This document shows, piece after piece, positions 1 to 64,000 of a stretch of 64,000 bases of DNA. The notes under the pieces are model-generated. The model saw nothing but the letters and a program-made list of their open reading frames with translations, did no database searches and was not told the origin of the DNA. Numbering within the stretch: position 1 is the first letter of the stretch; each line of letters starts with the position of its first letter. Both the position numbers and the translations under genes were made by a program. Source of the stretch: Myxococcales bacterium (GTDB lineage: Bacteria; Myxococcota; Myxococcia; Myxococcales; UBA5297); assembly GCA_031552145.1 (NCBI GenBank), contig JAVBMV010000007.1, positions 226,486 through 290,485 of the forward strand, written 5' to 3'.

Positions 1-3000
1 CGTTCCTGGGGTTCGTCTTCGATCTAACGCTGCGAGATGTGCCGGCCGCACCGGTGAACGACAAGTGCGAGAACGCAATGGATTTGGGGGTCATGAGACC
101 CAATGAGCCCTCGAGCCATATCGAGCTTGATATTGGTACGTTGGAGGGAGCGACGCGCGACCTGAAGGGAACTTCGGAGAAGGCCCTGGCGTCGCCCGGG
201 GTGGACGTCGTCTATAAGTTCAAGGTGGAAAATACCGTCGCCTTTAGAGCAAGAGTGACGAGCAGAGAGGATAGCTTGGCCGGCCCAACCCTGGTGCTGG
301 TCCAGTCCGATGATTGCGCGCCTAACGTGGAGCTCGCCACTGGATACTACGCCGCAACCAGACTGCCGTTCAACGCGCGTGGCGATACGCTCTTCCTGCC
401 GCGCAATCCGCTTTCATCTATGCCAGGGGCTGCGCTCATGCCGGGCACCTACTACCTCTATGTGGTTGCTACGACGCCCGTCGAAGGGGCCTTCTATCTG
501 GATCTCTCCGTTTATGAGACGGAGGACGAGGTTATCAACGGCAAGCCCACCTCTGTGGTCAAGGGGCGCTCCTGCGCCAAGGCGGTTCAGATCCCAATCG
601 ACGCGGCAACGGGTATTGGAACCATGCGCGCCGACACGGCAGGCGCCTTCGGAGTGGATAAAGCCCGCTCGCTCGACTGTATGTATATGTCGGCTGGCAG
701 TACGCCGGATCTCTTCTTCAAGTTCACGGTTCCCGCCGGGGGGCAGCGTGATGCCGAGATCGTCGTCGCCCCAGATCGCTATTCTGGACAGGCTCCTATC
801 ATCTACTTGCGCACCGACTGTGCCAATCCGCTCACCGAATTCTCCTGTGAAACGGTGAGCAGCACCTATGCGCCGGCCAAGATCACGCCCAAGCGGCTCG
901 CGGGTGGGGCGACCTACTTCCTCGTGGTCGACTCGGTCCTTCACGCGTTGACCGATTCCTACGCCATTGAGATTAAACTCACGGCTTCTGCCGCGGCCCC
1001 CGCCAACGACAAGTGTTCGGCTGCGCTCGTGGATATGGAGTTTGTAGAGAACATCGCCACGGCACAGGGAGACACCGCCGAAGCGACCGATGATTACCAG
1101 GGCTCCTGCTATAGCAGGGCCGTGAGCGGCAACGACCTGGTCTATCAATTCCAGTTGACCGAAAAGAAATATGACATCAAGGTAAGCGTGACCTCCACCG
1201 CCGACTTCGCGCCGGCGGCGTGCGTCAGGTCGACCTGTGACGCGACGGCGGCGGGCGAACTCGCCTGTTCCCGAGATATGGCGGAGCCTATCCTCGTCAA
1301 CAATCTGGCGCCGGGTAAATACTACGTCGTGGTCGACAGCGACCTGCGCCAGTCGTCGGGCCCCTTCACGCTTACGGTCGAGCGCATCGACGCCATTCCG
1401 CCTCCCGCCAATGATGTGTGCGGAGCTGGTGTAACGGGGCTCACCTTCGATGGGAGCAATATTGCATTCATTTCTGGCGAGTCGACAATCCGGGCAAATA
1501 ACGACACCGCGCCGCGGTGTACCCCCTATCCGACCGTCGCCGCCAGCCCCGATGTCTTCTACTCCTTCACTACCCCGGCAGCGACAGTCGACGCGCCCTC
1601 TTGGAAGGCGGTTGCCCGCGTTTTCCGGACGGGTTCTTACAGGCCCGCATCGCCCTACATCGCGGAGGTGGCGATCAGGTCGGTCTGTGACAGCAACGCG
1701 GCCGAGCACCAGTTGGGGTGCGGTTACGACCTTGGCTTCAACATTTCGACGAAGCCCGCGGGAGTCGGCGTCGCCATGGCGGTCGCGCCGAAGCTGTTGC
1801 CCTCGACGACCTACTATGTCGTCGTAGATGGCAGCATAAACACCTCGGGCACCTTCGACCTCGAAGTCCGCCTCTTCGATGGCGCCGATACCCCCGACAA
1901 CTGCGCGTCTGCCGAAACCCTCGATTTCTTAACGGGCGTCGAATCGATACGAGCCAGCACCTTCGGCGCGGTCAACGACTCCGCATCGAGTACGCTTGCA
2001 GCGGCCGCGAGTGCAGGTGCTGACGTGGTCTATCATGTCAAGCCATTGGCTCCCTCCGATTTGACGGTGAACCTGACCTTTGCCTCGACTTTCGCTGGCG
2101 CTACGCTCTATATACGCAAGGGCGTTTGCGCCAGTACCAATAAAACAGACGAGATCGCCTCTGCAGTGCGGGGCGGTGGTGGTCCTGTATCGTTGGTGGT
2201 GCCGGATCTGGTCGCAGGTACTGACTATTACATATGGGTGGACGGCGAGGCGGCCATGATGGGTGAGTACTGGCTCGACGCCGAGCTGATCCCAACGACG
2301 ACGGTGCCCACCAATGTCTCCTGCACGACGGCGACGCCCGTACCGATTAACAACGACGTCGGTTCCATCTCGGGTAGCACCTTGCGAGGCGCGAACACCA
2401 ATACGGCCAGTGGGATGTGCGGCGTGATGAACGGCAATGACCAGGTCTTCTCCTTCGAGATCAGTGGCACGGAGAACAGGAGCGTCAAGATCGAACTGGC
2501 TCCGGCGCTCTCCTCTCCGACCTTTGTGCCGAGTCTCTATCTGCGCAGCGGATGTGGTGGCGCGACTGAAAAGGCGCTGGGATGCGTACTCGGCGTAGCG
2601 GACACCACGACAAGGCTTTCGCGCTACGACCTCAGACCCGGCATCTACTATATCTACGTCGATAGCCCAACCGCGGGTATGGGTGGAGGCTTCGAGCTGA
2701 CGGTGACCTTGGGCAAGCCCATTGCCTATCCGGACACCTGTGACGAGGCCGTGAGCATCGCGCTCGATGAGGCTGGGAGGGCAACGGTCGTCGGTGATAC
2801 GACCGCCGCTACCAACGATTCCTATGGGTCGGTCGCTGGATGCGGAATGATGAGTGGCATAGTGCCGTATGGTGGCCCGGGGCGCTCGGGGCGAGATCTG
2901 GTCTACAAACTCGACACAACCACGCTCTCGGGCAACCGCGACCTCACGGCATCGCTCTTTGGTTCGACGGAGCGCGCGATGCAGCTCTACCTGAAGAGAA

Positions 3001-5945
3001 GCTGCGATGGCCACGAGGCGGGCGATGAGCTTGGTTGTGTCACCGAATCGGCCTTCAAGAGCCCAACGCTCAGGGTGGATAACCTCGCGGCAGGTGTCTA
3101 CTACCTGTGGGTCGATGATGCCACTACCAGCGACACGACAATCTTGGGTGCGGGGAGCGTCTTCTCCCTGGCAATTACTTTGGAGCCGACGATCACTCCC
3201 TCCGAATCTCCTTCGCTCTGCCATCCGGCGAAGCCTATTCACATGCCCGCGGGGGGCTTTGTCGAGGAGCTGGGAACGACGGTGGGCGGCTTTGCTGGTG
3301 ATCCGGGAGCCGGCACCTACAACGGCCCGAGCGTCTACTATGCACTCACCTTGGCGGAGAGCGGCAGGGTCACGATCAAGGTGGAGCGAGGAGCCGACGC
3401 GCCCACGACCTACACGCCCTCCATCATGCTCCGCGACGGCGGCTGCTCACTTTCCCTGGGTAGCGCCAGTCCAACTGTAAACGCCAATTCCAACTTCTTT
3501 GGAGCGCAGCTGACCACGGCGACCGCGCTCTCCAAGGACTCGTCTTACATACTCACTGTCGATAGCCAAGCCGGTACGAATGCCGCCGGCAGCTTCAAGC
3601 TGACGATCATACCCTATCTAGATGGAAAGGCCGTGGTCGAAGGCCAGTGCGCCCCGACGGCCCAGCTCACCGTTGGCCTTGCCGCGCCACGCGCGGTCTT
3701 CTCCTCCACCAGCACCACCAGCAGCGCCCTCTTCACCTCGACCTGTCTCATCGAGCATGAGCCTCCAATGCCAGACAGTATCCTCTCTGGCACTGCCAAG
3801 GAGGTGCTCTTTGGCCTGAGGGTGGCGGCGGGGGTCCCGCAAGGAAAGCGCCTTACCATCGACGTCATGCCGCTCGATACCAACTTCAAGCCCCTGCTCG
3901 AGCTGCGCAGCGGACCCTGCGACATCACCCGACAGCAGGGCGCAACGGTGGGATGCGGTTGGCTCTACAGCACGGGCTCCGCGACGGCCACGCCGAGAAG
4001 AATCGTGGTCGATAACGTGACTCCGGGCGACTATAACCTCTGGGTGGACGCGACGGGAGAAGCGACGGGAGGCGCCGCCGTTTATGGCCCCTTCATCCTC
4101 GATATCAAGCTCGAGGAGAAGCCAGCCGCCAATCCTCCGGGCGACACGTGCGCTCAGGCGGCGCCCATTACGCTGCTTGGAGGTGCCTCGGCACATATCG
4201 AAGGGACCTTCGATGGGGCGACGAACAGCACAGAACTGTCGTGCATCAATGATATGGAGCCATTCTTCATCAACGGTCCAGATCGCTATTATCTGCTCGA
4301 CCTCGCTGTGGCCAGGAAGGTGACCGCCAGGCTGAGCACCTCACCTACCCTGTGGGCCGGCATGGAGCTGCGCCCCGACTGTAGCAGCGACCACAAGTCA
4401 ATGGCGTGTGCCGCCACGACCAGCCTCGGGCGAATGGTCACGCTCTCTAGCTTCTCCATCCCCAGGGTCGAAGCAGGTAAGTACCGCCTCGTCGTCTTGG
4501 CCAACGAGGGGAGGCGATATGGGAATTATGAGATCGACCTCGTTCTGGATGAGCCGGGTCCTGGAATCGACAACGACACCTGCGAGACGGCTACGCCCAT
4601 TATACTCGATGCGCACAATCGCCTCTCTTTCAAGACGGCGCCCATCGGCAATGCCACCTCCGGCGAAGAGCTCCCCAGTTTCGATTTGGATGGCTCCGGC
4701 TACCAGATTCCCGCCGCGCTCGTTGGGCCGGACATCTACTATTCGCTACAGGCGCCTGCTGGAAAGAAGCTCTCCGTCAGCGTTAGGACTCACGAGTCTC
4801 TGGCAACTGCCATCTTCCTAAGAGCCGACTGCGAGCATGCCGGCAATGGCCAGGAGATCCACCGGGTCGATAGTGCCAAGATGAACAGGCAGGGGACGGA
4901 CCCGTCGGCAAAGATCTATGACTCGACCGCAATAATGGTTCACAACTCGCTGCCTCCATCGCCGACCGGCACGTACATTCTAGCCATCGATACTCGAAAC
5001 TCGGGCCCGCACGAACTTCAGATTGACGTCAGTCTCGAGGATTCTCGACCGATCACCAACGACTCCTGTCCTGTCGGTACCGAGACGGGAGAGGTCCTGC
5101 AGTTCGTCGACGGCCGGGCGATGATCATGGGTAACATCGAGGATGGCACCCCCGATACCGTCGGCCGCTGCCACGCCGACTCACAAGGGGAGACCTTCGG
5201 AAGGGGCTCTGTCGGCCCGGACAGGGTCTACGTGGTAAAGACTACGGAGGCACACAATCTCGATGCGACCGTTATGTCTTTCGGTGGGTTCGTCCCCTCG
5301 CTCTACCTGCGAAAGGAGTGCGCGAGTGAGGATGTGGCCAATGAGCTTGCCTGCACCTACATGGAGAGCGTCGCGGCGATCAAGCGGACCGCGCTGCCCG
5401 CGGGCACCTACTATCTTTGGGTCGACTCGTCGGTGATCTCGGCGACCGGCGCCTATGTGTTGGATGTCAAGCTCGAACCCACGACCGGCGCCTTGCCGGG
5501 CGAGTCTTGCGACAACCCCATCGAGCTGGAGAATGGCGTTCCTTGGCTTGGCTCCAACGCCGCCTACCAGAACGACTATGGCAATCCGCTCTTCGCGGGG
5601 AGTGTCTGCAATCCACCGGGGTACGACCCTATCAGAGGCAAGCGTCGCTCGCCGGGCGCCGACATCATCTTTAAGTATACCCACCTGAGTGACGCGCCCT
5701 TCGGCGTCACGGTCGATTGTATCGACGGCGTTGATACCACGATCATGGTCTCGGAGGGTGTTTGCGACGGTTCGCCTCAGAGCTGCGGCTGGTTCTCTTC
5801 GGCTCGCCCGGACCAGAAGAACAACTGCATGGAGAATGTACAGCTCTCCTATCCGAAGAAGGACCAAACCTACTACATCATCGTCGACAGCCCCACCCAG
5901 ACTCAGCTGAAAAAGGGCGGGCGGATTAGCGTAGTGGTCTACTAA
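1..5945 (+). CDS. Giant secreted multi-module protein, 5'-truncated by the window edge (13 tandem ~135-aa four-Cys PPC-like modules in the window)
   Basis: The frame is open back to base 3. The residues before the GTG at 39 (FLGFVFDLTLRD) read like the G-x-F-x-L-x-L end of a preceding module, so the gene starts upstream. There are 13 modules with the skeleton NDxC..A / G(S/T)T..A.(N/D)D / C / G.D(L/V)VY.F / P.(L/I)Y(L/I)R..C / ELxC / L.(P/A)G.YY(L/I).VD(S/G) / G.F.L.(V/L). TAA stop at 5943-5945, followed by a strong hairpin. Confidence 0.85.
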   Translation, partial: FLGFVFDLTLRDVPAAPVNDKCENAMDLGVMRPNEPSSHIELDIGTLEGATRDLKGTSEKALASPGVDVVYKFKVENTVAFRARVTSREDSLAGPTLVLVQSDDCAPNVELATGYYAATRLPFNARGDTLFLPRNPLSSMPGAALMPGTYYLYVVATTPVEGAFYLDLSVYETEDEVINGKPTSVVKGRSCAKAVQIPIDAATGIGTMRADTAGAFGVDKARSLDCMYMSAGSTPDLFFKFTVPAGGQRDAEIVVAPDRYSGQAPIIYLRTDCANPLTEFSCETVSSTYAPAKITPKRLAGGATYFLVVDSVLHALTDSYAIEIKLTASAAAPANDKCSAALVDMEFVENIATAQGDTAEATDDYQGSCYSRAVSGNDLVYQFQLTEKKYDIKVSVTSTADFAPAACVRSTCDATAAGELACSRDMAEPILVNNLAPGKYYVVVDSDLRQSSGPFTLTVERIDAIPPPANDVCGAGVTGLTFDGSNIAFISGESTIRANNDTAPRCTPYPTVAASPDVFYSFTTPAATVDAPSWKAVARVFRTGSYRPASPYIAEVAIRSVCDSNAAEHQLGCGYDLGFNISTKPAGVGVAMAVAPKLLPSTTYYVVVDGSINTSGTFDLEVRLFDGADTPDNCASAETLDFLTGVESIRASTFGAVNDSASSTLAAAASAGADVVYHVKPLAPSDLTVNLTFASTFAGATLYIRKGVCASTNKTDEIASAVRGGGGPVSLVVPDLVAGTDYYIWVDGEAAMMGEYWLDAELIPTTTVPTNVSCTTATPVPINNDVGSISGSTLRGANTNTASGMCGVMNGNDQVFSFEISGTENRSVKIELAPALSSPTFVPSLYLRSGCGGATEKALGCVLGVADTTTRLSRYDLRPGIYYIYVDSPTAGMGGGFELTVTLGKPIAYPDTCDEAVSIALDEAGRATVVGDTTAATNDSYGSVAGCGMMSGIVPYGGPGRSGRDLVYKLDTTTLSGNRDLTASLFGSTERAMQLYLKRSCDGHEAGDELGCVTESAFKSPTLRVDNLAAGVYYLWVDDATTSDTTILGAGSVFSLAITLEPTITPSESPSLCHPAKPIHMPAGGFVEELGTTVGGFAGDPGAGTYNGPSVYYALTLAESGRVTIKVERGADAPTTYTPSIMLRDGGCSLSLGSASPTVNANSNFFGAQLTTATALSKDSSYILTVDSQAGTNAAGSFKLTIIPYLDGKAVVEGQCAPTAQLTVGLAAPRAVFSSTSTTSSALFTSTCLIEHEPPMPDSILSGTAKEVLFGLRVAAGVPQGKRLTIDVMPLDTNFKPLLELRSGPCDITRQQGATVGCGWLYSTGSATATPRRIVVDNVTPGDYNLWVDATGEATGGAAVYGPFILDIKLEEKPAANPPGDTCAQAAPITLLGGASAHIEGTFDGATNSTELSCINDMEPFFINGPDRYYLLDLAVARKVTARLSTSPTLWAGMELRPDCSSDHKSMACAATTSLGRMVTLSSFSIPRVEAGKYRLVVLANEGRRYGNYEIDLVLDEPGPGIDNDTCETATPIILDAHNRLSFKTAPIGNATSGEELPSFDLDGSGYQIPAALVGPDIYYSLQAPAGKKLSVSVRTHESLATAIFLRADCEHAGNGQEIHRVDSAKMNRQGTDPSAKIYDSTAIMVHNSLPPSPTGTYILAIDTRNSGPHELQIDVSLEDSRPITNDSCPVGTETGEVLQFVDGRAMIMGNIEDGTPDTVGRCHADSQGETFGRGSVGPDRVYVVKTTEAHNLDATVMSFGGFVPSLYLRKECASEDVANELACTYMESVAAIKRTALPAGTYYLWVDSSVISATGAYVLDVKLEPTTGALPGESCDNPIELENGVPWLGSNAAYQNDYGNPLFAGSVCNPPGYDPIRGKRRSPGADIIFKYTHLSDAPFGVTVDCIDGVDTTIMVSEGVCDGSPQSCGWFSSARPDQKNNCMENVQLSYPKKDQTYYIIVDSPTQTQLKKGGRISVVVY

Positions 5946-5951
5946 TTGCGG

Positions 5952-5988
5952 TGCTTGCGGCGGCGACTCGATGTCGCCGCCGCAAGCA
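5952..5988 (+). terminator. Strong hairpin directly after the giant-gene stop (16-bp perfect stem, 5-nt loop)
   Basis: TGCTTGCGGCGGCGAC (5952-5967) pairs perfectly with GTCGCCGCCGCAAGCA (5973-5988); loop TCGAT. No clear T-tract follows, so it is terminator-like rather than a canonical intrinsic terminator. Confidence 0.55.
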
Positions 5989-6048
5989 TCGAATTGGAGC
6001 CTCGTGGCGCGGTTGCGGCGAAGCCACTCAGGCAGGTAGCGTGGGCGT

Positions 6049-7053
6049 ATGTGTCGTCGGCGACTCTTCGCGCTGCGCTTTATCTTGCCGCTCTTCGCGG
6101 GCGCGCTGATGCAGCCTGCGCCCGCCCACGCCGGGAGGTTGCGCGTGCGCATCGACTTGTTGCCTTGTCCCCAGCGCGAGGCGATCGGGCGCGAGATCGA
6201 GGAGGGCGCGCAGGGGTTGCTTGAAGGCAGGGGAGAGCTGATGCTCGTGATTCTCCAAGAGTCGGAGGAGATGCTCCGAGTGCTGCTCTACGGCGCCCAG
6301 AGCCCCTTCGAGAAGCGGCTGCCCTTTACGGCGAAAGAGTGCGACGAGCTGCCGACGGTCGCGTCGCTTCTGCTGCAGAGCTGGCTGGGGATGAGCATCG
6401 ATGAGAAGGAGCCCGAGGAGGAGGCGCGCATGCCGGTCGAGAGCGAGCTCGCGATGCAGGAGGTGAGCGGAGAGGCCTCGACCTCGACCTGGACGCTCGT
6501 CGCCGCGCCACGCGCCGGAATCGCCGGAGGGTTAGGGGAGCAGTGGCAGTGGACGCCCTCGATGGCGCTGGGGCTGGGGCTGCGCGCTCCGACGCCCTGG
6601 CCCGAGGCGCTCTCGGGGAGCTGGGGGTTGGAGCTGGTCGGCCGATATGACGCGCCCTTCATCGCCAATAGCGCGCAGGGCTCGGTCCGCGCCGAGCTCT
6701 TCGCCCTGGCGCTCGAGGGGCTCTATTCGACCAACCTGGGAGAGTCGGTGCGGCTCTCCATGGCGGTTGGTCCCGCGCTGGAGTGGACCCATGGCTCCAC
6801 CTCCATCGCTGGAAGGAGCGAGGCGACGCTCACCAGCGCCGCGCTGGCCTGCGCGCTGGGGCTCACCGTGCCACTCAACGAGCGCCTCTCGCTCTCCACA
6901 TCGCTCGAGGCGCTGATGCGGCCGAGAGGGATCGCCTTTACTTACGGGCGCCGCGTCGGGCTGGAGCTGGCCCCCGTGCGGCTGGCGCTCCTGACCGGGC
7001 TCTCCTGGGATTTCGCTTCGGGCGGAGAGCGGCGAGGGGAGGACCGGCAATGA
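6049..7053 (+). CDS. Secreted hypothetical protein with a beta-strand-rich, outer-membrane-barrel-like C-terminal half
   Basis: Signal-peptide-like N-terminus MCRRRLFALRFILPLFAGALMQPAPAHA. The C-terminal half shows alternating-hydrophobic strands ending LLTGLSWDF near the terminus. The stop overlaps the next gene's ATG (ATGA, 7050-7053). Confidence 0.6.
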   Translation: MCRRRLFALRFILPLFAGALMQPAPAHAGRLRVRIDLLPCPQREAIGREIEEGAQGLLEGRGELMLVILQESEEMLRVLLYGAQSPFEKRLPFTAKECDELPTVASLLLQSWLGMSIDEKEPEEEARMPVESELAMQEVSGEASTSTWTLVAAPRAGIAGGLGEQWQWTPSMALGLGLRAPTPWPEALSGSWGLELVGRYDAPFIANSAQGSVRAELFALALEGLYSTNLGESVRLSMAVGPALEWTHGSTSIAGRSEATLTSAALACALGLTVPLNERLSLSTSLEALMRPRGIAFTYGRRVGLELAPVRLALLTGLSWDFASGGERRGEDRQ

Positions 7054-7673
7054 GCCAGGGGCCCGCGCGCGTCCGGTTGCTCAAGGTGGTGACGCCGCCC
7101 GCCGCTCTCCCGAAAGAGAGTGTCGAGTGCGTGGAGCGCGCTCCCCAGGGGCGGCCCGACATCTCGCGGCTCTACCAGGAGCAGAGCCCCATCATCCGGA
7201 AGCTTCTGGGGAGGCTTCTCGGCCCACACAGGGAGATCGAGGACCTGATGCAGGAGGTCTTCGTCGTCGCCCTGAAGAGGCTCCCGGCGTTGGAGCAGTC
7301 CGACTGCGCGCCCAGGCTCTGGCTTACGGGCATCGCGGTGCGGCTGGCGGCAAACGCCCGGCGAAAGCTCTGGTTCAAGAAGGTGCTGCTCGGCGATGGC
7401 GCCGAGGCCAATCGAGAGCTGGTCGAATGGCACACTCCCGAGTGGGCGCTCCAAGGGCTCGAGGAGGCGAAGCGCCTCTACGCGCTCTTGGGGACGCTCT
7501 CCGAGAAGCAGCGGGAGGTGGTTATCCTCTTCGAGCTGCATGGCATGAGCTGCGCCGAGATCTCGCAGGCGCTGGCCTGCCCCCTCAAGACGGTCTATTG
7601 GCGCCTCGATCAGGCCCGCGAAAAATTGATTAGGCGCAATGAAGCGACGCTGCGGCGTTGGACGACGACATGA
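7050..7673 (+). CDS. ECF-type RNA polymerase sigma-70 factor
   Basis: Region 2 (DLMQEVFVVALKRL...WLTGIAVRLAANARRK) and region 4 HTH (LSEKQREVVILFELHGMSCAEISQALACPLKTVYWRLDQAREKL). Start placed at ATG 7050 (MSQGPARV), because the track start at 6783 lies inside the preceding gene. Confidence 0.85.
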   Translation: MSQGPARVRLLKVVTPPAALPKESVECVERAPQGRPDISRLYQEQSPIIRKLLGRLLGPHREIEDLMQEVFVVALKRLPALEQSDCAPRLWLTGIAVRLAANARRKLWFKKVLLGDGAEANRELVEWHTPEWALQGLEEAKRLYALLGTLSEKQREVVILFELHGMSCAEISQALACPLKTVYWRLDQAREKLIRRNEATLRRWTTT

Positions 7674-9052
7674 GCGATCCGAGACGATTCATCGAGTACG
7701 AAACACCGGGACCGCAGGAGCGGCTGGGGCGCCTCATGCGCTCCGCCGAGCTGCTCCTGGAGCGAACCGAAGAGCGAGCCGAGGAGCTGCGCCGGGCGGG
7801 TACTCCCGCGCGGCGCCAACGGAGACCTGCGAGGGGGTGCAGGCTCTGGCCGCGTGCCGCCGCTGCCGTGGTCGCCGCGGCGGTGGCGCTCTGGGTTGGT
7901 CTGGTGCTCCGGGGTGCGCCCCCCGAGCCGGGCGGCGCCGAATTGGCGGCGGTTTCACAAGCGCGTATCGAGGCACCCGCGGACGAAGGGGCGCGCTGGA
8001 CCGAGATGGTTATCCAGGGGCTCGGCTCGTTCGAGCGCGAGTCGGCCCGCAATCTCGTGGTGGAGGAGCGCAGCGAGGCGCGCAGGATCGTAGTGGAGGA
8101 GGGATACTTTAGGGCGCAGGTCGACTCCCAGCCCATCGACAGGCCTCTGATCCTCGATACCCCACACCTGCGTGTCGTGGTAGTGGGGACGCGCTTCGAC
8201 CTCTTCGTCACCCCCGCTCGCACCGACGTCCTGCTCATCGAGGGGCGCGTGCGCATCGAGTCCCCCTTTGGACAGCTCTATCTCTCCGCGGGCGAGTCGA
8301 TCTCCTCCGACGATCCCAGGCTCGCGCCCCGCGAGCGCCCGGCCAGCGCCATCGACGAGGCCGCCGGCCCGATCGCTGGAGTCGAGCGGGTGCGCGCCAG
8401 AGCCTCCTCTCGTGCAGCGCATCAGGGCGCGCCGGCGACCCGGGCCCGCGTCAGCGCCAGCGCCAGCGCCGCGAGGGTGGCGAATCCGAGCGAGTTACAT
8501 CGGTCCGCGGCGGGTCACCTCTCGCCCGACGCGCCGCGCGCTGGGGTCGAGCCACTGCGCGAGCCGCTGTTGCCGGCGCGCGCGCGCGATTGCATCCTTC
8601 GCTCCACCGAGGAGGCAGTGCGCGCCTGCCTCGCGCGGCTCGCGAAGGGGGACGGGCTCTCGGCGCAGAGCGCGCTCTATCTTCTAGGCAAGCGCCTGGG
8701 CGTCGACCCAGAGCGCTACGCCGAGGCCATCGAGACCTTCCGCTCACTGCAGGAGCGCTTTCCGCGCGCGGTCTACCTGCCCGAGGCCAGCCTCGAGATC
8801 TTCGAACTCCAGCGCGCCAGGGGGGCGGTGGCCGAGGCGATTGCCACCGCCGCGCAGTTCGAGCTGCGCTTCCTGGATGACCCGCGCGTGCCGGAGGTGA
8901 AGCTCGCCCGCGCGCGCCTCATCTGCAACTCGGAGGAGGAGCGCCTGCGCGATCCCGAGCAGCTCGCAAGGCTCTTCGGTGAGCTGCACGCGCTCTCCAA
9001 CCTCGGGCTGCGCTTCGAGGCGGTGAGGCTGGAAGAGAGCTGCGGCAGGTAG
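7670..9052 (+). CDS. FecR-like anti-sigma factor (single-pass membrane protein)
   Basis: ATG 7670 overlaps the sigma-factor stop (ATGA). One hydrophobic helix (AAAAVVAAAVALWVGLVL). FecR-like segment LDTPHLRVVVVGTRFDLFVTPARTDVLLIEGRVRIESPFGQLYLSAGESI. The track start at 7658 is also possible. Confidence 0.7.
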   Translation: MSDPRRFIEYETPGPQERLGRLMRSAELLLERTEERAEELRRAGTPARRQRRPARGCRLWPRAAAAVVAAAVALWVGLVLRGAPPEPGGAELAAVSQARIEAPADEGARWTEMVIQGLGSFERESARNLVVEERSEARRIVVEEGYFRAQVDSQPIDRPLILDTPHLRVVVVGTRFDLFVTPARTDVLLIEGRVRIESPFGQLYLSAGESISSDDPRLAPRERPASAIDEAAGPIAGVERVRARASSRAAHQGAPATRARVSASASAARVANPSELHRSAAGHLSPDAPRAGVEPLREPLLPARARDCILRSTEEAVRACLARLAKGDGLSAQSALYLLGKRLGVDPERYAEAIETFRSLQERFPRAVYLPEASLEIFELQRARGAVAEAIATAAQFELRFLDDPRVPEVKLARARLICNSEEERLRDPEQLARLFGELHALSNLGLRFEAVRLEESCGR

Positions 9053-9146
9053 GGGCAGGTGGCGGCATTGGGGCGGGCAGGGTATAGGGTCTACCCCCGA
9101 CGCGGGCGACCCGCAGCAAGACCCACCTGCCCGCAGGAGCCACCAC

Positions 9147-10913
9147 ATGCCTATTTGCAATACCAACAAGTTCATCGGCCTCTGCGCCGCCGGCGCGCTC
9201 GCGCTCGCGCTCGCGGCGGGCTGCGCCAGCGCGCCCGTCGTCAAGGAGGCGCCGGTGCCCGAGGAGAAGCCCATGTCGCTGCAGCAGCGCGTCGATTCTT
9301 TCCTGGAGAGCTACTTCGCCGACCTTTCGCAGAAGGAGCTGGCCGCGAGCAGCGCCTGGTGGAACGCCTCCACGAACGGCTCCGAAGAGGCCAGCAAACG
9401 CTACGCGGAGGCGGAGCTTGCCCGGCGTCTGGTGCACGCCGACGAGGCCCGCTTCGCGGCGCTGAAGGCGCTGCGCGCCGAGGCGGCCGAGCTGCGCGCG
9501 CGCGGCGAGGTGGCGCTCGATGCCAAGTCCGAGCGCTCGCTCGAGCTGGCCGAGCTGGCCTTCAAGGGAGAGCAGCTCCCGCCCGCGCTGCTCAAGCAGA
9601 TGGTCGACGCCTCGACCGAGATCGAACTCATCTTCAAGACCTTCCGCCCCACGGTGGGGGGGAAGCGTTTGACCAACAACGATCTGCTCGGGGTGCTCAC
9701 CTCCGAGAAGAGCAGCAAGAAGCGGCAGGAGGCGTGGCTGGCCTCGAAGGAGGTGGGCGCGCAGGTGGCGGGAAAGCTCATCGCGCTGGCGAAGGTGCGC
9801 AACGAGGCGGCGCGCTCGCTCGGCTACGCCAACTTCTGGGATATGCAGATGCGCCTGCAGGAGCATGACCCCGCGCAGGTGATCGCCCTCTTCGCCGAGC
9901 TGGAGCGCGTCACCGACGCCCCCTTCGCCGCCATGAAGGCGCAGCTCGACGCCGAGGTGGGGCGCCACCTCAAGGTCGCGCCAAAGGCGCTCATGCCCTG
10001 GCACTACACCAACCCCTTCTTCCAGGACGCGCCCCCCAATGAGAAGGTCAATCTCGACACCTTCTTCGCCGGGATGCCCCAGGAGCGGATCGCCGAGCTG
10101 GCGGTGCGCTTCTACGCCGACATCGGCATCGACGCCGCGCCCATCATCGAGCGCAGCGATCTCTACGAGCGCGAGGGGAAGGATCAGCACGCCTTCTGCA
10201 TCACCCTCGATCGCAAGAAAGATATTCGGACGCTGCAGAACGTGAAGGCGACCAACCAGTGGATGGAGACGATGCTCCACGAGGTGGGTCACGGCGTCTA
10301 CTACGCCGGTATCGACGAGAGCTTGCCCTTCAACCTGCGCGAGGCGGCGCACACCCTCACCACCGAGGCGACCGCGATGCTCTTCGGCGCGCTGGCGAAG
10401 AACCCCATGTGGCTGACGAGCTACGCGGGCATCGACGCCAAGGCGATGGCCAAAGTGGAGAAGTACATTCTGGAGCAGCGCCGGCGCGAGCAGCTCATCT
10501 TCGTGCGCTGGGGGCTCGTGATGCTCAACTTCGAGCGCGCGCTCTACGAGAACCCTGACCAGGATCTCGACGCGCTCTGGTACCAGTACGTGGCGCGCTT
10601 CCAGGGACTGAAGCCGCTCGAGGGGCGCCATGGCGACTGGGCCGCGAAGCCCCACTTCACGGTGGCGCCGGTCTACTACCACAACTATGTGATGGCCGAG
10701 CTGATGGCGGCGCAGCTGCGCTCGCGCTTCGCGACCATGGCGGGCCACACGGGCCCCGCCTCGGCGCTCTCCTTCAACGGGCGCAAGGAGTTTGGGCAGC
10801 ACATGAACGAGAAGCTCTTCGCCCCCGGCATGTCGCACCACTGGCCCGAGCTGGTCGAAGAGGTGACGGGCGCCAAGCTCTCCACTGCCGCCTTCGAGGC
10901 CGAGGTGAAGTAG
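9147..10913 (+). CDS. M2-family (ACE-like) zinc metallopeptidase lipoprotein
   Basis: Lipobox LALAAGCAS. HEVGHGVYY...LPFNLRE...TTEATAM parallels the ACE HEMGHIQYY...LPVSLRR...HEAIGD zinc site (HExxH plus a downstream Glu). The segment WLASKEVGAQVAGKLIALAKVRNEAARSLGYANFWD is also ACE-like. Confidence 0.75.
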   Translation: MPICNTNKFIGLCAAGALALALAAGCASAPVVKEAPVPEEKPMSLQQRVDSFLESYFADLSQKELAASSAWWNASTNGSEEASKRYAEAELARRLVHADEARFAALKALRAEAAELRARGEVALDAKSERSLELAELAFKGEQLPPALLKQMVDASTEIELIFKTFRPTVGGKRLTNNDLLGVLTSEKSSKKRQEAWLASKEVGAQVAGKLIALAKVRNEAARSLGYANFWDMQMRLQEHDPAQVIALFAELERVTDAPFAAMKAQLDAEVGRHLKVAPKALMPWHYTNPFFQDAPPNEKVNLDTFFAGMPQERIAELAVRFYADIGIDAAPIIERSDLYEREGKDQHAFCITLDRKKDIRTLQNVKATNQWMETMLHEVGHGVYYAGIDESLPFNLREAAHTLTTEATAMLFGALAKNPMWLTSYAGIDAKAMAKVEKYILEQRRREQLIFVRWGLVMLNFERALYENPDQDLDALWYQYVARFQGLKPLEGRHGDWAAKPHFTVAPVYYHNYVMAELMAAQLRSRFATMAGHTGPASALSFNGRKEFGQHMNEKLFAPGMSHHWPELVEEVTGAKLSTAAFEAEVK

Positions 10914-10935
10914 CCGCTCGACGCGCTGCGTAGTA

Positions 10936-10975
10936 CCCGCGGGGGCCGTGCCGATGGGCGCGGCCCCCGCGCGCT
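10936..10975. repeat. GC-rich hairpin, left copy of a direct repeat bracketing the ATPase gene at 11095-12342
   Basis: GCGGGGGCCG...CGGCCCCCGC forms a 10-bp stem. The 31-bp core GCCGTGCCGATGGGCGCGGCCCCCGCGCGCT (10945-10975) is identical to 12441-12471. The similarity extends about 10 bp further 5' with 2 mismatches. Confidence 0.8.
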
Positions 10976-10984
10976 TTGCGCTGT

Positions 10985-11094
10985 GACTCCAGAACCTCCC
11001 CGGCTCGACTCCAAATTTGCGCCATCCGGACTCCAGATCATCCCCGACTTGACTCCAAATCGTCCCCGGCCTAGCCTCCAAATCGTCCCTTTTC
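10985..11094 (+). repeat. Five tandem ~22-bp direct repeats (iteron-like) ending at the ATPase start codon
   Basis: Units start at 10985, 11007, 11029, 11051 and 11073/4: GACTCCAGAACCTCCCCGGCTC / GACTCCAAATTTGCGCCATCCG / GACTCCAGATCATCCCCGACTT / GACTCCAAATCGTCCCCGGCCT / (A)GCCTCCAAATCGTCCCTTTTCG. Consensus GACTCCARATC.TCCCCGG. Confidence 0.8.
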
Positions 11095-12342
11095 GTGGTC
11101 CGGAGCACCGCCATTCCAGCTCTTTTCCCCAGACTCACCGAGAACCGTCTAAGAGAGGCGTTACAGGACACGCCCGTGGTCTTAGTTGCCGGGCCCAGGC
11201 GTGCGGGGAAGACCACGCTCGTCAGAGGCCTCGAGACCGGTGATCGCCCCTACCTCACGCTCGACGATCCAGGACAGCTCGAGGGTGCCAGGCGAGATCC
11301 CGTTGCCTTTGTCCGTCGCTTCGACAGCGCCATCATCGACGAGGTCCAGCGCGCTCCCGCGCTGCTCCTGGCCATCAAGCGCGCGGTCGATGAGGAGAGC
11401 CGGCCCGGGCGCTTCATCCTGACGGGCTCCTCCAACGTCATGTTGTTGCCGACCGTGGCCGATAGTCTGGCTGGGCGCATGGAGACTCTTCAGCTCTTTC
11501 CGCTTTCGCAGGCGGAGATGCGCGGGGGCTCGGGAGCGTTTCTGGAGGTGCTCTTCGCGGGAAAACTTCCCAAGGCAGGAGCGCCGCTCATCGGCAAGCA
11601 ACTGATCGGCGCCGTACTCGCGGGCGGCTACCCCGAACTCCTTGCGCGAAAGAGCGAGGCGCGCAGACATGAGTGGGCATCGAACTATCTAGAGGCGGTG
11701 TTGAGTCGCGATCTGCGGGAGATTGCCACGATAGAGAAGCTGACCGAACTTCCCCTCTTCGTGGAGTTACTCGCCCGCTACTCGGGGCAACTCTTGAACT
11801 ATTCGGCATTGGGCGTGGGATTGAGTATCTCCTCCAAAACGAGCCAGCGATATGTGTCGCTCCTGGAGCGGATCTTTCTCACCACTTCTCTGCGCGCATG
11901 GCACGGCAACGCGCTGAAGCGCCTCGTGAAGACCCCGAAGCTGCACTTTCTAGATACAGGGCTACTCGCTACATTGCAGCAGCTCTCCCCAGAAGCGCTC
12001 CTCGAGAAGAACGAGCTCTTCGGCCCGCTCCTCGAGAGCTTCGTCGTTGGGGAGGTATTCAAGCTGATGACCCGCGGCGGTCCGAGGGTACGCCCCTACC
12101 ACTTCCGTGACGCGAAGGGGCATGAGGTCGACCTCGTGCTGGAGCGCTCTAGCGGGCAGATGATCGGCATCGAAGTGAAGGCCGGTGCCACCATAGGCGC
12201 CTCCGACTTCAAGGGGCTGAGTGCGCTCTCCGCTGCCGCGGGAAAGCGCTTCGTTGCCGGCGTCATCCTGTATGACGGAAAAGAGGTGGCGCCCTTTGGA
12301 CCCAATCTGGCGGCGATACCTCTCTCCTGTTTATGGGCGTGA
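11095..12342 (+). CDS. AAA+ ATPase with C-terminal DUF4143-type PD-(D/E)xK nuclease-like domain
   Basis: Walker A GPRRAGKTTL; Walker B AIIDEVQ; C-terminal GHEVDLVLE...IGIEVKAG motif typical of AAA_14/DUF4143 proteins. GTG start at 11095 is uncertain. Confidence 0.8.
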   Translation: MVRSTAIPALFPRLTENRLREALQDTPVVLVAGPRRAGKTTLVRGLETGDRPYLTLDDPGQLEGARRDPVAFVRRFDSAIIDEVQRAPALLLAIKRAVDEESRPGRFILTGSSNVMLLPTVADSLAGRMETLQLFPLSQAEMRGGSGAFLEVLFAGKLPKAGAPLIGKQLIGAVLAGGYPELLARKSEARRHEWASNYLEAVLSRDLREIATIEKLTELPLFVELLARYSGQLLNYSALGVGLSISSKTSQRYVSLLERIFLTTSLRAWHGNALKRLVKTPKLHFLDTGLLATLQQLSPEALLEKNELFGPLLESFVVGEVFKLMTRGGPRVRPYHFRDAKGHEVDLVLERSSGQMIGIEVKAGATIGASDFKGLSALSAAAGKRFVAGVILYDGKEVAPFGPNLAAIPLSCLWA

Positions 12343-12431
12343 TCTCCGAGCAGGAGTCCCGCAAGAGCGAAGGCCCGGCGAGACACTGGCTCTCCGAAGA
12401 ACCGCATGCTTGCTCGATAGGCTGCGCAATA

Positions 12432-12471
12432 CCGGCGGGAGCCGTGCCGATGGGCGCGGCCCCCGCGCGCT
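12432..12471. repeat. Right copy of the hairpin/direct repeat; abuts the stop codon of the convergent giant gene
   Basis: The 31-bp core 12441-12471 is identical to 10945-10975. One stem mismatch (GCGGGAGCCG). The giant-gene stop (CTA on the plus strand) is at 12472-12474. Confidence 0.8.
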
Positions 12472-15400
12472 CTAGGGCGTCGTTACATAGAGCTCGAATT
12501 GCCCCTTGGAGCTGTCAGCATCCACGATGATGAAGTAGGTGTGGTTTGGGATGGCGGGAGAGATGGTCACGCTTTTGGCCGAGGTGTTCGAGGTGAGCGT
12601 GGCGCCGACGCAGCTGTTTGCATCGTTGCAGCTCGAATTGACCGAGACGAAACCTGCCCAGTAGGTGCTGACGCGCGAGTTGTCGATCACGACGGTAAAG
12701 AGGGCACTTGTCTTGGGGGTGTAGCTGTAGACGAGGTCGGGTCCGTTGCCGTTCGAGGTTGCGGTGTAGCCGGCGTTGTAGGCCGCGCAGCCGTTGATCA
12801 AGGAGTCTGGTGCGGTCTGAAAGCCAGAGCGCGTCTTGCTGAAGGTGCTGTGGGCGTCGCTTGTCGAACCCATGACGGGGCGGTTGAGCTCGAGCGCGAT
12901 GGCGTCGCCGCAGGTCTGGTTTGGCGGAACGGAACCATCGGCCGCGGGGGTCTTCGTCAGTTCGACGCCGTAGGCCATCGCCGCCGTGGCGCTGATGCCG
13001 CCCTCGATAAAGAGGAAGTAGGTCCCCGGGGGCAGAGTGAGTGAGGTGGCCGTCGTCGGCAAGTTGGGGTTGCAATAGACCTCGGCGTCGCGGGACGTGT
13101 CAGTGCAGGCGGTTCGGATGTAGGCGTAGGCGGTGCCCGAGCTCTTCTTGAGTGTGAGGGTCGTCGTTCCAGTCAGCTCCAGCTTGTAGAGATCCTCCGC
13201 CATGGCCATGGAGGCGAGGCAGTGCCCGCCCGCGAAGCTCTCCGAGGTGGCCTGGGTGATATTCCTCGTGAGGGTGACCGTGCTCGTCGTGCTAGGTGGT
13301 GTGGGGGCTATCCAGTCGAGCGCGCCGAGGTTGTCGCAAGTGTAGTTCATGGGCTTGGCCGTCTCGGCCACGGTCGTGAGGGTGACGTTCAACCTGAAGC
13401 TGCCGAAGGCAGCCGTCGAGACGGAGTCGACCCACAGAAAGTAGGTGCCGACTGGGAGATACTGGTGGCTGAGCTTGCCCGTTCCCGTCGCGACGCCCTT
13501 GCGCCCGATGACATCGCCCTCCGTGCAGGCTGCTCTGAGGTAGAGGACCGGACTGACAAAGTTTGCCTCGATCTCCGAGAGGGAGGCCTCGAGCGACTTG
13601 GGCCCATCCTTGATCTCGAGGCTGTAGACCAGGTCGGCCCCCCACACATACTGATGCGTGCTGGTTCCGACGGAGAGTCGTGAGGAGTCGTTCCGCGCAA
13701 AGCGCAGGTCGCCCGTGGTGGTCGCGGTGAAGGGCCCTGTGCCCGAGAACTCCAGCTTCTCGGGCAAGGTGCAGTCGTCATTCGCGGCATAAGCGAAGGC
13801 GTCGGGCGCCGAGAGGGAGAAGTCGAGCCAGTAGGCGCCGGTATCGTTCGCGGCGTGGCTGTCGATCCAGAGGTACCACTTACCCGCGGGTACCAGGTGA
13901 ATATCGAGTGCCGCGGTGTTGGCCGAGGTGGGGGCGACACAGCCGAAAGAGGGGCTTGAGCTCGGTTCGTCGCAGCGCTTCAACAGGTAGAGGACGGGCC
14001 TAAAACCCGAGGCGACTGCGCTGACTCTGAGGTGCTGTGGCGTGGCGAAGTCGAGCTCATAGACGCGATCGGGCCCCTTCGCCACGGCGCAGGGCGCGGC
14101 GGAGCTATTGGAGCCCTCGTCGATCAGCCCGCTCACGACGGCGGAGCCGTTCGAGAAGGTCACCTTTCCCGCGTCGGGAAAGGGAGAGAGGCAAGTATCG
14201 TTCGCCGCGTAGCGGGGTGCGGGAGCGAGCGAGAGCTCGAGTTGGAAGGGGCCGACGGCCCCGACCTCTTCACTGTCGACGATGACATAGAGCAGCCCCG
14301 AGGTGGCGCGCGTTGCCGAAAGCGTGAGGGGTTGGCCTCGGCGTGCCGAGTTGAGACATGCCAGCTCTCCCGAGGGCGAGGCCGTGCAGTCATTCCTGAT
14401 GTAGAGGGTGGGGGCGAAGCTGGAGGAGAAGGGGGGCTCCTCGGGCGTCAGCGTCGCCGTGAGCCGATAGTTGGCCGGAACCATCACGGGGAAGGCGAGA
14501 TCGGGCCCCTTGGTGGCGTAGCAACTTCCCTCTTGCTGATGCGTCCCCAGCTCTATTCCGGGCAGGTGGAGCGTGCGGCGCCCCGAGGAGTCGATGGCGA
14601 TCGGCTCGGCGCCTGGGTCGCAGAGATCGGGGATGCCCACGGTGGGCGCGTCGAAGGTGAGCGTCAGCGCGAAGAGCGCGCTCTTCGCGTCGGGCGGCGT
14701 CGTGGTCGAGCCCGCGATGAGCCAGTAGTTCCCGGGCGCCAAGGAGTGGAGCGACAGCGTCGCCCTTCCGCCCGCCGGGGCGCTGCAGCCGCGCTCGTCG
14801 GCCCACGTGGCGCTGTCGCATGAGCCAGCGCGGAGCGTCAGTGACGGGAGCAGCGCGCTCTCCATCGCCTCCATCGTCGCGGTAAGCGAGCGCGCTCCCG
14901 CGATGGCCGGGATCGTGAAGGCGTAGACAATGTCGCGACCGTTCGTCGCGGCGCAGGAGCCCTGGTAGTTGGCGCTGGCGCCGCGCAGCGTTCCGCGCAG
15001 CACGTTGGTGCCCGACATATCCAGGCCGGAGATCGGGATGCCCGGACAGAGATCGCCGGAAGCCGCGCCGTAACGTACGCTCGCGTGGAGCGTGAAGGCG
15101 CCGCTCTGGGTCGGGGTGTAGCTGTCGACGATGACGCGATACTGGGACTGGCCTCTCATCGGCACCTGATAGACGAGCACCGCGGGGAGGGCGCGCGTGC
15201 CCGGCAGCGCGCAACGCGGATCCCGCGCCTCGCTGAAGCAGTTGGCGGAAATGTCCGTGGAGAGCGACAGGACCGGGAACATGGCGGTGCTGGTGTCGGC
15301 CTGTACGGAGAGCTCGATTGTTGCCGCGGAGAGCGCCAGCCTCTCGGGATCCAGTTCGAGCGCATACACGATGTCGCTACCGGAGGCGGCCTTGCAGCCA

Positions 15401-18400
15401 GTATGGCCATGGTCGACTTCGATCGCGGTGTCGCCCATCAGCGTCGCCTGATCTTCGTGCAGCTCGATCTTGATCGGTGCTTCGCAGCTCCCTCCGACTG
15501 GCAAGAGCTCTACCGCGATGTCGAAGCGCGTCCTGACGGTGGCGCTCATCGAGTCGAGCCAGAGGTAGTAGTCGCCGGGGCTTTGCAGGGTGGTACGGAG
15601 CATCGCCTTCGCGCCGGTCGTCACCCTGGAGCAGAGCTCTCCCGCCGTCGTGGTGCAGGTCGTTCGCCGCAAGATGATTGCCGCGCCCGAGGTCGAGCCG
15701 TCAATCGTCGCGGTGATGAGGAGATCGGCTGGCATGGGGAGCTCGGGGATGGAGAGCTTGTAGATGTTCTCGACACCGGGGAGCGATCGCTGGAGCGCCG
15801 AGGTGTTGCAGGCATCGAGCGACGCGAGGGTGTTCTGCGCGGAGGCGTCGTTGAAGCCAAAGAACGAGAGCTTTCCATCGGTTAGCGTCAGCGGCGTAGC
15901 CTCGGCCTCGGCGCAGGACATGTTGGTACCCGTTGCCAGCGCTACCTCGAGCGCGTAGACGTCCCCCTCCGCGGAGAGGCCATCGACGATGATGAAGTAG
16001 GTCCCCTCGATGAGCGAGCTGATCGAGGCGCGCTTCGTCGCGCCCGCCGCCACCTCGGCGAAGGCGAGCTCATCGGCCGCCGCGCCTGAATCGCAGCTCT
16101 TGCGCAGGTAGAGCGCCAGGGCGAGGCCGGGCTTCATCGATTGATTGGTGAGCTGAGTCGAGAGGGTGTAGCGCTTCCCGGCGGGGACCACCACAGAGTA
16201 GATGGCCTCCCCTCCCGGCGTGGGTTTGGTTGAGGAGCTTTGTGTTCCAACCAGTCCGAAGGTGCTCCCTGTCAGATGCTGGCTGCCGATGATGCTCGGG
16301 GTGCCGGCAGCCCCCTCCCGCAGCACCTGCGTCGCGCTGGCGCAGGTGGCGTTGGTCTGCGGCGGCGGCGCTTCGTCGCTCTCGATGCGCAGCTCAAAGG
16401 CGCCGCGCAGCGGACTCACCGAGTCGACGATCAGGTAGTAGATGGCGGGCGTCAGGTTGCCCTGGAGCGTGACGGGGCCACCCCGCTCCGAGGCCGAGGC
16501 CATCAGCTCCTCCTCGGGCAGCGCGTCTTCACAAGTGCCCTTGCGCAGGTAGAGAAGCGCCTCGCCGTCGAAGGAGGAGAAGGCCGCCGTCGCGGTGAGA
16601 TGCTTGGGCGAACCCTGAACCTCGAATCGGTAGATCAGATTGCCGCCATTGCCCTTTGCCAGCTTCAGGGAGGCGAGGGTGTTCGCGGCGAAGGTGGTGT
16701 CGCCCGGAATCGTCAGGAGGCCCGGCGCGATGGGCAGCGAGATGGGCTCGGCCGCCGCGCAGGAGTCGGGAAGGCGCGAAGCGAGTGGCGTCAGTGAGAG
16801 ATCGAGCGAGAAGGAGCCGGCGGAGTTGGAGCTGCCATCGACGATGAGGAAGTAGTTGCCGCCGGCCATGAAGGCGTCGAGGGTCACCATTCCCGGCGTC
16901 GCACTCTCGGCGGAGCAGGCCAGCTCGGCATGGGTGTCGAGGCTCGCGCACTGCCCGTCGCTGCGTAGGTAGAGCGCCGGGCTATAGGCTACATCGTTGG
17001 TGTGGGCGCGAATGGTGAGCCGACCGGGCTCGCCGACCGCGATCTTGTAGACCAGATCGGGACCATCGAGCGGCGCGTCGACCTTGCCGCAGGTGCCGCG
17101 GTAGTCGGCGCGCGCGTTGGCCGTCGTGGCGTTGAGCACCTGGGCGCGAAAGCTGGGCGCCGCGAGCGAGAGGCTCTGTGGCGTGGAGCAGGTGTCGTTC
17201 GCGGGAGCGATGCCGGCGTCGACGCCCTCAACCTTCAGCTCGAACTTCCCTTCCTTCTCTTCCAGAGAGTCGACGAAGAGGTAGTTCTTCCCCGTGACGT
17301 TGGGGAGCGTGAGTACGAGCGGGCTGGAGACGCCGCCGACGCGGCATGCGCGCTCCTCCGCCAAGGCGCCGCAGCCAGAGCGCACATAGAGGATCGGCAC
17401 ATACTTCGCTTCCTGGGGCGTCAGCGTGATGGTGAGCGTCTTTACCGCGCTGCCCAGGTCGACCAGATAGACCAGCTCGGCGCCCGTGGAGTCGGCGCGA
17501 CAACCCGCCACCGAGTCGTGAGTGGCGTTGGCGGTGCTGGCGATGGCGTTGTCGCCCAGGGCGAGGTCGGCCGCATCTTCACAGAGGTCGTTCCAGTCGA
17601 TGCCGGAGAGTTCGAGCGCGATCTCTAGGTCGAAGAGCCCTTCGCTCCCCGCGGCGCTGTCGACGACCAAGATCCAGCTGCTGCCCGGCGCACGCCGCGC
17701 GGCGCTCGCCTCCGCTTTTCCGCCATCGAGGGATGCACAGGTCAACTCGCTGCCCTGCTCCTCGCAGTTCCTGCGCAGCGAGAGCGTGGGGATGAGCGCG
17801 CTGCCGGGGCGCGGCGTGACGGTGGCCTTCAGGTTGTAGGTGGCGTCATTGGGGAGATTGAGCTTCCAGAGCAGCTCTCGGCCCGAGCTACCAGCGCCAC
17901 AGGAAGCGCTTCCCAGACTCGCGCTGCCGAAGGAGGTGTCGGAGATGGCGGTGTAGATCAGCTCCGTGGGGGAGAAGGTCACCTCACGCACCGTGGAGCA
18001 GGTGCCATTGTCGGCGCGCGGCAGAAGCGCCGCCTGGAGCATGAAGGCGCCCTCCGAGCGGTCGGCTCCATCGACGACGAGGTACCAGCTACTGCCCGCG
18101 GCGAGCTCGGGCGCGTGGAGGATGGTGTAGGCGCGCCGCGCGGTGTTGGGGGCGCATGCGGTTGCCCCGGTCCCAGGCGCGCACTCCGGTACCAAATAGA
18201 GCGCGGGTCTGTAGCCGCTGCTCGGCTCCGCGGCGTCGACGCGGGCGACGAAGGAGGAGGGCTCGTTGACGCTGAAGTGAAAGCTCACCTCTCCGCCCGA
18301 GTTGGGCAGGCAGGAGGGGGAGAGGTCATTGCGCGCGTCGACGTTGGTGCCGCTTTCGCTGGCTAAGCCCTCGGGATCGAAGGTGAGCGCGATGGAGGTT

Positions 18401-20541
18401 GTGGGGCCGCAGCTGTCGCCCGCGGGCGCGGCGCCTCGCTCCGGTAGCTCCACTTCCAGGTTGAAGTACCCCGAGCGTTCGCCGCCCAGCTCGTCGTTGG
18501 CGCTATCGACGACGAGGAAGTAGGTGCCGGGCGCCAGCCCGAAATAGCCACCCGTGATTGGCGCGGCTTCCTCTCCACGCACGCACTTGGTCGTTCGTGC
18601 ACAAAAGAGCGTGGAGTCGATATCGTCGCAGGCAGTGCGCAGTGAGATGATTGGGCAATAGTTTGAAAGAACGCTCGGCGCAAGGCTGTAGCGGACGGTC
18701 CTGTCTCGCCCCTCGGGCACGACGAAGGAGTAGACCAAGTCGCGCCCGTTAGCCGAGGCGCAGGGCGAGGAGAAGGCGTCGGTTGCCCCCGCGGTAGTGC
18801 CGCTCTTGAAGGCCGTGGGGGTGAGGCTGGTAGGAGGCGAGGTGAGGAACTCCAGCGGGGCCATCGAGCTATTGCAGATGTCGTTGTAGATGGGCGCGCC
18901 GAAGGAGACCTCGAGCGCGAAGTCGCCGCCACCGAGGGTGCCGCCCACACGAAGCATGATCGCTTCACCGGCCGAGAGAAGCGGAACGAAGAGTTCCGCC
19001 GCGATGGGCTGGTTGGGAGTTCGTCCCTCGATGTAGCCCGCCTTAGGGCCCACATCGCAGAGCCGCTCCTCGCCTGCCTCGTTCAATAATGCAAGTCCGG
19101 GAAACCATGGGTTGGCCCAGTAGAAGTCGGAATAGTTCCTTGGCGCCTTGGGGATGAGAGAGGCATGTATGCTGACGTCGGCTTCGAGCGAGAAGGGGAA
19201 GAAGACGTCGCTGCTGGTGAGCGCGCAAGCGCCAGGATTGGATCGCGGTTCGACACTGGCAAGCGCCGTGGAGCCTTCGATGTTGAGCAGCGACTCGCCC
19301 GCTACTACCGTGGGCTGCAGCTCATAGGTCTGCTCGAGGGAATCGTTCTCGGGAGAGGGCTGTTCCTCGGCGGTGATTGTAACCCGCATCTTTCCGGTGC
19401 CGAAGCCGCTTGCGGGGTGGCCCTGCCCAATCCAGAGGTAGACGGTGCCGGGGCCGACGCCGGCGGCGCGCAGCTTGATCGGGTTGCTGTTGGTGAAGGC
19501 AGAACAGGCGAGCTCCAGATCGTGCGTCAGCGAGTGGTCGAGACACTCGGAGGTGAGATGCAGGTAGGGGATGACGCCGCTCTCGGGGAAGCCCTCTACT
19601 ACGAGCCGGCTCGGCCGCTCCAGCGCGATGGCGTAGACGACGTCATTGTTGTAGCTCTGCAGGCAGGAACCCTGTCTGTTCTTGGTCGCGCCCCGCGTGT
19701 CGACCTCGAACTCCACATATCCCTCGATCAACGTGAGTGGCTCGGCCTCGCCGCAACCGTCGTTGCCGGGAGCCGCGGTCGTGGGTTGGCAGGCGTGGTT
19801 GACGCACCGGCTCGTGCCCTCACAGGAGGTGCCGAGCAGCGCGGCGCAATCGACCTTTCGCGGCGCTCCGCAGTTGTCGAGCCCCTGGTATGGATAGGTG
19901 CCGCACTCCTTGCCATTGCGTTGGCAGAAGAGCGTGTCCGACTCGGGCGGGCAGACACAGGTGTTGTCGATGCAGTCGTTATTCGGAGCGGTGCAAGTGT
20001 CGGGACAGGCGACGTCGCGTTCGGTGCCGCAGGCGTCGGTCGTCAGAAGCCGGCCACACGCGACACTGAAGGCCGTGCAGAGCGCCGAGTCGGCAGGTGG
20101 CTTGCAGCAGGATCCCTTGCCCGCTCCCGCGGTGCAGAGCTCCGCGCTGTCGCAGGTGTTGGGGCAGTCGTAGGTGCGTTGGTCGCCGCACAGGTTCTGC
20201 CCGCTGTATTTGCCGCAGATTACGCCGTGCCGTTCACAGAACTCCTCGCGCGACTCCTCTTCGCATTTGGAGACGCACTGCTGCTCCGCGTCGCACTCTT
20301 CGTTTGCGCCGCAAGGACCGCATTCCCCGTCGCAGCCATCGTCGCCGCATTCTTTCCCCGCACAGTCGGGGATGCATTCGGGGCCCGTGTCCGCGTCGGC
20401 TCCCACATCAGTGTCGCCCTTGAGGCCCACATCGCCCGTGTCGGAAGGGGGGAAGGGGTCGCTGGGGCTTGCGGGGCCGCAGCTGCTGGCGCCGAGCGCG
20501 CAGGTCAGGAGTGCTGCTATCGAGATAAGGGTCGTACGCAT
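12472..20541 (-). CDS. Giant lipoprotein: ~256-aa Cys-rich head plus 17 tandem four-Cys PPC-like modules (2689 aa)
   Basis: ATG at 20541 is preceded by AAGGAGAAGCG. Lipoprotein signal MRTTLISIAALLTCALGASSCGP. The head contains CGDDGCDGECGPC and 3 x FCxRxGxxCG...CG...DC units. Then 17 modules with the same skeleton as gene 1-5945, e.g. DLVYKI...PALYLRSDGQC...ELACS...GGNYFLIVDGSSNSAGSFSLDLSL. The track start at 20586 adds 15 implausible residues. Confidence 0.9.
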   Translation of the reverse strand: MRTTLISIAALLTCALGASSCGPASPSDPFPPSDTGDVGLKGDTDVGADADTGPECIPDCAGKECGDDGCDGECGPCGANEECDAEQQCVSKCEEESREEFCERHGVICGKYSGQNLCGDQRTYDCPNTCDSAELCTAGAGKGSCCKPPADSALCTAFSVACGRLLTTDACGTERDVACPDTCTAPNNDCIDNTCVCPPESDTLFCQRNGKECGTYPYQGLDNCGAPRKVDCAALLGTSCEGTSRCVNHACQPTTAAPGNDGCGEAEPLTLIEGYVEFEVDTRGATKNRQGSCLQSYNNDVVYAIALERPSRLVVEGFPESGVIPYLHLTSECLDHSLTHDLELACSAFTNSNPIKLRAAGVGPGTVYLWIGQGHPASGFGTGKMRVTITAEEQPSPENDSLEQTYELQPTVVAGESLLNIEGSTALASVEPRSNPGACALTSSDVFFPFSLEADVSIHASLIPKAPRNYSDFYWANPWFPGLALLNEAGEERLCDVGPKAGYIEGRTPNQPIAAELFVPLLSAGEAIMLRVGGTLGGGDFALEVSFGAPIYNDICNSSMAPLEFLTSPPTSLTPTAFKSGTTAGATDAFSSPCASANGRDLVYSFVVPEGRDRTVRYSLAPSVLSNYCPIISLRTACDDIDSTLFCARTTKCVRGEEAAPITGGYFGLAPGTYFLVVDSANDELGGERSGYFNLEVELPERGAAPAGDSCGPTTSIALTFDPEGLASESGTNVDARNDLSPSCLPNSGGEVSFHFSVNEPSSFVARVDAAEPSSGYRPALYLVPECAPGTGATACAPNTARRAYTILHAPELAAGSSWYLVVDGADRSEGAFMLQAALLPRADNGTCSTVREVTFSPTELIYTAISDTSFGSASLGSASCGAGSSGRELLWKLNLPNDATYNLKATVTPRPGSALIPTLSLRRNCEEQGSELTCASLDGGKAEASAARRAPGSSWILVVDSAAGSEGLFDLEIALELSGIDWNDLCEDAADLALGDNAIASTANATHDSVAGCRADSTGAELVYLVDLGSAVKTLTITLTPQEAKYVPILYVRSGCGALAEERACRVGGVSSPLVLTLPNVTGKNYLFVDSLEEKEGKFELKVEGVDAGIAPANDTCSTPQSLSLAAPSFRAQVLNATTANARADYRGTCGKVDAPLDGPDLVYKIAVGEPGRLTIRAHTNDVAYSPALYLRSDGQCASLDTHAELACSAESATPGMVTLDAFMAGGNYFLIVDGSSNSAGSFSLDLSLTPLASRLPDSCAAAEPISLPIAPGLLTIPGDTTFAANTLASLKLAKGNGGNLIYRFEVQGSPKHLTATAAFSSFDGEALLYLRKGTCEDALPEEELMASASERGGPVTLQGNLTPAIYYLIVDSVSPLRGAFELRIESDEAPPPQTNATCASATQVLREGAAGTPSIIGSQHLTGSTFGLVGTQSSSTKPTPGGEAIYSVVVPAGKRYTLSTQLTNQSMKPGLALALYLRKSCDSGAAADELAFAEVAAGATKRASISSLIEGTYFIIVDGLSAEGDVYALEVALATGTNMSCAEAEATPLTLTDGKLSFFGFNDASAQNTLASLDACNTSALQRSLPGVENIYKLSIPELPMPADLLITATIDGSTSGAAIILRRTTCTTTAGELCSRVTTGAKAMLRTTLQSPGDYYLWLDSMSATVRTRFDIAVELLPVGGSCEAPIKIELHEDQATLMGDTAIEVDHGHTGCKAASGSDIVYALELDPERLALSAATIELSVQADTSTAMFPVLSLSTDISANCFSEARDPRCALPGTRALPAVLVYQVPMRGQSQYRVIVDSYTPTQSGAFTLHASVRYGAASGDLCPGIPISGLDMSGTNVLRGTLRGASANYQGSCAATNGRDIVYAFTIPAIAGARSLTATMEAMESALLPSLTLRAGSCDSATWADERGCSAPAGGRATLSLHSLAPGNYWLIAGSTTTPPDAKSALFALTLTFDAPTVGIPDLCDPGAEPIAIDSSGRRTLHLPGIELGTHQQEGSCYATKGPDLAFPVMVPANYRLTATLTPEEPPFSSSFAPTLYIRNDCTASPSGELACLNSARRGQPLTLSATRATSGLLYVIVDSEEVGAVGPFQLELSLAPAPRYAANDTCLSPFPDAGKVTFSNGSAVVSGLIDEGSNSSAAPCAVAKGPDRVYELDFATPQHLRVSAVASGFRPVLYLLKRCDEPSSSPSFGCVAPTSANTAALDIHLVPAGKWYLWIDSHAANDTGAYWLDFSLSAPDAFAYAANDDCTLPEKLEFSGTGPFTATTTGDLRFARNDSSRLSVGTSTHQYVWGADLVYSLEIKDGPKSLEASLSEIEANFVSPVLYLRAACTEGDVIGRKGVATGTGKLSHQYLPVGTYFLWVDSVSTAAFGSFRLNVTLTTVAETAKPMNYTCDNLGALDWIAPTPPSTTSTVTLTRNITQATSESFAGGHCLASMAMAEDLYKLELTGTTTLTLKKSSGTAYAYIRTACTDTSRDAEVYCNPNLPTTATSLTLPPGTYFLFIEGGISATAAMAYGVELTKTPAADGSVPPNQTCGDAIALELNRPVMGSTSDAHSTFSKTRSGFQTAPDSLINGCAAYNAGYTATSNGNGPDLVYSYTPKTSALFTVVIDNSRVSTYWAGFVSVNSSCNDANSCVGATLTSNTSAKSVTISPAIPNHTYFIIVDADSSKGQFELYVTTP

Positions 20542-20801
20542 CGCTTCTCCTTGCGAGAGAACACATTTGCCCACCGTGTCGCACACTTGTGGCTATCACA
20601 GGCGCAGGAAGGAGAGAAGCGTGGGGGAACGGTGCCGAGAAGAGATGCCAAATCATTGCCCGCGGCGGCGCCAAGCTCCAATTCGCGGATTGAGCGTTGA
20701 GGCGGAAGCCATATTCCAATGACGATTGCCCTGTCTGCGAAAATCCCCTAACATCCCTCGTTTCACATGCTGTGAGGATGCTGGATAGAGCGGGAGTGAA
20801 C

Positions 20802-22487
20802 ATGTCAAAGAGCATCTCTCCATTCGCTGCCGGGCTTGGCCTGGCGATATTGGTCGGGCTTTCGGGCTGCTCCGACGGCGGAGATTCCTCATCCAAGAAG
20901 GTCTGTGCGTCGCCCAAGGTGATCGCGGCCGATGGGAAATGCGTGGCCGATGCCTGCGCCAGCAAGGGTGCCAACTGCCAGGAATGCCAGGTGCGGTCCG
21001 AGGGAAGCTACGTCTGCGGCAGTTGCCTGGATGGGTTCTCGGGCGCGCACTGCTTGGAGTGTGCCGCTGGCAAGGTGGTGGCGGCCGATGGCAAGTGCGT
21101 CGCCGACGCCTGCGCCAGCAAGGGCGCCAACTGCCGGGAATGCCAGGTGCAGTCCGAGGGCAGCTACGCCTGCGGCAGTTGCCTGGATGGGTTCTCGGGC
21201 GCGCACTGCCTGGAGTGTGCCACTGGCAAGGTGGTGGCGGTCGATGGCAAGTGCGTCGCCGACGCCTGCGCCAGCGCCCTGCATTGTGAGGGCTGCGAGG
21301 TGCTCTCTGCGGAAGCCTTTGGCTGCACCTCCTGCACGGACGGTTGGGAGGGAAGTGCGTGTATGAGCTGCCCCTCGCCCAAGGCGGAGCAGCCCAATGG
21401 CGACTGCGCACAAACGCACATTGTTTCCCCTCAAATGACGGGAAATGGCGCGCCCGGGTCGAGTATCGCCTGTGTGCCGAGCCCCGCCTATCACGGGGAT
21501 GAGGTCATCTGCACCGTGACCCTGGCCGCCACCGCGCGCGTGGTGGCGGTGGCGTGCGATCCCGTGAACAGCGGCTGCTCGGAGTGGACGGAAGGTAACG
21601 TGGTGGTGACGTTGCAGAACATTATCGAGGACACGACCCTCAGCGTCGAGATCGTCAGGCCGCTCACTCAGGCAGAGAAGGAGGGGGTGCGGTGGTCTTT
21701 TCCCCTTCCCCCGAACTCGGAGCGCTTCGAGCTGCGCGATTCGGACACGACCGTATATGACAAACGGACGGGTCTGAAATGGCAGCGCGAAGCGGCGGCC
21801 AACGCGATGGACCAGGCGAGCGCCGCCGCGCACTGCGAATCAAATGAACAATCGCTGCCTGGCGAGGGGTGGCGGCTGCCAATGTTGGCCGAGCTGGAGT
21901 CGATTATAGATGATTCGGTACACAACCCGGGCATCGACACGACCTTCTTCATCGCGACAGCCAACCCCTATTGGAGTTCTTCTTCCCACGCGAGCGTGAG
22001 CGGTAGGGCATGGATGGTCCATTTCTACAGCGGCAGCACGCACCATGAGCCCGCTACGGAGGAATACCGAGTGCGCTGTGTGCAAGCGACGTCGGCGGAA
22101 GAGGTCGCGATGGCGCCGTTCACCGCCTCTTCAGACGGGACGGTCTCGGACCCCGAGACAGGCTTGATCTGGCAGGGTGGCGAGAATGGTGATCTGATGA
22201 TCTGGGAGGACGCAGTGGCGTTTTGCGCCGGCACGGCGCACGCGCTCCCTGGTGCGGGCTGGCGTCTGCCGACCCGGGCGGAGCTGCTCTCGCTCAGGGA
22301 CATCACCCTATCCAACCCGGCGATGCGCACCGACGTGTTTGGCGGCGCCAAGGGCGAAGATTACTGGAGCTCCTCGCCGGGGGCCGCCAACCCCGCACAG
22401 GCTTGGTATGTCAACTTCAACAGCTCCGACACGAGCGTCAGCCCCAAGACGATGGAGTATCGGGTCCGCTGCGTGCGCCAGGAGTAA
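20802..22487 (+). CDS. Lipoprotein with three EGF/laminin-like Cys repeats and two DUF1566 (Lcl C-terminal-like) domains
   Basis: GGGAG is 6 nt upstream of ATG 20802. Lipobox LVGLSGCSDGG. 3 x KCVADACAS..C.EC.V...G.Y.CGSCLDGFSGAHCLEC. Two DUF1566-like units: LKWQRE...GWRLPMLAELESI...YWSSS...AWMVHFYSGS...YRVRCVQ and LIWQGG...GWRLPTRAELLSL...YWSSS...AWYVNFNSS...YRVRCVRQ. Confidence 0.85.
   Translation: MSKSISPFAAGLGLAILVGLSGCSDGGDSSSKKVCASPKVIAADGKCVADACASKGANCQECQVRSEGSYVCGSCLDGFSGAHCLECAAGKVVAADGKCVADACASKGANCRECQVQSEGSYACGSCLDGFSGAHCLECATGKVVAVDGKCVADACASALHCEGCEVLSAEAFGCTSCTDGWEGSACMSCPSPKAEQPNGDCAQTHIVSPQMTGNGAPGSSIACVPSPAYHGDEVICTVTLAATARVVAVACDPVNSGCSEWTEGNVVVTLQNIIEDTTLSVEIVRPLTQAEKEGVRWSFPLPPNSERFELRDSDTTVYDKRTGLKWQREAAANAMDQASAAAHCESNEQSLPGEGWRLPMLAELESIIDDSVHNPGIDTTFFIATANPYWSSSSHASVSGRAWMVHFYSGSTHHEPATEEYRVRCVQATSAEEVAMAPFTASSDGTVSDPETGLIWQGGENGDLMIWEDAVAFCAGTAHALPGAGWRLPTRAELLSLRDITLSNPAMRTDVFGGAKGEDYWSSSPGAANPAQAWYVNFNSSDTSVSPKTMEYRVRCVRQE
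20925..21236 (+). repeat. Two near-identical 156-bp (52-codon) tandem repeats inside the DUF1566 lipoprotein gene; a third, diverged unit follows from 21237
   Basis: GCGGCCGATGG starts units at 20925 and 21081; GCGGTCGATGG starts the third at 21237 (period exactly 156). Units 1 and 2 differ at only a few mostly synonymous positions by eye. Confidence 0.8.
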
Positions 22488-22506
22488 CCGATCCGCCGAG
22501 GTGCAT

Positions 22507-22654
22507 GTAGGGCGCTGCTTGCTGCGCCCTTGGTCGTTGTGTCGCCATGTTTCGGACATCGACGTGCATGTAGGGGCGACCGGCGGTCGCCCCCAACGGT
22601 GCCCGAGACGCGCCTGATCTTTTGACGTGCGAGGGCGCGGCAAGCAGCGCCCCT
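22507..22654. repeat. Cluster of three GC-rich hairpins in a convergent intergenic region (bidirectional terminator / REP-like)
   Basis: Hairpin 22509-22530 (AGGGCGC...GCGCCCT). Hairpin 22573-22593 (GGGGCGACC-GGC-GGTCGCCCC, 9-bp stem). Hairpin 22632-22654 (AGGGCGCGGCAAGCAGCGCCCCT). GTGCATGTAGGG is repeated at 22501 and 22564. Confidence 0.7.
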
Positions 22655-22712
22655 ACGACCGTCATTGCATCGACCTGCGGGCGGCGGTGCCTCTCTGGAA
22701 CAGAGAGCCCCT

Positions 22713-23918
22713 TTAGCGCTGCACTTGGCCGATCTCCCAGAGCATCTTCTGGAACCACTCCTGCTTCACGTCGAAGTGCTTGCCGCCCTTCACGCGCTCG
22801 AACTCGATCGCTCGCAGGAGGCCTCCACGCTCTTCGTCGTGTCCCACCAGCCCCGCCTCGCCGCGCAGAGCGCAGTCGACGGCGTAGTCGGTGCAGCTCT
22901 TGATGAGGCGCAGGTCGTCGGCGTTGGGGGCGGCGCTACGGCAGAAATAGCCACCCTTCTGCACCAGCGTCTTCTCGGCCTTCACCGCCTTGGCGAAGGA
23001 GTCGCCGAACCACTTGCCGGGGTTGACGAAGTCGAGCTTCACATGGCCAAAGGCGTCGCGCTCTACCTTCTGGCCCACCGCTTCCAGCTTCGCGACGATG
23101 CCGTCGATGCCCGCACCCTCGGCCAGGAAGATGTTGACGCAGTCCTTCTCGTCCAGCCGCTTCGTGAGACGCTTCGCCTCGGCGTCGAAGTCGATCTCCA
23201 GCTCGGGGAGGTAGACGGCGTCGATGTCGAGGTGCTCGCGCCTGAAGTTGAAGCCGGGCACGAACTCCATCCGGTCGACCATCTTGCGCCACTCATAGGC
23301 CGAGGCGGCGGTGAGCCAGCCGCAGTGGCGCCCCATCACCTCGTGGATGATGAGCATGCGCGGGTTACAGCTCTGCTCGTTGACGACGTGGCTGAAGAAG
23401 CGCGCCGTCTCCTCCGCCGCGGTCCAAGCGCCCAGGCTCTGCTTGATGGGGATGATGTCGTTGTCGATCGTCTTGGGCAGACCGACCACGGTGAGGCCAT
23501 AGCCCCCCTTCTTCAAGAAGGCGGCGAGGTCGGCGGCGGTGGTGTTGGTGTCGTCGCCGCCGATGGTGTGGAGCACGGTGATGCCGTCGCGCGTCAGCTG
23601 GCGCGCGGCCACCTCGAGCGGATTCTCCCCCTCCTTCACGAGGCCCCGCTTCAGGCAGTCCTTCACATTGGTCAGCTTCACGCGGCTGTTGCCGATGGGC
23701 GTCCCGCCGTGCTTGTGCAGGCGCGGCGCCTGGGCTCGCACCTCGGCCGTCACCTGCACGCTCTTGCCCTGCAGCAGCCCCATGTAGCCGTTGAGGTAAC
23801 CGATGATCTCGACCTCTGGGGCCAGCTCGGTGTAGCGCTCGATGAGTCCGCCGACAGCCGAGGAGAGGCAGGGCGCGATGCCGCCCGCCGTGAGGAGTGC
23901 CACCTTCTGCTTTGCCAT
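22713..23918 (-). CDS. pfp: Pyrophosphate-dependent 6-phosphofructokinase
   Basis: MAKQKVALLTAGGIAPCLS; TIGGDDTNT (the GGDD Asp is typical of PPi-PFKs rather than the GGDG of ATP-PFKs); PKTIDNDI; MGRHCGW. Confidence 0.9.
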   Translation of the reverse strand: MAKQKVALLTAGGIAPCLSSAVGGLIERYTELAPEVEIIGYLNGYMGLLQGKSVQVTAEVRAQAPRLHKHGGTPIGNSRVKLTNVKDCLKRGLVKEGENPLEVAARQLTRDGITVLHTIGGDDTNTTAADLAAFLKKGGYGLTVVGLPKTIDNDIIPIKQSLGAWTAAEETARFFSHVVNEQSCNPRMLIIHEVMGRHCGWLTAASAYEWRKMVDRMEFVPGFNFRREHLDIDAVYLPELEIDFDAEAKRLTKRLDEKDCVNIFLAEGAGIDGIVAKLEAVGQKVERDAFGHVKLDFVNPGKWFGDSFAKAVKAEKTLVQKGGYFCRSAAPNADDLRLIKSCTDYAVDCALRGEAGLVGHDEERGGLLRAIEFERVKGGKHFDVKQEWFQKMLWEIGQVQR

Positions 23919-23957
23919 AACCCTTCCTCCGGGTGAGTGTGGTGTGAGCGCCGCGGC

Positions 23958-26486
23958 TCAGTCGTGGTGAACGGGCTGAACCTTCCAGATCTCGTCCGCA
24001 TATTGCGAGATGGTGCGATCGGACGAGAAGTGGGAGGAGCGCGCGACGTTGAGAATGGCCATTGTGTCCCAATGCGCCTTGTCCTTCCAGGCCGCGGCCA
24101 CCTCCTCGTGGCACTTGGCGTAGGCGGCGAAGTCGGCCAGGAGCAGGTAGGTGTCGCCGCCATCGAGCAGCGAGTCGACGATGGGCTTGAAGAGCCCCGG
24201 CTCGTCGGGCGCAAAAGTGTTTTTGGAGATGGCGTCGAGCACGCCGCGCAGCTCCTGGTTGTTGCGGTAGTACTCGCGCGGGTCGTAGCCGCGCCGCTTG
24301 AACTCCTGTACCTGCTCGACCGTGAGGCCGAAGAGGAAGAAGTTCTCGGCCCCCACCTCTTCGCGGATCTCCACGTTGGCGCCATCGAGGGTGCCGATGG
24401 TGAGCGCGCCGTTGAGCGCGAACTTCATATTGCCGGTGCCCGAGGCCTCCTTGCCAGCGGTGGAGATCTGCTCGGAGAGGTCGCTCGCGGGGAAGATGCG
24501 CTCGGCCAACGAGACTCGGTAGTTTTTCAGGAAGGTGACCGAGAGGCGCCCTCGGACGTCGGAGTCGTGGTTCACCACATCGCCCACGGCGTTGATCAGC
24601 TTGATGATCAGCTTGGCCATCGTGTAGCCCGGCGCCGCCTTGCCGCCGAAGATGAAGGCGCGCGGCACGATCTCTTGGTTCGGGTCGGCCTTCAGCTTGT
24701 TGTAGAGCGAGATGATGTGCAGCACGTTGAGGAGCTGCCGCTTGTACTCGTGGATGCGCTTCACCTGCACGTCGAAGATGGCGTTCACATCGACCGAGAT
24801 GCCGTTCTCCGCCCGGATGATCTCCGCGAGCAGCTCCTTGTTGGCCTGCTTCACCTGGCGGAAGCGCTTCCTGAAGCCGGCGTCCAGGGCCAGGGGCTCC
24901 AGCCGTTTGATCTCCGAGAGATCGCGCGTCCAGCCGGTGCCGATACACTCGGAGATGAGAGAGGAGAGCGCGGGGTTGGCGCCGAGCAGCCAGCGGCGCG
25001 GGGTGACGCCGTTGGTCTTGCTGTTGAAGCGCTCGGGCCACATCTCGTGGAAATCGGGGAAGAGCTCTTTGATGAGGAGCGAGGTGTGCAGCTGCGCCAC
25101 GCCGTTGATCGAGTGGCTGCCGTAGACGGCCAAGTTGGCCATGCGCACCTGGCGCACCGGCCCCTCCTCGATGATTGACATGCGCCAGAGCTTCCCCGAG
25201 TCGGCGCCGTGGCGCCGCCGCACCTCTTGCAAGAGCTGCTCGTTGATCTCGTAAATGATCTCGATATGGCGCGGGAGGACGCGGGTGAAGAGCTCGACCG
25301 ACCAACGCTCCAAGGCCTCGGGGAGCAGCGTGTGGTTGGTATAGCCGAAGACCTTGCGCGAGATGGCCCAGGCGTCGTCCCAATCGAGCCCCTTCTCGTC
25401 GACCAGCACGCGCATCAGCTCGGCGATGGCGATGGCGGGGTGCGTATCGTTGAGCTGGATCGCCGTCTTCTCCGCGAACTGGTCGAAGGTGTCGTGGGTC
25501 TTGAGATAGCGGGTGATGATGTCCGCGATGGAGCAGGCGACGAAGAAGTACTGCTGCCGCAGGCGCAATTCCTTCCCCATGACCGTGACGTCATTGGGGT
25601 AGAGCACCTTGGAGATCTCCTCCGAGAGATTCTTCTCCTCGACCGCGGCGAGATAGTCGCCGGCGTTGAAGTCGGCCAGATCCAGCTCCTGCGACGCGCG
25701 GGCGCGCCATAGGCGCAGCGTGTTGACCACGCCGTTGCGGAAGCCGGCGATGGGCGTGTCGTAGGGCTTTCCGATCACCTTGCGCGCGTCGACCCAGACG
25801 CTGCGCGTGCGCCCCTTCTCATCGGTGCGCCGCTCGGTGCGTCCATAGAAAGAGACGGGCACCATGTACTCGGGGCGGGCGATCTCCCAAGGGTTGCCAT
25901 AGCGCAGCCAGCCTTCGGGGCGCTCCACCTGATAGCCGTTGCGGATCTCCTGATCGAAGATGCCGAACTCGTACCGGATGCCGTAGCCGTAGGCGGGCAG
26001 CGAGAGGGTGGCCATCGAGTCGAGGAAGCAGGCGGCGAGGCGCCCCAAGCCGCCATTGCCGAGCCCCGCGTCGGGCTCCTCCTCCAAGAGATCGGTGAGC
26101 TCCAGGCCCAGGCCCGCCAGCACCTGGCGCATCGTGTCGTAGAGGTCCAGGTTGAGCAGGTTGTTGCCCATCGCCCGCCCCATCAGGAACTCGAGCGAGA
26201 GGTAATAGACCCGCCGAGCGTCGGCCTTGTAGTAGGCCTGCTGGGTCTGCACCCAGCGGAGCATCATGCGGTCTCGGATCAACCGCGCAACCGAAACATA
26301 CCGGTCGTGCATCGTGGCGGTGTGCTCGTCGCGTCCCTGGGAAAATTGCAGGTGATCGACGTAGGCGCGCCGGAGCGTCTCCTGATCCATCCCGGTCCTG
26401 GCGTTGGGCAGCTCGCGCGCGCGCTCGAAGGCCTCGGCCTCGGCGCGGAGGTTGGTCGGACTCTTGTTCGGGAGGCGCATGTGCAT
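23958..26486 (-). CDS. glgP: Glycogen/alpha-glucan phosphorylase
   Basis: 842 aa. PLP-lysine region EISTAGKEASGTGNMKFALNGALTIGTLDGANVEI. N-terminal YLSLEFLMGR and LGNGGLGRLAACFLDS motifs. Confidence 0.95.
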   Translation of the reverse strand: MHMRLPNKSPTNLRAEAEAFERARELPNARTGMDQETLRRAYVDHLQFSQGRDEHTATMHDRYVSVARLIRDRMMLRWVQTQQAYYKADARRVYYLSLEFLMGRAMGNNLLNLDLYDTMRQVLAGLGLELTDLLEEEPDAGLGNGGLGRLAACFLDSMATLSLPAYGYGIRYEFGIFDQEIRNGYQVERPEGWLRYGNPWEIARPEYMVPVSFYGRTERRTDEKGRTRSVWVDARKVIGKPYDTPIAGFRNGVVNTLRLWRARASQELDLADFNAGDYLAAVEEKNLSEEISKVLYPNDVTVMGKELRLRQQYFFVACSIADIITRYLKTHDTFDQFAEKTAIQLNDTHPAIAIAELMRVLVDEKGLDWDDAWAISRKVFGYTNHTLLPEALERWSVELFTRVLPRHIEIIYEINEQLLQEVRRRHGADSGKLWRMSIIEEGPVRQVRMANLAVYGSHSINGVAQLHTSLLIKELFPDFHEMWPERFNSKTNGVTPRRWLLGANPALSSLISECIGTGWTRDLSEIKRLEPLALDAGFRKRFRQVKQANKELLAEIIRAENGISVDVNAIFDVQVKRIHEYKRQLLNVLHIISLYNKLKADPNQEIVPRAFIFGGKAAPGYTMAKLIIKLINAVGDVVNHDSDVRGRLSVTFLKNYRVSLAERIFPASDLSEQISTAGKEASGTGNMKFALNGALTIGTLDGANVEIREEVGAENFFLFGLTVEQVQEFKRRGYDPREYYRNNQELRGVLDAISKNTFAPDEPGLFKPIVDSLLDGGDTYLLLADFAAYAKCHEEVAAAWKDKAHWDTMAILNVARSSHFSSDRTISQYADEIWKVQPVHHD

Positions 26487-26634
26487 TGACTTAACTCCTT
26501 AGAGAGGCGCGAGTTTTACCGCTCTTGGGGCTCGGATGGGAGCCCTCTTCTTGGCCGGGGGGCCTTCGCCGCTTTCGTGCCCCCGTAGGGCTTCGGTGGT
26601 AGGATGGCTCCTCACTTTGGTGCCCCCCTTGTCC

Positions 26635-27690
26635 ATGCCCATACCTGTGCGAGCGAACGCTCGATTGGCCCACTTGCTGGCCGCCCCATTGGCTGCCTTG
26701 TCGATCGGCTTCTCCGGCTGCGCCCACTCGCCTTTCGATGAGCCGACGGGAACGCGCGCGCCCTATGTGCCCTACCGCATCGTCTCGCAGTTCGACCTGG
26801 AGCGCGAGGCGGCGAGATCCGAGAGCGCCGGGATGCCCGCGGGAGAGCGCCCGAAGCAGGGCGAGCACGAAACGGCCCAGGCGCGGCGGCGCAGGCTGGA
26901 GCAGAGCCTCGACCACTTCGTCAGGGGAGAGCGGGCGGGGCGCGAGCAGGTTGCCCACTCGGACCCCATGCCCGAAGAAGCGCGGCTGCGCTGGGCGCGC
27001 GTTCTGGCGGAGGTGGATGATTTCATGGTGGCCGATCGCACTGGCCGAGCGCTGGAGCTGGTTCGGGCTCGCACCGCGCTCGACGCGGAGCTGGAGCTCG
27101 ATCGGCGTCACTATGGCGCGCTCCCCTCGGGGCTGGAGCCGTCGATCAAGGCGCGCTGGATGGCGCTGAGCGCGCGGCTCTCGCGGCAGGAGGGGCGCCA
27201 GCAGAGTGCTGGCGCCGAACAGGAGGAGGCGCGCGGGTTCCCCTCGGGCGATCCGGACGCGCTCATCTGGCCGCTCACACCCGTGACCATCACCTCGCTC
27301 TATGGCTACCGGTTCGATCCCTTCAGCGGCGCTGGGCGCGAGCACAAAGGCGTCGATCTTCTCGCCGAGCAGGGCCAGAAGGTGAGGGCCGCCTCCGACG
27401 GCAGGGTGCTCTCGGCCGGCTGGGCGGGGGGGCATGGCCACTCGATCGAACTCTCGCATCGAGGCGAGCGGCAGACGCGCTATAGCCATCTCTCGAAGGT
27501 GTTGGTGCGATCGGGCCAGCGCGTGAAGCGGGGACAAGTGATCGGGCTCGCGGGCTCGAGTGGGCGCTCCACCGGCACGCATCTCCACTTCGAGCTGAAG
27601 GAGGGGGGGAAGCAAGTCGATCCCATGGCTTCGCTGATGGATCCCGTCGTGCTCGACCTCTCGCAAGAGGCGATGGGGGATGGGGAGTAG
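26635..27690 (+). CDS. M23-family (LytM-type) metallopeptidase lipoprotein
   Basis: Start taken at ATG 26635, giving the lipoprotein signal MPIPVRANARLAHLLAAPLAALSIGFSGC. M23 motifs HKGVDL, GHGHSIELSH and GTHLHFELK. Confidence 0.85.
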   Translation: MPIPVRANARLAHLLAAPLAALSIGFSGCAHSPFDEPTGTRAPYVPYRIVSQFDLEREAARSESAGMPAGERPKQGEHETAQARRRRLEQSLDHFVRGERAGREQVAHSDPMPEEARLRWARVLAEVDDFMVADRTGRALELVRARTALDAELELDRRHYGALPSGLEPSIKARWMALSARLSRQEGRQQSAGAEQEEARGFPSGDPDALIWPLTPVTITSLYGYRFDPFSGAGREHKGVDLLAEQGQKVRAASDGRVLSAGWAGGHGHSIELSHRGERQTRYSHLSKVLVRSGQRVKRGQVIGLAGSSGRSTGTHLHFELKEGGKQVDPMASLMDPVVLDLSQEAMGDGE

Positions 27691-27709
27691 GGCAAGCGGT
27701 GCGGTTATT

Positions 27710-27739
27710 TTGGCGACAATGCGCCTTTATCGCTAGAAT
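27710..27739 (+). promoter_or_regulatory. Putative sigma70-like promoter of the hipB-hipA-methyltransferase operon
   Basis: TTGGCG (27710-27715), 18-nt spacer, TAGAAT (27734-27739), in an AT-rich patch. ATG at 27749 is only ~10 nt downstream, so the transcript would be short-leader or leaderless. Confidence 0.35.
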
Positions 27740-27748
27740 AATGGCGCC

Positions 27749-28240
27749 ATGGCCCAAAAGATCTCGCCCCTGCTTCCCCCAACCGCGGAGCTGTTGCGAC
27801 AGCTCGGCGCACGGCTCAGGCTCGCCCGGCTGCGGCGCGGATTGACGGCGCGCCAAGTCGCGGAGAGAGCCGGCATGGCCCCGATGACCCTTCGCGGAGT
27901 AGAGAGGGGCGCGGCGGGAGCGACGATTGGCGCCTATGTAGCCGTCCTGCAGGTGCTCGGGCTCGAGAGCGCGCTGGCCCTGCTCGCCAAGAGCGACGAA
28001 GTGGGGCGCGAGCTGCAGGACGCCCAACTTCCGAGCAGGCCACGGCCCAGACGCGTCGCAGGCGGAGGGCGCGCCTCGAGTGCGAAGAAACATGAAGCGC
28101 CTCATGATGCTCCTTCGAAGGCGCAGAGTAAGGCTCCGAGCTGGGCCGCCGCCGCCGGCTTTGTCACCTCCGAGGAGCTGGCACGCGCGCGCTCCGCACC
28201 GCACCCCAGCACCCACACCGACGAAGACGAGCAGGAGTGA
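27749..28240 (+). CDS. hipB: XRE-family HTH protein, HipB-type antitoxin
   Basis: HTH LRLARLRRGLTARQVAERAGMAPMTLRGVERG. The stop overlaps the hipA start (GTGA, 28237-28240). Long, low-complexity C-terminal tail. Confidence 0.8.
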   Translation: MAQKISPLLPPTAELLRQLGARLRLARLRRGLTARQVAERAGMAPMTLRGVERGAAGATIGAYVAVLQVLGLESALALLAKSDEVGRELQDAQLPSRPRPRRVAGGGRASSAKKHEAPHDAPSKAQSKAPSWAAAAGFVTSEELARARSAPHPSTHTDEDEQE

Positions 28241-29511
28241 ACGTGTCCTCGATCGCGGTCTATGCGGGCTGGGGTGGCATCGGCGGGCCCACGCGCCTCG
28301 GCTGGATCCATCTACGCCAAGGTGGCGCGCGTGAACTCTTCGAATTCGAACTCGACGAGGGTGCGCTCGAGGATCCTGCCTTCGCCGGTCTTCACCTCGA
28401 CCCGCGCATAGGCTGGTACCCGGGGCGCCAGCATCCGCCGCATGGGTTCGCCACGTTTGGGCTCTTCAGCGACGCCAGCCCCGATCGATGGGGCCGTCTC
28501 TTGATGCGGCGGCGTCTGGAGCGGGAGCAGCGCGCGGGGCTCGTGGATAAGAGCGCGAGGCTGCGCGAGTCGGACTATCTGTTGGGGGTCCACGATTCTT
28601 TCCGCGTGGGTGGACTGCGCTTCCGCCTGGAAGATGCGGGTGCGTTTCTGGACGACAGGCATGGGATGGCAGCGCCTCCGTTGGTTCGGCTGCGCGAGTT
28701 GGAGGCGGCCAGCTTGGCCTTGGAGCGCGACACGGAGAACAGCGCGCCCGAGGGAGACGATTGGCTGAAGATGCTGCTGGCGCCAGGAGGCTCACTGGGC
28801 GGCGCGCGCCCCAAGGCGAGCGTGACCGATCCCGAGGGTGGGCTCTGGATAGCCAAGTTCCCCAGCGCGGGCGATCTTCACGACGTCGGTGGCTGGGAGA
28901 TGGTCGTGAATACGCTCGCTCACCAATGTGGACTCTCTGTTCCCGAAGTGATGGTGCAGCGCTTCTCGGGGCCGCACCACACCTTTTTGGTGAAGCGCTT
29001 CGATCGCGAGGGAGAGAGGCGCCTTCATTTTGCCTCCGCCATGACGTTGACCGGTCATAAAGATGGCGAAGATGGCTCGGTGGGTGTGAGCTATCTGGAG
29101 CTTGCGCAGGTGCTCGTCAAAGAGGGGGCAGAGGTCGAGCGTGACCTGCGGGAGCTGTGGTCGCGAGTGGTCTTCAATGTCCTCGTCTCCAACGCGGACG
29201 ATCACCTGCGCAACCACGGTTTTCTGCTGCGCCCCGGCAGAGGATGGTCCCTCTCGCCCGCCTATGATCTCAACCCCGTACCCATGGCCCAAGGGCTCAA
29301 GCTGAACATCAGCGAGGCGGACAATGCGCTCGAGCTCGCGCTCGCCCTGGAGGTCGCGCAGTTCTTCCGCGTGGGTGCAAGGGAGGCGAGCGAGATCGTG
29401 GCGCGATTCAAAGGCGTGGTTCGAGGGTGGCGGGCTATCGCCGCGCGCCTCTCGCTCCCGCGGCGTGAACAGGAGCGGCTGAGTGACGCCTTCCGGGCGA
29501 GTGAGAACTGA
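28237..29511 (+). CDS. hipA: HipA-family serine/threonine kinase toxin
   Basis: N-terminal HipA coupling region (IAVYAGW...RLGWIHL...FEFELDEGAL). GGSLGGARPKASV. Catalytic NADDHLRNHGFLL...WSLSPAYDLNP. Confidence 0.9.
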   Translation: MNVSSIAVYAGWGGIGGPTRLGWIHLRQGGARELFEFELDEGALEDPAFAGLHLDPRIGWYPGRQHPPHGFATFGLFSDASPDRWGRLLMRRRLEREQRAGLVDKSARLRESDYLLGVHDSFRVGGLRFRLEDAGAFLDDRHGMAAPPLVRLRELEAASLALERDTENSAPEGDDWLKMLLAPGGSLGGARPKASVTDPEGGLWIAKFPSAGDLHDVGGWEMVVNTLAHQCGLSVPEVMVQRFSGPHHTFLVKRFDREGERRLHFASAMTLTGHKDGEDGSVGVSYLELAQVLVKEGAEVERDLRELWSRVVFNVLVSNADDHLRNHGFLLRPGRGWSLSPAYDLNPVPMAQGLKLNISEADNALELALALEVAQFFRVGAREASEIVARFKGVVRGWRAIAARLSLPRREQERLSDAFRASEN

Positions 29512-30350
29512 TGAAGACGAATATCGAGCTCATCCAGGGCGACAACCTCGAGATAACCCGGCGCTTCGCCGACGCATCGTTCGACCTTATCTACATCGAT
29601 CCTCCCTTCAACACGGGGCGCGCCCAGTCGCGCACGCGCATCCGCGTGGCGCGCGCCGAGGGGGACGCCCCGGGCGACAGGACGGGCTTCCAGGGACGGC
29701 GCTACAGGACGGAGGTGCTGGGGAAGAGCGCCTACGCCGACGCCTTCGACGACTACATGGAGTTCCTGCTGCCGAGGCTTTTAGAGGCGCACCGGCTGCT
29801 CGCGCCGAGCGGCAGCTTCTTCCTGCACCTCGACTACCGCGAGGTCCATTACGCGAAGGTGGCGCTCGACGCGATCTTCGGTCGCGAGAGCTTCATCAAC
29901 GAACTGATCTGGGCCTACGACTACGGCGCGCGCGCGACGAAGCGCTGGTCGCCCAAGCATGACACCATTCTTTGGTATGCCAAGGATCCGGAGAACTACT
30001 GCTTCAACTACGATGAGATCGATCGCATCCCCTACATGGCCCCCGGCCTCGTGGGGCCCGAGAAGGCGGCGCGGGGGAAGACGCCCACCGACACCTGGTG
30101 GCACACCATCGTCAGCCCTAATGGCAAGGAGAAGACGGGCTACCCCACGCAGAAGCCGCTGGGGATCCTCACCCGCATCGTCCGCGTCCACTCGCGCCCC
30201 GGCGACAGGTTGCTCGACTTCTTCGCCGGCAGCGGCTCCTTCGGAGAGGCGGCGGCGCGCCTGGGGCGCCACGTCACCCTGGTGGACGAGAGCCCCGAGG
30301 CGATGGAGGTGATGCGGCGTCGTCTGGGGTGTTACCTGACGGCGCCATGA
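29511..30350 (+). CDS. Beta-class DNA methyltransferase (N6_N4_Mtase family; the DPPF motif suggests N6-adenine)
   Basis: Motif IV FDLIYIDPPFNTG lies N-terminal and motif I LDFFAGSGSFGEAA lies C-terminal (beta-class order). ATG 29511 overlaps the hipA stop (TGATG). No adjacent restriction endonuclease gene was recognised. Confidence 0.85.
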   Translation: MKTNIELIQGDNLEITRRFADASFDLIYIDPPFNTGRAQSRTRIRVARAEGDAPGDRTGFQGRRYRTEVLGKSAYADAFDDYMEFLLPRLLEAHRLLAPSGSFFLHLDYREVHYAKVALDAIFGRESFINELIWAYDYGARATKRWSPKHDTILWYAKDPENYCFNYDEIDRIPYMAPGLVGPEKAARGKTPTDTWWHTIVSPNGKEKTGYPTQKPLGILTRIVRVHSRPGDRLLDFFAGSGSFGEAAARLGRHVTLVDESPEAMEVMRRRLGCYLTAP

Positions 30351-30430
30351 AGGGCGCGGCAAGCGGCGCCCATCTCGACGCTGCATCTGGAGGAGGCGCG
30401 AGGGAAGGGCGCGGCAAGCGGCGCCCCTAC
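30349..30430. repeat. Two tandem copies of the GAAGGGCGCGGCAAGCGGCGCCC hairpin filling a convergent intergenic region
   Basis: Copy 1 (30349-30371) starts inside the methyltransferase stop codon. Copy 2 (30404-30430) ends on the stop codon (CTA, 30427-30429) of the minus-strand gene. The same element occurs at 22631-22656 and inverted at 22507-22530. Confidence 0.75.
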
Positions 30431-30969
30431 TTTGCTTTCGCCGCGCGCGCCTGGACGAGAGCAATGAACTCGTCCGAGATCGTCGTCATCGAGCGCGCGA
30501 AGGCGTTGAACCTGGCTCTGGCGCGGCGCGCATTCTTGTCGCTCTCCTCGGAGTCGAGCGGAGCCAACTCCAGCGACGCCAGCGCATCTTTCTGCCGCTG
30601 AGTCAGGAGCTTTCCAATCTCTTTGCCATCATCACCTCGAGTGGGCCTCTGGCGGAGCGCGGCGCCCTCCTTCAGGGTCGAGGCGCTGATCTCGCCCTGC
30701 TGCTTCATCTCGTCGCGCGCTTTCTTCAGCGCGGCGACGATGGCAGGGCGCTTCTTCTCGAGGTCCGCCTTGAACTGCTCGGCCCTGGCGCGCGCCTCTT
30801 TGAGCAGCGGCAGGATCTGACGTGCCTGCTCGGGAGTCAGGTCGAGCGCCTTGTCGATCTTGAGCGCCGAGATCTCCCGCTTCAGCGCGGCGACCTCGGG
30901 GTCATTCTCCGCGGCAGAGGCGGCGGTGGGTAGGAGCAGCAGGGAGAGCGCGATGGCGAGTCGTTTCAT
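30427..30969 (-). CDS. Periplasmic Spy/CpxP-like (LTxxQ-motif) helical protein
   Basis: Signal peptide MKRLAIALSLLLLPTAASA. LTPEQ motif. K/E/A-rich helical sequence. Last gene of the sigma/anti-sigma operon. Confidence 0.65.
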   Translation of the reverse strand: MKRLAIALSLLLLPTAASAAENDPEVAALKREISALKIDKALDLTPEQARQILPLLKEARARAEQFKADLEKKRPAIVAALKKARDEMKQQGEISASTLKEGAALRQRPTRGDDGKEIGKLLTQRQKDALASLELAPLDSEESDKNARRARARFNAFARSMTTISDEFIALVQARAAKAK

Positions 30970-31041
30970 GTCGTTCGTCCTTGTCGTTGACGGTCGAGGG
31001 CAGGTGTTTCATGGGTGAGAGACCCTCGGCGCGCGATTAGG

Positions 31042-31422
31042 TTAAGGCGCGTCGAGCTGGGCGAATGGAGAGAGGTGGGCGAGCTCTTCGGGGTAGCTCT
31101 CGAGGAGTTCACCGCTGCACCCCAAGTCGTAGGCCCAGGTGGGCCACTCCTCGGGGACTGGCTCCACCCACACAAAATCATCTGGCGCGCGCACCTCGCC
31201 GAAGTCGAAGAGCCAGAGACCGAGCGCCGCCGTGGCGACGGAGATGCCTCCAGCCAGCGCGAGCCTTCTGGGCCACGGCGTGCGCTGGGCATGAGGGAGC
31301 TTCAACCGCGCGGCCGCTGTTGGGGTGGCGCCCGCGGTCGATTCCAGAAGCGCGAGCACTTCGCGTGCCTTTGCGCATTCGGCGCAGCGCGCTGGATCGG
31401 GACAGTCGTGGAGGGCTTTCAT
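31042..31422 (-). CDS. zf-HC2-type anti-sigma factor
   Basis: N-terminal H-x-C-x6-C-x2-C (MKALHDCPDPARCAECAKA). One TM helix (LALAGGISVATAALGLWLF). The start overlaps the sigma-factor stop (ATGA, 31419-31422). Confidence 0.7.
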   Translation of the reverse strand: MKALHDCPDPARCAECAKAREVLALLESTAGATPTAAARLKLPHAQRTPWPRRLALAGGISVATAALGLWLFDFGEVRAPDDFVWVEPVPEEWPTWAYDLGCSGELLESYPEELAHLSPFAQLDAP

Positions 31423-31991
31423 GACTCTTCCTCACTGCGAATGAGCGACCGCAGGCGCGCGGTCGCCTGATGGAAGGTGACTCTCGCGTTGATCTCGGTG
31501 ATCGAGAGCGCGCAGGCGAGCTCCGCGAAAGAGAGTTCTGCGTCGATCCGCAGCGACACCACCTGGCGTTGGCGAAGCGAGAGCCGCCCCAGGCAGTCGC
31601 GCAGGCGCCGCCGCTCCTCCTCCATGACGAGCGGCTCGTGGTTCGTCGTCGCCACCTCGAGTGGCAGGCCCAAGAGGCGCCTCGCGCAGTCGCGAAGATA
31701 GTTGCGGCAGAGGTTCGAGGCTGCCTTGAAGAGATAGGGCTTGAAGGCGCCCGGCGCGCGCAGTCTCCGCAGCTTCGGCAGCGTCGCGACGAAGGTCCGT
31801 TGAACCAGCTCCTCCGCCTCGTCTGTGTCGCGCGCGTAGCGAAAGGCGAGGCGATAGAGCTGTCGGTAGTAGCGCGCGAAGAGCAGATCGAGCGCGCGCT
31901 GGTCGCCCTCGAGGTAGAGGCAAACCAGCTCGTGGTCGGCCGCGGGATCCGTGGCAGTGGCAAGAGGAAGGGCCTGGGCGATAGCGTGCAC
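31419..31991 (-). CDS. ECF-type sigma-70 factor
   Basis: Region 2 (LLFARYYRQLYRLAFRYARDTDEAEELVQRTF) and region 4 (LSLRQRQVVSLRIDAELSFAELACALSITEINARVTFHQATARL). The track start at 32117 would leave no space before the divergent gene at 32120. GTG 31991 is chosen but uncertain. Confidence 0.75.
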   Translation of the reverse strand: MHAIAQALPLATATDPAADHELVCLYLEGDQRALDLLFARYYRQLYRLAFRYARDTDEAEELVQRTFVATLPKLRRLRAPGAFKPYLFKAASNLCRNYLRDCARRLLGLPLEVATTNHEPLVMEEERRRLRDCLGRLSLRQRQVVSLRIDAELSFAELACALSITEINARVTFHQATARLRSLIRSEEES

Positions 31992-32054
31992 GATTGGAGA
32001 ACACGCGGCAGGGCAAAATGTTAGCGCCGGGGTCGCACGTCTTTCTTCGTTCCC

Positions 32055-32083
32055 TTGTGTCAGTACTCTCGGGAGGCTAAGAT
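32055..32083 (+). promoter_or_regulatory. Putative sigma70-like promoter for the ATPase gene at 32120
   Basis: TTGTGT (32055-32060), 17-nt spacer, TAAGAT (32078-32083), in an AT-rich patch. Imperfect inverted repeat CTAAGAT...ATCTTGG overlaps the -10. GAGG lies 7 nt before ATG 32120. Confidence 0.35.
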
Positions 32084-32119
32084 GTTTTACGTTATCTTGG
32101 CTCTCTAAATGAGGCAACC

Positions 32120-33583
32120 ATGGCCAAAGACTGGGGTTTTTATGGCAGAAAGAGCGAGCTCGAGGCCATGGGCAAGATCTTGGAGCGCGGGCGCTGGTTT
32201 TTCCTGAAGATCACGGGGAGGCGGCGTATCGGCAAGAGCAGTCTCGTTCGACAGGTCATCGGATCAGGGAGGGGGCGCAAGGTCCTCTACATCCAGATCC
32301 CGGACTCCGATCCTTCGGGCGTGGTCAGCGCCGCCCGCGACTTCATGAAGACCTTCGGGATCGATTCGGGACTTCCCGGCGACCTCAGAAGCCTCGCGGC
32401 GCGCTTGGCCTCGCTCGTGGAGGAGGGGTGGGTGGTTGCGCTGGACGAGTTCCAGTACTTCCATCGAAAGGCGCTCTTCGAGTTCACGTCGCAGCTGCAG
32501 GTAGAGGTGGATCGGCTCTCCGAGAAGGCCGAGCGCGTGCGCGGCGGGATGATCGTGCTCGGCTCCGTGCACACCGAGATGGTCGCGCTCTTGGAGGAGC
32601 GAACGGCGCCGCTCTTCAACCGAATCACCGACGAGATCGAGCTGGGTCACCTCGATGTCGCGTCGCTGTTGGAGATGTTGCAGGTGCATGCAGATCTCGC
32701 TCCGCGCCGCCTGCTCTTCCTGTGGAATCTCTTCGAGGGCGTACCAAAATTCTACCGCGACTGCTTCGAGCGCGGCGTCCTCGGAGCAGAGAGGGAGGTG
32801 CTGCTGGAGCAGATGTTCTTCGGCAGCAGCAGCCCGCTGCGCGGCGAGGCCGACAACTGGTTCCTACGCGAGCTTCAAGGGCGATATGACTTCGCGCTCA
32901 AGTACATCGCGGCCCATCCAGGCTGCTCCAACGCCGATGTCGTCGCGCACACGGTGGCGGTGGAGCCCGAGAAGAAGCGGCTCATCGTTGGATACCTGAG
33001 GGCACTGGAGGAGCGGTTCGAGATGATCGAGCGCCTGCAGCCCATCTTCGCTCCGCCCAAGAGCAGGAACGGGCGCTTCTACATTCGAGACAACTTCTTG
33101 CGGACCTGGCTGGCTGCGCTCTCGGTCCCGGCGGCTTCGATCAACTTCAGGCCTGTAGCCGAGCTGGTGCGCCAAGCGAACGAACGACTCGCTGAGTCCG
33201 AGGGATATGGACTGGAGCGGCTGGCAGCGGTCCTCTACGAGGAGCGGAGCCGCAAGGGAGTTGGCGACTTTGGCGTCACGAAGATGGTGCGTGGCTGGTG
33301 GGATCGCGCTGGAACAGAGATCGATCTCGTCGCGGTGAACGAGCAGGAGCGGGTGATTCGTCTCGGTTCATGCAAGCGCACGCCGGAGCGGCTCGTCGCG
33401 TCGTTGAAGGCGTTCGACGGACACGTGGCGCGCTTCAGGGAGACGCGGCGCGAGCTCGGAGATTTCAAGTTGGAGAAGGTGGCGATTGCGCCGGAGCTTA
33501 CGCCTGAGCAGCGGCGCAAGATCGAGGAGCAGGGCTACCTGCCGCAGTCCCTCTCCGAACTGACGGCGCCGTTGAAGAACTAG
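32120..33583 (+). CDS. Arch_ATPase-type AAA+ ATPase with C-terminal DUF234-like PD-(D/E)xK domain
   Basis: Walker A GRRRIGKSSL; Walker B VVALDEFQ; C-terminal GTEIDLVAVNEQERVIRLGSCKRT. Confidence 0.8.
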   Translation: MAKDWGFYGRKSELEAMGKILERGRWFFLKITGRRRIGKSSLVRQVIGSGRGRKVLYIQIPDSDPSGVVSAARDFMKTFGIDSGLPGDLRSLAARLASLVEEGWVVALDEFQYFHRKALFEFTSQLQVEVDRLSEKAERVRGGMIVLGSVHTEMVALLEERTAPLFNRITDEIELGHLDVASLLEMLQVHADLAPRRLLFLWNLFEGVPKFYRDCFERGVLGAEREVLLEQMFFGSSSPLRGEADNWFLRELQGRYDFALKYIAAHPGCSNADVVAHTVAVEPEKKRLIVGYLRALEERFEMIERLQPIFAPPKSRNGRFYIRDNFLRTWLAALSVPAASINFRPVAELVRQANERLAESEGYGLERLAAVLYEERSRKGVGDFGVTKMVRGWWDRAGTEIDLVAVNEQERVIRLGSCKRTPERLVASLKAFDGHVARFRETRRELGDFKLEKVAIAPELTPEQRRKIEEQGYLPQSLSELTAPLKN

Positions 33584-33652
33584 GGGCGCAGAGATAAGGC
33601 CCGAGGCACTCTAGGTGATGCGGCGCCGCCAGGCGTGGTACAGGACGACCCC

Positions 33653-34861
33653 ATGAGACGCTCTTCGAAAATTGTCGCTCTGTCGACGCTGCTCTTTGTG
33701 GCGCGGCCGGTGTTTGCCCAGAGTCCCGCTGACCCCATCGATCCCGATCTCGCCGCCGCGGCGAAGGAGGACGAGGCAGCGCGGGGGGCGGCGGGCGCCT
33801 CGGCTACGTCCGGCCCCGTGGCGAAGCTCAACCCCGACCTCAGCCTCATCATGAGCGCCGGCTTCGGCTGGTTTGGCCGCGAGGAGCACCTGCTCCAGGG
33901 TGGCCACGCCATGGACGAGAACGGCTTCGCGCTGCAGGGGCTGGAGCTGGCCGCCTCGGCCTCGGTCGATCCCTACTTCCGCTTCGATCTCAGCTTTGAG
34001 CTGCGCCATCAGGAGCTGGAGGAGGTCTATCTGACCACCCTGGCGCTGCCCGCGAGCCTCCAGGCCCGCGCGGGCTACTTCAACGTCGCCTTCGGAAGGC
34101 AGAACCCACAGCATCTGCATACGTGGAACTTCGCCAACCCGCCGCTCTCCCACACCCGCTTCATGTCGGAGGAGCACTTCAGAGGGACGGGGGCCGAGCT
34201 CTCGAGGCTCTTGCCTCTACCCTGGTATTCGCTGCTCCTCGCCGAGGTCATGACGCCGAGCGAGGCGTCGGAGTTCAACTCCGCGACCTTCGGCACGGTG
34301 GAGCAGGGGCGGGGCGGAACTACGAATGGGCTGGAGGATCTGCTCTATGTGGGCCGGCTTGAGAACTTCTTCGAGCTCTCTACCGATTGGTCGTTGCTCT
34401 TCGGCGCGAGCGCCGCCTTCGGCCAGAGCCCCTATCTCTCCGGCGGTCGCGCCGCGCTCTATGGAAGCGACCTCTACTTCAAGTGGCGCCCGCTCGCGGG
34501 GGGTGGTGACTTTGCGGTGGCGCTCACGCTCGAGGCGCTCCTGCGCGACAGCGAGCTGCCCGAAGATTCCCTGCGCGACTGGGGCGGCTATGCCCAGCTC
34601 GATTTCTTTCTGAGCCGCCGCTTCATGCTCGGCGCGCGGGGCGACTATGCGGCGACGGCCCAGGGGGCATTGCCCGAAGAGTCGGAGCTCCCGCGCAACG
34701 AGGCGCGCGGCTCGCTCGCCTTCACCTTCCTGCCCTCCCACTTCTCCAAGCTGCGGCTGCAGGCGGATCTGTCGCGGGCCGCTCCAGGGGCCGATTGGGC
34801 GCCGGCGCTCTTCCTGCAGGCCGAGGTGAGCGCCGGAGAGCATGGCGCCCACAAATTCTAA
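33653..34861 (+). CDS. Putative outer-membrane beta-barrel (porin-like) protein upstream of the metal ABC importer
   Basis: Signal peptide MRRSSKIVALSTLLFVARPVFAQ. Beta-strand-rich sequence ending in C-terminal Phe (...GAHKF). Start taken at ATG 33653. Confidence 0.6.
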   Translation: MRRSSKIVALSTLLFVARPVFAQSPADPIDPDLAAAAKEDEAARGAAGASATSGPVAKLNPDLSLIMSAGFGWFGREEHLLQGGHAMDENGFALQGLELAASASVDPYFRFDLSFELRHQELEEVYLTTLALPASLQARAGYFNVAFGRQNPQHLHTWNFANPPLSHTRFMSEEHFRGTGAELSRLLPLPWYSLLLAEVMTPSEASEFNSATFGTVEQGRGGTTNGLEDLLYVGRLENFFELSTDWSLLFGASAAFGQSPYLSGGRAALYGSDLYFKWRPLAGGGDFAVALTLEALLRDSELPEDSLRDWGGYAQLDFFLSRRFMLGARGDYAATAQGALPEESELPRNEARGSLAFTFLPSHFSKLRLQADLSRAAPGADWAPALFLQAEVSAGEHGAHKF

Positions 34862-34900
34862 TATTTAGGAAGGCCCCACGCGCGGGCCGCTGGAGTCCGC

Positions 34901-35842
34901 ATGAGAGTCGGTATGAGTACGAAATGGTGGTGCCCACCGCGCATGGTTGGGCTGGCGATGGTTGTTGCCCTCTGGGCGCTCGCGGCTTCACCGGGCAGCG
35001 CCCACGCGAAGCTGCGCGTGGTGGGAACGCTCCCCGACTTCGCCTCGCTCGCGGCGGAGCTGGGCGGGGAGAGGGTCTCGACCGAAGCGCTGATCCAGGG
35101 GACCGAGGATCCGCACTTCGTCGATCCCAAGCCCTCTCACATCTTGCGCGTGAACAAGGCCGATCTGCTCATCTGCATCGGCCTGGGGCTCGAAGCGGGC
35201 TGGTTACCCAGCCTCCTGACTCAGGCACGTAATGGGGCGGTGCAGGTAGGGGCGCCGGGCTACCTCGACGCCTCGCAGTTCGTCCAGGCCAAGGAGGTCC
35301 CGGCCAAGGTCGATCGCGCCATGGGCGATGTCCACGGCGGTGGCAACCCACACTACTATGTGTCGCCGCCCGAGATGCGCGACGTGGCCGAGGCGATCTA
35401 CCGCAAGCTGGTCGCGCTCGATCCGGCGGGGCGCGCTGAGTATGAGGCGCGCTGGAAGCGATTCTCGGAGAAGTTTGCGCAAAAGAGCGCCGAGTGGAGG
35501 GCGGCGCTCGCGCCGCTGAACGGCGCCAAGGTGGTGGAGTACCACAAGAGCTGGGTCTATCTGCTCGACTGGCTCGGCTTTACCTCCGTCGGAACGTTGG
35601 AGCCGAAGCCGGGGATCCCTCCCTCGCCGGGGCACGTCACGCAGCTGCTCATGCAGGTGAAGGACCAGGGCGTTCGCTTCGTCTTCCGCGAGAGTTATCA
35701 CGCCGACAGCCTCTCGGAGGTCTTCGCCAAGAAGGCCGGCGCGCGCCTGATGGAGCTGCCGACCATGGTGGGAGCGAAGCCGGAGCTGAGGAGCGTCTGG
35801 GAGAAGTGGGACCGCATGATCCAGATGCTCACCGCCAAGTGA
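34901..35842 (+). CDS. Metal ABC transporter substrate-binding protein (ZnuA/TroA family)
   Basis: KLRVVGTLPDFASLAAELGG, GTEDPHFVDPKPS and HGGGNPHYY metal-ligand His motifs. The exact start (34901, 34913 or 34943) is uncertain. Confidence 0.85.
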   Translation: MRVGMSTKWWCPPRMVGLAMVVALWALAASPGSAHAKLRVVGTLPDFASLAAELGGERVSTEALIQGTEDPHFVDPKPSHILRVNKADLLICIGLGLEAGWLPSLLTQARNGAVQVGAPGYLDASQFVQAKEVPAKVDRAMGDVHGGGNPHYYVSPPEMRDVAEAIYRKLVALDPAGRAEYEARWKRFSEKFAQKSAEWRAALAPLNGAKVVEYHKSWVYLLDWLGFTSVGTLEPKPGIPPSPGHVTQLLMQVKDQGVRFVFRESYHADSLSEVFAKKAGARLMELPTMVGAKPELRSVWEKWDRMIQMLTAK

Positions 35843-35899
35843 GCCCACGAAGAAATGTGAAGAAACGTGGAGAGGTGCGGGAGCCCAGTGGAATCTGCA

Positions 35900-36655
35900 A
35901 TGAGTGAGTCCCTGATCCGCCTGTGCGGCGTCGCCATCGGATATGGCCGCCCCTTGATGCGCCCCATCGATTTCGAGCTGAGGCGGGGCGAGTTCTGGGG
36001 GATGGTGGGCCCCAATGGCGCCGGCAAGACGACGCTGGCCAAGACCCTCCTAGGCCTCGTCCCGCCTCTCGCCGGCCGTGTGGAGCGGCGCGAGGGAGGC
36101 GTGAGGGCAAGCTATGCGCCGCAGCGCCATCGCCTGAACCCCAGCTATCCGCTTTCGGTCTTCGAGGTGGTGCTGATGGGGCGCACTGGAGCGCTGCCCC
36201 TGGGGCGGCGCCCCGGCGCCGCGGATCGGCGCCGCGCCGAGGAGGAGCTCGCGCGGCTCGGCATGGCGCCCCTCGGCGCCAAGCTCTATCGCGCGCTCTC
36301 CGGCGGCCAGCAGCAGCGCGTGCTGCTGGCGCGCGCCCTCGCCGCCGATCCCGACCTCTTGGTCCTGGACGAGCCGGCGGAGGGAATGGATCTCCTCGGC
36401 GCCAGCGACACCCTGCGCTACCTGAGGAGCGCGAATGGAAGCGGGCGCATGGCGGTGCTCATGATCAGCCATCACCTGGATGACGTCATCAGCGCCGTGG
36501 AGCGGCTCTGCTTCATCAACCAATATACGGACCTCTTCGAGGCGGGCCCGGCCGAGCAGATGGTGTCGCCGGAGAAGCTCTCCGCGCTCTATGGCAGGCC
36601 GGTCGAGACCCACACGTGCGCGGGCAGGCGCCATGTGCATGTGCGGGAGGAGTGA
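35900..36655 (+). CDS. Metal ABC transporter ATP-binding protein (ZnuC-like)
   Basis: Walker A GPNGAGKTTL; signature LSGGQQQRVLLARAL; Walker B LLVLDEP. Start taken at ATG 35900 (MSESLIRL). Confidence 0.9.
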   Translation: MSESLIRLCGVAIGYGRPLMRPIDFELRRGEFWGMVGPNGAGKTTLAKTLLGLVPPLAGRVERREGGVRASYAPQRHRLNPSYPLSVFEVVLMGRTGALPLGRRPGAADRRRAEEELARLGMAPLGAKLYRALSGGQQQRVLLARALAADPDLLVLDEPAEGMDLLGASDTLRYLRSANGSGRMAVLMISHHLDDVISAVERLCFINQYTDLFEAGPAEQMVSPEKLSALYGRPVETHTCAGRRHVHVREE

Positions 36656-36657
36656 CG

Positions 36658-37500
36658 ATGGAGAGCTTCGGCTTCTGGGAGAGCTGGTTCGCGTGGCGCG
36701 ACGCCATGCTCGTCTCGCTGCTCTGCGCCGCCGCGCTGGCCTATCTGGGCGTCTGGGTGGTGCTCAAGCGGGTGGTCTATGTGCCGCTGGCGCTGGCGCA
36801 GGTCTCGTCGGTGGGCGTCGTCCTGGCCTACCTGCTGGGATCGTGGCTTGGGATCCACCCACACGATGACACGGGGTGCGCCATCCTGATCGATCCGGCC
36901 TGGCTCTCGCTCCTGGTCGCGCTGGCCACGGCCTTCTGGTTCGCCCGCTCGCGCGAGGAGAGCGCGCTCGCCATCGTCGCCGCCTATCTGCTCTCGGGCG
37001 CGGCGGTGCTGATCCTGGGCAACTATGTGAAGCAGGAGCTACACGACGTCCAGTCGATCCTCTTCGGAAACGCGGTGCTCGTGGAGTCGATCCAGCTCCT
37101 CTACGTGGGCGCCGCGGCGGCGGTGGTGGCGCTGCTCCATGCGCTCTTTCTGCGCCGCTTCCTCTTCGTCTCCTTCGATCCCGACGCGGCGGGGGCGGCG
37201 GGTGTCGGCGCCTTCAGGATGGAGGTGCTGCTCTATGCCTCTTTCGCGCTGATGATCTCCATCGCCACCCGCGCCATCGGCGCCCTGCCCGCTTTTGGGC
37301 TCATGGTGCTGCCGGCCATGACGGCGCTGCGCTTCGCGCGCACGATGCGCGGCGCCTTTTCGCTCTCCGTGGGGCTGGGGCTCTTCGCGGCGGGCGTCGG
37401 CTACTACCTCTCGTTTCGCTTCGGCTTCCCCACGGGCGCCGCGATGGTGGCGCTCTCGGGGCTGCTCTACCTCTGTTCGCTCGCCGTCAGGGCGCGGTAG
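36658..37500 (+). CDS. Metal ABC transporter permease (ABC-3/ZnuB-like)
   Basis: Multi-pass hydrophobic protein. ATG 36658 lies 2 nt after the ATPase stop. Typical ABC-3 family length and topology. Confidence 0.85.
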   Translation: MESFGFWESWFAWRDAMLVSLLCAAALAYLGVWVVLKRVVYVPLALAQVSSVGVVLAYLLGSWLGIHPHDDTGCAILIDPAWLSLLVALATAFWFARSREESALAIVAAYLLSGAAVLILGNYVKQELHDVQSILFGNAVLVESIQLLYVGAAAAVVALLHALFLRRFLFVSFDPDAAGAAGVGAFRMEVLLYASFALMISIATRAIGALPAFGLMVLPAMTALRFARTMRGAFSLSVGLGLFAAGVGYYLSFRFGFPTGAAMVALSGLLYLCSLAVRAR

Positions 37501-37520
37501 GGAGGCTTGCATCGGGTGAA

Positions 37521-37568
37521 GTGGCAACTTTGCCACGTGGCAGAGTTGCCACGTGGCAAAGTTGCCAC
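37521..37568. promoter_or_regulatory. Three abutting 16-bp palindromes GTGGCA-N4-TGCCAC (operator-like array)
   Basis: GTGGCAACTTTGCCAC (37521-37536), GTGGCAGAGTTGCCAC (37537-37552), GTGGCAAAGTTGCCAC (37553-37568). They are perfectly contiguous and end 12 nt before ATG 37581. Possible overlapping promoter: TTGCCA (37546-37551), 17 nt, TAGTCT (37569-37574), which implies a leaderless mRNA. Confidence 0.75.
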
Positions 37569-37580
37569 TAGTCTTTCTCC

Positions 37581-39134
37581 ATGTTTCGCACGAGCACGCC
37601 CGTCACCGATCATTCCTTCTTCGACCGCGAGCAGGAGCTGGGCCAGCTGAGCCAGGCCGTGCAGCAGCTGCGCGAGGGCGCGCCGCAGTGGGTCGCCCTC
37701 TTGGGGAGCCGCAAGGTCGGAAAGACCAGCCTGTTGATGGAGTTGTCACGCAGGTGCCGCGATGAGGAGACGCGGTTCGTGATCCTCGACTCGTTCGAGG
37801 ACGGGGCGCTCTCACTAGGGCTCTTCAGACGGCTGGCGCTCAGGGTCGTCGACGCCTTCTTCGCCAGCGAGCTCGGTGTCTCCGTCGAGGCGCTCGCCGC
37901 GCGCCCTGCCGACTATCAGGCGGCGCTGATGGAGTCGAAGCAGCTGCCGCGCCTCTCCCGCGCGCTGAGGACGGATCTGTTGGGACTGGCCCAGATGAAG
38001 GCCGACGCGCGCCTGGTGGAGCTCTCGCTGGGACTCGCGGAGCGGCTGGCAAGCGAGCTGGAGAAGTGGTGCGTCATCGCCTGGGACGAGTTCCAAGAGC
38101 TGGCGCGGCTAAAGTCGGGCACCGAGCGGGAACTCCTGGCGGTGGCGCGCGCCATCTGGCAACGCCATCAGCGCACGGCCTATCTGATCAGCGGCTCGGA
38201 GCGCTCCATGATGCAGGAGCTGATCTCCTCGAAGGCCTCACCGTTCTTTCAGCATTTCTCGCCGATGGAGCTGGGGCCAATGCCCGAGGTCGAGGCGGTC
38301 CGGATGCTGGTGAAGAGCGCGCCCGTGGGGCGGGCCATCTCCGAGACGATCGCGCGGCGCGCCATCGCGCTCCTGGGGGGCCATCCGTTCTACCTCCAGC
38401 TCTTCGGCGAGACGCTCACCGCGCTGGAGCCACCCTACGACGAATCGTCGGTACAGCAAGCGATCGCGGAGCTGCTCTTCCAGCGCACCGGCCGGCTGGC
38501 GCTCTATTTTGCGAGGCAGCACGAGAGCGCTGTGGGGCGCGCGGCGACGCTCGCCGCGGTGCTCGACGCGCTGGCGGCGGGCCCCGCGCGCCTCTCCGAG
38601 ATCGCCTCCCGAATCGGAGCCTCCAGCGGCTCGACAGTTCGGTATCTCGACCGCCTGGGCGAGCTGGTTCTGCACCGCAGAGAGGAGGCCCTCTACGAGC
38701 TTGCCGATCCCGTCTTCGCGCTCTGGTTGCGCTGGCGTAGGCCCGGTGGCTCGGTCGTCCCGCTCACGCTGATGGGGAACGAGGCGGAACTCGAGGTGGC
38801 GCGCCAGCTCGCCCTGATGGGCTTCGAGCTGGTCTATCAATCTCGTGCCTCGCGAGGGGCCTTCGATCTCTTGGGGGTGCGCAACGGAGAGCAGCTCGCC
38901 ATTCAGGTCAAAAGAAGTGGGTTGCCGCTGCGTTTTTCGAAGCCCGAATGGCAGCGGCTCAAGGCCGACAGCGAGAGGCTGGGCTGGCCCTTCGTCGTGG
39001 CCGCCGTAAGCCCGGAAGGGGAGGGAGGAGTCTCTTTCCTCGCACCCAGCGGCGCACAGGTGCGGCGCGCAGTCACGCTCGGCGCCGCGGCGCGTATCGA
39101 GAATCTACTCGCATGGATGGAGGTGGGACCCTGA
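37581..39134 (+). CDS. Arch_ATPase-type AAA+ ATPase fused to a C-terminal Hjc/PD-(D/E)xK-like nuclease domain
   Basis: FFDREQELGQL...LLGSRKVGKTSLL (Walker A); VIAWDEFQ (Walker B). C-terminal EAELEVARQLALMGFELVYQSRASRGAFDLLGVRNGEQLAIQVKRS resembles the archaeal Holliday-junction-resolvase D...(E/Q)xK core. Confidence 0.75.
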   Translation: MFRTSTPVTDHSFFDREQELGQLSQAVQQLREGAPQWVALLGSRKVGKTSLLMELSRRCRDEETRFVILDSFEDGALSLGLFRRLALRVVDAFFASELGVSVEALAARPADYQAALMESKQLPRLSRALRTDLLGLAQMKADARLVELSLGLAERLASELEKWCVIAWDEFQELARLKSGTERELLAVARAIWQRHQRTAYLISGSERSMMQELISSKASPFFQHFSPMELGPMPEVEAVRMLVKSAPVGRAISETIARRAIALLGGHPFYLQLFGETLTALEPPYDESSVQQAIAELLFQRTGRLALYFARQHESAVGRAATLAAVLDALAAGPARLSEIASRIGASSGSTVRYLDRLGELVLHRREEALYELADPVFALWLRWRRPGGSVVPLTLMGNEAELEVARQLALMGFELVYQSRASRGAFDLLGVRNGEQLAIQVKRSGLPLRFSKPEWQRLKADSERLGWPFVVAAVSPEGEGGVSFLAPSGAQVRRAVTLGAAARIENLLAWMEVGP

Positions 39135-39141
39135 AACCCGC

Positions 39142-39978
39142 TCAGGGCAGTCCATGCGCCGTCACGGTGCGCCGCGTCGCGCGCGTCTCGGCGCGAATGG
39201 CTCTGTTGGCTTCGAGATCGGGCAGATTCCGATAGGGCCTGGAGTGTTCGAGGTGGAGGCAGAGCAGGGAGTAGCGCAGCTGGAGGCCCGTGATGCCGGC
39301 GTTCTCGAGGCGCTCGCCCAGCTCGCGGTCTTCGCCGCCATACTTCATCCGCTCGTCGAACCCCTTGGCAGCGAGCAGATCGCTCCGCCAACCCGAGGCG
39401 TTGCAGCCGTTCCAAGAGGCGCGAGTGGGCGTCAGGGTGTTCATGACGTGAGCGACGCGCTCGGACCGGAGCAGCTTCAGGTTCTTGAGCGAGAGGGGGA
39501 GGCCGTTCGCCCGAAGCCAGCCGTGCGCGAAGGCCTGCTCCGTGCCTATCTCCTCCTCGCCGAGCCGCTGGCTCAGCGCGAGCGGCAACCTCAGGTAGCC
39601 TCCCGAGAGGAAATGCCCGCGTCGAGCGCCGCGCTGGTGGCGCTCGACGAAGTCGGCGCGCGGCACGCAGTCCTGATCGGTGAAGATCAGATAGTCGGCC
39701 TTGGCCGCGAGGAGCGCCTTGTTCAGGATCTTGGTCTTCTGGAAGCCGTCGTCGGGGTGCCAAACGTGCTTCAGTCCCGGGAAGCAAGAGGCCGCAAAGC
39801 GCTCGAGCAGCGCCCTGGTCTCATCGCCCGAGCCGTCATCGGCGACGATGAGCTCGAAGGCGCGCTGGCTCTGCCGCGCATACCCCCAGAGCGTCTTCTC
39901 CAGCCACGCCGGGTTGTTGTAGGTGGAGATGACGACGCCAATGCTGGGCGCTGGCCCCTCGTCACGCTCTTCTCTCAT
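39142..39978 (-). CDS. Family 2 glycosyltransferase
   Basis: IGVVISTYNNPAWLEKTLWGYARQSQRAFELIVADDGS...FTDQDCVP (GT-A fold DxD-type motifs). Confidence 0.85.
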   Translation of the reverse strand: MREERDEGPAPSIGVVISTYNNPAWLEKTLWGYARQSQRAFELIVADDGSGDETRALLERFAASCFPGLKHVWHPDDGFQKTKILNKALLAAKADYLIFTDQDCVPRADFVERHQRGARRGHFLSGGYLRLPLALSQRLGEEEIGTEQAFAHGWLRANGLPLSLKNLKLLRSERVAHVMNTLTPTRASWNGCNASGWRSDLLAAKGFDERMKYGGEDRELGERLENAGITGLQLRYSLLCLHLEHSRPYRNLPDLEANRAIRAETRATRRTVTAHGLP

Positions 39979-40041
39979 GGGTCCCCGCTAAGAAAGAGGC
40001 GCCCAGCTTCGCAACGATCTTTGCCGCTAGCAAGAGGGGGA

Positions 40042-40089
40042 GGTGTGGCCCTAGGATGGCCGATCGTTTCCTCAACAGAGGTTGAACGC
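40042..40089 (+). repeat. Left copy of a 48-bp perfect direct repeat (duplicate of the glnS leader including its RBS)
   Basis: GGTGTGGCCCTAGGATGGCCGATCGTTTCCTCAACAGAGGTTGAACGC is identical to 41482-41529. Degenerate similarity extends ~30 bp further 5' (about 40010 vs 41455). It is followed directly by an ATG (40090). Confidence 0.85.
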
Positions 40090-40104
40090 ATGACGGAAAA
40101 GAGG

Positions 40105-41277
40105 TCAGCACAACTCGCGAATCGAGCGCGCGCGGATCCTCGGGGCAAGCTCGAAGCTCTCGGCGCCAGCGTGGAGGACCTCAATGCGCTCTAGCTTCAG
40201 ATCGGCCTGGGCGTTGCGCATCGAGGGCGTGACCTTGGGGCTGTCCGTATATTTCACCTCGAACCCTAGTCGCTCTCCGCCGCGCACGATGAGCAGATCC
40301 AGCTCCGCGCCCGAGTGGGTTCGCCAAAAGAAGCACTCGTTGTCGCGCGCGCCCAAGTGCTGGGTAATCTGCTCGATGGCGAAGCCCTCGAAGGAGGCAC
40401 CCAGCTTGGGGTGACGCTCCAGCTCGCGCCTGTTGCCTATATCGAGCAGGGAGTGCAGGAGCCCGCTGTCGCGCAGGTAGAGCTTGGGCGACTTGACCAC
40501 CCGCTTTCTTAGATTTTCATGCCAAGGGCGCAGTTGGCGGACCATGAAGGTCTGCTCGAGCGCGTCGCAGTAGCCTCGTACGGTGTTGTCGTTGACGCTC
40601 ATGGAGCGCCCCAACTCGGACCAGTTGAGGAGCTGGCCATGCAGGTGCGCCAGCATGGTCCAGAAGCGCTCCAGTGACTTGGAGGCTATCCTCAGCCCAA
40701 GCTGCGCGAGGTCGCGCTCGAGGAAGGTGCGGATGAACTCGCGGCGCCACGATGCGCTCGTCGAGAGAGTGCGGGCGGTAAAGGAACGAGGAAAGCCTCC
40801 GCGAAGCCAGAGGTCGGCGAGGCGGTTGGGCCCTACCTCTCCGAGGTTGAAGCCCGACAGCTCGTGGTAGGCGATGCGGCCGGCGAGCGACTCGCTGCTC
40901 TGGTGCAGCAGATCGCCGCTGGCGCTGCCCAGGAGCAGGAAGCGTGCGCGCAGCGGACGGCGATCCACGAGCACGCGGAGGCTGGGGAAGAGCTCCGGGC
41001 GCCGCTGGATCTCGTCTATGACCACGAGCCCGCGCAGCCCCTCCAGGGCGAGCATGGGGTTCTCTAGCCGCGCCAAATCTCTCGGATCCTCGCAATCGAA
41101 CCAGGTGCCCTGCTTGCTGGCGGCGAAGAGCTCGCGCGCGAGGGTGGTCTTGCCCACTTGACGTGCCCCTAGGAGCGCGACGGCTGGGTGCTGTTTCAAG
41201 AGGCGCGCCACGAATAGGCGGTGTTTGTCTCTGTCGAGCATACCCTGAATATTCGCAGTCAGGCTCTGAATATTCAA
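40105..41277 (-). CDS. AAA+ ATPase with C-terminal DUF4143-type PD-(D/E)xK nuclease-like domain
   Basis: Walker A GARQVGKTTL; Walker B VVIDEIQ; C-terminal GAELDLLIVRGGERLGFEVKY. The track start at 41277 is TTG; ATG 41241 (MLDRDKHRLF) is an equally plausible start. Confidence 0.8.
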   Translation of the reverse strand: MNIQSLTANIQGMLDRDKHRLFVARLLKQHPAVALLGARQVGKTTLARELFAASKQGTWFDCEDPRDLARLENPMLALEGLRGLVVIDEIQRRPELFPSLRVLVDRRPLRARFLLLGSASGDLLHQSSESLAGRIAYHELSGFNLGEVGPNRLADLWLRGGFPRSFTARTLSTSASWRREFIRTFLERDLAQLGLRIASKSLERFWTMLAHLHGQLLNWSELGRSMSVNDNTVRGYCDALEQTFMVRQLRPWHENLRKRVVKSPKLYLRDSGLLHSLLDIGNRRELERHPKLGASFEGFAIEQITQHLGARDNECFFWRTHSGAELDLLIVRGGERLGFEVKYTDSPKVTPSMRNAQADLKLERIEVLHAGAESFELAPRIRARSIRELC

Positions 41278-41481
41278 GGTCAGAGATCGCGATTTTCACT
41301 CTGAAGTCTGCAGGTATGCACCGGAGATGGATGCAGGTCACTCCCTGCTGGTCAGGCCCTGCCTGCAGGGGCCGATGGAGCGGCGCCGGGCGCGGATCCT
41401 CGGGGCTAGCTCGAAGCTCGGCGCTTGCGTGGCTCTCTCTCCGCCCTGCCGGCTCGAAAGATGCCACTAGGAAAGAACTCG

Positions 41482-41529
41482 GGTGTGGCCCTAGGATGGC
41501 CGATCGTTTCCTCAACAGAGGTTGAACGC
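41482..41529 (+). repeat. Right copy of the 48-bp direct repeat; functions as the glnS 5' leader/RBS
   Basis: Identical to 40042-40089. GAGG lies 9 nt upstream of the glnS ATG at 41531. Confidence 0.85.
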
Positions 41530-41530
41530 C

Positions 41531-43306
41531 ATGTCCGAGACGCCCCGCCCCGAGAGTCCCAACACCTCATCAACCCCCAACCCCGCGCCGCCCGAGCGCG
41601 AGGAGGGGCTCGACTTCGTGCGCGCCCTGGTGGCGGAGGCCGTCGCCCAGGGGAAGAACGGAGGGCAGGTGGTGACGCGCTTCCCGCCCGAGCCCAACGG
41701 CTACCTCCACATTGGCCACGCGAAGGCGATCTGCCTCAACTTCGGCATCGCCAAGGAGTTCGCGGGGCGCTGTCACCTGCGCTTCGACGACACCAATCCG
41801 ACGAAGGAGGACGTGGAGTTCACCGACTCGATCATCGAGGACGTGCGCTGGCTCGGCTTCGACTGGGGAGAGCACCTCTACTACGCGAGCGACTACTTCG
41901 AGCAGCTCTACCAGTGGGCGCTCGCGCTCATCGACAAGGGGCTCGCCTATGTCTGCGACCTGGACGCGGAGCAGGTGCGCGCCTACCGCGGCACGCTGAC
42001 CGAGCCGGGCAAGGAGAGCCCCTTCCGAAGCCGCTCCATCGCGGAGAACCGCGACCTCTTCCAGCGGATGCGCGCCGGCGAGTTCCCCGACGGTACGCGC
42101 ACGCTGCGCGCCAAGATCGACATGGCCTCGTCGAACCTTAATATGCGCGACCCGGCGCTCTACCGGATTCGGCGCGCGCACCACCACCGCACGGGCGACG
42201 CCTGGTGCATCTACCCGATGTACGACTGGGCCCACGGCCAGTCGGACGCCATCGAGGGGATCACCCACTCGATCTGTACGCTCGAGTTCGAGAACCACAG
42301 GCCGCTCTACGACTGGTTCATCGAGAAGCTCGAGCTGAAGAATCACCCGAGGCAGGTGGAGTTCGCGCGCCTCAACCTGGGCTATACGGTGATGAGCAAG
42401 CGCAAGCTGTTGCAGCTGGTGCAGGAGAAGCGCGTCAGCGGCTGGGACGATCCGCGCATGCCGACCATCGCCGGGCTGCGCCGCAGGGGCTATACGCCCA
42501 GCTCGCTGCGCGCCTTCGCCGAGCGCATCGGCGTAGCGAAGCGCGAGAGCATGGTCGATGTGGGCCTGCTCGAGAACGCCATCGCCGACGAGCTCAATGC
42601 CAGCGCGCCGCGCGTCATGGGGGTGTTGAAGCCGCTCAAGGTGGTGATCGAGAACTGGCCCGAAGGGCAGGTCGAGTGGATCGACGCCCCCTATTTGCCG
42701 CCCGCGCCGGGGCAGGCGCCCGCCGAAGGGCCGGGCCCGACGCGCAAGGTTCCCTTCGGGCGCGAGCTCTACATCGAGCGCGACGATTTCATGGAAGACC
42801 CCCCGAAGAAGTTCTTCCGCCTGGGGCCCGGGCGCGAGGTGCGGCTGCGCTGGGGCTGGTTCCTCAAATGCGAGCGCTTCATCAAGAATGAGGCGGGGGA
42901 GGTGATGGAGCTGCGCTGCACCTACGATCCCGCGACGAAGGGGGGCAACTCGCCCGACGGACGCAAGGTGAAGGGCACCATCCACTGGGTGAGCGCCGCC
43001 CACGCGCTCGACGCGGAAGTTCGCCTCTACGATCGGCTCTTCAATGTCGAGGACCCGGCGGCGGTCGAGGATTGGCTCGCTGCCATAAACCCCGAGTCGC
43101 TCGTGCGCCTTTCGGGCTGCAAGCTCGAACCCAGCGTCGCCACGCTGAAGCAGGGCGAGCGGGTCCAGTTCGAGCGCCAGGGCTACTTCTGTCTCGACGC
43201 GAAGGAGAGCCGCCCGGAGGCGCTCGTCTTCAATCGGATCGTCACGCTCAAGAGCAGTTGGGCCAAGGCTCAGGCGAAGGACGCCGGCGGCGCGGAGGCT
43301 GGCTGA
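41531..43306 (+). CDS. glnS: Glutamine--tRNA ligase
   Basis: [23 protein letters not shown] (HIGH); TVMSKRKL (KMSKS-like). Class I GlnRS/GluRS core plus C-terminal anticodon-binding barrels. ~30-aa Pro/Ser-rich N-terminal extension. Confidence 0.95.
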
Positions 43307-43956
43307 TGGAGCTCCCCGCGCTCTCGATAGAGCCCCATCCGCTGCTTCACCTGCGCGCCCTGGTGGCCGAGCTGCCCGAGGGGGCCATGGCTGCCCCCAC
43401 TCCGGAGGCCATCGCGCGGCTGCTCGCCTTGGCGCCGGCGCCGGGGCTGACACCGCTCGCGCCGCCCGACGACGCGGTGCGCTCCGAGATCCGGGGGCTC
43501 CTGCGCCACGGCGGCTTCAAGCCGACCGGACGTTCGAAGCCCTGCCCCGAATATCTGCTGCGCGAGGTGGGAGAGGGGCCCATTCGCTCCATCAACCCCG
43601 CCGTCGATCTGGGCAACGTGGTGGCGCTCCACTCTGGCCTCCCGGTCTGCATCTTCGATCTGGACCGGCTCGCTCCGCCGTTGCGCGTAGCGATTGCCGG
43701 GGAGGGGGAGGGCTATCCCTTCAACGCCTCGGGGCAGGTGATCGACCTGGCCGGCCTGCTCTGCCTCTATGACGGCGAGGGGCCCTGCGGCAACGCCGTG
43801 AAGGACGCCCAGCGGACCAAGACCGATGTTTCGACCCGCCGGCTCCTCTGCCTCCTCTGGGGCTGCGTCTCCCAGAGGGCGCGGACCGACGCCGCCGCCC
43901 AGTGGGCGCTAGAGTTGCTGCGCTCGTTAGAAGGTGAGAGCGCCTTTCTCGCATAG
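43306..43956 (+). CDS. Stand-alone B3/B4 (PheT-like tRNA-binding) domain protein
   Basis: ATG 43306 overlaps the glnS stop (TGATG). [21 protein letters not shown]...[26 protein letters not shown]...[12 protein letters not shown] resembles the PheRS-beta B3/B4 fold family. The track start at 43072 lies inside glnS. Confidence 0.7.
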
Positions 43957-43975
43957 CGGGTATACTCCCGCGATC

Positions 43976-46744
43976 ATGTCAGACCAGGACGATCTCCAGA
44001 AGAACTCCTCGCCGCCCGGCTCCCCAGGTCCGGGCGAGCAGGAGGCTGCCATCCCCGCCGCGCCGCCCCCGTCGGATGACGGCGCGGGCTTGAACGTGTT
44101 GCCAGTCGCCATCGAAGACGAGATGCGCAAGAGCTATCTCGACTACTCGATGAGCGTCATCATTGGGCGCGCGCTCCCCGATGTGCGCGACGGCTCCAAG
44201 CCGGCCCACCGGCGCGTGCTCTACGCGATGCACGGCCTGGGCAACACGCACAACAAGGCCTACAAGAAATCGGCGCGCATCGTCGGCGACGTGATCGGCC
44301 AGTACCACCCCCACGGCGATCAGGCGGTCTACGACACGCTGGTGCGCATGGCGCAGGACTTCTCGCTGCGCTACCCGCTGGTTGACGGCCAGGGCAACTT
44401 CGGTTCCATCGACGGCGATCCGGCCGCGGCGATGCGCTACACCGAGTCGCGCATGACGCGCCTCGCCGAGGAGATGCTCGCCGACATCGACAAGGAGACG
44501 GTCGACTTCGGCCCCACCTACGACGACGCCTCGACCGAGCCGCTGGTGCTCCCCGCGCGCTTCCCGAACCTGCTCGTCAATGGCTCGGCCGGCATCGCGG
44601 TGGGCATGGCGACCAACATCCCGCCCCACAACATGGGTGAGGTGGTCGATGCGACGATCCATTTGATCGACAACCCGAACGCCACCGTGCCCGACCTGAT
44701 GCGCTTCGTGCCGGGGCCCGACTTCCCGACGGCGGGCTTCATCCAGGGGCGCAAGGGCATCTTCGACGCCTATACCACCGGGCGCGGCCACCTGAAGCTG
44801 CGCGCGCACGCCGAGATCGAGGTCGATCCCAGGACCGAGCGCGAGACGATCGTCGTCACCGAGCTGCCCTATCAGGTGAACAAGGCGCGCCTCATCGAGC
44901 GCATCGCCGAGCTGCACCGCGAGAAGGTAGTGGAGGGGATCAGCAACCTGCGCGACGAGTCCGATCGCCACGGCATGCGGATCGTCGTCGAGGTCTCGCG
45001 CAACGCGATGGGCCAGGTGGTGCTCAACAACCTCTTCACCCACACCGATCTACAGACCACCTTCGGCGTCATCATGCTGGCCATCGACAACGGTCAGCCG
45101 CGCATCCTCAACCTGAAAGAGCTGCTGGAGCGCTTCGTCAGCCACCGGCGCGACGTGGTGACGCGGCGCAGCCGCTTCGAGCTGAGGAAGGCGCTGGCGC
45201 GGCGCCACATCGTCGAAGGGCTCATCGTCGCCCAGGACTTCATCGATCACGTGATCCGTGTCATCCGCAAGTCGAAGGACGGCGAGGAGGCCTCCTGGGC
45301 GCTGCAGCGGATCCTCTCCGAGTCGCTCTACGAGCGCGAGACCTTCCAGGCGCTCCCGAGGGTGGAGTTCGGTCAGGTGCGGGCGCAGATGGAGGCGCTC
45401 GTCGCGCGCGCCAGCGCCGAGGAGCCGCTCTACACCGGCCTCTCCAAGGAATATGTGGGCACCGGCTTCTCGCCCGAGCAGGCGAAGGCGATCCTCGAGA
45501 TGCGCCTGCAGAAGCTGACGGGCCTGGAGCGCGACGAGCTTCTGAAGGAGATGCTGGAGCTGACGCGCGAGATCGCGCGCCTCGAGCAGATCCTCGCCGA
45601 CGAGCAGACGCTGCTCGGCGTCATCAAGGCGGAGCTGGCCGATATCAGGCAGAACTATGCCGACGAGCGGCGCACGCAGATCGTCGAGGAGGCGGGCGAC
45701 CTCTCGATCGAGGATCTCATCGCCGAGGAGGACGTGGTCGTCACGCTCTCGCACACGGGTTACGTCAAGCGCAACCCGGCCGCCGACTACCGCGCGCAGC
45801 GGCGCGGCGGGCGCGGCAAGACGGGCGCGGGGATGAAGGAAGACGATTTCGTCGAGCAGCTCTTCGTCGCCTCCACCCACGACTACGTGCTGGTCTTCTC
45901 GACCGAGGGGCGGCTCTTCTGGCTGAAGGTGCACGAGATCCCGCCGGGGGGGCGCGCCGCCCGCGGCAAGGCGATCGTCAATCTGGTGCAGTTCAAGGCG
46001 GAGGAGAAGCTGGCCGCCCTCTTGCCGGTGAAGGGGTTCGAGGCGGGCCGCTTTGTCGCCTTCGTCACCGCGAAGGGTGTGGTGAAGCGCACCTCGCTCG
46101 ACCACTTCTCCAATCCCCGCGCCGCCGGCATCATCGCGTTGGGAATCGAGGAGGATGACTCGCTCGTCTCGGTGAAGCTGACCGATGGCACCAAGGATCT
46201 GCTGCTTGCCACGAAGAATGGCATGTCGATCCGCTTCAACGAAGAGGAGGTGCGCGCCATGGGGCGCGCCGCCTACGGCGTGAAGGGGATTACGCTCGAG
46301 AAGGGCGACAAGGTGGTGGGCGCCGAGGTGGTGGAGGCGGGGCGCTCCATCCTCACCGTCACCGAGAACGGCTACGGCAAGCGCACCGACGAAGCCGAGT
46401 ACCGGGTGCAGGGGCGCGGCGGCAAGGGGATCATCGACATCAAGACCACCGAGCGCAACGGCGCGGTCGTGGGGCTCTCGCAGGTGAGCGACACCGACGA
46501 GATCATGCTCATCACCAACCAGGGCATGCTCATCCGCACGCGCGTCAACGAGATCTCGGTCATCGGCCGCAACACCCAGGGCGTGCGTCTCATCTCGCTC
46601 GACGGCGAAGAGGAGCGCGTCTCGGGGCTCGCGCGTCTGCCCGAGGATGACGACGAGGAGCGCGCGGGCGAGCAGGGCGAGGCGAGCGGGTCGGGCGATC
46701 TGGGTGGTTTAGGCGACGACGAGGAGCCGCCGGCGCCCTCCTGA
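43976..46744 (+). CDS. gyrA: DNA gyrase subunit A
   Basis: [32 protein letters not shown]; [40 protein letters not shown]...AAMRYTE (active-site Tyr). C-terminal beta-pinwheel repeats and an acidic tail. Start at ATG 43976. Confidence 0.95.
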
Positions 46745-46847
46745 GCCCGGCTTTTTTGGCGATTGCAGCTCGCGTGGTCTTTTCGGTGTGGGGCGTGCTA
46801 GCCTGCGCGCTCCGCACCGGAAGTAACTTTGCAAGGAGTAATGAATC

Positions 46848-47681
46848 ATGATGCGAAATAATGTTCTCGTTCTCTCGCTGGTGCTCGCGTTCGCGGCGAC
46901 CGGCTGCGTCGGTAAGGGCACTCACCAGGCGCTGCAGAAGCAGTTCGACCAGTCGCAGGCCAATCTGACAGAGCGCGACGACCAGCTCGCCAAGGAGCAG
47001 GCGAAGAGCGCTCAGCTGCAGGAGAAGATCGAGGCGCTCGAGGCGGAGCTGAACGCCCGCCGCGCCGAGCTGGCCGCCGCCAACAACGCCAAGGCCGCCA
47101 TGCTGAAGGACAAGAAGGGGCTCGAGGCCTCGATCGACGAGATGAGGCTGGCGCTCGCCGATCTCTCGCGCCGCAAGGCGGCGGCCGACGCGCGTATCGC
47201 CGAGTTCCGCTCGCTCATCGATCGCTTCAAGAGCCTCATCGACGCCGGCAAGCTGCAGGTGAAGATGGTCGACGGGCGCATGGTGGTGGCGCTCGCCTCC
47301 GACGTGCTCTTCGCCTCGGGCCAGGCGAAGCTGAGCAAGGACGGGCAGGCGGCCATCATCGAGGTGGCGGCGCTCCTCGCCGGCATCCCCGACCGCAAGT
47401 TCCAGGTCGAGGGGCACACCGACAATGTGCCCATCGCCACGGCCGCCTATCCCTCGAACTGGGAGCTGGCCGCCGGGCGCGCCATCACCGTCGTCAAGAC
47501 GATGATCGACGCAGGCATGGCCCCCTCGCGCATCAGCGCCGCCTCGCTCGGCGACAGCCGGCCCGCCGTGGCGAACGACTCGCCCGAGCACAAGGCGATT
47601 AACCGGCGCATCGAGATCGTGGTGGTGCCCGACCTCTCGGCGCTCCCCGGCTTCGAGGAGCTGCAGCAGGCCTCCAACTAG
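46848..47681 (+). CDS. OmpA/MotB-domain lipoprotein with N-terminal coiled coil
   Basis: AAGGAG RBS. Lipobox LAFAATGCVG. Coiled-coil segment (QLQEKIEALEAELNARRAELAAA). OmpA-like C-terminus GHTDNVPI...SNWELAAGRA...NRRIEIVV. Confidence 0.85.
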   Translation: MMRNNVLVLSLVLAFAATGCVGKGTHQALQKQFDQSQANLTERDDQLAKEQAKSAQLQEKIEALEAELNARRAELAAANNAKAAMLKDKKGLEASIDEMRLALADLSRRKAAADARIAEFRSLIDRFKSLIDAGKLQVKMVDGRMVVALASDVLFASGQAKLSKDGQAAIIEVAALLAGIPDRKFQVEGHTDNVPIATAAYPSNWELAAGRAITVVKTMIDAGMAPSRISAASLGDSRPAVANDSPEHKAINRRIEIVVVPDLSALPGFEELQQASN

Positions 47682-47710
47682 GCCTGCTCCACCCCACTCG
47701 GCCAGCCCTA

Positions 47711-47736
47711 CCCGGCGCTGTTTGAGCGGCGCCGGG
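47711..47736 (+). terminator. Hairpin downstream of the OmpA-domain gene
   Basis: CCCGGCGC (47711-47718) pairs with GCGCCGGG (47729-47736); 10-nt loop; no strong T-tract. Confidence 0.45.
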
Positions 47737-47866
47737 AAGTGTCGTAGGATGGGGCAATCGTATCCAACGAGAGTCCTCTGGGAGGCGCCGCGCCTCGGCC
47801 GGAGGGCTCCGTCTTAGTCGAGACATCCTTTCAACAGCGAATCCCATCTCTTGAGGAGTTCCCCCC

Positions 47867-49981
47867 ATGTCCAAGCCGCAGGATCTACAAGCTATCTTCA
47901 GTCCCAAGTCGATCGCCGTCATCGGCGTCTCCCAGACCAAGGCCGACAGCATCGGCAACACCGTGCTGAAGAACCTGATCGAGAGCGGCTTCCAGGGCGA
48001 GCTCTACCCCATCAACCCCCGCGCCTCGGAGATCATGGCGCGCAAGTGCTATCCCAACGTGAGCGCGGTGCCGGGTCCGGTCGACATGGCCGTCTACTGC
48101 GTGCCCGAGGATAAGGCGGTCGAGGCGGCCAAGGATTGCGCCAAGAAGGGCGTCAAGGCGAACGTCATCATCACCAGCGGTTTCTCCGAGGTGGGCAATA
48201 CGGCGGCCGAGAATCAGATCCTCGAGATCGCCCGCTCCGCCAACGCGCGCGTCGTCGGCCCCAACATTGTCGGCGTGTTGCTCAACGCCTCGAAGGCCAA
48301 CGCCAGCTTCGCTCCCTGCCTGCCCTTCCAGGGCAAGACGGCGCTCATCTCGCAGTCGGGCGCGCTCCTCATCGCCCTCGACATGGCGACCTTCGTCCGC
48401 CGCTTCGGCATCAGCTCGATGATCTGTCTGGGCAACATGTCGGACATCGACTTCTCCGACTGCGTCGACTACTTCGCCGGTGATGAGAACACGAGCTGCA
48501 TCTCGCTCTACATCGAGGGGCTCAAGAATGGCCGCCGCTTCATCGAGGCGGGGCGCAAGGCGTGCAAGCCGATCATCGCGCTCAAGGCGGGTGTCTCGGC
48601 CCACGGCGCCGCCGCGGCCGCCTCGCACACCGGCTCGCTCGCGGGCTCGGTGAAGGTCTACGACGCCGCCTTCAAGCAGGCGCACGTCATCCGCGCCAAC
48701 AACCTCGACGAGCTGCTCGACTGCTCGCAGGCGCTCTCGATGCAGCCGCCCATGAAGGGCGAGAACATCATCGTCATCACCAACGGCGGCGGCATCGGCG
48801 TGCTCTCCAGCGACGCGGCCGAGGCCTACGGCGTGCCGCTCAAGACCACGCCCGAGGATCTGCAGGTCGAGTTCCGCAAGTGCATGCCCGACTTCGGCAG
48901 CCCGAAGAACCCGGTCGACATCACCGGCGGCCAGGGCGTCGCGGGCTACCAGAAGGCGCTCGCCGCCGCGCTCAAGAGCGACTGGGTCCACGGCATCGCG
49001 ATCCTCTACTGCGAGACCGCGGTGACCAAGCCCGTCGACATCGCCGAGGGGCTGCTCAAGACGGTCGCGGAGCATGGCAAGACCGACAAGCCCATCGTCT
49101 GCTGCTTCGTCGGCGGCGACGAGTGTGTGAAGGGCGGCGCCATCCTCGGCCAGAACTCGATCCCCACCTTCGATAGCCCCTCCAAGACGATGTCGGCCCT
49201 CTCGGCGCTGCGCCAGATTGCCAAGTTCCAGGCCGAGGGCAGCTCGACCGCCTTCAGGCCTTTCCCCGATGTCGACCAGGCGCGCGCCCGCAAGATCATC
49301 GAGGAGGCGAAGAAGAATGGCCGCGCCGCGCTGACCGAGCCCGAGGCGAAGGAGGTCTTCTCCGCCTACGGTCTGCCCGTCGCGCCCGGCATCCTCGCCA
49401 AGACCGAGGACGAGGCGGTCGCCGCCGCCGAGAAGATCAAGTACCCCGTGGTGATGAAGATCGTCTCGCCGCAGATCATCCACAAGAGCGACGCGGGCGG
49501 CGTGAAGGTCCACATCAAGGATGCCGACGAGGTCCGCAAGGTCTTCAAGCTCATCCTCGAGAACGCCCGCAACTACAAGGCCGACGCCGAGATCCACGGC
49601 GTGCTGGTGCAGGAGATGGCCATGCTGGGCACCGAGGTGATCGTCGGCTCGGTGAATGACGCCACCTTCGGACCCACCGTCATGTTCGGTCTGGGCGGCA
49701 TCTTCGTCGAGGCGCTCAAGGACGTGACCTTCCGCGTCGCGCCCTTCTCGCCCGAGGCGGCGATGGGGATGTTCCCCGAGATCCGCGCCTACCCCATCCT
49801 CCAGGGGACCCGCGGCGCCAAGCCCCGCGATCAGAAGGCGCTCTCGGGCGTCGTCGCGCGCCTGAGCCAGATGGTGACCGACCTGGGCGACCTGGTCGCC
49901 GAGACCGACGCCAACCCCATCATGCTCTACGAAGAGGGGCGTGGCCTGAAGGTGGTCGACGCGCGCATCATCCTGAAGTAA
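47867..49981 (+). CDS. ADP-forming acetyl/acyl-CoA synthetase (fused alpha-beta: CoA-binding + ligase-CoA + ATP-grasp)
   Basis: N-terminal CoA-binding PKSIAVIGVS...; SQSGAL; GSLAGS phospho-His loop region; C-terminal ATP-grasp (YPVVMKIVSPQIIHKSDAGGVKV). Confidence 0.85.
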   Translation: MSKPQDLQAIFSPKSIAVIGVSQTKADSIGNTVLKNLIESGFQGELYPINPRASEIMARKCYPNVSAVPGPVDMAVYCVPEDKAVEAAKDCAKKGVKANVIITSGFSEVGNTAAENQILEIARSANARVVGPNIVGVLLNASKANASFAPCLPFQGKTALISQSGALLIALDMATFVRRFGISSMICLGNMSDIDFSDCVDYFAGDENTSCISLYIEGLKNGRRFIEAGRKACKPIIALKAGVSAHGAAAAASHTGSLAGSVKVYDAAFKQAHVIRANNLDELLDCSQALSMQPPMKGENIIVITNGGGIGVLSSDAAEAYGVPLKTTPEDLQVEFRKCMPDFGSPKNPVDITGGQGVAGYQKALAAALKSDWVHGIAILYCETAVTKPVDIAEGLLKTVAEHGKTDKPIVCCFVGGDECVKGGAILGQNSIPTFDSPSKTMSALSALRQIAKFQAEGSSTAFRPFPDVDQARARKIIEEAKKNGRAALTEPEAKEVFSAYGLPVAPGILAKTEDEAVAAAEKIKYPVVMKIVSPQIIHKSDAGGVKVHIKDADEVRKVFKLILENARNYKADAEIHGVLVQEMAMLGTEVIVGSVNDATFGPTVMFGLGGIFVEALKDVTFRVAPFSPEAAMGMFPEIRAYPILQGTRGAKPRDQKALSGVVARLSQMVTDLGDLVAETDANPIMLYEEGRGLKVVDARIILK

Positions 49982-50012
49982 TCGCTGCATCCAGCAGAGC
50001 AAGGAACGCAGC

Positions 50013-50891
50013 ATGAGTCAGCAGAGGCCGCATCGTTTCATTACAAACGATGCGGCCTTTTGCGATCTATTGGGGCTGCTCGCGAAGGAGCGCGCCTTCG
50101 CGCTCGACACCGAGGCGAACAGCTTCTTCGTCTATTACGAGCGCGTCTGCCTGGTGCAGCTCTCCACGCGGGCGGAGGACTTCATCGTCGACCCCTTCGC
50201 CGTCGACCTGAAGCCCCTCGGGCCGCTCCTGGCTGACCCCGCCATCGAGAAGGTGCTCCACGCCGCGGACTATGATCTGCGCTGCCTGGACCGCGACTAT
50301 GGCTTCCGGGTGGCCAATCTCTTCGACACCATGCTCGCCGCGCGCCTCGCGGGGGCCAAGGAGTTGGGGCTCGCGGCGCTGGTGAAGGCGCGCTTCGGGG
50401 CCACCCTGTCGAAGAAGTATCAGCGCAGCGACTGGGGGCAGCGGCCGCTCACGGAGGAGCAGCTCGCTTACGCGACGCTCGACACCCAATACCTGCTCGC
50501 GCTGCGCGACCAGCTCGGCGCCGAGCTCGCCGCCGCCGGGAAGATGGATGAGGCCGGGCGCCAGTTCGAGCGGCAGTGCGCCTGTCGCTATCGGAAGAAG
50601 CCGTTCGATGTGAACGGCTTTCGGCGCCTGCAGGGCTTCAGGCAGCTCTCGCCCCAAGGGCGCGAAGTGGCCAAGGCGCTCTATCTGCTGCGCGAGGAGA
50701 AGGCGCGCGAATATGACCGACCTCCCTTCAAGATCTATGGCGACACCGTGATCGTCGAGTTGGCCCAGCGGATGCCCGCGAGCCTCGCCGAAGTGGAGAA
50801 GGTTCCGGGACTGGGGAAGTCTACGCTCGGGCGGATGGGGGAGGCGATAGTGGTGGCTTGCGCTGGCGGAGCGGGGCAGGCGGGGCAATAA
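50013..50891 (+). CDS. rnd: Ribonuclease D-like 3'-5' exonuclease with HRDC domain
   Basis: DEDDy motifs FALDTEAN, LHAADYDL and YATLDTQYL. C-terminal HRDC-like segment. Confidence 0.8.
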   Translation: MSQQRPHRFITNDAAFCDLLGLLAKERAFALDTEANSFFVYYERVCLVQLSTRAEDFIVDPFAVDLKPLGPLLADPAIEKVLHAADYDLRCLDRDYGFRVANLFDTMLAARLAGAKELGLAALVKARFGATLSKKYQRSDWGQRPLTEEQLAYATLDTQYLLALRDQLGAELAAAGKMDEAGRQFERQCACRYRKKPFDVNGFRRLQGFRQLSPQGREVAKALYLLREEKAREYDRPPFKIYGDTVIVELAQRMPASLAEVEKVPGLGKSTLGRMGEAIVVACAGGAGQAGQ

Positions 50892-50919
50892 AAAACGCCC
50901 GCCGATTGCTCGGCGGGCG
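50887..50919 (-). terminator. Rho-independent terminator of the minus-strand Cys-repeat/RCC1 gene
   Basis: 9-bp stem CGCCCGCCG (50896-50904) / CGGCGGGCG (50911-50919), loop ATTGCT. On the minus strand it is followed by TTTTTTATT (plus-strand A-run 50887-50895). It overlaps the rnd stop codon. Confidence 0.7.
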
Positions 50920-50945
50920 CTCTGCGGAGCTTCTTTATTCCGTGA

Positions 50946-53900
50946 CTATGGCACGGCTATTGGCGTCGGGTTTGCTATCTTGAATCCGCGCACGTCTGAA
51001 GCCGTATTGGAGTTGTTTATTCCCAGGATGCCGTAGTTGTTCTGCCCCCAGCAATAGACTGAGCCATCCGATTTTAGGGCGCAGGTTGAGCGCAGAGAGG
51101 CTACCACCTCCACGACGCCACTGGCGAGATCGGGCAGGGCAATCGCTGCCGCCGATGAAGTTCCAGTGGTCGTGCCAAGTTGGTAATAGGAGTTGCTGCC
51201 CCAACAATGGACGGCACCCGCCACGACGGCGCAGCTGTGGGACTCGGAGGTGGCTAGGCTGCTGATAGTGCCCGTCACCACGTTTATTTGCGCGCCAGCT
51301 TCCGCGGTTCCCCCATTGCCGTTCTGTCCATAAAAGTTGTAGCCGGTGCAGAAGATTGCTCCGTCAGAGGCCCTGGCTGCGCAAGTCCTGGCATAGGAGG
51401 AGTCGCCGATGAAGATCTTCGAGTACGGGACGTTGGGTAGATCGATAGGTGCCGGGGTCTTATTCTTTTCCCAACAGTGGACGCCGCCCGCTGCTGGCGC
51501 GACACACAGATGCATGCGGCCGCCAGCGATGGCCGTTACGCCCGTATCGTAGCCGACAAGATCGATGGGGGTGCTCGTGCTCGTGCAGGGGAGGCCCTCC
51601 TCGGGCTCCGCATTTCCCCCGGTCCAAGCGCAGTATCCCCAACACTTCACGCCTCCGGTATTAGTTAACGCACAAGTGACGTCGTTGCCGACAGCTACAT
51701 CCGTCGCCGTCCAAGAGGTCTGCCCCACGATATCGGTGGGGGCGCCCTGGTCTGACGGGTTGGGAACTGCAAGTCCATCGCCGAGTGCACCGTTCGCGGC
51801 TTTGCCCCAGCACTTAACGATGCCGGTTGTGGTCACCAGACAGCCGTGGGTATTGGTGGACGGGGCAATCTTGGCGATTTGATAGCCAGTGTTTTGGACA
51901 GCGACTGGATAGTACTTGTTGGTGGTGCCGCCGTCGCCTAATTGTTTGCCGGTTCCGATACCCCAACAGTATGCCGTCCCAGAGTCTTTAAGCACGGCGC
52001 AAATGTTGTAGTACCCGCTGCTGTAGATGTGCGCGATCTGCTCGCACTTGCCGCTGGCCCCTGGGCCCTTGAGGAAGCCCGGCAGACATGTGCAAGCGCC
52101 GCTAAGGCACTGGGACGTTGTCGCTCCCAGAGTCGCCGCGCAGTCGATGGCGGGCGATCCGCAAACATTGAGCGTGTCGAGCACGCAGGTGTTGCCTTCC
52201 TTGTGGTGGGTCGAGAGGCAGGTGGCCACTTCGCAGGTTCCTCCCGCGAGGCAGTTGGCCGTGGCGACGCCCTCGGCCGCGGTGCAGTCAGTCCCGCCCG
52301 CGCCGCAATACGTCCCGTCGTCCGCCATGCAGAGGTTGTTACCAAAGATGGTCACTATGTGGAAATCGGGCTTGCAAGTAAGTGCCTTACACTGCCCGCC
52401 TGCGGCGCACTCCAAGGAGGCTGCGTTGGGGAACTGGTCGACGCAGTTGACATTCTCCACCCCGCAGTGCTCGGCGTCGTCGGGAAGGCAGGTGAAGGTA
52501 GCGCCGACGTAATAGTAGTCGTCGTCGCAGGTGAGCGGCTTGCACGTGCCGCCAGCGAGACAGTCGGCGGTGGCGACACCGGCGGCGGTGGTGCAGTCAA
52601 TCTGGGCGGGGCCGCAGTGCTCGCTATCATCCGCGGCACAGCCGTTGCCGCTGATGTGGAAGTCGAGGTTGCAGGTGAGCGCCTTGCAGATGCCCGCGTC
52701 GCAGTCGACGGTGGCGGCGTTGGTGAGGGCAGTGCAGTCGGCCTCGGCCTCGCCGCAGGCGGTGTTGGTGTCCGGCGCGCAGCCGAGGTTCTTGAGGTGG
52801 TAGTCCGCGTCGCAGCCGGTCGCCTCGCAGTTTTCGTTGTTGCAGATGGCGGTGGCGACGCCGATGATCTCGGTGCAGTTGACCTGGCTGGGCCCACAAT
52901 GCTGGGCGTCGTTGGCGATGCAGGTATTGCCGTCGATGTGGAAACCGGGGTCGCAGGTGAGCGCCTTGCATCGCCCGCCCGCGAGGCACTGGGCCGTCAC
53001 GACGCCTTCGAGCGCGGTGCAGTCGATCTGGCTTCCGCCACAATGCTGAGCGTCGTCGGCGGCGCAGTCGGCCCCGGCGATGTGGAAGTCGACAAGGCAG
53101 CTCAGCGCCTTGCAGAGGCCGAGGTCGCACCGGGCGCTCTCGACGCCAGCGGCGGTCATGCAGTTGGCCTCGCCGGTGCCACAGAGCGTGGGGCTATCCT
53201 GGATGCAGGCGTCGCTCTTGAAGTGATAGCCCGGGTCGCAGGTGAGCGCCTTGCAGGTTCCACCTGTGACGCAGGAGGCGGTGGCGACACCGGCAATCGC
53301 CTCGCAGTTGGTTTCGCTGGTGCCGCAGGCCGAGGGGGAATCCGGGATACAGGCGTTGTTCTTCAGGTGATAGTTGGCCTTGCAGGTATCGACCTTGCAA
53401 AGTGCGTTGACGCAGCTGGTCGAGGCCGCGTTGGGATTGGCGGTCTCGCAGTTGAGTTCGGTCGCGCCGCAGGCGGTGGCGCTATCGGGCAGGCAGGCGA
53501 AGTTCTTCAGGTGGAAGTTGGCCTTGCAGGAGGTGGCCTGGCAGTTGCCGAAGGTGCAGACGGTAGCGGCGGCCCCCGCGGCCGTCGTGCAGTTGGTTTC
53601 GCTGACGCCGCAGAGGGTGGCGCTGTCGGCCACACAGGTGTTGTCCTTCAGGTGGAAATTAGCCTTGCAGGCCGTGACCCGGCAGGCGCCCGCGTCGCAG
53701 ATGGTCGCGGCGGCGTTGGGGTTGGTGGCGCCACAGTTGGTCTCGCTGACACCGCAGACGGTGGTGGAGTCGGGGATGCAGGCGTTGCCGCGAAGGTGGT
53801 AGCCGGAATTGCACGTGTCGACCTTGCAGAGGCCGCTGACGCAGGAGGTGGTGGCCGCGTAGGGGATGGCGGCGCAGTTCACCTCGGCGGCACCGCATGC

Positions 53901-55100
53901 AGTGTTGCTGTCGACCACGCAGCTATTTCCGTTTTTAGGATGGCGATTGGCGGCGCAGGTATCCACCTTGCAGAGGCCGCCGACGCAGCTCGTCGCCGTG
54001 GCGCCCGTAATCCCGGTGCAGTCGGCCTCGGCCTCGCCGCAGAGCACGTTGCTGTCGGCGATGCAGAGACCGCCTTTGAGGTGATAGTTCGCGGCGCAAG
54101 CGTCGATCTTACAGGCGCCGCTGATACAGGAGGTGGCCGCGGCGTGGGGCAGAACCTCACAGCTGACCGGCGGGATGCCGCAGGCGGAGGCGCTGTCGGC
54201 CACACAGGTGTTCTGCGCGACATGAAAGTTGGGCCTGCAGTTCTCTACCTTGCACGCGCCCGCCACACAGGAGGTGGCGGTGGTATTGGCGATGAGAGTG
54301 CAGTTCTCCACCATGGCGCCGCAAGCGGTGACGCTATCCGCGGCGCAGGCGTTGTTCTTCAAGTGGTAGTTGGCGTCGCAGCGCTCGATGCGGCAGAGAC
54401 CCTCTTCGCAGGTGACATCATCGACGCCGTCGAGCGCGGTGCAGTCGACGCCGGAAGGGCCGCACCCTTCGGCGCTGTCGGGAAGGCACTCGCTGCCTTC
54501 GAGGTGGTGAGCCGACTCGCACAAGGCGATCTTGCAGGCGCCGCTCTCGCAGGTAGCGCTGGCGACGCCGGGCAGGTCCGTGCAGTCGACCGCGCCCGCG
54601 CCACAAGCCCTCTCCGTATCGGGTTCGCAGACCGCGCCCTCGACGTGGTAGTTGGCCTTGCATGTGTCGGCCATGCAGGCTCCTTGAACACAGGAGGCAG
54701 TGGCGATCCCGACGCCTCTCTTGCAGTTGGTGCAGCGGTCGCCGCAGCAGGAGGCGGTGTCGTTTGCCACGCAGGCCTCGCCCTCTGCGTGGAAGCCGCT
54801 CTTGCACTCATGAGTACAGGCGCCGCCGAGACAGAGAGCATCGGCGTTGGCTGGAGGCGTGCACTTGGCGCAGTCGTTGCCGCAGCAAGAGACGTCGCCG
54901 TTGGGCACACAGAGGTTTCCTTGGCGATGGAAACCCGGGTCGCAGGTAAAGCCACAGATGCCGTCCTCGCAGAGCACGGCGCCATGTTCAGGCGCGGTAC
55001 ATCGAGCGCAGGGGTCGTCGTTGACACTGGTCTCCTCTCCGCAGCCGGTCAGAGAGAAGAGTCCAAGAAGGGGAAGCAGTGCAGCCAGGGTGTTGCGCAT
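50946..55100 (-). CDS. Lipoprotein: ~21 tandem six-Cys (~45-aa) repeats fused to a C-terminal 7-bladed RCC1-like beta-propeller (1384 aa)
   Basis: GGAGG RBS before ATG 55100. Lipoprotein signal MRNTLAALLPLLGLFSLTGCGEE. Repeat unit: CG....(D/N)C(T)...G(V)A(T)A(S)C..G.CK...C.(A)N(Y/F)H(L)....C..D. RCC1 blades include HSCAVVAGAVHCWGSNSYYQLG and STCALKSDGSVYCWGQNNYGILG. The track start at 55295 adds 65 non-signal residues. Confidence 0.9.
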   Translation of the reverse strand: MRNTLAALLPLLGLFSLTGCGEETSVNDDPCARCTAPEHGAVLCEDGICGFTCDPGFHRQGNLCVPNGDVSCCGNDCAKCTPPANADALCLGGACTHECKSGFHAEGEACVANDTASCCGDRCTNCKRGVGIATASCVQGACMADTCKANYHVEGAVCEPDTERACGAGAVDCTDLPGVASATCESGACKIALCESAHHLEGSECLPDSAEGCGPSGVDCTALDGVDDVTCEEGLCRIERCDANYHLKNNACAADSVTACGAMVENCTLIANTTATSCVAGACKVENCRPNFHVAQNTCVADSASACGIPPVSCEVLPHAAATSCISGACKIDACAANYHLKGGLCIADSNVLCGEAEADCTGITGATATSCVGGLCKVDTCAANRHPKNGNSCVVDSNTACGAAEVNCAAIPYAATTSCVSGLCKVDTCNSGYHLRGNACIPDSTTVCGVSETNCGATNPNAAATICDAGACRVTACKANFHLKDNTCVADSATLCGVSETNCTTAAGAAATVCTFGNCQATSCKANFHLKNFACLPDSATACGATELNCETANPNAASTSCVNALCKVDTCKANYHLKNNACIPDSPSACGTSETNCEAIAGVATASCVTGGTCKALTCDPGYHFKSDACIQDSPTLCGTGEANCMTAAGVESARCDLGLCKALSCLVDFHIAGADCAADDAQHCGGSQIDCTALEGVVTAQCLAGGRCKALTCDPGFHIDGNTCIANDAQHCGPSQVNCTEIIGVATAICNNENCEATGCDADYHLKNLGCAPDTNTACGEAEADCTALTNAATVDCDAGICKALTCNLDFHISGNGCAADDSEHCGPAQIDCTTAAGVATADCLAGGTCKPLTCDDDYYYVGATFTCLPDDAEHCGVENVNCVDQFPNAASLECAAGGQCKALTCKPDFHIVTIFGNNLCMADDGTYCGAGGTDCTAAEGVATANCLAGGTCEVATCLSTHHKEGNTCVLDTLNVCGSPAIDCAATLGATTSQCLSGACTCLPGFLKGPGASGKCEQIAHIYSSGYYNICAVLKDSGTAYCWGIGTGKQLGDGGTTNKYYPVAVQNTGYQIAKIAPSTNTHGCLVTTTGIVKCWGKAANGALGDGLAVPNPSDQGAPTDIVGQTSWTATDVAVGNDVTCALTNTGGVKCWGYCAWTGGNAEPEEGLPCTSTSTPIDLVGYDTGVTAIAGGRMHLCVAPAAGGVHCWEKNKTPAPIDLPNVPYSKIFIGDSSYARTCAARASDGAIFCTGYNFYGQNGNGGTAEAGAQINVVTGTISSLATSESHSCAVVAGAVHCWGSNSYYQLGTTTGTSSAAAIALPDLASGVVEVVASLRSTCALKSDGSVYCWGQNNYGILGINNSNTASDVRGFKIANPTPIAVP

Positions 55101-55275
55101 TGTCGCCTCCGAAACGTGTGCAGCCGATGAAGTCGCCGGTACGCCGACGATGATGTAACCGCGGAAGTAGAGCACAAGCGGAGGGTCGATGTGAAGAGAT
55201 GTAGGAGAGGGAGGCCACCGCCTCCGGGCGCATAGATGTAGGGCTGGCGGGAAGATGAGCGCGGAGACAGGAGGC

Positions 55276-55950
55276 TCAGAAAAAGACCAGCCCAAGGGCG
55301 GCGTTGGGGAAGAGCCCTCCCTCCAGATCGATACGACGACCGTCTTCGCGCCAATGCCTAATGGAGTAACCCAGGTATATCTCCGGAAAGAGAGCGAAGC
55401 TCCGAGAGAGGTATATCAGGTAGCCCACCGACGCGCCGACGACCAGAAAACTCACGTCTGGTACGCGCTCGAAAATACCCAGATAGCCATCCAAGTGCTC
55501 ATAGCGAAGGCTGGGGCCGAAGACGAGTTGGTCGCGCTCCCAAAGGTCGATCCCAATAAGCATGGGCAACGCCACCATCCAGGACTCCATCGCGTTGCTG
55601 CGCAACTGCGGGTTGAGCGCGACGCCGACACGAAGCGCGTCCTCGTCATCGGGCAAGCGCAGGGCCACCTTTATATCGACGCCGACATCATCGAGGCTAA
55701 AACGTACCGCGCCGTCGACCCTGGAAGAAATACCAAACCGCGCGGCCATCTCCAGGTTGGGCAGTAGCGCGACATCAGTTCTGCCGTCGTCGATCGCGGG
55801 GCTTGGAGCGGCAGAGAGCGCCGGAGCAATTGTCGCTTGCCACACCCCTTTCTCGATAGGGCGCGCCGTGGTCAAGGTAGAGTGGGAGAGGCAAGCGCTC
55901 GCGGAGAGTGTCCAGAGTGCTATGGGGAGCAGCAACGGTCTGCCAACCAT
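55276..55950 (-). CDS. Small outer-membrane beta-barrel-like lipoprotein (hypothetical)
   Basis: GGAGGG RBS. N-terminus MVGRPLLLPIALWTLSASAC. Alternating-hydrophobic strands. C-terminal ...NAALGLVFF (aromatic terminus typical of OMPs). Confidence 0.6.
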   Translation of the reverse strand: MVGRPLLLPIALWTLSASACLSHSTLTTARPIEKGVWQATIAPALSAAPSPAIDDGRTDVALLPNLEMAARFGISSRVDGAVRFSLDDVGVDIKVALRLPDDEDALRVGVALNPQLRSNAMESWMVALPMLIGIDLWERDQLVFGPSLRYEHLDGYLGIFERVPDVSFLVVGASVGYLIYLSRSFALFPEIYLGYSIRHWREDGRRIDLEGGLFPNAALGLVFF

Positions 55951-55964
55951 TTATTCCCTCCGAG

Positions 55965-56672
55965 CTAGAAGCTGAGCGCTGTATATGCGGCCGACAACGA
56001 GAGACCAAGCGTGAAGGGAAGATCCGCGGACTCTGTAGCGGAGATGGAGTTCTCATGGACCCTGTCATAAAACCTACCGACGCGCCAGATATATAAAAAC
56101 ATTGCGTGTGCCGACGCCCCGATAGACCAGTTTTGCGACAATGCCCAGTCCTTTCCAAAACCCACCTTGGCGCCGACGCCTCCCTCACTCCAATGGCCAA
56201 TTTCTCTGACTGTGTAGGTCCCTGCATAGTTGTCGGTTTTGTTTTGCCAGTTGGCGACAAGAAGAGCGAGGTCAATGTGGTAGCCGTCGGAAAAGTGCAG
56301 CCCGATGAAAGGCCCGGCGCCATAGGTGGCGGTCCACGCGTTCCGGGAGCCTTCCTCGGGGGGAAGATCATCGAAAGAGAAGCGCCCGAAGGCATATGCG
56401 CCAAGTGTGAGTCGTTCCGAAAGCTTGATTCCGACGGCGAGGTTGGAATGTATTGGCAGCCCCGCTTCGAGCTCGTGCCCTGGATATCGTTCGGGGTCCA
56501 GATGGTAGCCCTGAGACCAGAGGCCCAGCCCCACCTCGCCACGCAGAACTAAGCTGCAGCAGCGGGGCGGGGGTTGGTGGAGTTCTCGGTAGTCTGAGTC
56601 GGGCGATTGCCCTAGGGCAACGCCATTCCAAAACAGAAAGAACGATGTAAGCAGAGTAGCCGCGTAGCGCAT
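55965..56672 (-). CDS. Small outer-membrane beta-barrel-like protein (hypothetical)
   Basis: Signal peptide MRYAATLLTSFFLFWNGVALGQ. Strand-like alternation, Gly/aromatic girdle residues. C-terminal ...SAAYTALSF. Confidence 0.6.
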   Translation of the reverse strand: MRYAATLLTSFFLFWNGVALGQSPDSDYRELHQPPPRCCSLVLRGEVGLGLWSQGYHLDPERYPGHELEAGLPIHSNLAVGIKLSERLTLGAYAFGRFSFDDLPPEEGSRNAWTATYGAGPFIGLHFSDGYHIDLALLVANWQNKTDNYAGTYTVREIGHWSEGGVGAKVGFGKDWALSQNWSIGASAHAMFLYIWRVGRFYDRVHENSISATESADLPFTLGLSLSAAYTALSF

Positions 56673-56681
56673 GGCCGCACC

Positions 56682-56957
56682 TTATGGGCAATTGGAAAGC
56701 CCGGGTGGTGGCATGGCCTGGCCGTAGCTGTTTCCGCCCCAGCATTTGACCATGTGATAGGTGTCAATCGCACACGAGTGGCTTTGTCCCGCGCCGATGC
56801 GCATTGTATCGGATGTGCCATAGTCCTGTTGGATGCCTTTGTGCACAACCTTTTCTGTTGTGAGCCTTTGGCATCCTGCAGTGAGGAGGAATGTACCCAC
56901 CCAGGCCGCGATGATACTGGCCGCTGCCCAACTGCCCCGTCGACGAGGTGAGTCCAT
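56682..56957 (-). CDS. Mini-lipoprotein carrying a single RCC1-like blade (91 aa)
   Basis: AAGGAG lies 6 nt before ATG 56957. Lipobox FLLTAGC. The mature part contains GAGQSHSCAIDTYHMVKCWGGNSYGQ. 9 nt separate it from the next gene. It could also be a remnant fragment. Confidence 0.5.
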   Translation of the reverse strand: MDSPRRRGSWAAASIIAAWVGTFLLTAGCQRLTTEKVVHKGIQQDYGTSDTMRIGAGQSHSCAIDTYHMVKCWGGNSYGQAMPPPGLSNCP

Positions 56958-57030
56958 AACGACTCCTTGCTGGCAAGGAGCGCGGGCCATGTAGCCACGC
57001 GCTCGGGTGGTACATCGCTCTACAGAGCAC

Positions 57031-57060
57031 CAAATATCCAAAAGCATGGGCGCTTGTCAA
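57031..57060 (-). promoter_or_regulatory. Putative sigma70-like promoter for the mini-lipoprotein/barrel/RCC1 gene cluster
   Basis: On the minus strand: TTGACA (57060-57055), 18-nt spacer, TATTTG (57036-57031). It lies just downstream of the terminator of the preceding gene. Confidence 0.35.
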
Positions 57061-57123
57061 GCTGTCGACGGTCCGGCAGGCGAGGCTGCCGTCGGCAGAG
57101 GGCGCCATGGATGGGCTAAAGAC

Positions 57124-57155
57124 AAAAAAGTGCCCCGGGGATAACTCCGGGGCAC
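57124..57155 (-). terminator. Rho-independent terminator of the 57188-59659 gene
   Basis: 9-bp stem GTGCCCCGG (57130-57138) / CCGGGGCAC (57147-57155), 8-nt loop. On the minus strand it is followed by TTTTTT (plus-strand A-run 57124-57129). Confidence 0.75.
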
Positions 57156-57187
57156 GTATCGATCGGTTCAACCGGTTTCGTGCTTGA

Positions 57188-59659
57188 TCACGGAGTGGTT
57201 GGTGGCGCGTCGATCAGCGGGGTCGGCGTTTCGACAATCTTTGCCGTGGTATCGGTGCCGTTTGCATCGCCCGCTCCATTGAGGCATCCGAGCACGCCGA
57301 AGGCGTTTCGGCCCCAGCAATAGGCGGCTCCTTCGGCGGTGAGCACGCAGCTTCCGTTGTAGGCTGTGACTGTCGCTGCGACGCCAGCCTCGAACCCAAT
57401 GACGTCTAGCGGCGTCGTGGAGTTGGCGGTGCCATTACCCAGTTGTCGATTCGTGTTAGTGCCCCAACACTTAGCTCCGCCGTTGACTACGGCGCAGGAG
57501 TGCGAAAAGGCGATGGACATGGAGCTGATTGGGGCTGGATCGAAGACGGTGACCAATTTGGCGGTGTTGGGGTGGCTCGTCTCCGTGCCATTGCCGTTTT
57601 GGCCCGTAGTGTTGAACCCCCAGCAATAAATGGAATTGTCGCTCGCCATGGTTGCACAGGCGCGGGTCTGCCCGCTCCCCCCTGCGGACCCAGCGACAAG
57701 CTTCGAGATGGCGGCCGTTTTGTCGGGAGCGCTCTCGGGCAGCTGAATGATGGGTATAAGTGTTCCCACATTGTAGCAGATGACCCCGTCGTCTCCGACG
57801 CCGATACAGAAAACACGTCGGCTGACCGCCAGCTTGGAAACCCCGCTAGAATAGTCAAAGCCGCCAATAGCGGATTTGAAGTCGACCGGTGCGTGCACGT
57901 CGTCGTCGAAGCCGTAAAGGAAGAGGCTGTCTCCCCAGACCTTGACGCCTCCCGTTGTCGTTAGCGCTACGGTATAGCCCTGTCCGACGCCGACGTATTC
58001 CGCCTTCCAGGTGGCGTCATTCACTTTGACGGGAGTCTTTCTGTCGTCAGTAGTATTGTCGCCCACGCCCCCATATTGATTCTGTCCCCAACAGTAGACG
58101 TCATCATTCGCATCGATCATGCAGCTGTGGTGCCACGTCGAGGGTGCCACCATCTTGACGCCGGCGGTCGCACCCACTACCTGCACGGGTACGGAACTGT
58201 TCGTGGTCGTGTCATTCCCGAGAGCCCCGAATTCGTTGCGTCCCCAGCATTTAAGCGCGCGCGTGGTCTTTAGGATGGCACACATTACGAAATCGCCCGT
58301 GCCGACGAGCTCGGCGATGGCGTCGCAATTGCCATCCGGACCGGTCAGCATTCCAGGCTTGCAGACCGGTGCGCTGCAGAGGCCGCTCTCGCAGGGTGCT
58401 GTCTGGTAGGGAGTCAATCCCACAGTGCAGTCCACCGCGGTGGGGCCGCAGGCCGTGGAGGTGTCGGCCACGCAGTTGGCGCCTACTGGATGGAAGTCGA
58501 GCTCGCACTCGGTCGCCCTGCAGGCGCCATTCTCGCAGATTGCCTCGAAGACATTCGCCGCGGCGTAGCAATCCTCCTGGTGGGCCCCGCAGGAGTCGAC
58601 GGTATCGGGGGCGCAGGCGTTGTTGGCGACGTGGTAATTGGCGATGCACGTATTGATGACGCAGGCGGCGCCCACGCAGCTCGCGGTGGCCACGCCCGCG
58701 CCGCTCGTGCAGTCGAGGGCGGCGGCGCCGCAGGAGGTGGCGCTGTCGGCAACGCAGGTGGCGCCGCTCAGATGGTGGGCGGGCTTGCAGCTCTGTGCCA
58801 CGCAGGCGCCCGCGCTGCAACGCACGGCGCCGACGCCGGGAAGCGCGGTGCAGTCATTGTCGTGCGCGCCGCACGCGAGCTTGCTGTCGAGGACGCAGGC
58901 GTTGCCGTCGAGATGGTAGTTGGCGCCGCAGGTGAGCGCCTTGCAGACGCCCGCTTCGCATGTGGCGCTGGCGACCCCCGTGGTCGCTCCGCAGTCGACG
59001 AGGTTGGCGCCACAGGCGGCGCCGGTGTCGGCCGCGCAGGTGATGCCCTTGAGGTGGAAATCGGCGTCGCAGGTGAGCGCCTTGCAGCGACCCTGCACGC
59101 AGGAGGCCGTGGCCACGCCGTTGGCGGCGGTGCAGTCGGTGGCGGAGAGGCCACAGGCGGTGGCGCTGTCGGCCTCGCAGGCGCCCCCTTTAGGGTGGAA
59201 GTTGTCGAGGCAGGAGAAGGCCTTGCACGCTCCATCGATGCAATCGACGCCGGCTACGCCGGTGCCCTTGGTGCAATCGGTGGCGGCGGCGCCGCAGGCG
59301 GTGCGGCTGTCGAGCGCGCACTCGCCCTGGGCGAGGTGATAGCCCGCGGCGCAGCTCTCGGCCACGCAGCGCCCCTCCGCGCAGGTCGCGGCGCTCACGC
59401 CCTTCTTCGCGGCGCAGTTGCGGCACTCGGCGCCACAACACTCGGCGGTGTTGTTCGCGACGCATTGGTCGCCAGAGCGAATGTATCCTTCGTCACAGGT
59501 GAAGCCGCAGATCTTCTTCTCGCAGAGAACCTTGCCGTGCTCGGGCGCGACACAGCTCTTGCAGGGATCCGCCGAGGTCTCCGTTTCGCCACAGGCCGAA
59601 AGACCGAGCGAGGAGAAGAGCAAGAACGACGATATCAGGGGGGTCGATGTGAGGCGCAT
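57188..59659 (-). CDS. Lipoprotein: ~9 six-Cys repeats fused to a C-terminal RCC1-like propeller (823 aa); paralogue of 50946-55100
   Basis: ATG at 59659 gives the lipoprotein signal MRLTSTPLISSFLLFSSLGLSACGETE. The N-terminus is colinear with the paralogue (DPCKSCVAPEHGKVLCEKKICGFTCDEGY vs DPCARCTAPEHGAVLCEDGICGFTCDPGF). RCC1 blades include HSCAVVNGGAKCWGTNTNRQLG. The track ORF 57188-63358 runs upstream through antisense sequence and is not all coding. Confidence 0.9.
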   Translation of the reverse strand: MRLTSTPLISSFLLFSSLGLSACGETETSADPCKSCVAPEHGKVLCEKKICGFTCDEGYIRSGDQCVANNTAECCGAECRNCAAKKGVSAATCAEGRCVAESCAAGYHLAQGECALDSRTACGAAATDCTKGTGVAGVDCIDGACKAFSCLDNFHPKGGACEADSATACGLSATDCTAANGVATASCVQGRCKALTCDADFHLKGITCAADTGAACGANLVDCGATTGVASATCEAGVCKALTCGANYHLDGNACVLDSKLACGAHDNDCTALPGVGAVRCSAGACVAQSCKPAHHLSGATCVADSATSCGAAALDCTSGAGVATASCVGAACVINTCIANYHVANNACAPDTVDSCGAHQEDCYAAANVFEAICENGACRATECELDFHPVGANCVADTSTACGPTAVDCTVGLTPYQTAPCESGLCSAPVCKPGMLTGPDGNCDAIAELVGTGDFVMCAILKTTRALKCWGRNEFGALGNDTTTNSSVPVQVVGATAGVKMVAPSTWHHSCMIDANDDVYCWGQNQYGGVGDNTTDDRKTPVKVNDATWKAEYVGVGQGYTVALTTTGGVKVWGDSLFLYGFDDDVHAPVDFKSAIGGFDYSSGVSKLAVSRRVFCIGVGDDGVICYNVGTLIPIIQLPESAPDKTAAISKLVAGSAGGSGQTRACATMASDNSIYCWGFNTTGQNGNGTETSHPNTAKLVTVFDPAPISSMSIAFSHSCAVVNGGAKCWGTNTNRQLGNGTANSTTPLDVIGFEAGVAATVTAYNGSCVLTAEGAAYCWGRNAFGVLGCLNGAGDANGTDTTAKIVETPTPLIDAPPTTP

Positions 59660-59851
59660 TGGAGACTCCGAATCACGGGTTGTATCCAGCGTCGGCTCGC
59701 CTTTCTTGGTTTGCCGAACCCTCGAAGCGTAGCCTAGGCAGGGCAGGTGTGGCAACGGAGCACATGTCGATTGCCATATCGCTCTGCTCGTCAGAAAAAG
59801 GCCGAGTCCGCGACATAACAGAGGCGCAGCGCCCATCCCATGGAGGTTCCG

Positions 59852-62800
59852 ATGCGCTCTTTCCCAAAGTTCCTCTCGCTCACCCTGTTGGTGGCATCGC
59901 TCACGGCCTGCGAGAAGGACCAGATCAATCTGACGCCAGACGTGGGGACGGACGCGGACGCGGGCGACGCTTCCCACGACGCCGATGTGGGGCAGTGCCT
60001 TCCCCCGGACGAAATATGCGGCGAGGAGTGCTGCGAGGCGCCCGGGCGCTGTGTGGCGGGCGAGTGCGTGACCTGCGAGCGCCAATGCGAGGGCAAGCGA
60101 TGCGGCCCCGACGGCTGCGGCGGCACCTGCGGTGAATGCGCGGAAGAGGAGCGCTGTGTCGATGGGCTCTGCGAGAAAGATTGCGCGGACCCCGAGACGG
60201 ACGCGGCCTTTTGCATGCGCCTGATGCGCTGCGGCCAGACGACGGCCCAGGATCGGTGTGGCGAAACGCGGACGGTCGATTGCACGGAAATGCTGGGGTG
60301 TACCTCGACGCAGCGATGCGCGGCCGCGGGGGATTGCGTCTGCGCCGACACCCCCGAAGACGGCGACTACTGTCCGCTGGCCAAGTCGAAGCTCCACGTC
60401 GAGTGCGGCGCCGGCGAGGTCGAAGATCAATGTGGGGCGCTGCATACCTTCGATTGTGGCGATCCCTGCATCGGCGCGGCCTATTGCGGGCCGAGCAACG
60501 TCTGCGACTGTCCCGAGGAAACCGAGGCGGAGCTCTGCGCGCGCCACGGCAAAGACTGCGGCAGGCTGCAGGCGCCCGATCTGTGCGGCAGAGTGGTGGT
60601 AATACCCGATTGCGCCGAGGCGCTCGAGCGGGAAGCTTGCGCCTCGCCGAACCATTGCCTCTATAATGTTTGTGTCCCGACGACGGCCCCGCCCGCCAAT
60701 AACGAATGTGCCGAGGCGGAGCCGCTCTGGCTCTATAATGGCAAAGTGGAGTTCGACGCGGACACCAGCAAAGCGACCGACTCGGGCGACGGCAGGTGCA
60801 ATCGCTATTCGGCCTTCGACTTGGTCTACGAACTGCACCTCGATCGGGCCATGGCGCTCACCATCGAGAGCACCCCCACGTCGGCGGTCACACTTCCCAA
60901 CCTCTATGTCCAGAGCAGCTGCGGCAGCGCGCTGCACGAGCTGGGCTGCATCGCCACGGGCGAGCTCTCGACCAGAGCGGTGTTGCAGGTGCCGCGCGCG
61001 GGGCCGGGCAGCGTCTATCTCTGGGTAGATGGCTATGGAATCAAAGGACATGGCGCCGGGCCCCAGCATGTGGAGATCACGGGCCTCCCCGTCGATGCCC
61101 CCACCAACGACACCTGCGCCGAGGTCGAGCGCCACGTCCTGACCCCGGCGCGGAGCGCCCTCTCCCTGAATGGTTCCACCGCGCTGGCGCTCAATGAGCT
61201 GACGCCCTCCTGCGCTCCGGCGCCGTGGGATGGAAAGGAGCTTATCTATGCCATCACGACCCCGACCGACGGTCCCCGTACCTTTAGCGCCAAGCTCACC
61301 CCGGCGCCCAACTCCTTCTATTGGCCGACGCTCTCCATCCGGCGGGGCTGTGAGGACACAGAGGAGGAGCTCCTCTGCCATGTGAGCGCCGACTCCGGGC
61401 TCATGGAGGCGCTGCTGCCCGAAGTCGAGCCGGGGAGCACGCTCTTTTTGGTCGTCGACAGCCACGGCGATCTCACCGGAGATTTCGTGCTGGAGGTGAG
61501 CTCCGGGCCGCGGGGTGCGCCGCCGCTCAACGCCACCTGCGCTTCGCTCGAGGCCAACGCGGCGCAGTTTGTGCCCGTACAGGATCCCGCCGCGCCGCAG
61601 CGTTACTCCTTCATGGGCCATGGAACGGTGAAGGATGCCGCCGACAGCGCCAAGGGGAGCTGCATGGGGGCGACGGGCGGCCGCGACGTTCGTTACCCCA
61701 TCCACATTGGCGCGCAATCCTCCGTCCAGGTGATGGTGGCGCGCGCCTCCTACAGCCTGGGCTATTTGCCGGCGATCTATCTGAGGTCTCAGTGCGAGGG
61801 CGAGGCGGAGGTCGCGGGCAGCTGCGCCGTGGCGACCGAGGCAAACCCGACGGCCACCTTCTTCACCTCGTCGCTCGCCCCGGGCGATTATTACTTGGTG
61901 GTCGATTCCGCCACGGCGGGCGAGGGCGATTTTACGGTCGACCTCTACATCTGGTCGCCGCCCATCGCCAACTCGGCCTGTAACGCCGCGCCCGAATATG
62001 TCCTGACCACCGGCGTCGAGACGCGGATCGTGGGCAATACGCGCGGTGGCGCCAACACTACCGCGAGCAGCTGCAAGCGAGACGCGAGCGCTCGGGAGTT
62101 GGTCTACAAGGTTCAGATGCCCCCCGAGGGCCACTACGACCTGCTCCTGAGCTATCCACGCGTGCGCGGCGCCACCAATCGCCCCTTCATCTCGATCAGG
62201 AGGGATTGTGCCTCCACCGCGGCGGGCAGCGAGATCTATTGCCAGGGACAAGAGACCCTTATCGACGCCGACCATATCGGGTCGGTCGGCACGCTGAAGG
62301 GGGGCGCCACCTACTCCTTCTGGCTGGAGGAGCCGGCGGGAACCGTCAATGGTCTCTTCGAGCTGGAGCTGGTGGCGCTGCGCGCCGGTATTCCGACCCA
62401 TGCGGTCTGTGAGACGGCCGATCCCGTGACGCCCGATCTCGACGCCGGCGGCAGGGTTACGCTCTCGGGCAAGCTGCGGGACACCGCCGACGATTATGTC
62501 GCCAGCTGCGCCGCCTCCTACGGCGCCGACCTGGTCTATCGATTCGACCCGGGCGCGGAGGTGGTCAACTACCGCTTCTCGCTGACGGCGAAGGGGTCGG
62601 ATGACCGCCTCGCCATTTATATCCGCGACACCTGCGCCGAGGGCGCGGCCGACGTGCTCTGCCATGGGCAAGTCACGAGCGCTCTCACGAAGGTCTTCGA
62701 ATACCGAGGGGTGGATAGGCCCTTCTATCTCTTCATCGACACCGTGGAGCCCGCCAACGCCAGCCCCAAGATGGTTGGCGATTTCACGCTCGAGGTGTGG

Positions 62801-64000
62801 GCCAGGCGCAAGGGCGAGCCGCCGCAGAATGATCTGTGCGGCGGGGCGCGCGAGCTCGTGCCCGACGCCGCGACCGGCAAGGTGAGCGTGCGCGACTTCA
62901 CCACCTCGGATGCGAATGGAGATTATATGGGCAGCTGTACGCCGAAGACCGAGGGAGAGAATGCGCCCGACATGGTCTACAAGGTGCACGTGACGAGCCC
63001 GAGCAAGCTCTCGGCCATCCTCGCTACGTCGCGTCTCTTCCCCGACTTCCGCCCCTCCGTCTATATCCGCCGTGAGAATTGCATGGACGAGACGGGCGCG
63101 TCGGAGGTGGCCTGCGCCAACGCGGGCAGCAGCGACGACGTGACCTATGGCATCGCGACGGCCGCGGCGACGGTGAGCCCTGGCTGGTATTATATCTTTG
63201 TGGATGGGGTCGACAGCGCCTCGCACGGCGATGCTTCGCTGGAGGTGCTGGTGAGACCCGTCGCGCCGCTCTCTGACTCCTGCGCGGGCGCGGAGATGGT
63301 CGAGCTGATGGTGCCCGGCAGCGAGCGCATCGAGGGCGACACCTCCGCCGCCACTCACTCGACGCGCTCGGCCTCGCTCTCCTATGGCAACGGCCCCGAC
63401 GTCGTCTACGAGCTGCGCCTGAACGCGGCCGCCCGGCTCGACGCCACGCTCGCCTTCGTGCCCGCCTATGGCATTCCGGTGCTCTACCTGCGCGACGACT
63501 GCACCGGCGCCACGGCGGACGATGAGCTAGGCGCGGTGCGCGGCGCCGACGGCAGCGCCATTTCGCTGAGCCGAACGCTCCCCGCCGGTACCTACTGGAT
63601 CTGGATCGACTCGCACTTGCCGCTCTCTGGCCCCTTCTCGCTGCTGCTCGAGACGACGGCGCTTCCCTCCGCCCCCGCCCATTCGCTCTGCGCCACGCCC
63701 GAGCCGCTGGCCCTGGTGCAGGAGCGGCTCTCCTTCCGCACCTCGACCGTCGCCGGGTCCGACAACGCTTACGGCACGTGCGGCGGCGCCGGAGGCATCG
63801 AGCGCTATTACCTCTTTACGCCGCCGGTGCAGGCGCGGGGCGCCCTGCGGGTGCAGGTGCGGCGCGAGGCGGGGCCCGCCAACTATTCGCCCGTGGTCTA
63901 TCTGAGGAAGGTCTCGTGCGGCGCGGCCATGCCCGAAGAGGAGCTGGCCTGCGCCACTGCCTCGGGCGGGGTGGCGGAGTTCTCCGTGGAGGCGCCCTAC
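59852..64000 (+). CDS. Giant lipoprotein, 3'-truncated by the window edge: ~278-aa Cys-rich head plus 7 complete and 1 partial four-Cys PPC-like modules (not in the supplied ORF track)
   Basis: By my manual translation, frame 2 is open from ATG 59852 to base 64000 (1383 codons, no stop). GGAGG lies 6 nt upstream. Lipoprotein signal MRSFPKFLSLTLLVASLTACEK. The head contains CGPDGCGGTCGEC and 3 x (F/L)CxRxGxxCG...DC units, homologous to the head of 12472-20541. Module examples: FDLVYELHL...PNLYVQSSC...ELGC...GPGSVYLWVDG and GPDVVYELRL...PVLYLRDDC...AGTYWIWIDS. Confidence 0.9.
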   Translation, partial: MRSFPKFLSLTLLVASLTACEKDQINLTPDVGTDADAGDASHDADVGQCLPPDEICGEECCEAPGRCVAGECVTCERQCEGKRCGPDGCGGTCGECAEEERCVDGLCEKDCADPETDAAFCMRLMRCGQTTAQDRCGETRTVDCTEMLGCTSTQRCAAAGDCVCADTPEDGDYCPLAKSKLHVECGAGEVEDQCGALHTFDCGDPCIGAAYCGPSNVCDCPEETEAELCARHGKDCGRLQAPDLCGRVVVIPDCAEALEREACASPNHCLYNVCVPTTAPPANNECAEAEPLWLYNGKVEFDADTSKATDSGDGRCNRYSAFDLVYELHLDRAMALTIESTPTSAVTLPNLYVQSSCGSALHELGCIATGELSTRAVLQVPRAGPGSVYLWVDGYGIKGHGAGPQHVEITGLPVDAPTNDTCAEVERHVLTPARSALSLNGSTALALNELTPSCAPAPWDGKELIYAITTPTDGPRTFSAKLTPAPNSFYWPTLSIRRGCEDTEEELLCHVSADSGLMEALLPEVEPGSTLFLVVDSHGDLTGDFVLEVSSGPRGAPPLNATCASLEANAAQFVPVQDPAAPQRYSFMGHGTVKDAADSAKGSCMGATGGRDVRYPIHIGAQSSVQVMVARASYSLGYLPAIYLRSQCEGEAEVAGSCAVATEANPTATFFTSSLAPGDYYLVVDSATAGEGDFTVDLYIWSPPIANSACNAAPEYVLTTGVETRIVGNTRGGANTTASSCKRDASARELVYKVQMPPEGHYDLLLSYPRVRGATNRPFISIRRDCASTAAGSEIYCQGQETLIDADHIGSVGTLKGGATYSFWLEEPAGTVNGLFELELVALRAGIPTHAVCETADPVTPDLDAGGRVTLSGKLRDTADDYVASCAASYGADLVYRFDPGAEVVNYRFSLTAKGSDDRLAIYIRDTCAEGAADVLCHGQVTSALTKVFEYRGVDRPFYLFIDTVEPANASPKMVGDFTLEVWARRKGEPPQNDLCGGARELVPDAATGKVSVRDFTTSDANGDYMGSCTPKTEGENAPDMVYKVHVTSPSKLSAILATSRLFPDFRPSVYIRRENCMDETGASEVACANAGSSDDVTYGIATAAATVSPGWYYIFVDGVDSASHGDASLEVLVRPVAPLSDSCAGAEMVELMVPGSERIEGDTSAATHSTRSASLSYGNGPDVVYELRLNAAARLDATLAFVPAYGIPVLYLRDDCTGATADDELGAVRGADGSAISLSRTLPAGTYWIWIDSHLPLSGPFSLLLETTALPSAPAHSLCATPEPLALVQERLSFRTSTVAGSDNAYGTCGGAGGIERYYLFTPPVQARGALRVQVRREAGPANYSPVVYLRKVSCGAAMPEEELACATASGGVAEFSVEAPY

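Follow-up and report, generated by a model that had tools for sequence, protein, structure and literature searches.

We favour, with some reserve, the reading that the gene at 11095..12342 (+) of the window (the whole 64-kb stretch of DNA that was analysed) is a self-contained single-gene PDC-S01 module, which encodes an AAA+ ATPase, a putative HTH and a PD-(D/E)XK nuclease, regulates itself through a set of promoter boxes and was inserted in an intergenic spacer. The 22-bp array in front of the gene is a conserved cis element of the gene subfamily that overlaps the gene's predicted promoter, and it is most likely the autoregulatory operator of the encoded protein.

The gene product was assigned through Pfam to AAA_14 (5.7e-25) and DUF4143 (3.7e-45), and through PADLOC to the PDC-S01 model PDLC04790 with a full-length match (E=3e-160, residues 9-415). 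The Walker A/B and D..ExK residues are kept in an N-terminal P-loop ATPase and a C-terminal PD-(D/E)XK motif, and the segments GPRRAGKTT, IIDEVQ and EVD...GIEVK all fall in invariant columns across 72 sequences including the window protein. Judged on these matches, the gene is an intact member of the candidate anti-phage family PDC-S01 / AAA_14-DUF4143 / COG1373. Translation has two candidate starts, a GTG at 11095 with no SD and an ATT at 11113 that follows GGAG at 11102-11105. The closest homologs, mainly alphaproteobacterial, are just 60% identical, and the window protein represents a deep branch with Ser247, CCAAAT-type boxes and five boxes compared with the usual three in homologs. Foldseek searches against the PDB returned generic AAA+ folds only (TM ~0.2), with weak matches that included DnaA and MuB, and PDB sequence and profile searches with the window protein yielded nothing useful. 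To our knowledge, PDC-S01 has no known mechanism, regulator or DNA target, and a functional study was not found in the literature on DUF4143, PDC-S01 and COG1373. PDCs are predicted from their embedding in defence loci, and PDC-S01 is listed as the fourth commonest (candidate) defence system in prokaryotes, with ~39,000 instances, candidate status only and no experimental validation reported (PMC12988326).

The gene sits among chromosomal genes (e.g. PFK and glycogen phosphorylase) between an M2/M3-like metallopeptidase at 9147..10913 (+; stop TAG at 10911-10913), identified through Pfam Peptidase_M2/M3 and full-length homologs, and a convergent giant ORF of 2,704 aa at 12472..20586 (-) that had no match in the Pfam scan. 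Between the two copies of a direct repeat lies a 1,436-bp insert at 10976..12411 (+), made up of 9 nt, the box array and promoter, the ORF, and a 69-nt 3' tail (12343..12411, +) that was similar to no other locus in the locus DNA comparison. The GC3 of the ORF (0.75) lies below the window median (0.85), a modest deviation given that values of 0.72-0.78 also occur in ~8 other window ORFs; composition was therefore rejected as proof of foreign origin, as the GC3 lies in the low tail yet is not unique. The initial annotation had remarked that no transposase or integrase is present, and a scan of 13 flanking ORFs in 6049-33583 turned up no recombinase, integrase or transposase gene. The repeat search likewise found no terminal inverted repeats at the insert ends.

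The insert is bracketed by a direct repeat, first described as a perfect 31-bp repeat within an imperfect one of about 42 bp. The perfect element GCCGTGCCGATGGGCGCGGCCCCCGCGCGCT occurs as an exact match in exactly two copies in the whole 64-kb window, at 10945..10975 and 12441-12471, with no further match in the 64 kb when ≤3 mismatches were allowed and none in shuffled sequence. The imperfect extension is also real and is longer than first described, as the repeat runs for 60 nt at 88% identity, with a left copy at 10916..10975 (repeat search and mismatch map) and a right copy at 12412..12471 (repeat search and RNA fold). All mismatches fall on one side of the copies (7/7 in the left 29 nt and 0 in the right 31; Fisher p=0.004), and the left halves differ by 24% and the right halves by 0%. 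The left copy begins 2 nt past the peptidase stop, the right copy adjoins the giant-gene stop (12472-12474) and finishes 1 nt short of it, and the repeat corresponds to nearly the entire 62-nt spacer separating the two stops. At the junctions, the left arm reads CGCGGGGGCCGTGCCGATGGGCGCGGCCCCCGCGCGCT and the right flank CTAGGGCG, and the right arm reads CGGCGGGAGCCGTGCC...GCGCGCT and the left insert end TTGCGCTGTG. RNA folding placed a hairpin at 10938..10971, probably a terminator, with a 15-bp G+C-rich stem and a GATG loop; the hairpin is intact in the left copy only (-49.1 kcal/mol over 72 nt, z=-3.86), and in the right copy the stem is degraded (z=-1.6). Neither Rfam nor ARAGORN reported a tRNA, tmRNA or Rfam family, whether at the hairpin or in the rest of the window region, and a tRNA target for the insertion was rejected on this ground.

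Two elements of this kind could also be members of a dispersed family of REP-like or terminator hairpins between which no insertion ever took place. A search aimed at telling a dispersed family from a local repeat gave zero matches to the 27-nt core of the repeat in 185,579 GTDB species genomes and the JGI metagenomes, and a third copy, even a diverged one, is absent from the 64 kb, where chance matches reached ≤20 nt (≤13 nt exact). In addition, the similarity extends to the non-hairpin flank, the repeat is bounded by the two stop codons, and the enclosed gene looks foreign in its phylogenetic affinity. These observations make a dispersed family unlikely, even though REP-type families typically show ~88% identity around a conserved hairpin core, the view is limited to 64 kb of the source genome, and the repeat that brackets one homologous locus (L165) resembles a low-complexity dispersed repeat. 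Exact matches to the window proteins were obtained in one sample only, SRR23967709, in which the Logan contigs end precisely at the 31-mer because k=31.

The array begins 9 nt inside the left repeat/insert junction and consists of five direct 22/23-bp boxes (GACTCCA[A/G]A[T/A]...) at 10985..11094 (+), a candidate operator array. The boxes start at 10985, 11007, 11029, 11051 and 11074, and protein binding would be expected to depend on CTCCAAAT (within 10976-11094). TRF reported a period of 22/23, the repeat search gave units at 10985, 11007, 11029 and 11051, and the box scan provided the fifth at 11074 (4 matches where 0.55 would be expected, and no match in the rest of the window), so that the five tandem ~22-bp units that had been proposed do fill 10985-11094. 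Positional equivalence to homologous loci points to a sigma-70-like promoter within the array at 11048..11076 (+), with a -35 TTGACT at 11048-11053, a 17-nt spacer and a -10 TAGCCT at 11071-11076; this -10 is weak (3/6 matches) and a generic promoter scan does not call the window promoter. The array has 58% G+C and no A+T-rich unwinding stretch.

Comparable arrays accompany the gene well beyond this genome. TRF detected period-22 repeats upstream at ~25/80 homologous genome loci, and the best autocorrelation lag was 22 or 44 in 58/78 upstream segments, compared with 2/79, 2/77 and 1/80 in controls. Independent metagenome loci behaved in the same way, with a lag of 22/44 in 60/77 and lags of 21-23 or 43-44 in 71/77. 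Of 155 homologous loci drawn from many phyla, ~75% have phased boxes upstream (controls 1-3%). The density of box matches was 10.6 per kb within 200 nt upstream of the gene and 0.065 per kb elsewhere, peaking at -73, -51 and -29 relative to the ATG. For the genome loci, the box profile had been built from the very upstream regions that it scored; the metagenome set is independent of it. At 53/79 homologous loci TTGACT lies at -55/-56, followed by 17 nt and then GATAGT/CATAGT, and the boxes overlie this -35 and the -10 in a register that is fixed relative to the ATG. Of the repeat-plus-gene organisation that it had been proposed to look for at other DUF4143 loci, the array is widespread across the subfamily. 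A distant DUF4143 gene (L003) showed no upstream 22-bp periodicity, which indicates that the array belongs to the subfamily and its near relatives and not to all DUF4143 proteins. As a separate observation, a conserved hairpin-rich segment lies upstream of the alphaproteobacterial loci and had no match in Rfam or ARAGORN.

The box sequence was found to co-vary across the family with positions 247 and 248 of the protein. At residue 247, His pairs with C-A boxes (CCAAT) at 112/121 loci, and Tyr pairs with T-A boxes (CTAAT) at 10/10 loci from at least five lineages; Gly pairs with G-A in 3/4 and Ser with A-A in 2/2. On a tree from which the helix region was left out, the Tyr/CTAAT loci occupy at least five separate positions, and their closest relatives are mostly of the His type. 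Among the variable columns, those in residues 201-275 track box class best. Two exceptions were noted, a locus with His and CTAAT boxes (L107) and one with Lys248 and TACCAAT (L011). In the window protein, the corresponding putative HTH recognition helix comprises residues 245-253 (ISSKTSQRY; codons at 11827..11853, +), placed by the covariation and by helices predicted at low confidence at 236-242 and 247-265 in an AF2 model (pLDDT 64.8, pTM 0.49). As pLDDT falls below 50 over residues 199-286, including the putative HTH, and the Pfam scan matched DUF4143 only and no HTH model in the middle region of the protein, the DNA-binding domain is read solely from the covariation and the sequence pattern.

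The covariation of the boxes with helix residues makes it most likely that the array is the protein's own operator and not a replication origin. The initial annotation had left a choice between iterons and a multi-site protein-binding platform; the platform is supported by the family-wide boxes, the promoter overlap and the helix covariation, and nothing favours the replication origin. In the proposed mechanism, the helix at residues ~245-253 would bind the boxes head-to-tail, which, being 22 bp or about two helical turns apart, all lie on the same side of the double helix. With the -35, -10 and start site all covered by boxes, binding of the protein would most likely repress transcription, and such repression would keep the nuclease low, at a level that it sets itself.

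The boxes might alternatively be bound by a host transcription factor instead of the encoded protein, the whole being an ordinary regulated promoter, and two observations leave room for this: the protein has no match among DNA-binding domain models, and the structure model of its middle region is of low confidence. A host factor nevertheless appears decidedly unlikely, as the array accompanies the gene in Pseudomonadota, Myxococcota, Bacteroidota, Acidobacteriota and others, among which a common host factor would be unexpected, and as changes at residues 247/248 go together with changes in the boxes in several lineages independently, a pattern that recurs in a separate, independent data set.

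DNA similarity between homologous loci ends at the array on one side and at the stop codon on the other, with DNA shared more than 15 nt beyond the stop codon in only 2% of locus pairs and beyond -130 in 8.5%. Homologs occur in many phyla and on 234 plasmids, of which 96 are conjugative; in every plasmid context examined the gene is solitary amid unrelated cargo, and most homologous loci lie on chromosome-sized contigs in varied contexts. The promoter, array and ORF accordingly constitute the unit that moves among genomes and plasmids.

The horizontal acquisition of the gene and its insertion here are plausible, although unproven because no related genome offers an empty site. The closest relatives of the peptidase are in Myxococcota MAGs at ≤62% identity with no synteny, in contexts that contain neither the ECF-sigma/FecR genes of the window nor the giant gene. 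The proposal that a ~1.5-kb cassette had entered a single terminator hairpin and duplicated it therefore stands in part. It is consistent with a repeat that comprises the whole spacer, with a core that is not dispersed, with the limits of similarity between loci and with repeats at other loci, but no empty site was found in these relatives, and the 24% divergence of the left halves is not expected from a recent simple target duplication. Bracketing repeats, which it had been suggested to look for elsewhere, were found at four or five other loci, and most loci have none: any such repeat is present at only ~5-6 of ~117 loci, with lengths of 25 nt (L029), 62 nt with 4 mismatches (L160/L161), 15 nt (L152), 77 nt (L165) and 17 nt (L076). 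The repeats of L029 and L160 are 3' ends of neighbouring genes, those of L076 are tRNA-like fragments, and repeats of different loci have no common sequence.

The module of 1,436 bp would have entered the 62-nt spacer, so that 60 nt of it, terminator hairpin included, now flank the module on either side. Its most likely path is a single Campbell-type exchange in which the hairpin region of the chromosome recombined reciprocally with a circular DNA that bore the module and a related copy of that region. The exchange would have been driven in trans by a recombinase whose gene lies elsewhere, or by homologous recombination. Under this scheme the intact hairpin on the left would be the native one, and the diverged copy on the right would have arrived with the module; it counts against the scheme that the donor must already have carried a homologous 60-nt segment.

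Two further proposals give the protein itself a part in the movement. We consider it very unlikely that the gene is a recombinase-less mobile cassette in which the array is also an assembly site for the AAA+-nuclease, which would help the cassette to enter terminator hairpins or the 3' ends of genes and so yield the unusually long and variable direct duplications (15-77 nt) observed here and at four or five independent loci elsewhere. Highly improbable is the proposal that the ATPase-nuclease mobilises its own cassette by binding the array and making a long-stagger cut at the hairpin, the repair of which duplicates ~60 nt. In its favour, the ORFs scanned within ~20 kb include no recombinase gene, a nuclease domain is present in a protein that probably binds the left end of the cassette, where the array lies 9 nt from the junction, and two unrelated loci have repeats of near-equal length (60 nt in the window, 62 nt at L160). 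The scarcity of bracketing repeats, lengths of 15-77 nt that imply no fixed stagger and the absence of terminal inverted repeats nonetheless speak against the earlier suggestion that the ATPase-nuclease is the mobilising enzyme. So do the left copies at L029 and L160, which end 160-270 nt from the start codon and away from the array, and the uneven divergence between the halves of the copies here; moreover, PD-(D/E)XK nucleases are not known to perform strand transfer unaided.

With the module read as a self-regulated unit, PDC-S01 gains three leads: a putative sequence-specific DNA-binding helix, its likely target in the 22-bp promoter boxes, and a residue-to-base correspondence that is simple (His/C, Tyr/T, Gly/G, Ser/A). 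Neither the phased array nor the helix-box covariation was found in the literature mentioning DUF4143, PDC-S01 or COG1373. A unit of promoter, operator and ORF that regulates itself would account for the ability of a potentially toxic nuclease to establish in diverse hosts, and the bracketing duplications may reveal the route by which solitary genes enter chromosomes.

Among known systems, integrase-less islets such as CIMEs (cis-mobilisable elements) and remnants of tRNA islands resemble the locus in comprising a small foreign segment between direct repeats that are imperfect but share 25-31 identical nt, in lacking an internal recombinase, and in that one copy keeps its native function (here the hairpin). 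In contrast to CIMEs and att islands, the target here is a terminator hairpin and not a tRNA, tmRNA or gene 3' end, and there is no cognate integrase among the flanking ORFs scanned (6049-33583); of the marks of an att-bounded element, the direct repeats with an identical core are present, and the adjacent integrase and the tRNA, tmRNA or gene-3'-end target are absent. An integron cassette is similar in being a single ORF bounded by ~60-nt imperfect, hairpin-forming repeats. However, neither 60-nt copy contains GTT or AAC, which leaves no R'/R'' core sites (GTTRRRY / RYYYAAC), and the module has its own -35/-10 whereas a cassette ORF is promoterless; an integron gene cassette was rejected for want of attC core sites and of IntI/attI nearby among the scanned ORFs. 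A transposon or IS was likewise rejected, given that terminal inverted repeats are lacking, that the scanned ORFs show no transposase domain, and that the duplication, instead of being short and of constant length, is 60 nt here and 15-77 nt elsewhere.

Finally, iteron autoregulation (P1 RepA/incC, F RepE, pSC101 RepA) and R1 ParR/parC resemble the locus in their phased ~20-bp direct repeats over a promoter. In iteron plasmids and R1 parC, the gene product binds its own upstream repeats and thereby represses its own expression. The window locus differs from these systems in showing neither origin evidence nor an A+T-rich region, in encoding an AAA+ ATPase-nuclease in place of a winged-helix Rep or ribbon-helix-helix ParR, and in that PDC-S01-type loci are mostly chromosomal with a solitary gene. 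Of the features of an iteron replicon, 17-22-bp repeats beside the gene of a candidate initiator were found, and a Rep-type initiator, an A+T-rich element and a replicon context were not. That the repeats are plasmid-type iterons, the ATPase an AAA+ initiator and the locus a remnant of an integrated replicon is scarcely credible: 22-bp direct repeats do stand upstream of the gene of their likely binder, as in P1, F and pSC101-type replicons, homologs are found on the 234 plasmids and the weak structural matches include DnaA and MuB, but the boxes coincide with the -35, -10 and start site in a fixed ATG register, the array has no stretch suited to unwinding, the plasmids examined own repABC or other replicons, the loci are mostly on chromosome-sized contigs, and the protein has a nuclease domain and no winged-helix Rep fold. 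With PDC-S01, by comparison, the window protein shares a full-length match, the same domain order, and the Walker and PD-(D/E)XK residues.

Exact copies of the 31-mer GCCGTGCCGATGGGCGCGGCCCCCGCGCGCT lie at 10945-10975 and 12441-12471, and a repeat search of the window placed both within a 60-nt direct repeat of 88% identity (10916-10975 and 12412-12471). The initial annotation was therefore right about the perfect 31-nt core, while the imperfect similarity is longer than the approximately 42 bp it had claimed. To the left, an M2/M3-like peptidase gene (9147-10913) has its stop codon 2 nt before the left copy; to the right, the stop codon of a convergent 2,704-aa open reading frame (12472-20586) lies 1 nt beyond the right copy. 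As the repeat spans stop codon to stop codon, the duplicated unit is nearly the entire would-be spacer between the two genes. Between the copies are 9 nt, five 22/23-bp direct units (10985-11094), one open reading frame (11095-12342) and a 69-nt tail, confirming that the repeats enclose solely the ATPase gene. Repeat searching detected no terminal inverted repeats in this insert. The seven mismatches between the 60-nt copies are confined to the left 29 nt, leaving the right 31 nt identical (Fisher p=0.004). RNA folding gave a hairpin with a perfectly paired 15-bp stem for the left copy (-49 kcal/mol, z=-3.9) and an interrupted stem for the right copy (z=-1.6); searches of the hairpin against Rfam and for tRNA or tmRNA genes gave no match. 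In the Logan assembly of sample SRR23967709, the peptidase contig (L001) ends at 11828 inside the 31-mer and the ATPase gene stands alone on a 1,525-nt contig (L002) with 31-mers at both ends, an assembly break arising because the repeat length equals k=31.

The open reading frame contains AAA_14 and DUF4143 domains (Pfam) and, along its whole length, matches PDC-S01, which PADLOC lists as a candidate defence system of a single gene (E=3e-160). The predicted protein has every residue that is invariant across 72 family members, those of Walker A/B and of the D..ExK nuclease motif among them. With every testable feature present, the gene is assigned on sequence to PDC-S01 / AAA_14-DUF4143, and the locus adds a divergent member to this known candidate family. 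The public gene call (388 aa from GTG 11176) would remove invariant N-terminal residues. The start codon is uncertain: the ATG of homologs aligns to CTT 11122, a non-start codon, and the candidates are GTG 11095, with no Shine-Dalgarno sequence, and an in-frame ATT at 11113, located 7 nt beyond GGAG (11102-11105), that may be a mutated ATG. No solved structure related by sequence was found, the AlphaFold model was mediocre (pLDDT 64.8), and Foldseek with this model returned only generic AAA+ folds. A published survey lists DUF4143 among PD-(D/E)XK families without a known function (PMC3424549), and another report ranks PDC-S01 fourth in abundance among prokaryotic defence candidates (PMC12988326); the literature on either, as far as searchable, held little information.

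The tandem repeats noted ahead of the gene were recovered by TRF and repeat search, and the same repeat-plus-gene layout was sought at other DUF4143 loci. A genome set comprised 80 loci from species-representative genomes (Alpha- and Gammaproteobacteria, Myxococcaceae, Bacteroidota, Longimicrobiales, Binatia, Vicinamibacteria and others), with homologs 50-60% identical to the window protein. At about 25 of the 80, TRF detected repeats of period 22 directly upstream of the gene, and the best autocorrelation lag (8-44 tried) was 22 or 44 in 58/78 upstream segments, compared with 2/79 downstream, 2/77 far-upstream and 1/80 intragenic controls. In an independent metagenome set of 77 loci, the best lag was 22 or 44 at 60 loci and fell within 21-23 or 43-44 at 71. 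The common upstream layout is aCTTCCAATtagcggaccaTTGACTTCCAATcagccgacatcgATAGTTCCAATcgtccggattcGGAGatggcATG, in which two to six 'YTYCCAAT' boxes per locus are spaced at 22 bp, with positions peaking at -73, -51 and -29 relative to the ATG. A TTGACT -35 element is fused to one box (at -55/-56 in 53/79 loci), followed by a 17-nt spacer, a (G/C)ATAGT -10 element and directly by the next box. The window layout is identical in kind, with TTGACT at 11048-11053 separated by 17 nt from TAGCCT at 11071-11076, and the expected start site covered by a fifth box. Box density was approximately 160-fold higher in the 200 nt upstream than in the rest of the loci, using a profile trained on those upstream regions. 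In more divergent clades the phasing of 22 bp persists with other box sequences, e.g. ATTCCGNAATTTACG. No 22-bp periodicity was found upstream of a distant DUF4143 gene in an unrelated MAG (L003 3683-4807, minus strand); the closest peptidase homolog is about 5 kb away from this gene, apparently by coincidence. Separately, about 25 alphaproteobacterial loci of different genera have in common about 100 nt of hairpin-rich sequence that immediately precedes the box array, gcggggtctccccgcagaaggggtcggccgagac..ggctcggccgcaggggaaggctttcccct (approximately -170 to -100 from the ATG in L015, L018, L020, L023, L025, L036-L038, L043-L046, L048, L055, L056, L059, L064 and L065), which matched no tRNA, tmRNA or Rfam family; in some of these loci similarity runs up to 3 kb beyond it.

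When loci were grouped by box core, residues 247/248 of the protein were found to vary along with the box. These residues lie in a conserved segment (ISSKTSQRY in the window, VSHKTGQRY in most homologs) that a low-confidence model places at the start of a helix following two shorter helices. His-Lys accompanies T(T/C)CCAAT at most loci (His with C-A in 112/121 overall), Tyr-Lys accompanies CTAAT (10/10), Gly-Lys accompanies CCGAA (3/4), and Ser 247 accompanies an AA box (2/2; window CTCCAAAT and L125). Single clades pair His-(Val/Ile) and Arg252Lys with TTTCAAT, and His-Arg with TACAAAT or TACCAAT. In a neighbour-joining tree computed without residues 225-270, the Tyr/CTAAT pairing occupied at least five separate positions, and of the eight Tyr loci in the genome set, five had a His/CCAAT locus as their closest relative when those residues were disregarded. 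The pairing was seen again in the metagenome set; two loci, L107 and L011, are partial exceptions. Divergent loci (L142, L146, L150, L152, L155, L158-L163, L165 and L167) carry a helix of the form LD(S/G/N)KTA.., with phasing kept in the upstream 140 nt and boxes of the form ATTCC[G/A]NAATTTACG, extending the residue-to-box correspondence past the main clade analysed. As recurrent matched changes in protein and DNA are otherwise hard to explain, the encoded protein appears to read the boxes through this helix. A host factor is unlikely, since the array goes with the gene across phyla. Repression would be the simplest outcome of such binding, because the boxes overlie the -35, the -10 and the start site; both binding and repression are inferred from sequence. 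The phased array and its covariation with the encoded helix thus favour the multi-site protein-binding platform that the initial annotation had offered alongside iterons.

Of 2,966 locus pairs, only 2% had DNA similarity reaching further than 15 nt past the stop codon, and 8.5% had similarity extending upstream of -130; the conserved unit is therefore the array plus the open reading frame. The family gene is solitary and rare in phages, and homologs occur on 234 plasmids, 96 of them conjugative, amid unrelated cargo. On some alphaproteobacterial chromosomes the module precedes varied large helicase or ATPase genes, the alternatives being DEAD/ResIII or SNF2 helicases, DUF6361 or an AAA_23/SMC-like ATPase (L036 4221-7214; L043 4214-7216; L037 4996-7215; L023 4212-5453; L044 4142-5908), an arrangement consistent with a defence island in which the module lies at a recombination boundary. 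For the window, the nearest relatives of the ATPase are only 60% identical and mostly alphaproteobacterial, and those of the flanking peptidase are Myxococcota MAGs; GC3 of the ATPase gene (0.75, window median 0.85) is low, not unique. Elsewhere in the window, a HipA_C-domain kinase gene directly followed by an N6_N4 DNA methyltransferase gene (28237-30350) and an open reading frame with a weak archaeal-type ATPase_2 match (32120-33583) may represent further genes of defence or toxin type, some 16-20 kb away from the ATPase locus. Three open reading frames are very large: 39-5945 (1,968 aa; only a faint GBD_T9SS_assoc match in a precomputed table), the convergent 12472-20586 (no Pfam match at E<=1e-5) and 50946-55295 (1,449 aa).

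Scanning approximately 117 homologous loci for repeats bracketing the gene showed that the window arrangement recurs, with the module placed at the 3' end or the terminator of a gene and flanked by duplicated copies of the target. Scores exceeded the control maximum of 26 bits for the window and for L029 (25 nt, exact, 2712-2736 and 4225-4249, in the upstream gene's 3'-terminal codons), L160 and L161 (62 nt, 4 mismatches, 783-844 and 2245-2306, in the convergent gene's last codons), L152 (15 nt, 825-839 and 2231-2245, spanning the upstream gene's stop codon) and L165 (77 nt, 88% identity, 576-652 and 2356-2431, low-complexity sequence). A 15-nt repeat in L073 also scored above this maximum but was marginal and possibly due to chance. 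A 17-nt repeat with one mismatch in L076 (about 2702 and 4313), formed by tRNA T-arm-like fragments, only equalled the maximum; T-arm-like fragments also occur in L071 and L082. The duplications are often imperfect, with an identical run of 25-31 nt.

Repeats of such varied length and sequence accord with recombination between similar sequences. In the preferred reading, a circular intermediate with one repeat copy would integrate and regenerate the bracket, by recombination that might be either att-like and catalysed in trans, or homology-driven; the source of the donor's 60-nt copy is left unexplained. Alternatively, an old target duplication may have drifted later, which would require the complete absence of change in the 31-nt half to be explained. 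A fixed-stagger, transposase-like cut is disfavoured by the same varying lengths and unrelated sequences, and, as initially annotated, no transposase or integrase was found among the 13 flanking ORFs scanned, a part of those in 6049-33583. A dispersed REP or frequent terminator sequence, which would have made two nearby copies unremarkable, is not supported by the DNA searched, as the hairpin core had no match in 185,579 species genomes or in JGI metagenomes, and the 64-kb window held neither another 31-mer at up to 3 mismatches (0 in shuffles) nor a diverged third repeat copy. The observation in the initial annotation is confirmed, and its interpretation is supported in part.

The array can be likened to iteron or centromere-type autoregulatory sites such as P1 RepA/incC and R1 ParR/parC; unlike iteron replicons, it fails replicon tests. 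The bracket resembles integrase-less islets bounded by att repeats, but is without a recognisable integrase or classical target, and the hairpin differs from integron gene cassettes in having, on inspection, no attC core sites. Both the family-wide phased operator with its residue-to-base correspondence and the recurrent long bracketing duplications seem undescribed so far. Compared with these known systems, the locus does not represent a new kind, but it offers a concrete and testable handle on a gene family that is very abundant and uncharacterised.

What the first reader, a model, noticed from the sequence alone, without database searches (positions are those of the whole stretch)
12472..20541. 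Giant lipoprotein family built from at least 38 divergent copies of one ~135-aa four-cysteine (PPC-like) module
Three genes consist almost entirely of head-to-tail copies of one module. Gene 1-5945 has 13 modules and its 5' end lies outside the window. Gene 12472-20541 is complete with 17 modules. Gene 59852 onward has 7 full modules plus 1 partial, with its 3' end outside the window.

The module skeleton is [PA]-x-N-D-x-C-x2-A ... G-[ST]-T-x2-A-x-[ND]-D ... C ... G-x-D-[LV]-V-Y-x-[FL] ... P-x-[LI]-Y-[LIV]-R-x2-C ... E-L-x-C ... L-x-[PA]-G-x-Y-[YF]-[LI]-x-V-D-[SG] ... G-x-F-x-L-x-[VL]. An example module is 1005-1409, with a 405-nt period.

Only this skeleton and the 4 Cys are conserved. The connecting segments differ in every copy, and I saw no long DNA-level identity between copies. 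That looks like an old, selectively maintained array rather than a recent amplification.

The N-D-x4-A start and the G-x-Y-Y-x-x-V ... G-x-[FY]-x-L end resemble bacterial pre-peptidase C-terminal (PPC, PF04151-type) beta-sandwich domains. I cannot assign the central P-x-LYLR-x2-C / ELxC two-disulfide core, or this giant tandem architecture, to a described family.

About 18 kb (28%) of the window encodes this module. The lipoprotein signals predict envelope or surface exposure. The simplest readings are a beads-on-a-string fibre or a multivalent recognition array in which each module has its own variable surface.
Basis: partly seen in the sequence, partly recalled or inferred. Interest (0 to 1): 0.8.

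Follow-up and report, generated by a model that had tools for sequence, protein, structure and literature searches.

The report
Giant lipoproteins of tandem PPC-like modules
An uncultured myxobacterium encodes three roughly 280 kDa lipoproteins, each a chain of 16-17 very divergent copies of one disulfide-stapled beta-sandwich module; the module belongs to a domain family that is already catalogued but has no known function, so this is a real, uncharacterised envelope fibre rather than a new fold.

Summary
A profile grown from one module finds exactly 38 modules in the window: 13, 17 and 8 in the three genes. One of the 17 is degenerate. Per-module E-values run from 1e-10 to 1e-39. Mean pairwise identity is 24%, and there is no DNA-level tandem repeat.

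The "PPC-like" call is right. AlphaFold gives pLDDT 93, and the best solved matches are collagenase PPC/collagen-binding domains.

The module is not orphan, however. It is a divergent Myxococcota branch of Pfam PF23759 (GBD_T9SS_assoc). Profile-profile comparison gives 97.9% probability with all four Cys aligned. That family also forms 16-17-copy arrays in Bacteroidota T9SS cargo proteins. About 16,000 cluster representatives carry the module, and about 1,500 carry many copies.

New points from this work:
- Module order is collinear between 16-17-module homologues, so the array is ancient and each position has its own identity.
- C1 and C3 are invariant, while C2 and C4 are lost together.
- A three-module model has pTM 0.74, which suggests a semi-rigid rod.

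Function is unknown. The most likely reading is an envelope-anchored fibrillar binder. I rate it a new variant of a known kind, of moderate interest.

The parts
1..5945 (+). Gene g1, 3' 1980 codons (frame of position 3). This is the C-terminal three quarters of database protein P0011 (2635 aa, 16 modules). The lipoprotein start (MPRHLMISLLLSSALLFGAC) lies outside the window.
57..5468 (+). g1 modules 1-12 in the window. Boundaries are 57-506, 564-974, 1005-1379, 1410-1868, 1893-2282, 2313-2705, 2730-3158, 3210-3608, 3639-4106, 4140-4541, 4572-5024 and 5058-5468.
   Evidence: E 2e-17 to 5e-39; boundaries.
5532..5930 (+). g1 terminal module, a divergent 'cap' variant with short C3-C4 spacing and an extra Cys. 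The protein ends 5 residues later.
   Evidence: E 2e-10. It pairs with the terminal modules of the paralogues.
12472..20541 (-). Gene g2, complete, 2689 aa, about 280 kDa, pI 4.55. It equals P0001. It has no Pfam or NCBIfam assignment at curated thresholds.
20479..20541 (-). g2 lipoprotein signal peptide, ending in the lipobox Cys21 (LGASS-C). This Cys aligns with the canonical lipobox Cys of four paralogues.
19765..20478 (-). g2 N-terminal stalk. It consists of an acidic D/G/P-rich linker, one CxPxCxGKxCGxDGCxGxCGxC motif, and three copies of a ~45-aa FCxRxGxxCG..DxCG..R..C..C..C repeat. It has no Pfam or NCBIfam match.
19387..19764 (-). g2 module 1
   Evidence: E 3e-26
18961..19338 (-). g2 module 2, degenerate. 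It lacks the invariant C1 and C3 and keeps C2/C4-like Cys.
   Evidence: (E 0.03-0.6)
12961..18885 (-). g2 modules 3-16. Boundaries are 18451-18885, 18031-18420, 17620-18009, 17230-17592, 16798-17199, 16384-16770, 15943-16353, 15511-15924, 15082-15495, 14659-15060, 14233-14631, 13819-14202, 13384-13782 and 12961-13329.
   Evidence: E 7e-15 to 2e-29; boundaries.
12484..12921 (-). g2 module 17, the terminal 'cap' variant. The protein ends 3 residues later, with no C-terminal sorting signal.
   Evidence: (E 9e-20)
59852..64000 (+). Gene g3, 5' 1383 codons. This is the N-terminal half of P0008 (2668 aa, 17 modules).
59852..59911 (+). g3 lipoprotein signal peptide (MRSFPKFLSLTLLVASLTA-C)
59912..60697 (+). 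g3 N-terminal acidic linker and Cys-rich repeats, the same organisation as in g2.
60698..64000 (+). g3 modules 1-8. Boundaries are 60698-61072, 61106-61498, 61553-61945, 61970-62371, 62399-62797, 62828-63247, 63272-63649 and 63680-64000. The last is cut by the window end.
   Evidence: E 2e-17 to 6e-30; boundaries.
6049..9052 (+). Cassette directly downstream of g1. [quoted passage not shown] Paralogous cassettes lie directly upstream of other giant genes of the family elsewhere.

Best explanation
The three genes encode envelope-anchored giant lipoproteins of a Myxococcota bacterium.

Each has four parts in order:
- an N-terminal lipid anchor;
- an acidic linker;
- a short disulfide-rich stalk;
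- a chain of 16-17 modules joined by 6-14-residue Pro-rich linkers, ending with a distinct terminal module.

The modules are PPC-like jelly-roll modules of about 130 aa. They form a divergent branch of Pfam PF23759 within the galactose-binding-domain-like/PPC superfamily.

Each module is stapled by an invariant C1-C3 disulfide and usually a second C2-C4 one. The conserved residues build the hydrophobic core. The conserved N-terminal N-D and the D of GxDLVY probably form the PPC-type Ca2+ site. The outward-facing strand positions and the loops differ in every module.

The chain most likely forms an extended, fairly stiff fibre tens of nanometres long. It would act as a fibrillar binder or adhesin, presenting a fixed, ordered series of different surfaces and a paralogue-specific tip.

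Whole-gene duplication followed by long divergence has produced several paralogues. About half of those examined are wired to their own ECF sigma / FecR-like anti-sigma pair.

What is shown: the module count, the fold, homology to PF23759, the lipobox, the Cys pattern, collinearity and the cassette linkage.

What is inferred: the disulfide pairing, Ca2+ binding, rod shape, surface exposure and a binding function.
For: - Module count and statistics.
- Fold: AlphaFold pLDDT 93.2, pTM 0.89 from the 34-module alignment. Foldseek top hits are collagenase PPC/collagen-binding domains 5sv5, 1nqd, 2o8o and 5iku (E 5e-5 to 2e-4, TM 0.5-0.67). The profile search of PDB sequences also ranks collagenase CBDs first.
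- Family: hhalign of the window modules against Bacteroidota PF23759 modules gives 97.9%, E 3.9e-13, over 121 columns with all four Cys aligned. PF23759 whole-protein scores are 59.2 (g1) and 63.3 (g3) against a cut-off of 27.
- Lipoprotein: the lipobox Cys is aligned in five paralogues. A lipobox-like motif is present in 101 of 116 complete N-termini among the top representatives.
- Disulfides: C1 and C3 are present in 100%/99% of 1163 modules. C2 and C4 are co-lost (Fisher p 3.5e-5 in the window, 3e-17 overall).
- Scaffold with variable surface: conservation alternates along the strands and the loops are variable, with insertions confined to five loops.
- Stiff chain: the three-module model has pLDDT 87.5 and pTM 0.74. 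Linkers are 6-14 aa and Pro-rich.
- Ancient ordered array: best-hit module order is collinear with P0002, P0003, P0010, P0013, P0015, P0028 and P0031 (longest increasing run 9-12 against a null of about 5, p<0.0005). Copy number peaks at 15-17 among representatives.
- Terminal module: it pairs with the terminal modules of all paralogues.
- Precedent: a PPC-repeat fragment acts as a free-standing matrix/coat component in a myxobacterium (FibA/Protein C, PMC3236237).
- ECF/FecR linkage.
Against: - No experimental datum bears on localisation, expression or ligand.
- No surface-export signal is identifiable. The +2 residue is Asp in g1 (the inner-membrane retention signal in E. coli rules), so some members could stay in the periplasm.
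- The rod inference rests on one pTM value. I had no PAE and no coordinates.
- No separate adhesive tip domain exists. The tip is just a divergent module, and it is the least conserved module between paralogues.
- Identical protein sequences were recovered from two samples, so there is no sign of the rapid diversification often seen in recognition proteins.
- The genomic neighbourhoods of g2, g3, P0002, P0010 and P0015 are unrelated housekeeping genes and give no functional hint.
Confidence: 0.45

Rival explanations
1. Multivalent capture array. Every module is itself a ligand-binding unit (CBM-like or collagen-binding-domain-like) with its own specificity. The protein would work as a polyvalent binder of polysaccharide, matrix or prey-envelope polymers, rather than as a stalk carrying a tip.
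For: The fold is that of collagenase collagen-binding domains, and CBM6/CBM36 and other galactose-binding-domain-like modules appear lower in the list. Each array position keeps its own identity across homologues. The surfaces are variable and the core is conserved.
Against: No conserved surface-exposed aromatic or polar patch is evident beyond the N-D/T/D positions shared by all modules. Position-specific identity is only 25-49%, which is what simple orthology would give. No CAZyme, PUL or transport genes are nearby.
Confidence: 0.2
2. Signalling partner. The giant lipoprotein is the extracytoplasmic input, or the dedicated output, of a paralogue-specific ECF sigma / FecR-like anti-sigma pair. 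This would be analogous to FecA-FecR-FecI cell-surface signalling, but without a TonB-dependent transducer.
For: The cassette [unknown secreted ~330 aa]-[ECF sigma]-[FecR-like] lies directly upstream of the giants P0003, P0013, P0020 and P0018, with gaps of 0-43 bp. It lies directly downstream of g1 and of a second giant in L090. The cassette proteins are paralogous at 27-45% identity. The anti-sigma factor has a large periplasmic part with a TPR-like end.
Against: Five of about eleven giants examined (g2, g3, P0002, P0010, P0015) have no cassette nearby. In the window the cassette is followed by an M2/M3-type peptidase lipoprotein, not by a giant, and a hairpin separates it from g1. I found no shared promoter-like motif upstream of the giants. 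Co-transcription only shows co-regulation, not signalling.
Confidence: 0.15
3. Matrix or coat building block. The chain is released or processed, and its PPC-like modules self-assemble into an extracellular matrix, S-layer-like coat or spore cuticle. This would parallel the two-PPC fragment of FibA (Protein C) in Myxococcus xanthus.
For: PMC3236237 shows PPC repeats accumulating in the matrix and spore cuticula of a myxobacterium. The proteins here are acidic and disulfide-rich with no enzymatic domain. Several paralogues were recovered from the same two samples.
Against: A lipid anchor and a conserved copy number of 16-17 with conserved order are not expected of a self-assembling coat monomer. 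There are no recognisable processing sites.
Confidence: 0.1
4. Artefact or decaying genes. The long ORFs are antisense or high-GC artefacts, or pseudogenes without function.
For: High-GC genomes give long spurious ORFs. One of 2056 aa (57188-63358, minus strand) overlaps g3 here.
Against: The coding-strand third-position GC is 0.84. There are 38 in-frame profile matches with no frameshift or stop. About 1,500 multi-copy homologues exist, and the architecture is conserved.
Confidence: 0.01

Closest known systems
Pfam PF23759 (GBD_T9SS_assoc, 'galactose binding domain-like'), as seen in Bacteroidota T9SS cargo proteins such as P0087 and P0106
   Same: It is the same module. The length is about 130 aa, and the start (NDxCxxA), the G.T/AT.S turn, the D.(V/W)Y.F strand, the G.(T)YY.(R/V)V strand and all four Cys align (hhalign 97.9%). 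It also has the same habit of forming 16-17 head-to-tail copies.
   Different: Anchoring and export differ. The Bacteroidota proteins have an ordinary signal peptide and a C-terminal Por_Secre_tail sorting domain. The window proteins have an N-terminal lipobox plus a Cys-rich stalk and nothing after the last module.

The Bacteroidota copies are far more alike: mean column identity is 49% in A2 against 25% in A1.

Individual window modules fall below the Pfam threshold, and g2 is not detected at all. The function of PF23759 is not described in anything I could search.
Bacterial pre-peptidase C-terminal domain (PPC, PF04151) / collagen-binding domains of clostridial collagenases ColG and ColH (PDB 1nqd, 2o8o, 5iku, 3jqw, 5sv5)
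   Same: The jelly-roll fold is the same. The sequence signature at both ends is shared (N-D start, D..Y.F strand, G.YY..V and G.Y.L strands). From my recollection of the ColG structures, the N-D and the D before the Tyr are Ca2+ ligands that stiffen the inter-domain linker. This was not tested here.
   Different: There is no peptidase in the protein, and there are 16-17 copies instead of 1-3. Two disulfides are present that the collagenase domains lack. Sequence scores are below the PF04151 threshold for single modules (13-19 bits against 25.9). TM-scores are only 0.5-0.67.
FibA / Protein C of Myxococcus xanthus (PMC3236237)
   Same: Both are myxobacterial. In FibA, PPC repeats are found on their own in the extracellular matrix and spore cuticula, which shows a structural, non-protease role for such domains.
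   Different: FibA is an M4 metalloprotease with two canonical PPC domains released by processing. It is not a lipoprotein array.
Fibrillar adhesins and giant repeat adhesins of Gram-negative bacteria (stalks of tandem Ig-like/BIg domains, e.g. RTX ice-binding adhesin; from general knowledge)
   Same: Both have a long chain of one repeated beta-sandwich domain, a cell anchor at one end, an acidic character and a probable Ca2+ dependence.
   Different: Those stalks are usually near-identical repeats at the DNA level, exported by T1SS/T5SS or sortase, and carry distinct adhesive tip domains. Here the repeats are 24% identical and position-specific, and the anchor is a lipid.

Membership tests
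Pfam PF23759 GBD_T9SS_assoc | Whole-protein score at or above the curated gathering score (27 bits) | tested here: inconclusive
   g1 scores 59.2 bits and full-length g3 (P0008) scores 63.3 bits. g2, the focal gene, gets no PF23759 hit at E<=1. The best single module scores 23.6 bits, and 7 of 34 modules reach E<=0.1.
Pfam PF23759 GBD_T9SS_assoc | Homology of the module over its full length to bona fide members | tested here: met
   hhalign of A1 (34 window modules) against A2 (12 modules of P0087/P0106, which score 547-874 bits on PF23759) gives probability 97.9%, E 3.9e-13, over 121 aligned columns. C1-C4 are aligned.
Pfam PF23759 GBD_T9SS_assoc | Association with type IX secretion (C-terminal Por_Secre_tail sorting domain), as the family name implies | tested here: not met
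   The window proteins end 3-5 residues after the last module and have no PF18962 hit. They carry a lipobox instead. GyrA places the organism in Myxococcota.
PPC, PF04151 (bacterial pre-peptidase C-terminal domain) | Score at or above the gathering score (25.9 bits) | tested here: not met
   Whole-protein scores are 13.4 bits (g2) and 19.5 bits (g1). Single modules score at most 14.9 bits. Only P0008 sums to 34.1 bits, without any single stretch passing.
PPC, PF04151 (bacterial pre-peptidase C-terminal domain) | PPC / collagen-binding-domain jelly-roll fold | tested here: met
   Ranks 1-8 in Foldseek against PDB are collagenase PPC/CBD chains (E 4.6e-5 to 1.8e-4, probability 1.00, TM 0.51-0.67). 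The model has pLDDT 93.
PPC, PF04151 (bacterial pre-peptidase C-terminal domain) | Located C-terminal to a secreted peptidase and removed on maturation | tested here: not met
   No peptidase domain is found in any of the three proteins.
PPC, PF04151 (bacterial pre-peptidase C-terminal domain) | Ca2+ site formed by the N-terminal N-D and acidic residues before the conserved Tyr | not testable with these tools
   N1, D2 and D44 are among the most conserved polar positions. No coordinates or ion modelling were available.
Bacterial lipoproteins (SPase II substrates) | N-terminal signal peptide ending in a lipobox [LVI][ASTVI][GAS]-C | tested here: met
   g3 has LTA-C, P0011 (g1) has FGA-C, and g2 has the atypical ASS-C. 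The g2 Cys aligns with the lipobox Cys of four paralogues. A permissive pattern is present in 101 of 116 complete N-termini. No dedicated predictor was available.
Fibrillar adhesins (stalk of tandem domains + anchor + adhesive tip) | Long stalk of one repeated domain plus a cell anchor | tested here: met
   There are 16-17 tandem modules covering 79-85% of the protein, plus a lipobox.
Fibrillar adhesins (stalk of tandem domains + anchor + adhesive tip) | Distinct adhesive domain at the distal end | tested here: inconclusive
   The last module is a recognisable sub-type that pairs with the last module of every paralogue. It has the same fold family, though, and no known adhesive domain is detected.
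Myxococcus cysteine-rich repeat proteins (TIGR02232-type, e.g. TraA; recalled from memory) | Match of the N-terminal Cys-rich region to the NCBIfam/TIGRFAM repeat model | tested here: not met
   There are no NCBIfam hits at E<=0.1 for g2 or g3. There is no Pfam hit for the g3 N-terminus.

The most novel reading that the evidence does not exclude
Each giant lipoprotein is the extracytoplasmic probe of its own ECF sigma / FecR-like anti-sigma unit. It would be a fixed-length, 16-17-module rod whose ordered, paralogue-specific surfaces detect a particular external polymer or contact (prey, kin or matrix). It would relay this to the anti-sigma factor. That would be a form of cell-surface signalling that needs no TonB-dependent transducer. 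The multiplied paralogues would form a sensory repertoire comparable to the many SusC/SusD or FecIRA sets of other phyla.
Probability: 0.1. Interest if true: 0.8.

Novelty: new variant of a known kind. Interest (0 to 1): 0.45.

Why it matters
Roughly 16,000 protein clusters in public data carry this module, and about 1,500 carry it many times. No member has a known function, a solved structure or a mention in the searchable literature.

The focal 2689-aa protein receives no annotation at all from Pfam or NCBIfam at curated thresholds.

Several results turn an anonymous giant ORF into a tractable object:
- The Myxococcota lipoproteins and the Bacteroidota T9SS cargo arrays are built from the same module.
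- The 16-17-copy array is ancient, ordered and length-conserved.
- Many copies are tied to dedicated ECF sigma/anti-sigma pairs.

Concrete hypotheses follow: a Ca2+-stiffened fibre, position-specific binding surfaces, and sigma-factor control.

The profile of 34-38 divergent modules would also improve detection of the family. If the proteins prove to be surface fibres of predatory or social bacteria, they would be candidates for prey or kin contact.

Tried and rejected
- Searching species-representative genomes with the module alignment failed because no stretch was conserved enough.
- Searching them with g2 found no relative, so the source genome is not among the representatives. I therefore used GyrA for taxonomy. 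None of the 80 GyrA loci carries the module.
- The word-indexed protein search with the module alignment returned one hit only. The same search with g2 returned six, with no source names. The exhaustive profile search was the informative one.
- An alignment of overlapping three-module segments (A3) was discarded, because MAFFT aligned the identical overlaps out of register. I replaced it with non-overlapping triples (A4).
- Foldseek of the three-module model found only per-domain matches (TMq <=0.28), so there is no template for the inter-module geometry.
- A profile search of PDB sequences with the Bacteroidota modules gave only a PPC domain of a metalloprotease at E 0.05.
- A k-mer comparison of upstream regions found no shared promoter-like motif.
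- tblastn against plasmids found no match.
- Literature searches for PF23759, PPC arrays in Myxococcota/T9SS and ECF-FecR contexts found nothing on this family.
- Rejected: assignment of the N-terminal Cys-rich region to the TIGR02232-type myxococcal repeat (no hit).
- Rejected: the pseudogene/artefact reading.
- Rejected: a pre-peptidase role (no peptidase domain).
Full report
**What is in the sequence**

The window has about 65% GC. It holds three very long ORFs with coding-type third-position GC (0.84 for the middle one):
- 3-5945 (+), whose 5' end is outside the window;
- 12472-20541 (-), complete, 2689 aa;
- 59852->64000 (+), whose 3' end is outside the window.

A six-frame scan of all 64 kb with the same profile returns those 38 and nothing else.

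Independent E-values are 2e-10 to 5e-39, with one exception. The second module of the middle gene (18961-19338) is degenerate and has lost the two invariant cysteines.

Over match columns the modules are on average 23.6% identical, with a maximum of 37%. Tandem Repeats Finder detects no repeat with a period near 400 nt.

**The complete proteins**

The middle gene is identical to database protein P0001. The first gene is the last 1980 residues of P0011 (2635 aa, 16 modules). The third gene is the first half of P0008 (2668 aa, 17 modules).

All three have the same plan:
- a signal peptide ending in a lipobox Cys;
- an acidic D/G/P-rich linker;
- a Cys-rich region made of one CxPxCxGKxCGxDGCGGxCGxC motif and two or three ~45-aa FCxRxGxxCG..DxCG..R..C repeats;
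- the module chain.

The proteins end 3-5 residues after the last module. The inter-module linkers are 6-14 residues and rich in Pro. The proteins are about 280 kDa with pI about 4.5. The N-terminal region has no Pfam or NCBIfam match.

**What the module is**

Against Pfam, single modules give sub-threshold hits to PPC (PF04151, at most 15 bits) and better ones to PF23759, GBD_T9SS_assoc (best 23.6 bits against a threshold of 27; 7 of 34 modules at E<=0.1).

At the whole-protein level, g1 reaches 59 bits and g3 reaches 63 bits on PF23759. The focal g2 gets nothing but 13 bits on PPC. NCBIfam has nothing.

AlphaFold2 with the 34 window modules as its alignment gives a confident nine-strand beta-sandwich (pLDDT 93.2, pTM 0.89). 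The best solved matches are the PPC/collagen-binding domains of Bacillus and clostridial collagenases (E 5e-5 to 2e-4, TM 0.5-0.67). These are followed by PliG, the C-terminal domain of C. perfringens enterotoxin, and CBM6/36-type modules. A profile search of PDB sequences likewise puts collagenase CBDs first, at E about 0.02.

The exhaustive profile search of 1.84 billion cluster representatives finds 15,986 proteins at E<=1e-3 and 1,521 at E<=1e-30. Almost all of the best 150 share one plan: lipobox, Cys-rich start, then 4-23 modules, ending right after the last one.

A few are different. P0087 and P0106 are Bacteroidota-type proteins with an ordinary signal peptide, 16-17 copies that score 547-874 bits on PF23759, and a T9SS C-terminal sorting domain.

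I compared twelve modules cut from these two proteins (A2) profile-to-profile with the window modules. The result was 97.9% probability, E 3.9e-13, over 121 columns, with the NDxC start, the D.(V/W)Y strand, the G.YY.V strand and all four Cys in register.

The module is thus a divergent Myxococcota branch of a catalogued family, and that family is already known to Pfam in giant tandem form. It does not supply a function. PF23759 appears nowhere in the searchable literature. No related paper turned up, and no member has a solved structure.

**Finer anatomy**

Among 1163 full-length modules, C1 and C3 are present in 100% and 99%. C2 is present in 72% and C4 in 82%.

In the window, 18 modules have both C2 and C4, 9 have neither, 4 have C4 only and none has C2 only. 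Fisher p is 3.5e-5 in the window and 3e-17 overall. I infer an obligatory C1-C3 disulfide and a facultative C2-C4 one.

Column conservation alternates along the strands, as expected for inward-facing core residues. It is low in the loops, and insertions are confined to five loop positions.

The best-conserved polar residues are N1, D2, T24, D44 and D111. From my recollection of the ColG collagen-binding domain, the equivalents of N1/D2 and D44 are Ca2+ ligands that stiffen the N-terminal linker. That is a lead, not a result.

A three-module segment (g2 modules 6-8) was predicted with an alignment of 22 non-overlapping triples. It gives pLDDT 87.5 and pTM 0.74. That pTM is much higher than three independently tumbling domains should give, so the chain is probably fairly stiff. 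No solved multi-domain structure matches the arrangement.

**Evolution of the array**

For each g2 module, the most similar module in a homologue tends to occupy the same ordinal position. Twelve of 16 lie exactly on the diagonal for P0002, with a +1 offset for P0003, P0010 and P0013.

The longest increasing run of best hits is 9-12, against a permutation mean of about 5 (p<0.0005). This holds for seven homologues and is significant at p<0.01 for several more.

The terminal module pairs with the terminal module in every paralogue, including the otherwise non-collinear g1. Copy number among the top representatives has one mode at 5-8 and another at 15-17.

The 16-17-module chain therefore existed before these genes diverged to about 30% identity, and it has kept its length and order since. 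It also argues that length and position matter.

**Genomic setting**

GyrA (43934-46744) is at most 79% identical to any species-representative genome. The nearest are uncultured Myxococcales/Myxococcaceae MAGs, and g2 itself has no relative among those genomes.

The three genes sit among housekeeping and unrelated genes:
- g2 lies between an AAA/DUF4143 ATPase gene and a divergently transcribed Lcl_C-domain protein.
- g3 is divergent from RCC1/CPL1-like repeat proteins and is followed by lptC/A/B-rpoN.

One association does recur. [quoted passage not shown] Paralogous copies of this trio (27-45% identity) appear in four other loci:
- immediately upstream of the giants P0003 and P0013, with gaps of 28 and 43 bp;
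- a sigma/FecR pair between two giants in L090;
- a FecR-like gene before P0018 and an "unknown" homologue after it.

Five other giants have no such neighbour: g2, g3, P0002, P0010 and P0015. All of these giants were recovered from the same two sequencing runs. I could not establish whether they all belong to one genome. Three certainly do, because they share this window.

**Interpretation**

What is shown:
- a family of intact, giant, disulfide-rich lipoproteins;
- construction from an ordered chain of PPC-like/PF23759 modules with a conserved core and variable surfaces;
- wide distribution;
- frequent linkage to dedicated ECF sigma/anti-sigma pairs.

What I infer is an envelope-anchored, extended and fairly stiff fibre that works as a fibrillar binder. 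The chain would provide reach and an ordered set of surfaces, and the divergent terminal module would provide paralogue-specific contact. The low identity between neighbouring modules is what one expects of long tandem arrays selected against inter-domain misfolding (general knowledge).

A myxobacterial precedent exists for PPC repeats acting structurally outside a protease: FibA's two-PPC fragment, Protein C, in the matrix and spore cuticula (PMC3236237).

The main rivals are:
- a polyvalent capture array in which each module binds;
- a sensor or output arm of the adjacent ECF/FecR unit;
- a released matrix/coat subunit.

None is excluded, and the first two overlap with the preferred reading. 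Surface exposure is not established. The +2 residues are Gly, Glu and Asp, and sorting rules for this lineage are unknown to me.

**Verdict**

It is wrong that the module and its giant tandem architecture lie outside described families.

It is best filed as a new, lipoprotein-anchored, highly divergent Myxococcota variant of the PF23759/PPC-like domain arrays, with unknown function. I put interest at about 0.45. The case is not a new kind of system. It is, however, a large, unannotated and entirely uncharacterised family, and this analysis yields specific, testable structural and regulatory hypotheses for it.

Noticed in passing
window 6049-10913 (+); also L084 3111-5889, L087 1532-4315, L090 4297-6001, L093 2-967 and 8600-9652: A recurrent paralogous cassette lies beside many giant lipoprotein genes. 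[quoted passage not shown] In the window it follows g1 and is itself followed by an M2/M3-type peptidase lipoprotein (9147-10913) rather than by a giant.
   Followed up: partly
window 5953-5987: A perfect 15-bp GC-rich inverted repeat (GCTTGCGGCGGCGAC ... GTCGCCGCCGCAAGC) lies 8 bp after the g1 stop codon, without a following T-run. It may be a transcript-end or stabilising hairpin separating g1 from the sigma cassette.
   Followed up: no
window 20697-22487 (+): This protein is divergently transcribed from g2. It has two Lcl C-terminal domains (PF07603, 187 bits) and weak NCBIfam similarity to fimbrial tip adhesin FimD and leptospiral surface adhesins. It is another probable surface protein next to the giant gene.
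   Followed up: no
window 50946-55295 (-), 55965-56672 (-), 57188-59659 (-): A second family of large secreted repeat proteins lies upstream of g3. There are two proteins with CPL1-like Cys-rich repeats plus RCC1/WD40_RLD beta-propeller repeats (1449 and 823 aa). A small protein between them has a weak autotransporter beta-domain hit.
   Followed up: no
window 57188-63358 (-): This 2056-aa ORF is real only in its first part (57188-59659, the RCC1 protein). The rest runs antisense through g3 and is a high-GC artefact.
   Followed up: yes
window 11095-12342 (+), 40105-41277 (-), 32120-33583 (+), 37581-39134 (+): Four stand-alone ATPase genes of two related kinds sit in one 64-kb window: AAA_14+DUF4143 twice, and ATPase_2/AAA_16 with DUF234 or HTH twice. 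That is an unusual density, and their function is unknown.
   Followed up: no
window 28237-30350 (+): A HipA-like kinase gene (HipA_C, 167 bits) is immediately followed, with overlapping stop and start, by an N6/N4 DNA methyltransferase gene.
   Followed up: no
window 59852-59970 versus protein P0005: The first ~38 residues of g3 (signal peptide, lipobox and start of the linker) are nearly identical to those of P0005, a 1979-aa 12-module family member. The rest of the two proteins is only ~25% identical. This suggests either exchange of the 5' end or strong constraint on it. P0005's contig could not be retrieved.
   Followed up: partly
proteins P0034, P0049, P0053, P0054, P0067, P0072, P0081, P0083, P0114 (not in the window): A subclass of shorter family members (5-11 modules) carries a conserved extra C-terminal region of ~225-255 aa. 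One gave a weak Ig-like (Glyco_hydro2_C5) hit. Others (P0129, P0130) have a different ~257-aa tail with no Pfam hit.
   Followed up: partly
window 34901-37500 (+): An ordinary znuA-like/ABC ATPase/ABC-3 permease metal-uptake operon, recorded only for completeness.
   Followed up: no

Follow-up and report, generated by a model that had tools for sequence, protein, structure and literature searches.

A predicted hipBA toxin-antitoxin pair beside a solitary DNA methyltransferase gene appears to be a one-off neighbourhood in one bacterial lineage

In the 64,000 nucleotides of Myxococcales DNA analysed here (contig JAVBMV010000007.1; hereafter the window), genes for a HipB-type antitoxin, a HipA-family kinase and a DNA methyltransferase follow one another on the same strand (Table 1). 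This arrangement is probably a canonical hipBA module that adjoins a solitary methyltransferase gene in one lineage, that is, two independent known elements whose activities are not mechanistically linked. Judged from the loci surveyed, the hipBA-methyltransferase adjacency is an isolated case and does not amount to a new three-gene system.

Table 1. Positions in the window of the three genes and of the elements flanking them.
Feature	Position	Strand	Basis
Sigma-70-like promoter candidate, TTGGCG-18 nt-TAGAAT	27710..27739	+	promoter scan, sequence reading
hipB, XRE-type helix-turn-helix antitoxin, 163 aa	27749..28240	+	HTH_31 39.5 bits, HTH_3 30.3 bits
hipA, HipA-family Ser/Thr kinase toxin, 422 aa	28243..29511	+	HipA_C 167 bits
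Solitary beta-class DNA methyltransferase, predicted N6-adenine type, 279 aa	29511..30350	+	N6_N4_Mtase 146.5 bits
Two exact copies of the 20-nt palindromic element GGGCGCGGCAAGCGGCGCCC	30352..30426	.	repeat count, folding

The identities of the three genes, as given in the original prediction, are borne out by matches to HTH_31, HipA_C and N6_N4_Mtase. The HipA match to PF07804 (HipA_C) stands at 167 bits against a cut-off of 30.5, and the Gly-rich loop APGGSLGGARPKA, the catalytic SNxDDHLRNHG motif and the AYDxNP motif are invariant or nearly so among 15 homologues, the C-terminus of which stops at the same place. The N-terminal 180 of the 422 residues are conserved, which together with the length would fit a HipA that has the N-terminal subdomain and is not of the short HipT type; no Pfam N-terminal HipA family was detected in the protein. 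HipB (163 aa here; lengths of 150-183 aa are given) has a long C-terminal tail and matches the couple_hipB and HipB models weakly, under their cut-offs. Because HipB homologues encoded 5′ of related hipA genes can be aligned from the first residue onward at 37 of 49 loci, the hipB start at 27749 is favoured over the public call at 27875. In relatives, hipB and hipA form a tightly joined pair whose junction measures −5 to +19 nt at almost all loci (one locus has a misparsed offset), and a HipB homologue lies upstream in every related HipA locus with enough upstream sequence. The finding of a kinase domain together with a tightly joined, conserved XRE antitoxin indicates that hipB-hipA is a canonical type II hipBA toxin-antitoxin module, in which HipA would be toxic and HipB would act in autoregulation.

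At the hipA/methyltransferase junction, the sequence TGATG (29509-29513) confirms that the hipA stop overlaps the methyltransferase ATG, the ATG and the TGA having one base in common. The GTGA that had been read as an overlap of the hipB stop with the hipA start is likewise present (28237-28240), and a start at GTG 28237 would yield a HipA of 424 aa; however, a second in-frame GTG at 28243, preceded by a perfect AGGAG at a distance of 5 nt and used as the start of the public 422-aa gene call, would give a 2-nt gap instead. An exact-protein look-up with the 424-aa form returned no match, the public entry being the 422-aa form. With two candidate starts, the hipB-hipA junction is thus either a 4-nt overlap or a 2-nt gap, and it is tight either way. 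Overlap of stop and start codons is common among same-strand neighbours in bacteria, and a 4-nt overlap is also seen 1 kb off, between the genes for p126 and ECF sigma. Such junctions are therefore evidence for co-expression and not for a functional link.

The promoter candidate lies in the A+T-rich gap 5′ of hipB, and its −10 element ends 9 nt ahead of the hipB ATG. As had been claimed, it is the single candidate upstream of the trio: between 27500 and 30600 it is accompanied only by one overlapping variant (2 matches against 0.1 expected from shuffles), and the scan, which covered sigma-70 consensus sites from which promoters of a Myxococcota-like genome of 66% G+C may differ, found no promoter-like site within hipA. 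From the junctions and the sole promoter region, hipB, hipA and the methyltransferase gene are probably co-transcribed, so that the proposed single expression unit is probable. HipB, as an XRE helix-turn-helix protein, would be expected to bind HipA and to repress the promoter 5′ of hipB, and the methyltransferase gene would most likely be transcribed by read-through from this promoter, with translation re-initiating where hipA stops. Because stop and start overlap by 1 nt and hipA is devoid of promoter-like sites, the methyltransferase gene probably depends on the hipBA promoter here, and some regulatory coupling to hipBA probably exists in this organism, even if it is accidental in origin. 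Separate transcription of the methyltransferase gene from a promoter in the 3′ part of hipA, in which case the three genes would not be one expression unit, is unlikely. The methyltransferase family is usually solitary with its own promoter, and promoters of such a G+C-rich genome may deviate from the consensus scanned for; but hipA lacks any promoter-like site, its stop shares a base with the methyltransferase start, and the N-terminal leader found in many homologues is absent here, the methyltransferase starting just 4 residues ahead of its conserved core with no space for a leader of its own.

The pair of hairpins described directly after the methyltransferase stop is present, but it is a repeated palindromic element and not a dedicated terminator of the unit. 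Exact copies of GGGCGCGGCAAGCGGCGCCC are located at 30352-30371, 30407-30426, 22510-22529 and 22633-22652 (4 copies in the window against 0.18 expected), and each folds into a 6-bp G+C stem. The copies at 30352-30426 lie between the methyltransferase gene on the + strand and a convergent 180-aa ORF on the − strand, and those at 22510-22652 likewise lie in a gap between convergent ORFs. The two extra copies at about 22.5 kb point to a genome-wide repeat, as counted in the window. The hairpins were rejected as an intrinsic terminator, having no T-run and not being called by the terminator scan, and the region that contains them folds no better than shuffles (z = −1.45).

The assignment of the methyltransferase to the beta class holds, since DPPF (residues 30-33) precedes FAGSG (residues 238-242) in a PF01555 domain; both motifs are invariant among homologues. 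The protein matches the PADLOC MTase_II model PDLC03300 with 454 bits, and its closest solved structure is M.RsrI (100 bits). The DPPF motif, which we take to point to adenine as the target, suggests adenine specificity. No endonuclease gene was found among the neighbours at this locus, in line with what had been stated: on one side are the M23 peptidase, HipB and HipA, and on the other a 180-aa secreted protein, a 126-aa protein and an ECF sigma factor. A type II restriction-modification system was rejected because the neighbours belong to families other than a cognate endonuclease and no neighbour is conserved in 80 homologous loci. By its motifs and contexts, the enzyme is a solitary beta-class N6-adenine-type methyltransferase of a very widespread, highly conserved family, usually alone in varied chromosomal and phage-like contexts; a phage collection contained only distant relatives (<37% identity).

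The proposal of a HipA-based, methylation-linked module does not survive reciprocal surveys, in which each part regularly occurs without the other (0/80 methyltransferase loci and 0/81 HipA loci), the very pattern that had been named with the proposal as speaking against it. The 80 best methyltransferase loci were taken from GTDB species-representative genomes (64-75% identity; Myxococcota, Planctomycetota, Gemmatimonadota, Chloroflexota and others), and tblastn found neither HipA, HipB nor any other gene of the window within 6 kb of the methyltransferase in any of them, upstream sequence of at least 1.8 kb being available in 69 of the 80. A profile HMM detected no HipA-like ORF near the methyltransferase in 85 loci, and no conserved gene cluster or partner, such as an endonuclease, was found beside it in the 80 homologous loci. 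The contexts of the closest homologues (80-82% identity) are a phage-like contig, a site flanked by housekeeping genes and a position behind a peptidase U32 gene. The HipA survey comprised 76 metagenome loci (39-70% identity) and 5 further loci, including plasmids, to give 81 loci and 388 kb. No methyltransferase was located near HipA in the 76 metagenome loci, 48 of which extend for at least 850 nt downstream; nor did any ORF in the 81 loci match the methyltransferase-family profile, even at E = 10 (positive controls, 575-611 bits), with a profile made from one family, by which very distant PF01555 members could be missed. The genes 3′ of hipA in relatives are mutually unrelated (transporters, GST-like, PIN, recombinase), with no conserved third gene found, and in plasmid and groundwater loci the HTH-HipA pairs lie beside integrases or other toxin-antitoxin genes, without a methyltransferase. 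The only other instance of hipB-hipA-methyltransferase is a sequence-identical contig in another assembly. A recurring three-gene system was rejected, since no recurrence in independent genomes was seen at 0/80 and 0/81 loci, counts that, with about 80 loci per side out of all public data, are still compatible with an adjacency frequency of a few percent. A HipA phylogeny that sets out 10 gene organisations contains no mention of a methyltransferase (PMC8262856).

Codon composition also differs within the trio. GC3 is 0.768 in both hipB and hipA, 0.904 in the methyltransferase gene, 0.918 in GlgP and 0.923 in PFK, and this sharp gap between hipBA (about 0.77) and the methyltransferase (0.90) and core genes (0.92) indicates separate histories, although GC3 is likewise close to 0.76 in some neighbouring genes (p126, ECF sigma), which counts against the argument. 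As read from GC3 only, hipBA would have been placed directly 5′ of the methyltransferase gene in one lineage, probably by insertion beside a resident gene, and the junction between hipA and the methyltransferase would have been compacted to TGATG. With glycogen phosphorylase (GlgP) as a synteny anchor, the best matches (74-75% identical) do not share gene order with the window. An Rfam scan of the whole window gave no match.

Two further explanations have to be weighed against that of independent elements. The three genes might form a lineage-specific functional trio in which HipB/HipA autoregulation couples genome methylation to the toxin-antitoxin state, as an abortive-infection or addiction module or as an epigenetic switch operating on HipB degradation; this is very unlikely. 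The arrangement is found in one organism only, the other instance being the identical contig, it is absent from all loci of both surveys (0/80 and 0/81), GC3 points to different histories, and we know of no mechanism that joins the targets of HipA (tRNA synthetases) to DNA methylation. The TGATG junction and the single promoter candidate would fit such a trio, as would a methyltransferase that begins 4 residues before its conserved core, without room for a leader, and a PDC-S27 candidate defence gene 1.8 kb off. A role of HipA-family kinases in phage defence has been validated for another architecture, HipA + DUF3037 (PMC13092281, PMC12548924), but the literature survey of HipA organisations is without an arrangement of the present kind (PMC8262856). 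A similarly low probability is given to the reading that an operon fusion put a normally autonomous adenine methyltransferase under conditional HipBA autoregulation in one Myxococcota-like lineage, methylation going up when HipB is degraded; if true, a toxin-antitoxin module would here gate a methylation switch or addiction cassette that has only just arisen and is still at an early stage.

It is somewhat less improbable, and still quite unlikely, that hipBA, the methyltransferase and the PDC-S27 ATPase gene are co-located as independent immunity or selfish genes at a permissive spot, with the toxin-antitoxin pair aiding retention of the segment; such an association would be at the level of an island, without a joint mechanism. 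The gene at 32120-33583 matches PADLOC PDC-S27 with 688 bits, related hipBA pairs are found on plasmids and mobile elements, where their neighbours are integrases, a Fic gene, a PIN toxin-antitoxin pair and PD-(D/E)XK nucleases, and a phage-like contig carries the closest homologue of the methyltransferase. However, no integrase, transposase or tRNA gene was found near the locus (a tRNA scan found none), the flanks are housekeeping genes (PFK, GlgP, M23 peptidase, ZnuA), an ECF sigma operon lies between the methyltransferase and PDC-S27, the latter occurs in 0/80 methyltransferase loci, and GC content is uniform over the region. With two independent elements side by side as the preferred explanation, the locus matters little as a system, and a tempting but unsupported defence-system candidate is removed. 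The locus would illustrate cleanly how a mobile toxin-antitoxin pair can capture expression of a gene already resident at a site, and a tight stop/start overlap by itself does not prove a functional module. The methyltransferase family, which is strikingly conserved and solitary (64-82% identity, many phyla), may merit separate study.

Pgl / BREX type 2 systems likewise combine genes for a protein kinase and a DNA methyltransferase in one locus, but the analogy that had been drawn with them is nominal only, because HipA differs from PglW-type kinases and the 279-aa beta-class enzyme from the large methyltransferases of the PglX type. No Pgl or BREX model of PADLOC was matched by HipA, or by the methyltransferase among the best 25 of its 53 matches, all of them to models of type II, type III, orphan or mad2 methyltransferases; no other Pgl/BREX genes (PglY, PglZ, BrxD, BrxHI) lie nearby. 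Membership in a PglW, PglX, PglY/BrxC and PglZ cluster was rejected on the PADLOC matches listed and on neighbours that belong to other families. In C-protein-controlled restriction-modification operons, a helix-turn-helix controller, a toxic endonuclease and a methyltransferase occur in one cluster, and the formal layout of small helix-turn-helix regulator, toxic enzyme and methyltransferase is the same here. This candidate was rejected because the toxic enzyme here is a protein kinase, not counteractable by DNA methylation, and the layout is not conserved.

With solitary beta-class methyltransferases such as CcrM, the present enzyme has in common the order DPPF then FxGxG, the PF01555 domain, the lack of a partner endonuclease and a wide, conserved distribution. 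It reaches only 73-100 bits against CcrM and M.RsrI and thus represents a separate family, in which many homologues have a variable N-terminal extension, whereas the copy here is without it and abuts hipA. In HipAD / DS-6 / PADLOC PDC-M66, a HipA-family kinase is also the toxic effector and is neutralised by an adjacent-encoded partner, and this HipA-like kinase + DUF3037 architecture, validated in phage defence, is a different one (PMC13092281, PMC12548924). Membership was rejected because a classical helix-turn-helix HipB (HTH_31) takes the place of DUF3037 at this locus, and PADLOC gave no PDC-M66 match for HipA, only three weak PDC-M03A models (best 22 bits). From typical hipBA modules the locus differs in the undetected Pfam N-terminal HipA domain and in the long, tailed HipB. 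E. coli HipA (PDB) is a marginal match only (21.6 bits, E = 9.5e-4), HipA here belonging to a divergent clade, and its best relatives among solved structures are HipT proteins (about 35 bits). As in hipBA modules generally (E. coli K-12 HipBA; clades of PMC8262856), however, an XRE antitoxin gene stands directly 5′ of, and tightly joined to, a gene for a HipA_C kinase of about 420 aa, and this two-gene unit is kept in relatives of the locus, often on plasmids or mobile elements.

The three ORFs at 27700-30450, all on one strand, most likely represent a canonical hipBA pair and an unrelated solitary adenine methyltransferase gene, which a lineage-specific juxtaposition has placed in one transcript with the pair, driven by the hipB promoter. 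The evidence in hand is the anatomy of the locus and the absence of conserved adjacency. In such an arrangement, HipB would neutralise HipA, a presumed growth-arresting kinase, and act as repressor of the promoter, and the methyltransferase would be translated through re-initiation at the TGATG junction.

Features of the trio and of other elements discussed here
Feature	Coordinates	Strand	Remarks
Palindromic element GGGCGCGGCAAGCGGCGCCC, second pair	22510-22529 (-), 22633-22652		other gap between convergent ORFs
hipB	27749-28240	+	163 aa, XRE-type helix-turn-helix; HTH_31 39.5 bits, HTH_3 30.3 bits
hipA	ends 29511	+	complete HipA_C domain, 167 bits
Methyltransferase	29511-30350	+	279 aa; N6_N4_Mtase 146.5 bits
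Palindromic element GGGCGCGGCAAGCGGCGCCC, first pair	30352-30371, 30407-30426		20 nt, G+C-rich; two exact copies after methyltransferase stop
ECF sigma / 126-aa / 180-aa operon	30427-32117	-	divergent from PDC-S27 gene
PDC-S27 candidate defence gene	32120-33583	+	487-aa ATPase_2/DUF234 protein; full-length PADLOC match, 688 bits

The three gene identities given in the original prediction agree with the matches to HTH_31, HipA_C and N6_N4_Mtase, and NCBIfam HipB-type antitoxin models match the hipB product weakly, under cut-off. The methyltransferase matches the PADLOC type II methyltransferase model PDLC03300 (454 bits), and the nearest solved structure is M.RsrI (100 bits; CcrM, 66 bits). Its motifs DPPF (residues 30-33) and FAGSG (238-242) are invariant in homologues and stand in the beta-class order, as had been proposed. 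It was also correctly stated that no endonuclease gene adjoins the methyltransferase; no restriction enzyme gene lies directly beside the trio.

The described anatomy holds with two corrections, which concern the probable start of hipA and the nature of the hairpins. At 29509-29513 (TGATG), the hipA stop codon TGA overlaps the ATG of the methyltransferase gene by a single base, as claimed. The GTGA proposed as the hipB-hipA overlap is present at 28237-28240, but hipA likely starts at a second, in-frame GTG at 28243, which is preceded by a perfect AGGAG at a distance of 5 nt and serves as the start in the public gene call. Both starts are compatible with the N-terminal alignment of homologues, and the junction is tight with either. 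The public call places the hipB start at ATG 27875 (121 aa), which would remove the helix-turn-helix; because the alignment of homologous HipBs begins at residue 1 of the 163-aa product in 37/49 loci, 27749 is probably the better start and the public annotation truncated. The single promoter candidate noted earlier corresponds to TTGGCG-18-TAGAAT at 27710-27739, which together with an overlapping variant is the only sigma-70-like site in 27500-30600 (0.1 expected). The -10-like TAGAAT ends 9 nt upstream of the hipB ATG (27734-27751), and therefore the transcript of hipB may have little or no leader. Overlapping the hipB start codon is a perfect 10-nt palindrome, ATGGCGCCAT (27741-27750), a candidate operator.

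Two hairpins do follow the methyltransferase, each GGGCGCGGCAAGCGGCGCCC copy there forming a 6-bp G+C stem, but they belong to a repeat element and are not a terminator of the trio. The window holds four copies, compared with 0.18 expected by chance, and each of two gaps between convergent genes holds two of them. No T-run follows the copies at 30352-30426, where the terminator scan gives no call, and the segment 3' of the methyltransferase does not fold better than shuffles (z = -1.45). A role as trio-specific terminator was rejected on these grounds and because of the further copies at 22.5 kb; in this genome, GGGCGCGGCAAGCGGCGCCC looks like a REP-like repeat. The two copies at 22.5 kb flank a related hairpin, GGGGCGACCGGCGGTCGCCCC.

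The proposal of a methylation-linked hipBA-methyltransferase module is contradicted from both sides by the very test that the original prediction set for it, as the adjacency recurs in 0/80 methyltransferase loci and 0/81 HipA loci. Close methyltransferase homologues number in the thousands (71-82% identity in the top 120 listed). A survey of one genome per GTDB species gave at least 583 relatives, and the best 80 of these, at 64-75% identity, belong to Myxococcota, Planctomycetota, Gemmatimonadota, Chloroflexota, Sumerlaeota, Deinococcota, Verrucomicrobiota, Spirochaetes and Actinomycetes. By tblastn, none of these 80 loci, 69 of them with 1.8 kb or more of sequence upstream, carries HipA, HipB or other window genes within 6 kb; a HipA-family profile HMM found no match even at E = 10 in 85 methyltransferase loci (874 kb), and clustering of flanking ORFs gave no conserved neighbour of any kind. 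Some of the closest homologues occur among housekeeping genes and directly 3' of a peptidase U32 gene. Because the nearest homologue (82% identity; locus L158, Logan SRR22388073 contig, 3780-4679) has phage-like surroundings, the family is probably carried by phages or prophages too; in L158, that homologue lies within a series of short genes on one strand, whose phage-like content is DUF7768, dGTP_diPhyd_N, ART-PolyVal and RNase_T. The family surveyed is solitary, without a fixed partner. For a DNA methyltransferase it is unusually conserved (64-82% identity in at least 583 species genomes of many phyla), and its members are always solitary, with variable N- and C-terminal extensions.

From the HipA side, homologues at 65-70% identity are plentiful, the named ones mostly from Betaproteobacteria. 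In a metagenome scan (76 loci, 39-70% identity), HipB lies upstream of hipA in every locus with room, and the methyltransferase is present in none; downstream sequence reaches at least 850 nt in 48/76, of which 31 are at 60% identity or more. The methyltransferase-family profile (positive controls, 575-611 bits) has no match at E = 10 among the ORFs of 81 HipA loci (388 kb). The nearest same-strand ORF downstream of hipA in relatives starts at least 47 nt away, and these ORFs are mutually unrelated (transporters, GST-like, PIN, recombinase, RmuC-like). The HipA nearest in sequence (70% identity) and three copies on plasmids (60-62%) form HTH-HipA pairs without a methyltransferase. Beside them lie integrases, PD-(D/E)XK nucleases, a Fic gene and a PIN toxin-antitoxin pair. 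In almost every related locus, the hipB-hipA junction falls between -5 and +19 nt. hipBA is thus a self-contained, mobile two-gene unit. A regulatory coupling newly evolved in this one lineage is very improbable, the junction being all that speaks for it.

The juxtaposition would have arisen when hipBA inserted immediately upstream of a methyltransferase gene already resident there and the junction was then compacted. This fits together with GC3 (hipB and hipA, 0.768 each; methyltransferase, 0.904; glycogen phosphorylase, 0.918; phosphofructokinase, 0.923), with a methyltransferase start only 4 residues ahead of the conserved core, where many homologues have variable N-terminal extensions, and with a HipA C-terminus that coincides with those of homologues. 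By GC3, the methyltransferase looks resident, and hipBA looks less host-adapted and compositionally younger than this adjoining gene, a contrast that is only suggestive because the nearby 126-aa protein and ECF sigma genes are also at ~0.76; overall G+C is even across the region. In the nearest relatives, the synteny anchor GlgP (glycogen phosphorylase) is only 74-75% identical, with no gene order in common with the window, and the trio occurs only once more, in an identical contig that stems from a sequencing run.

Elsewhere in the window, a 2704-aa ORF (12472-20586, minus strand) matches no Pfam family at E <= 0.001 and may be either an uncharacterised giant protein or, the genome being high in G+C, a spurious antisense ORF. 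The ECF sigma operon separates the methyltransferase from the PDC-S27 gene, which is found in 0/80 methyltransferase loci.

Among known systems, the suggested analogy to the kinase and methyltransferase logic of Pgl/BREX-2 was rejected, as it fails each testable feature. A phylogeny of HipA lists 10 gene organisations (hipBA, hipBST, hipEB, hipH, hipRF, hipRG, hipMP, hipL, hipIN as well as hipJS), and neither "methyltransferase" nor "methylase" appears in that paper (PMC8262856). PADLOC matches the HipA of the window only to PDC-M03A, weakly (22 bits). Phage defence by HipA-family kinases has been validated with a DUF3037 partner (HipAD / DS-6 / PDC-M66; PMC13092281, PMC12548924), whereas the partner in the window is a classical helix-turn-helix HipB.
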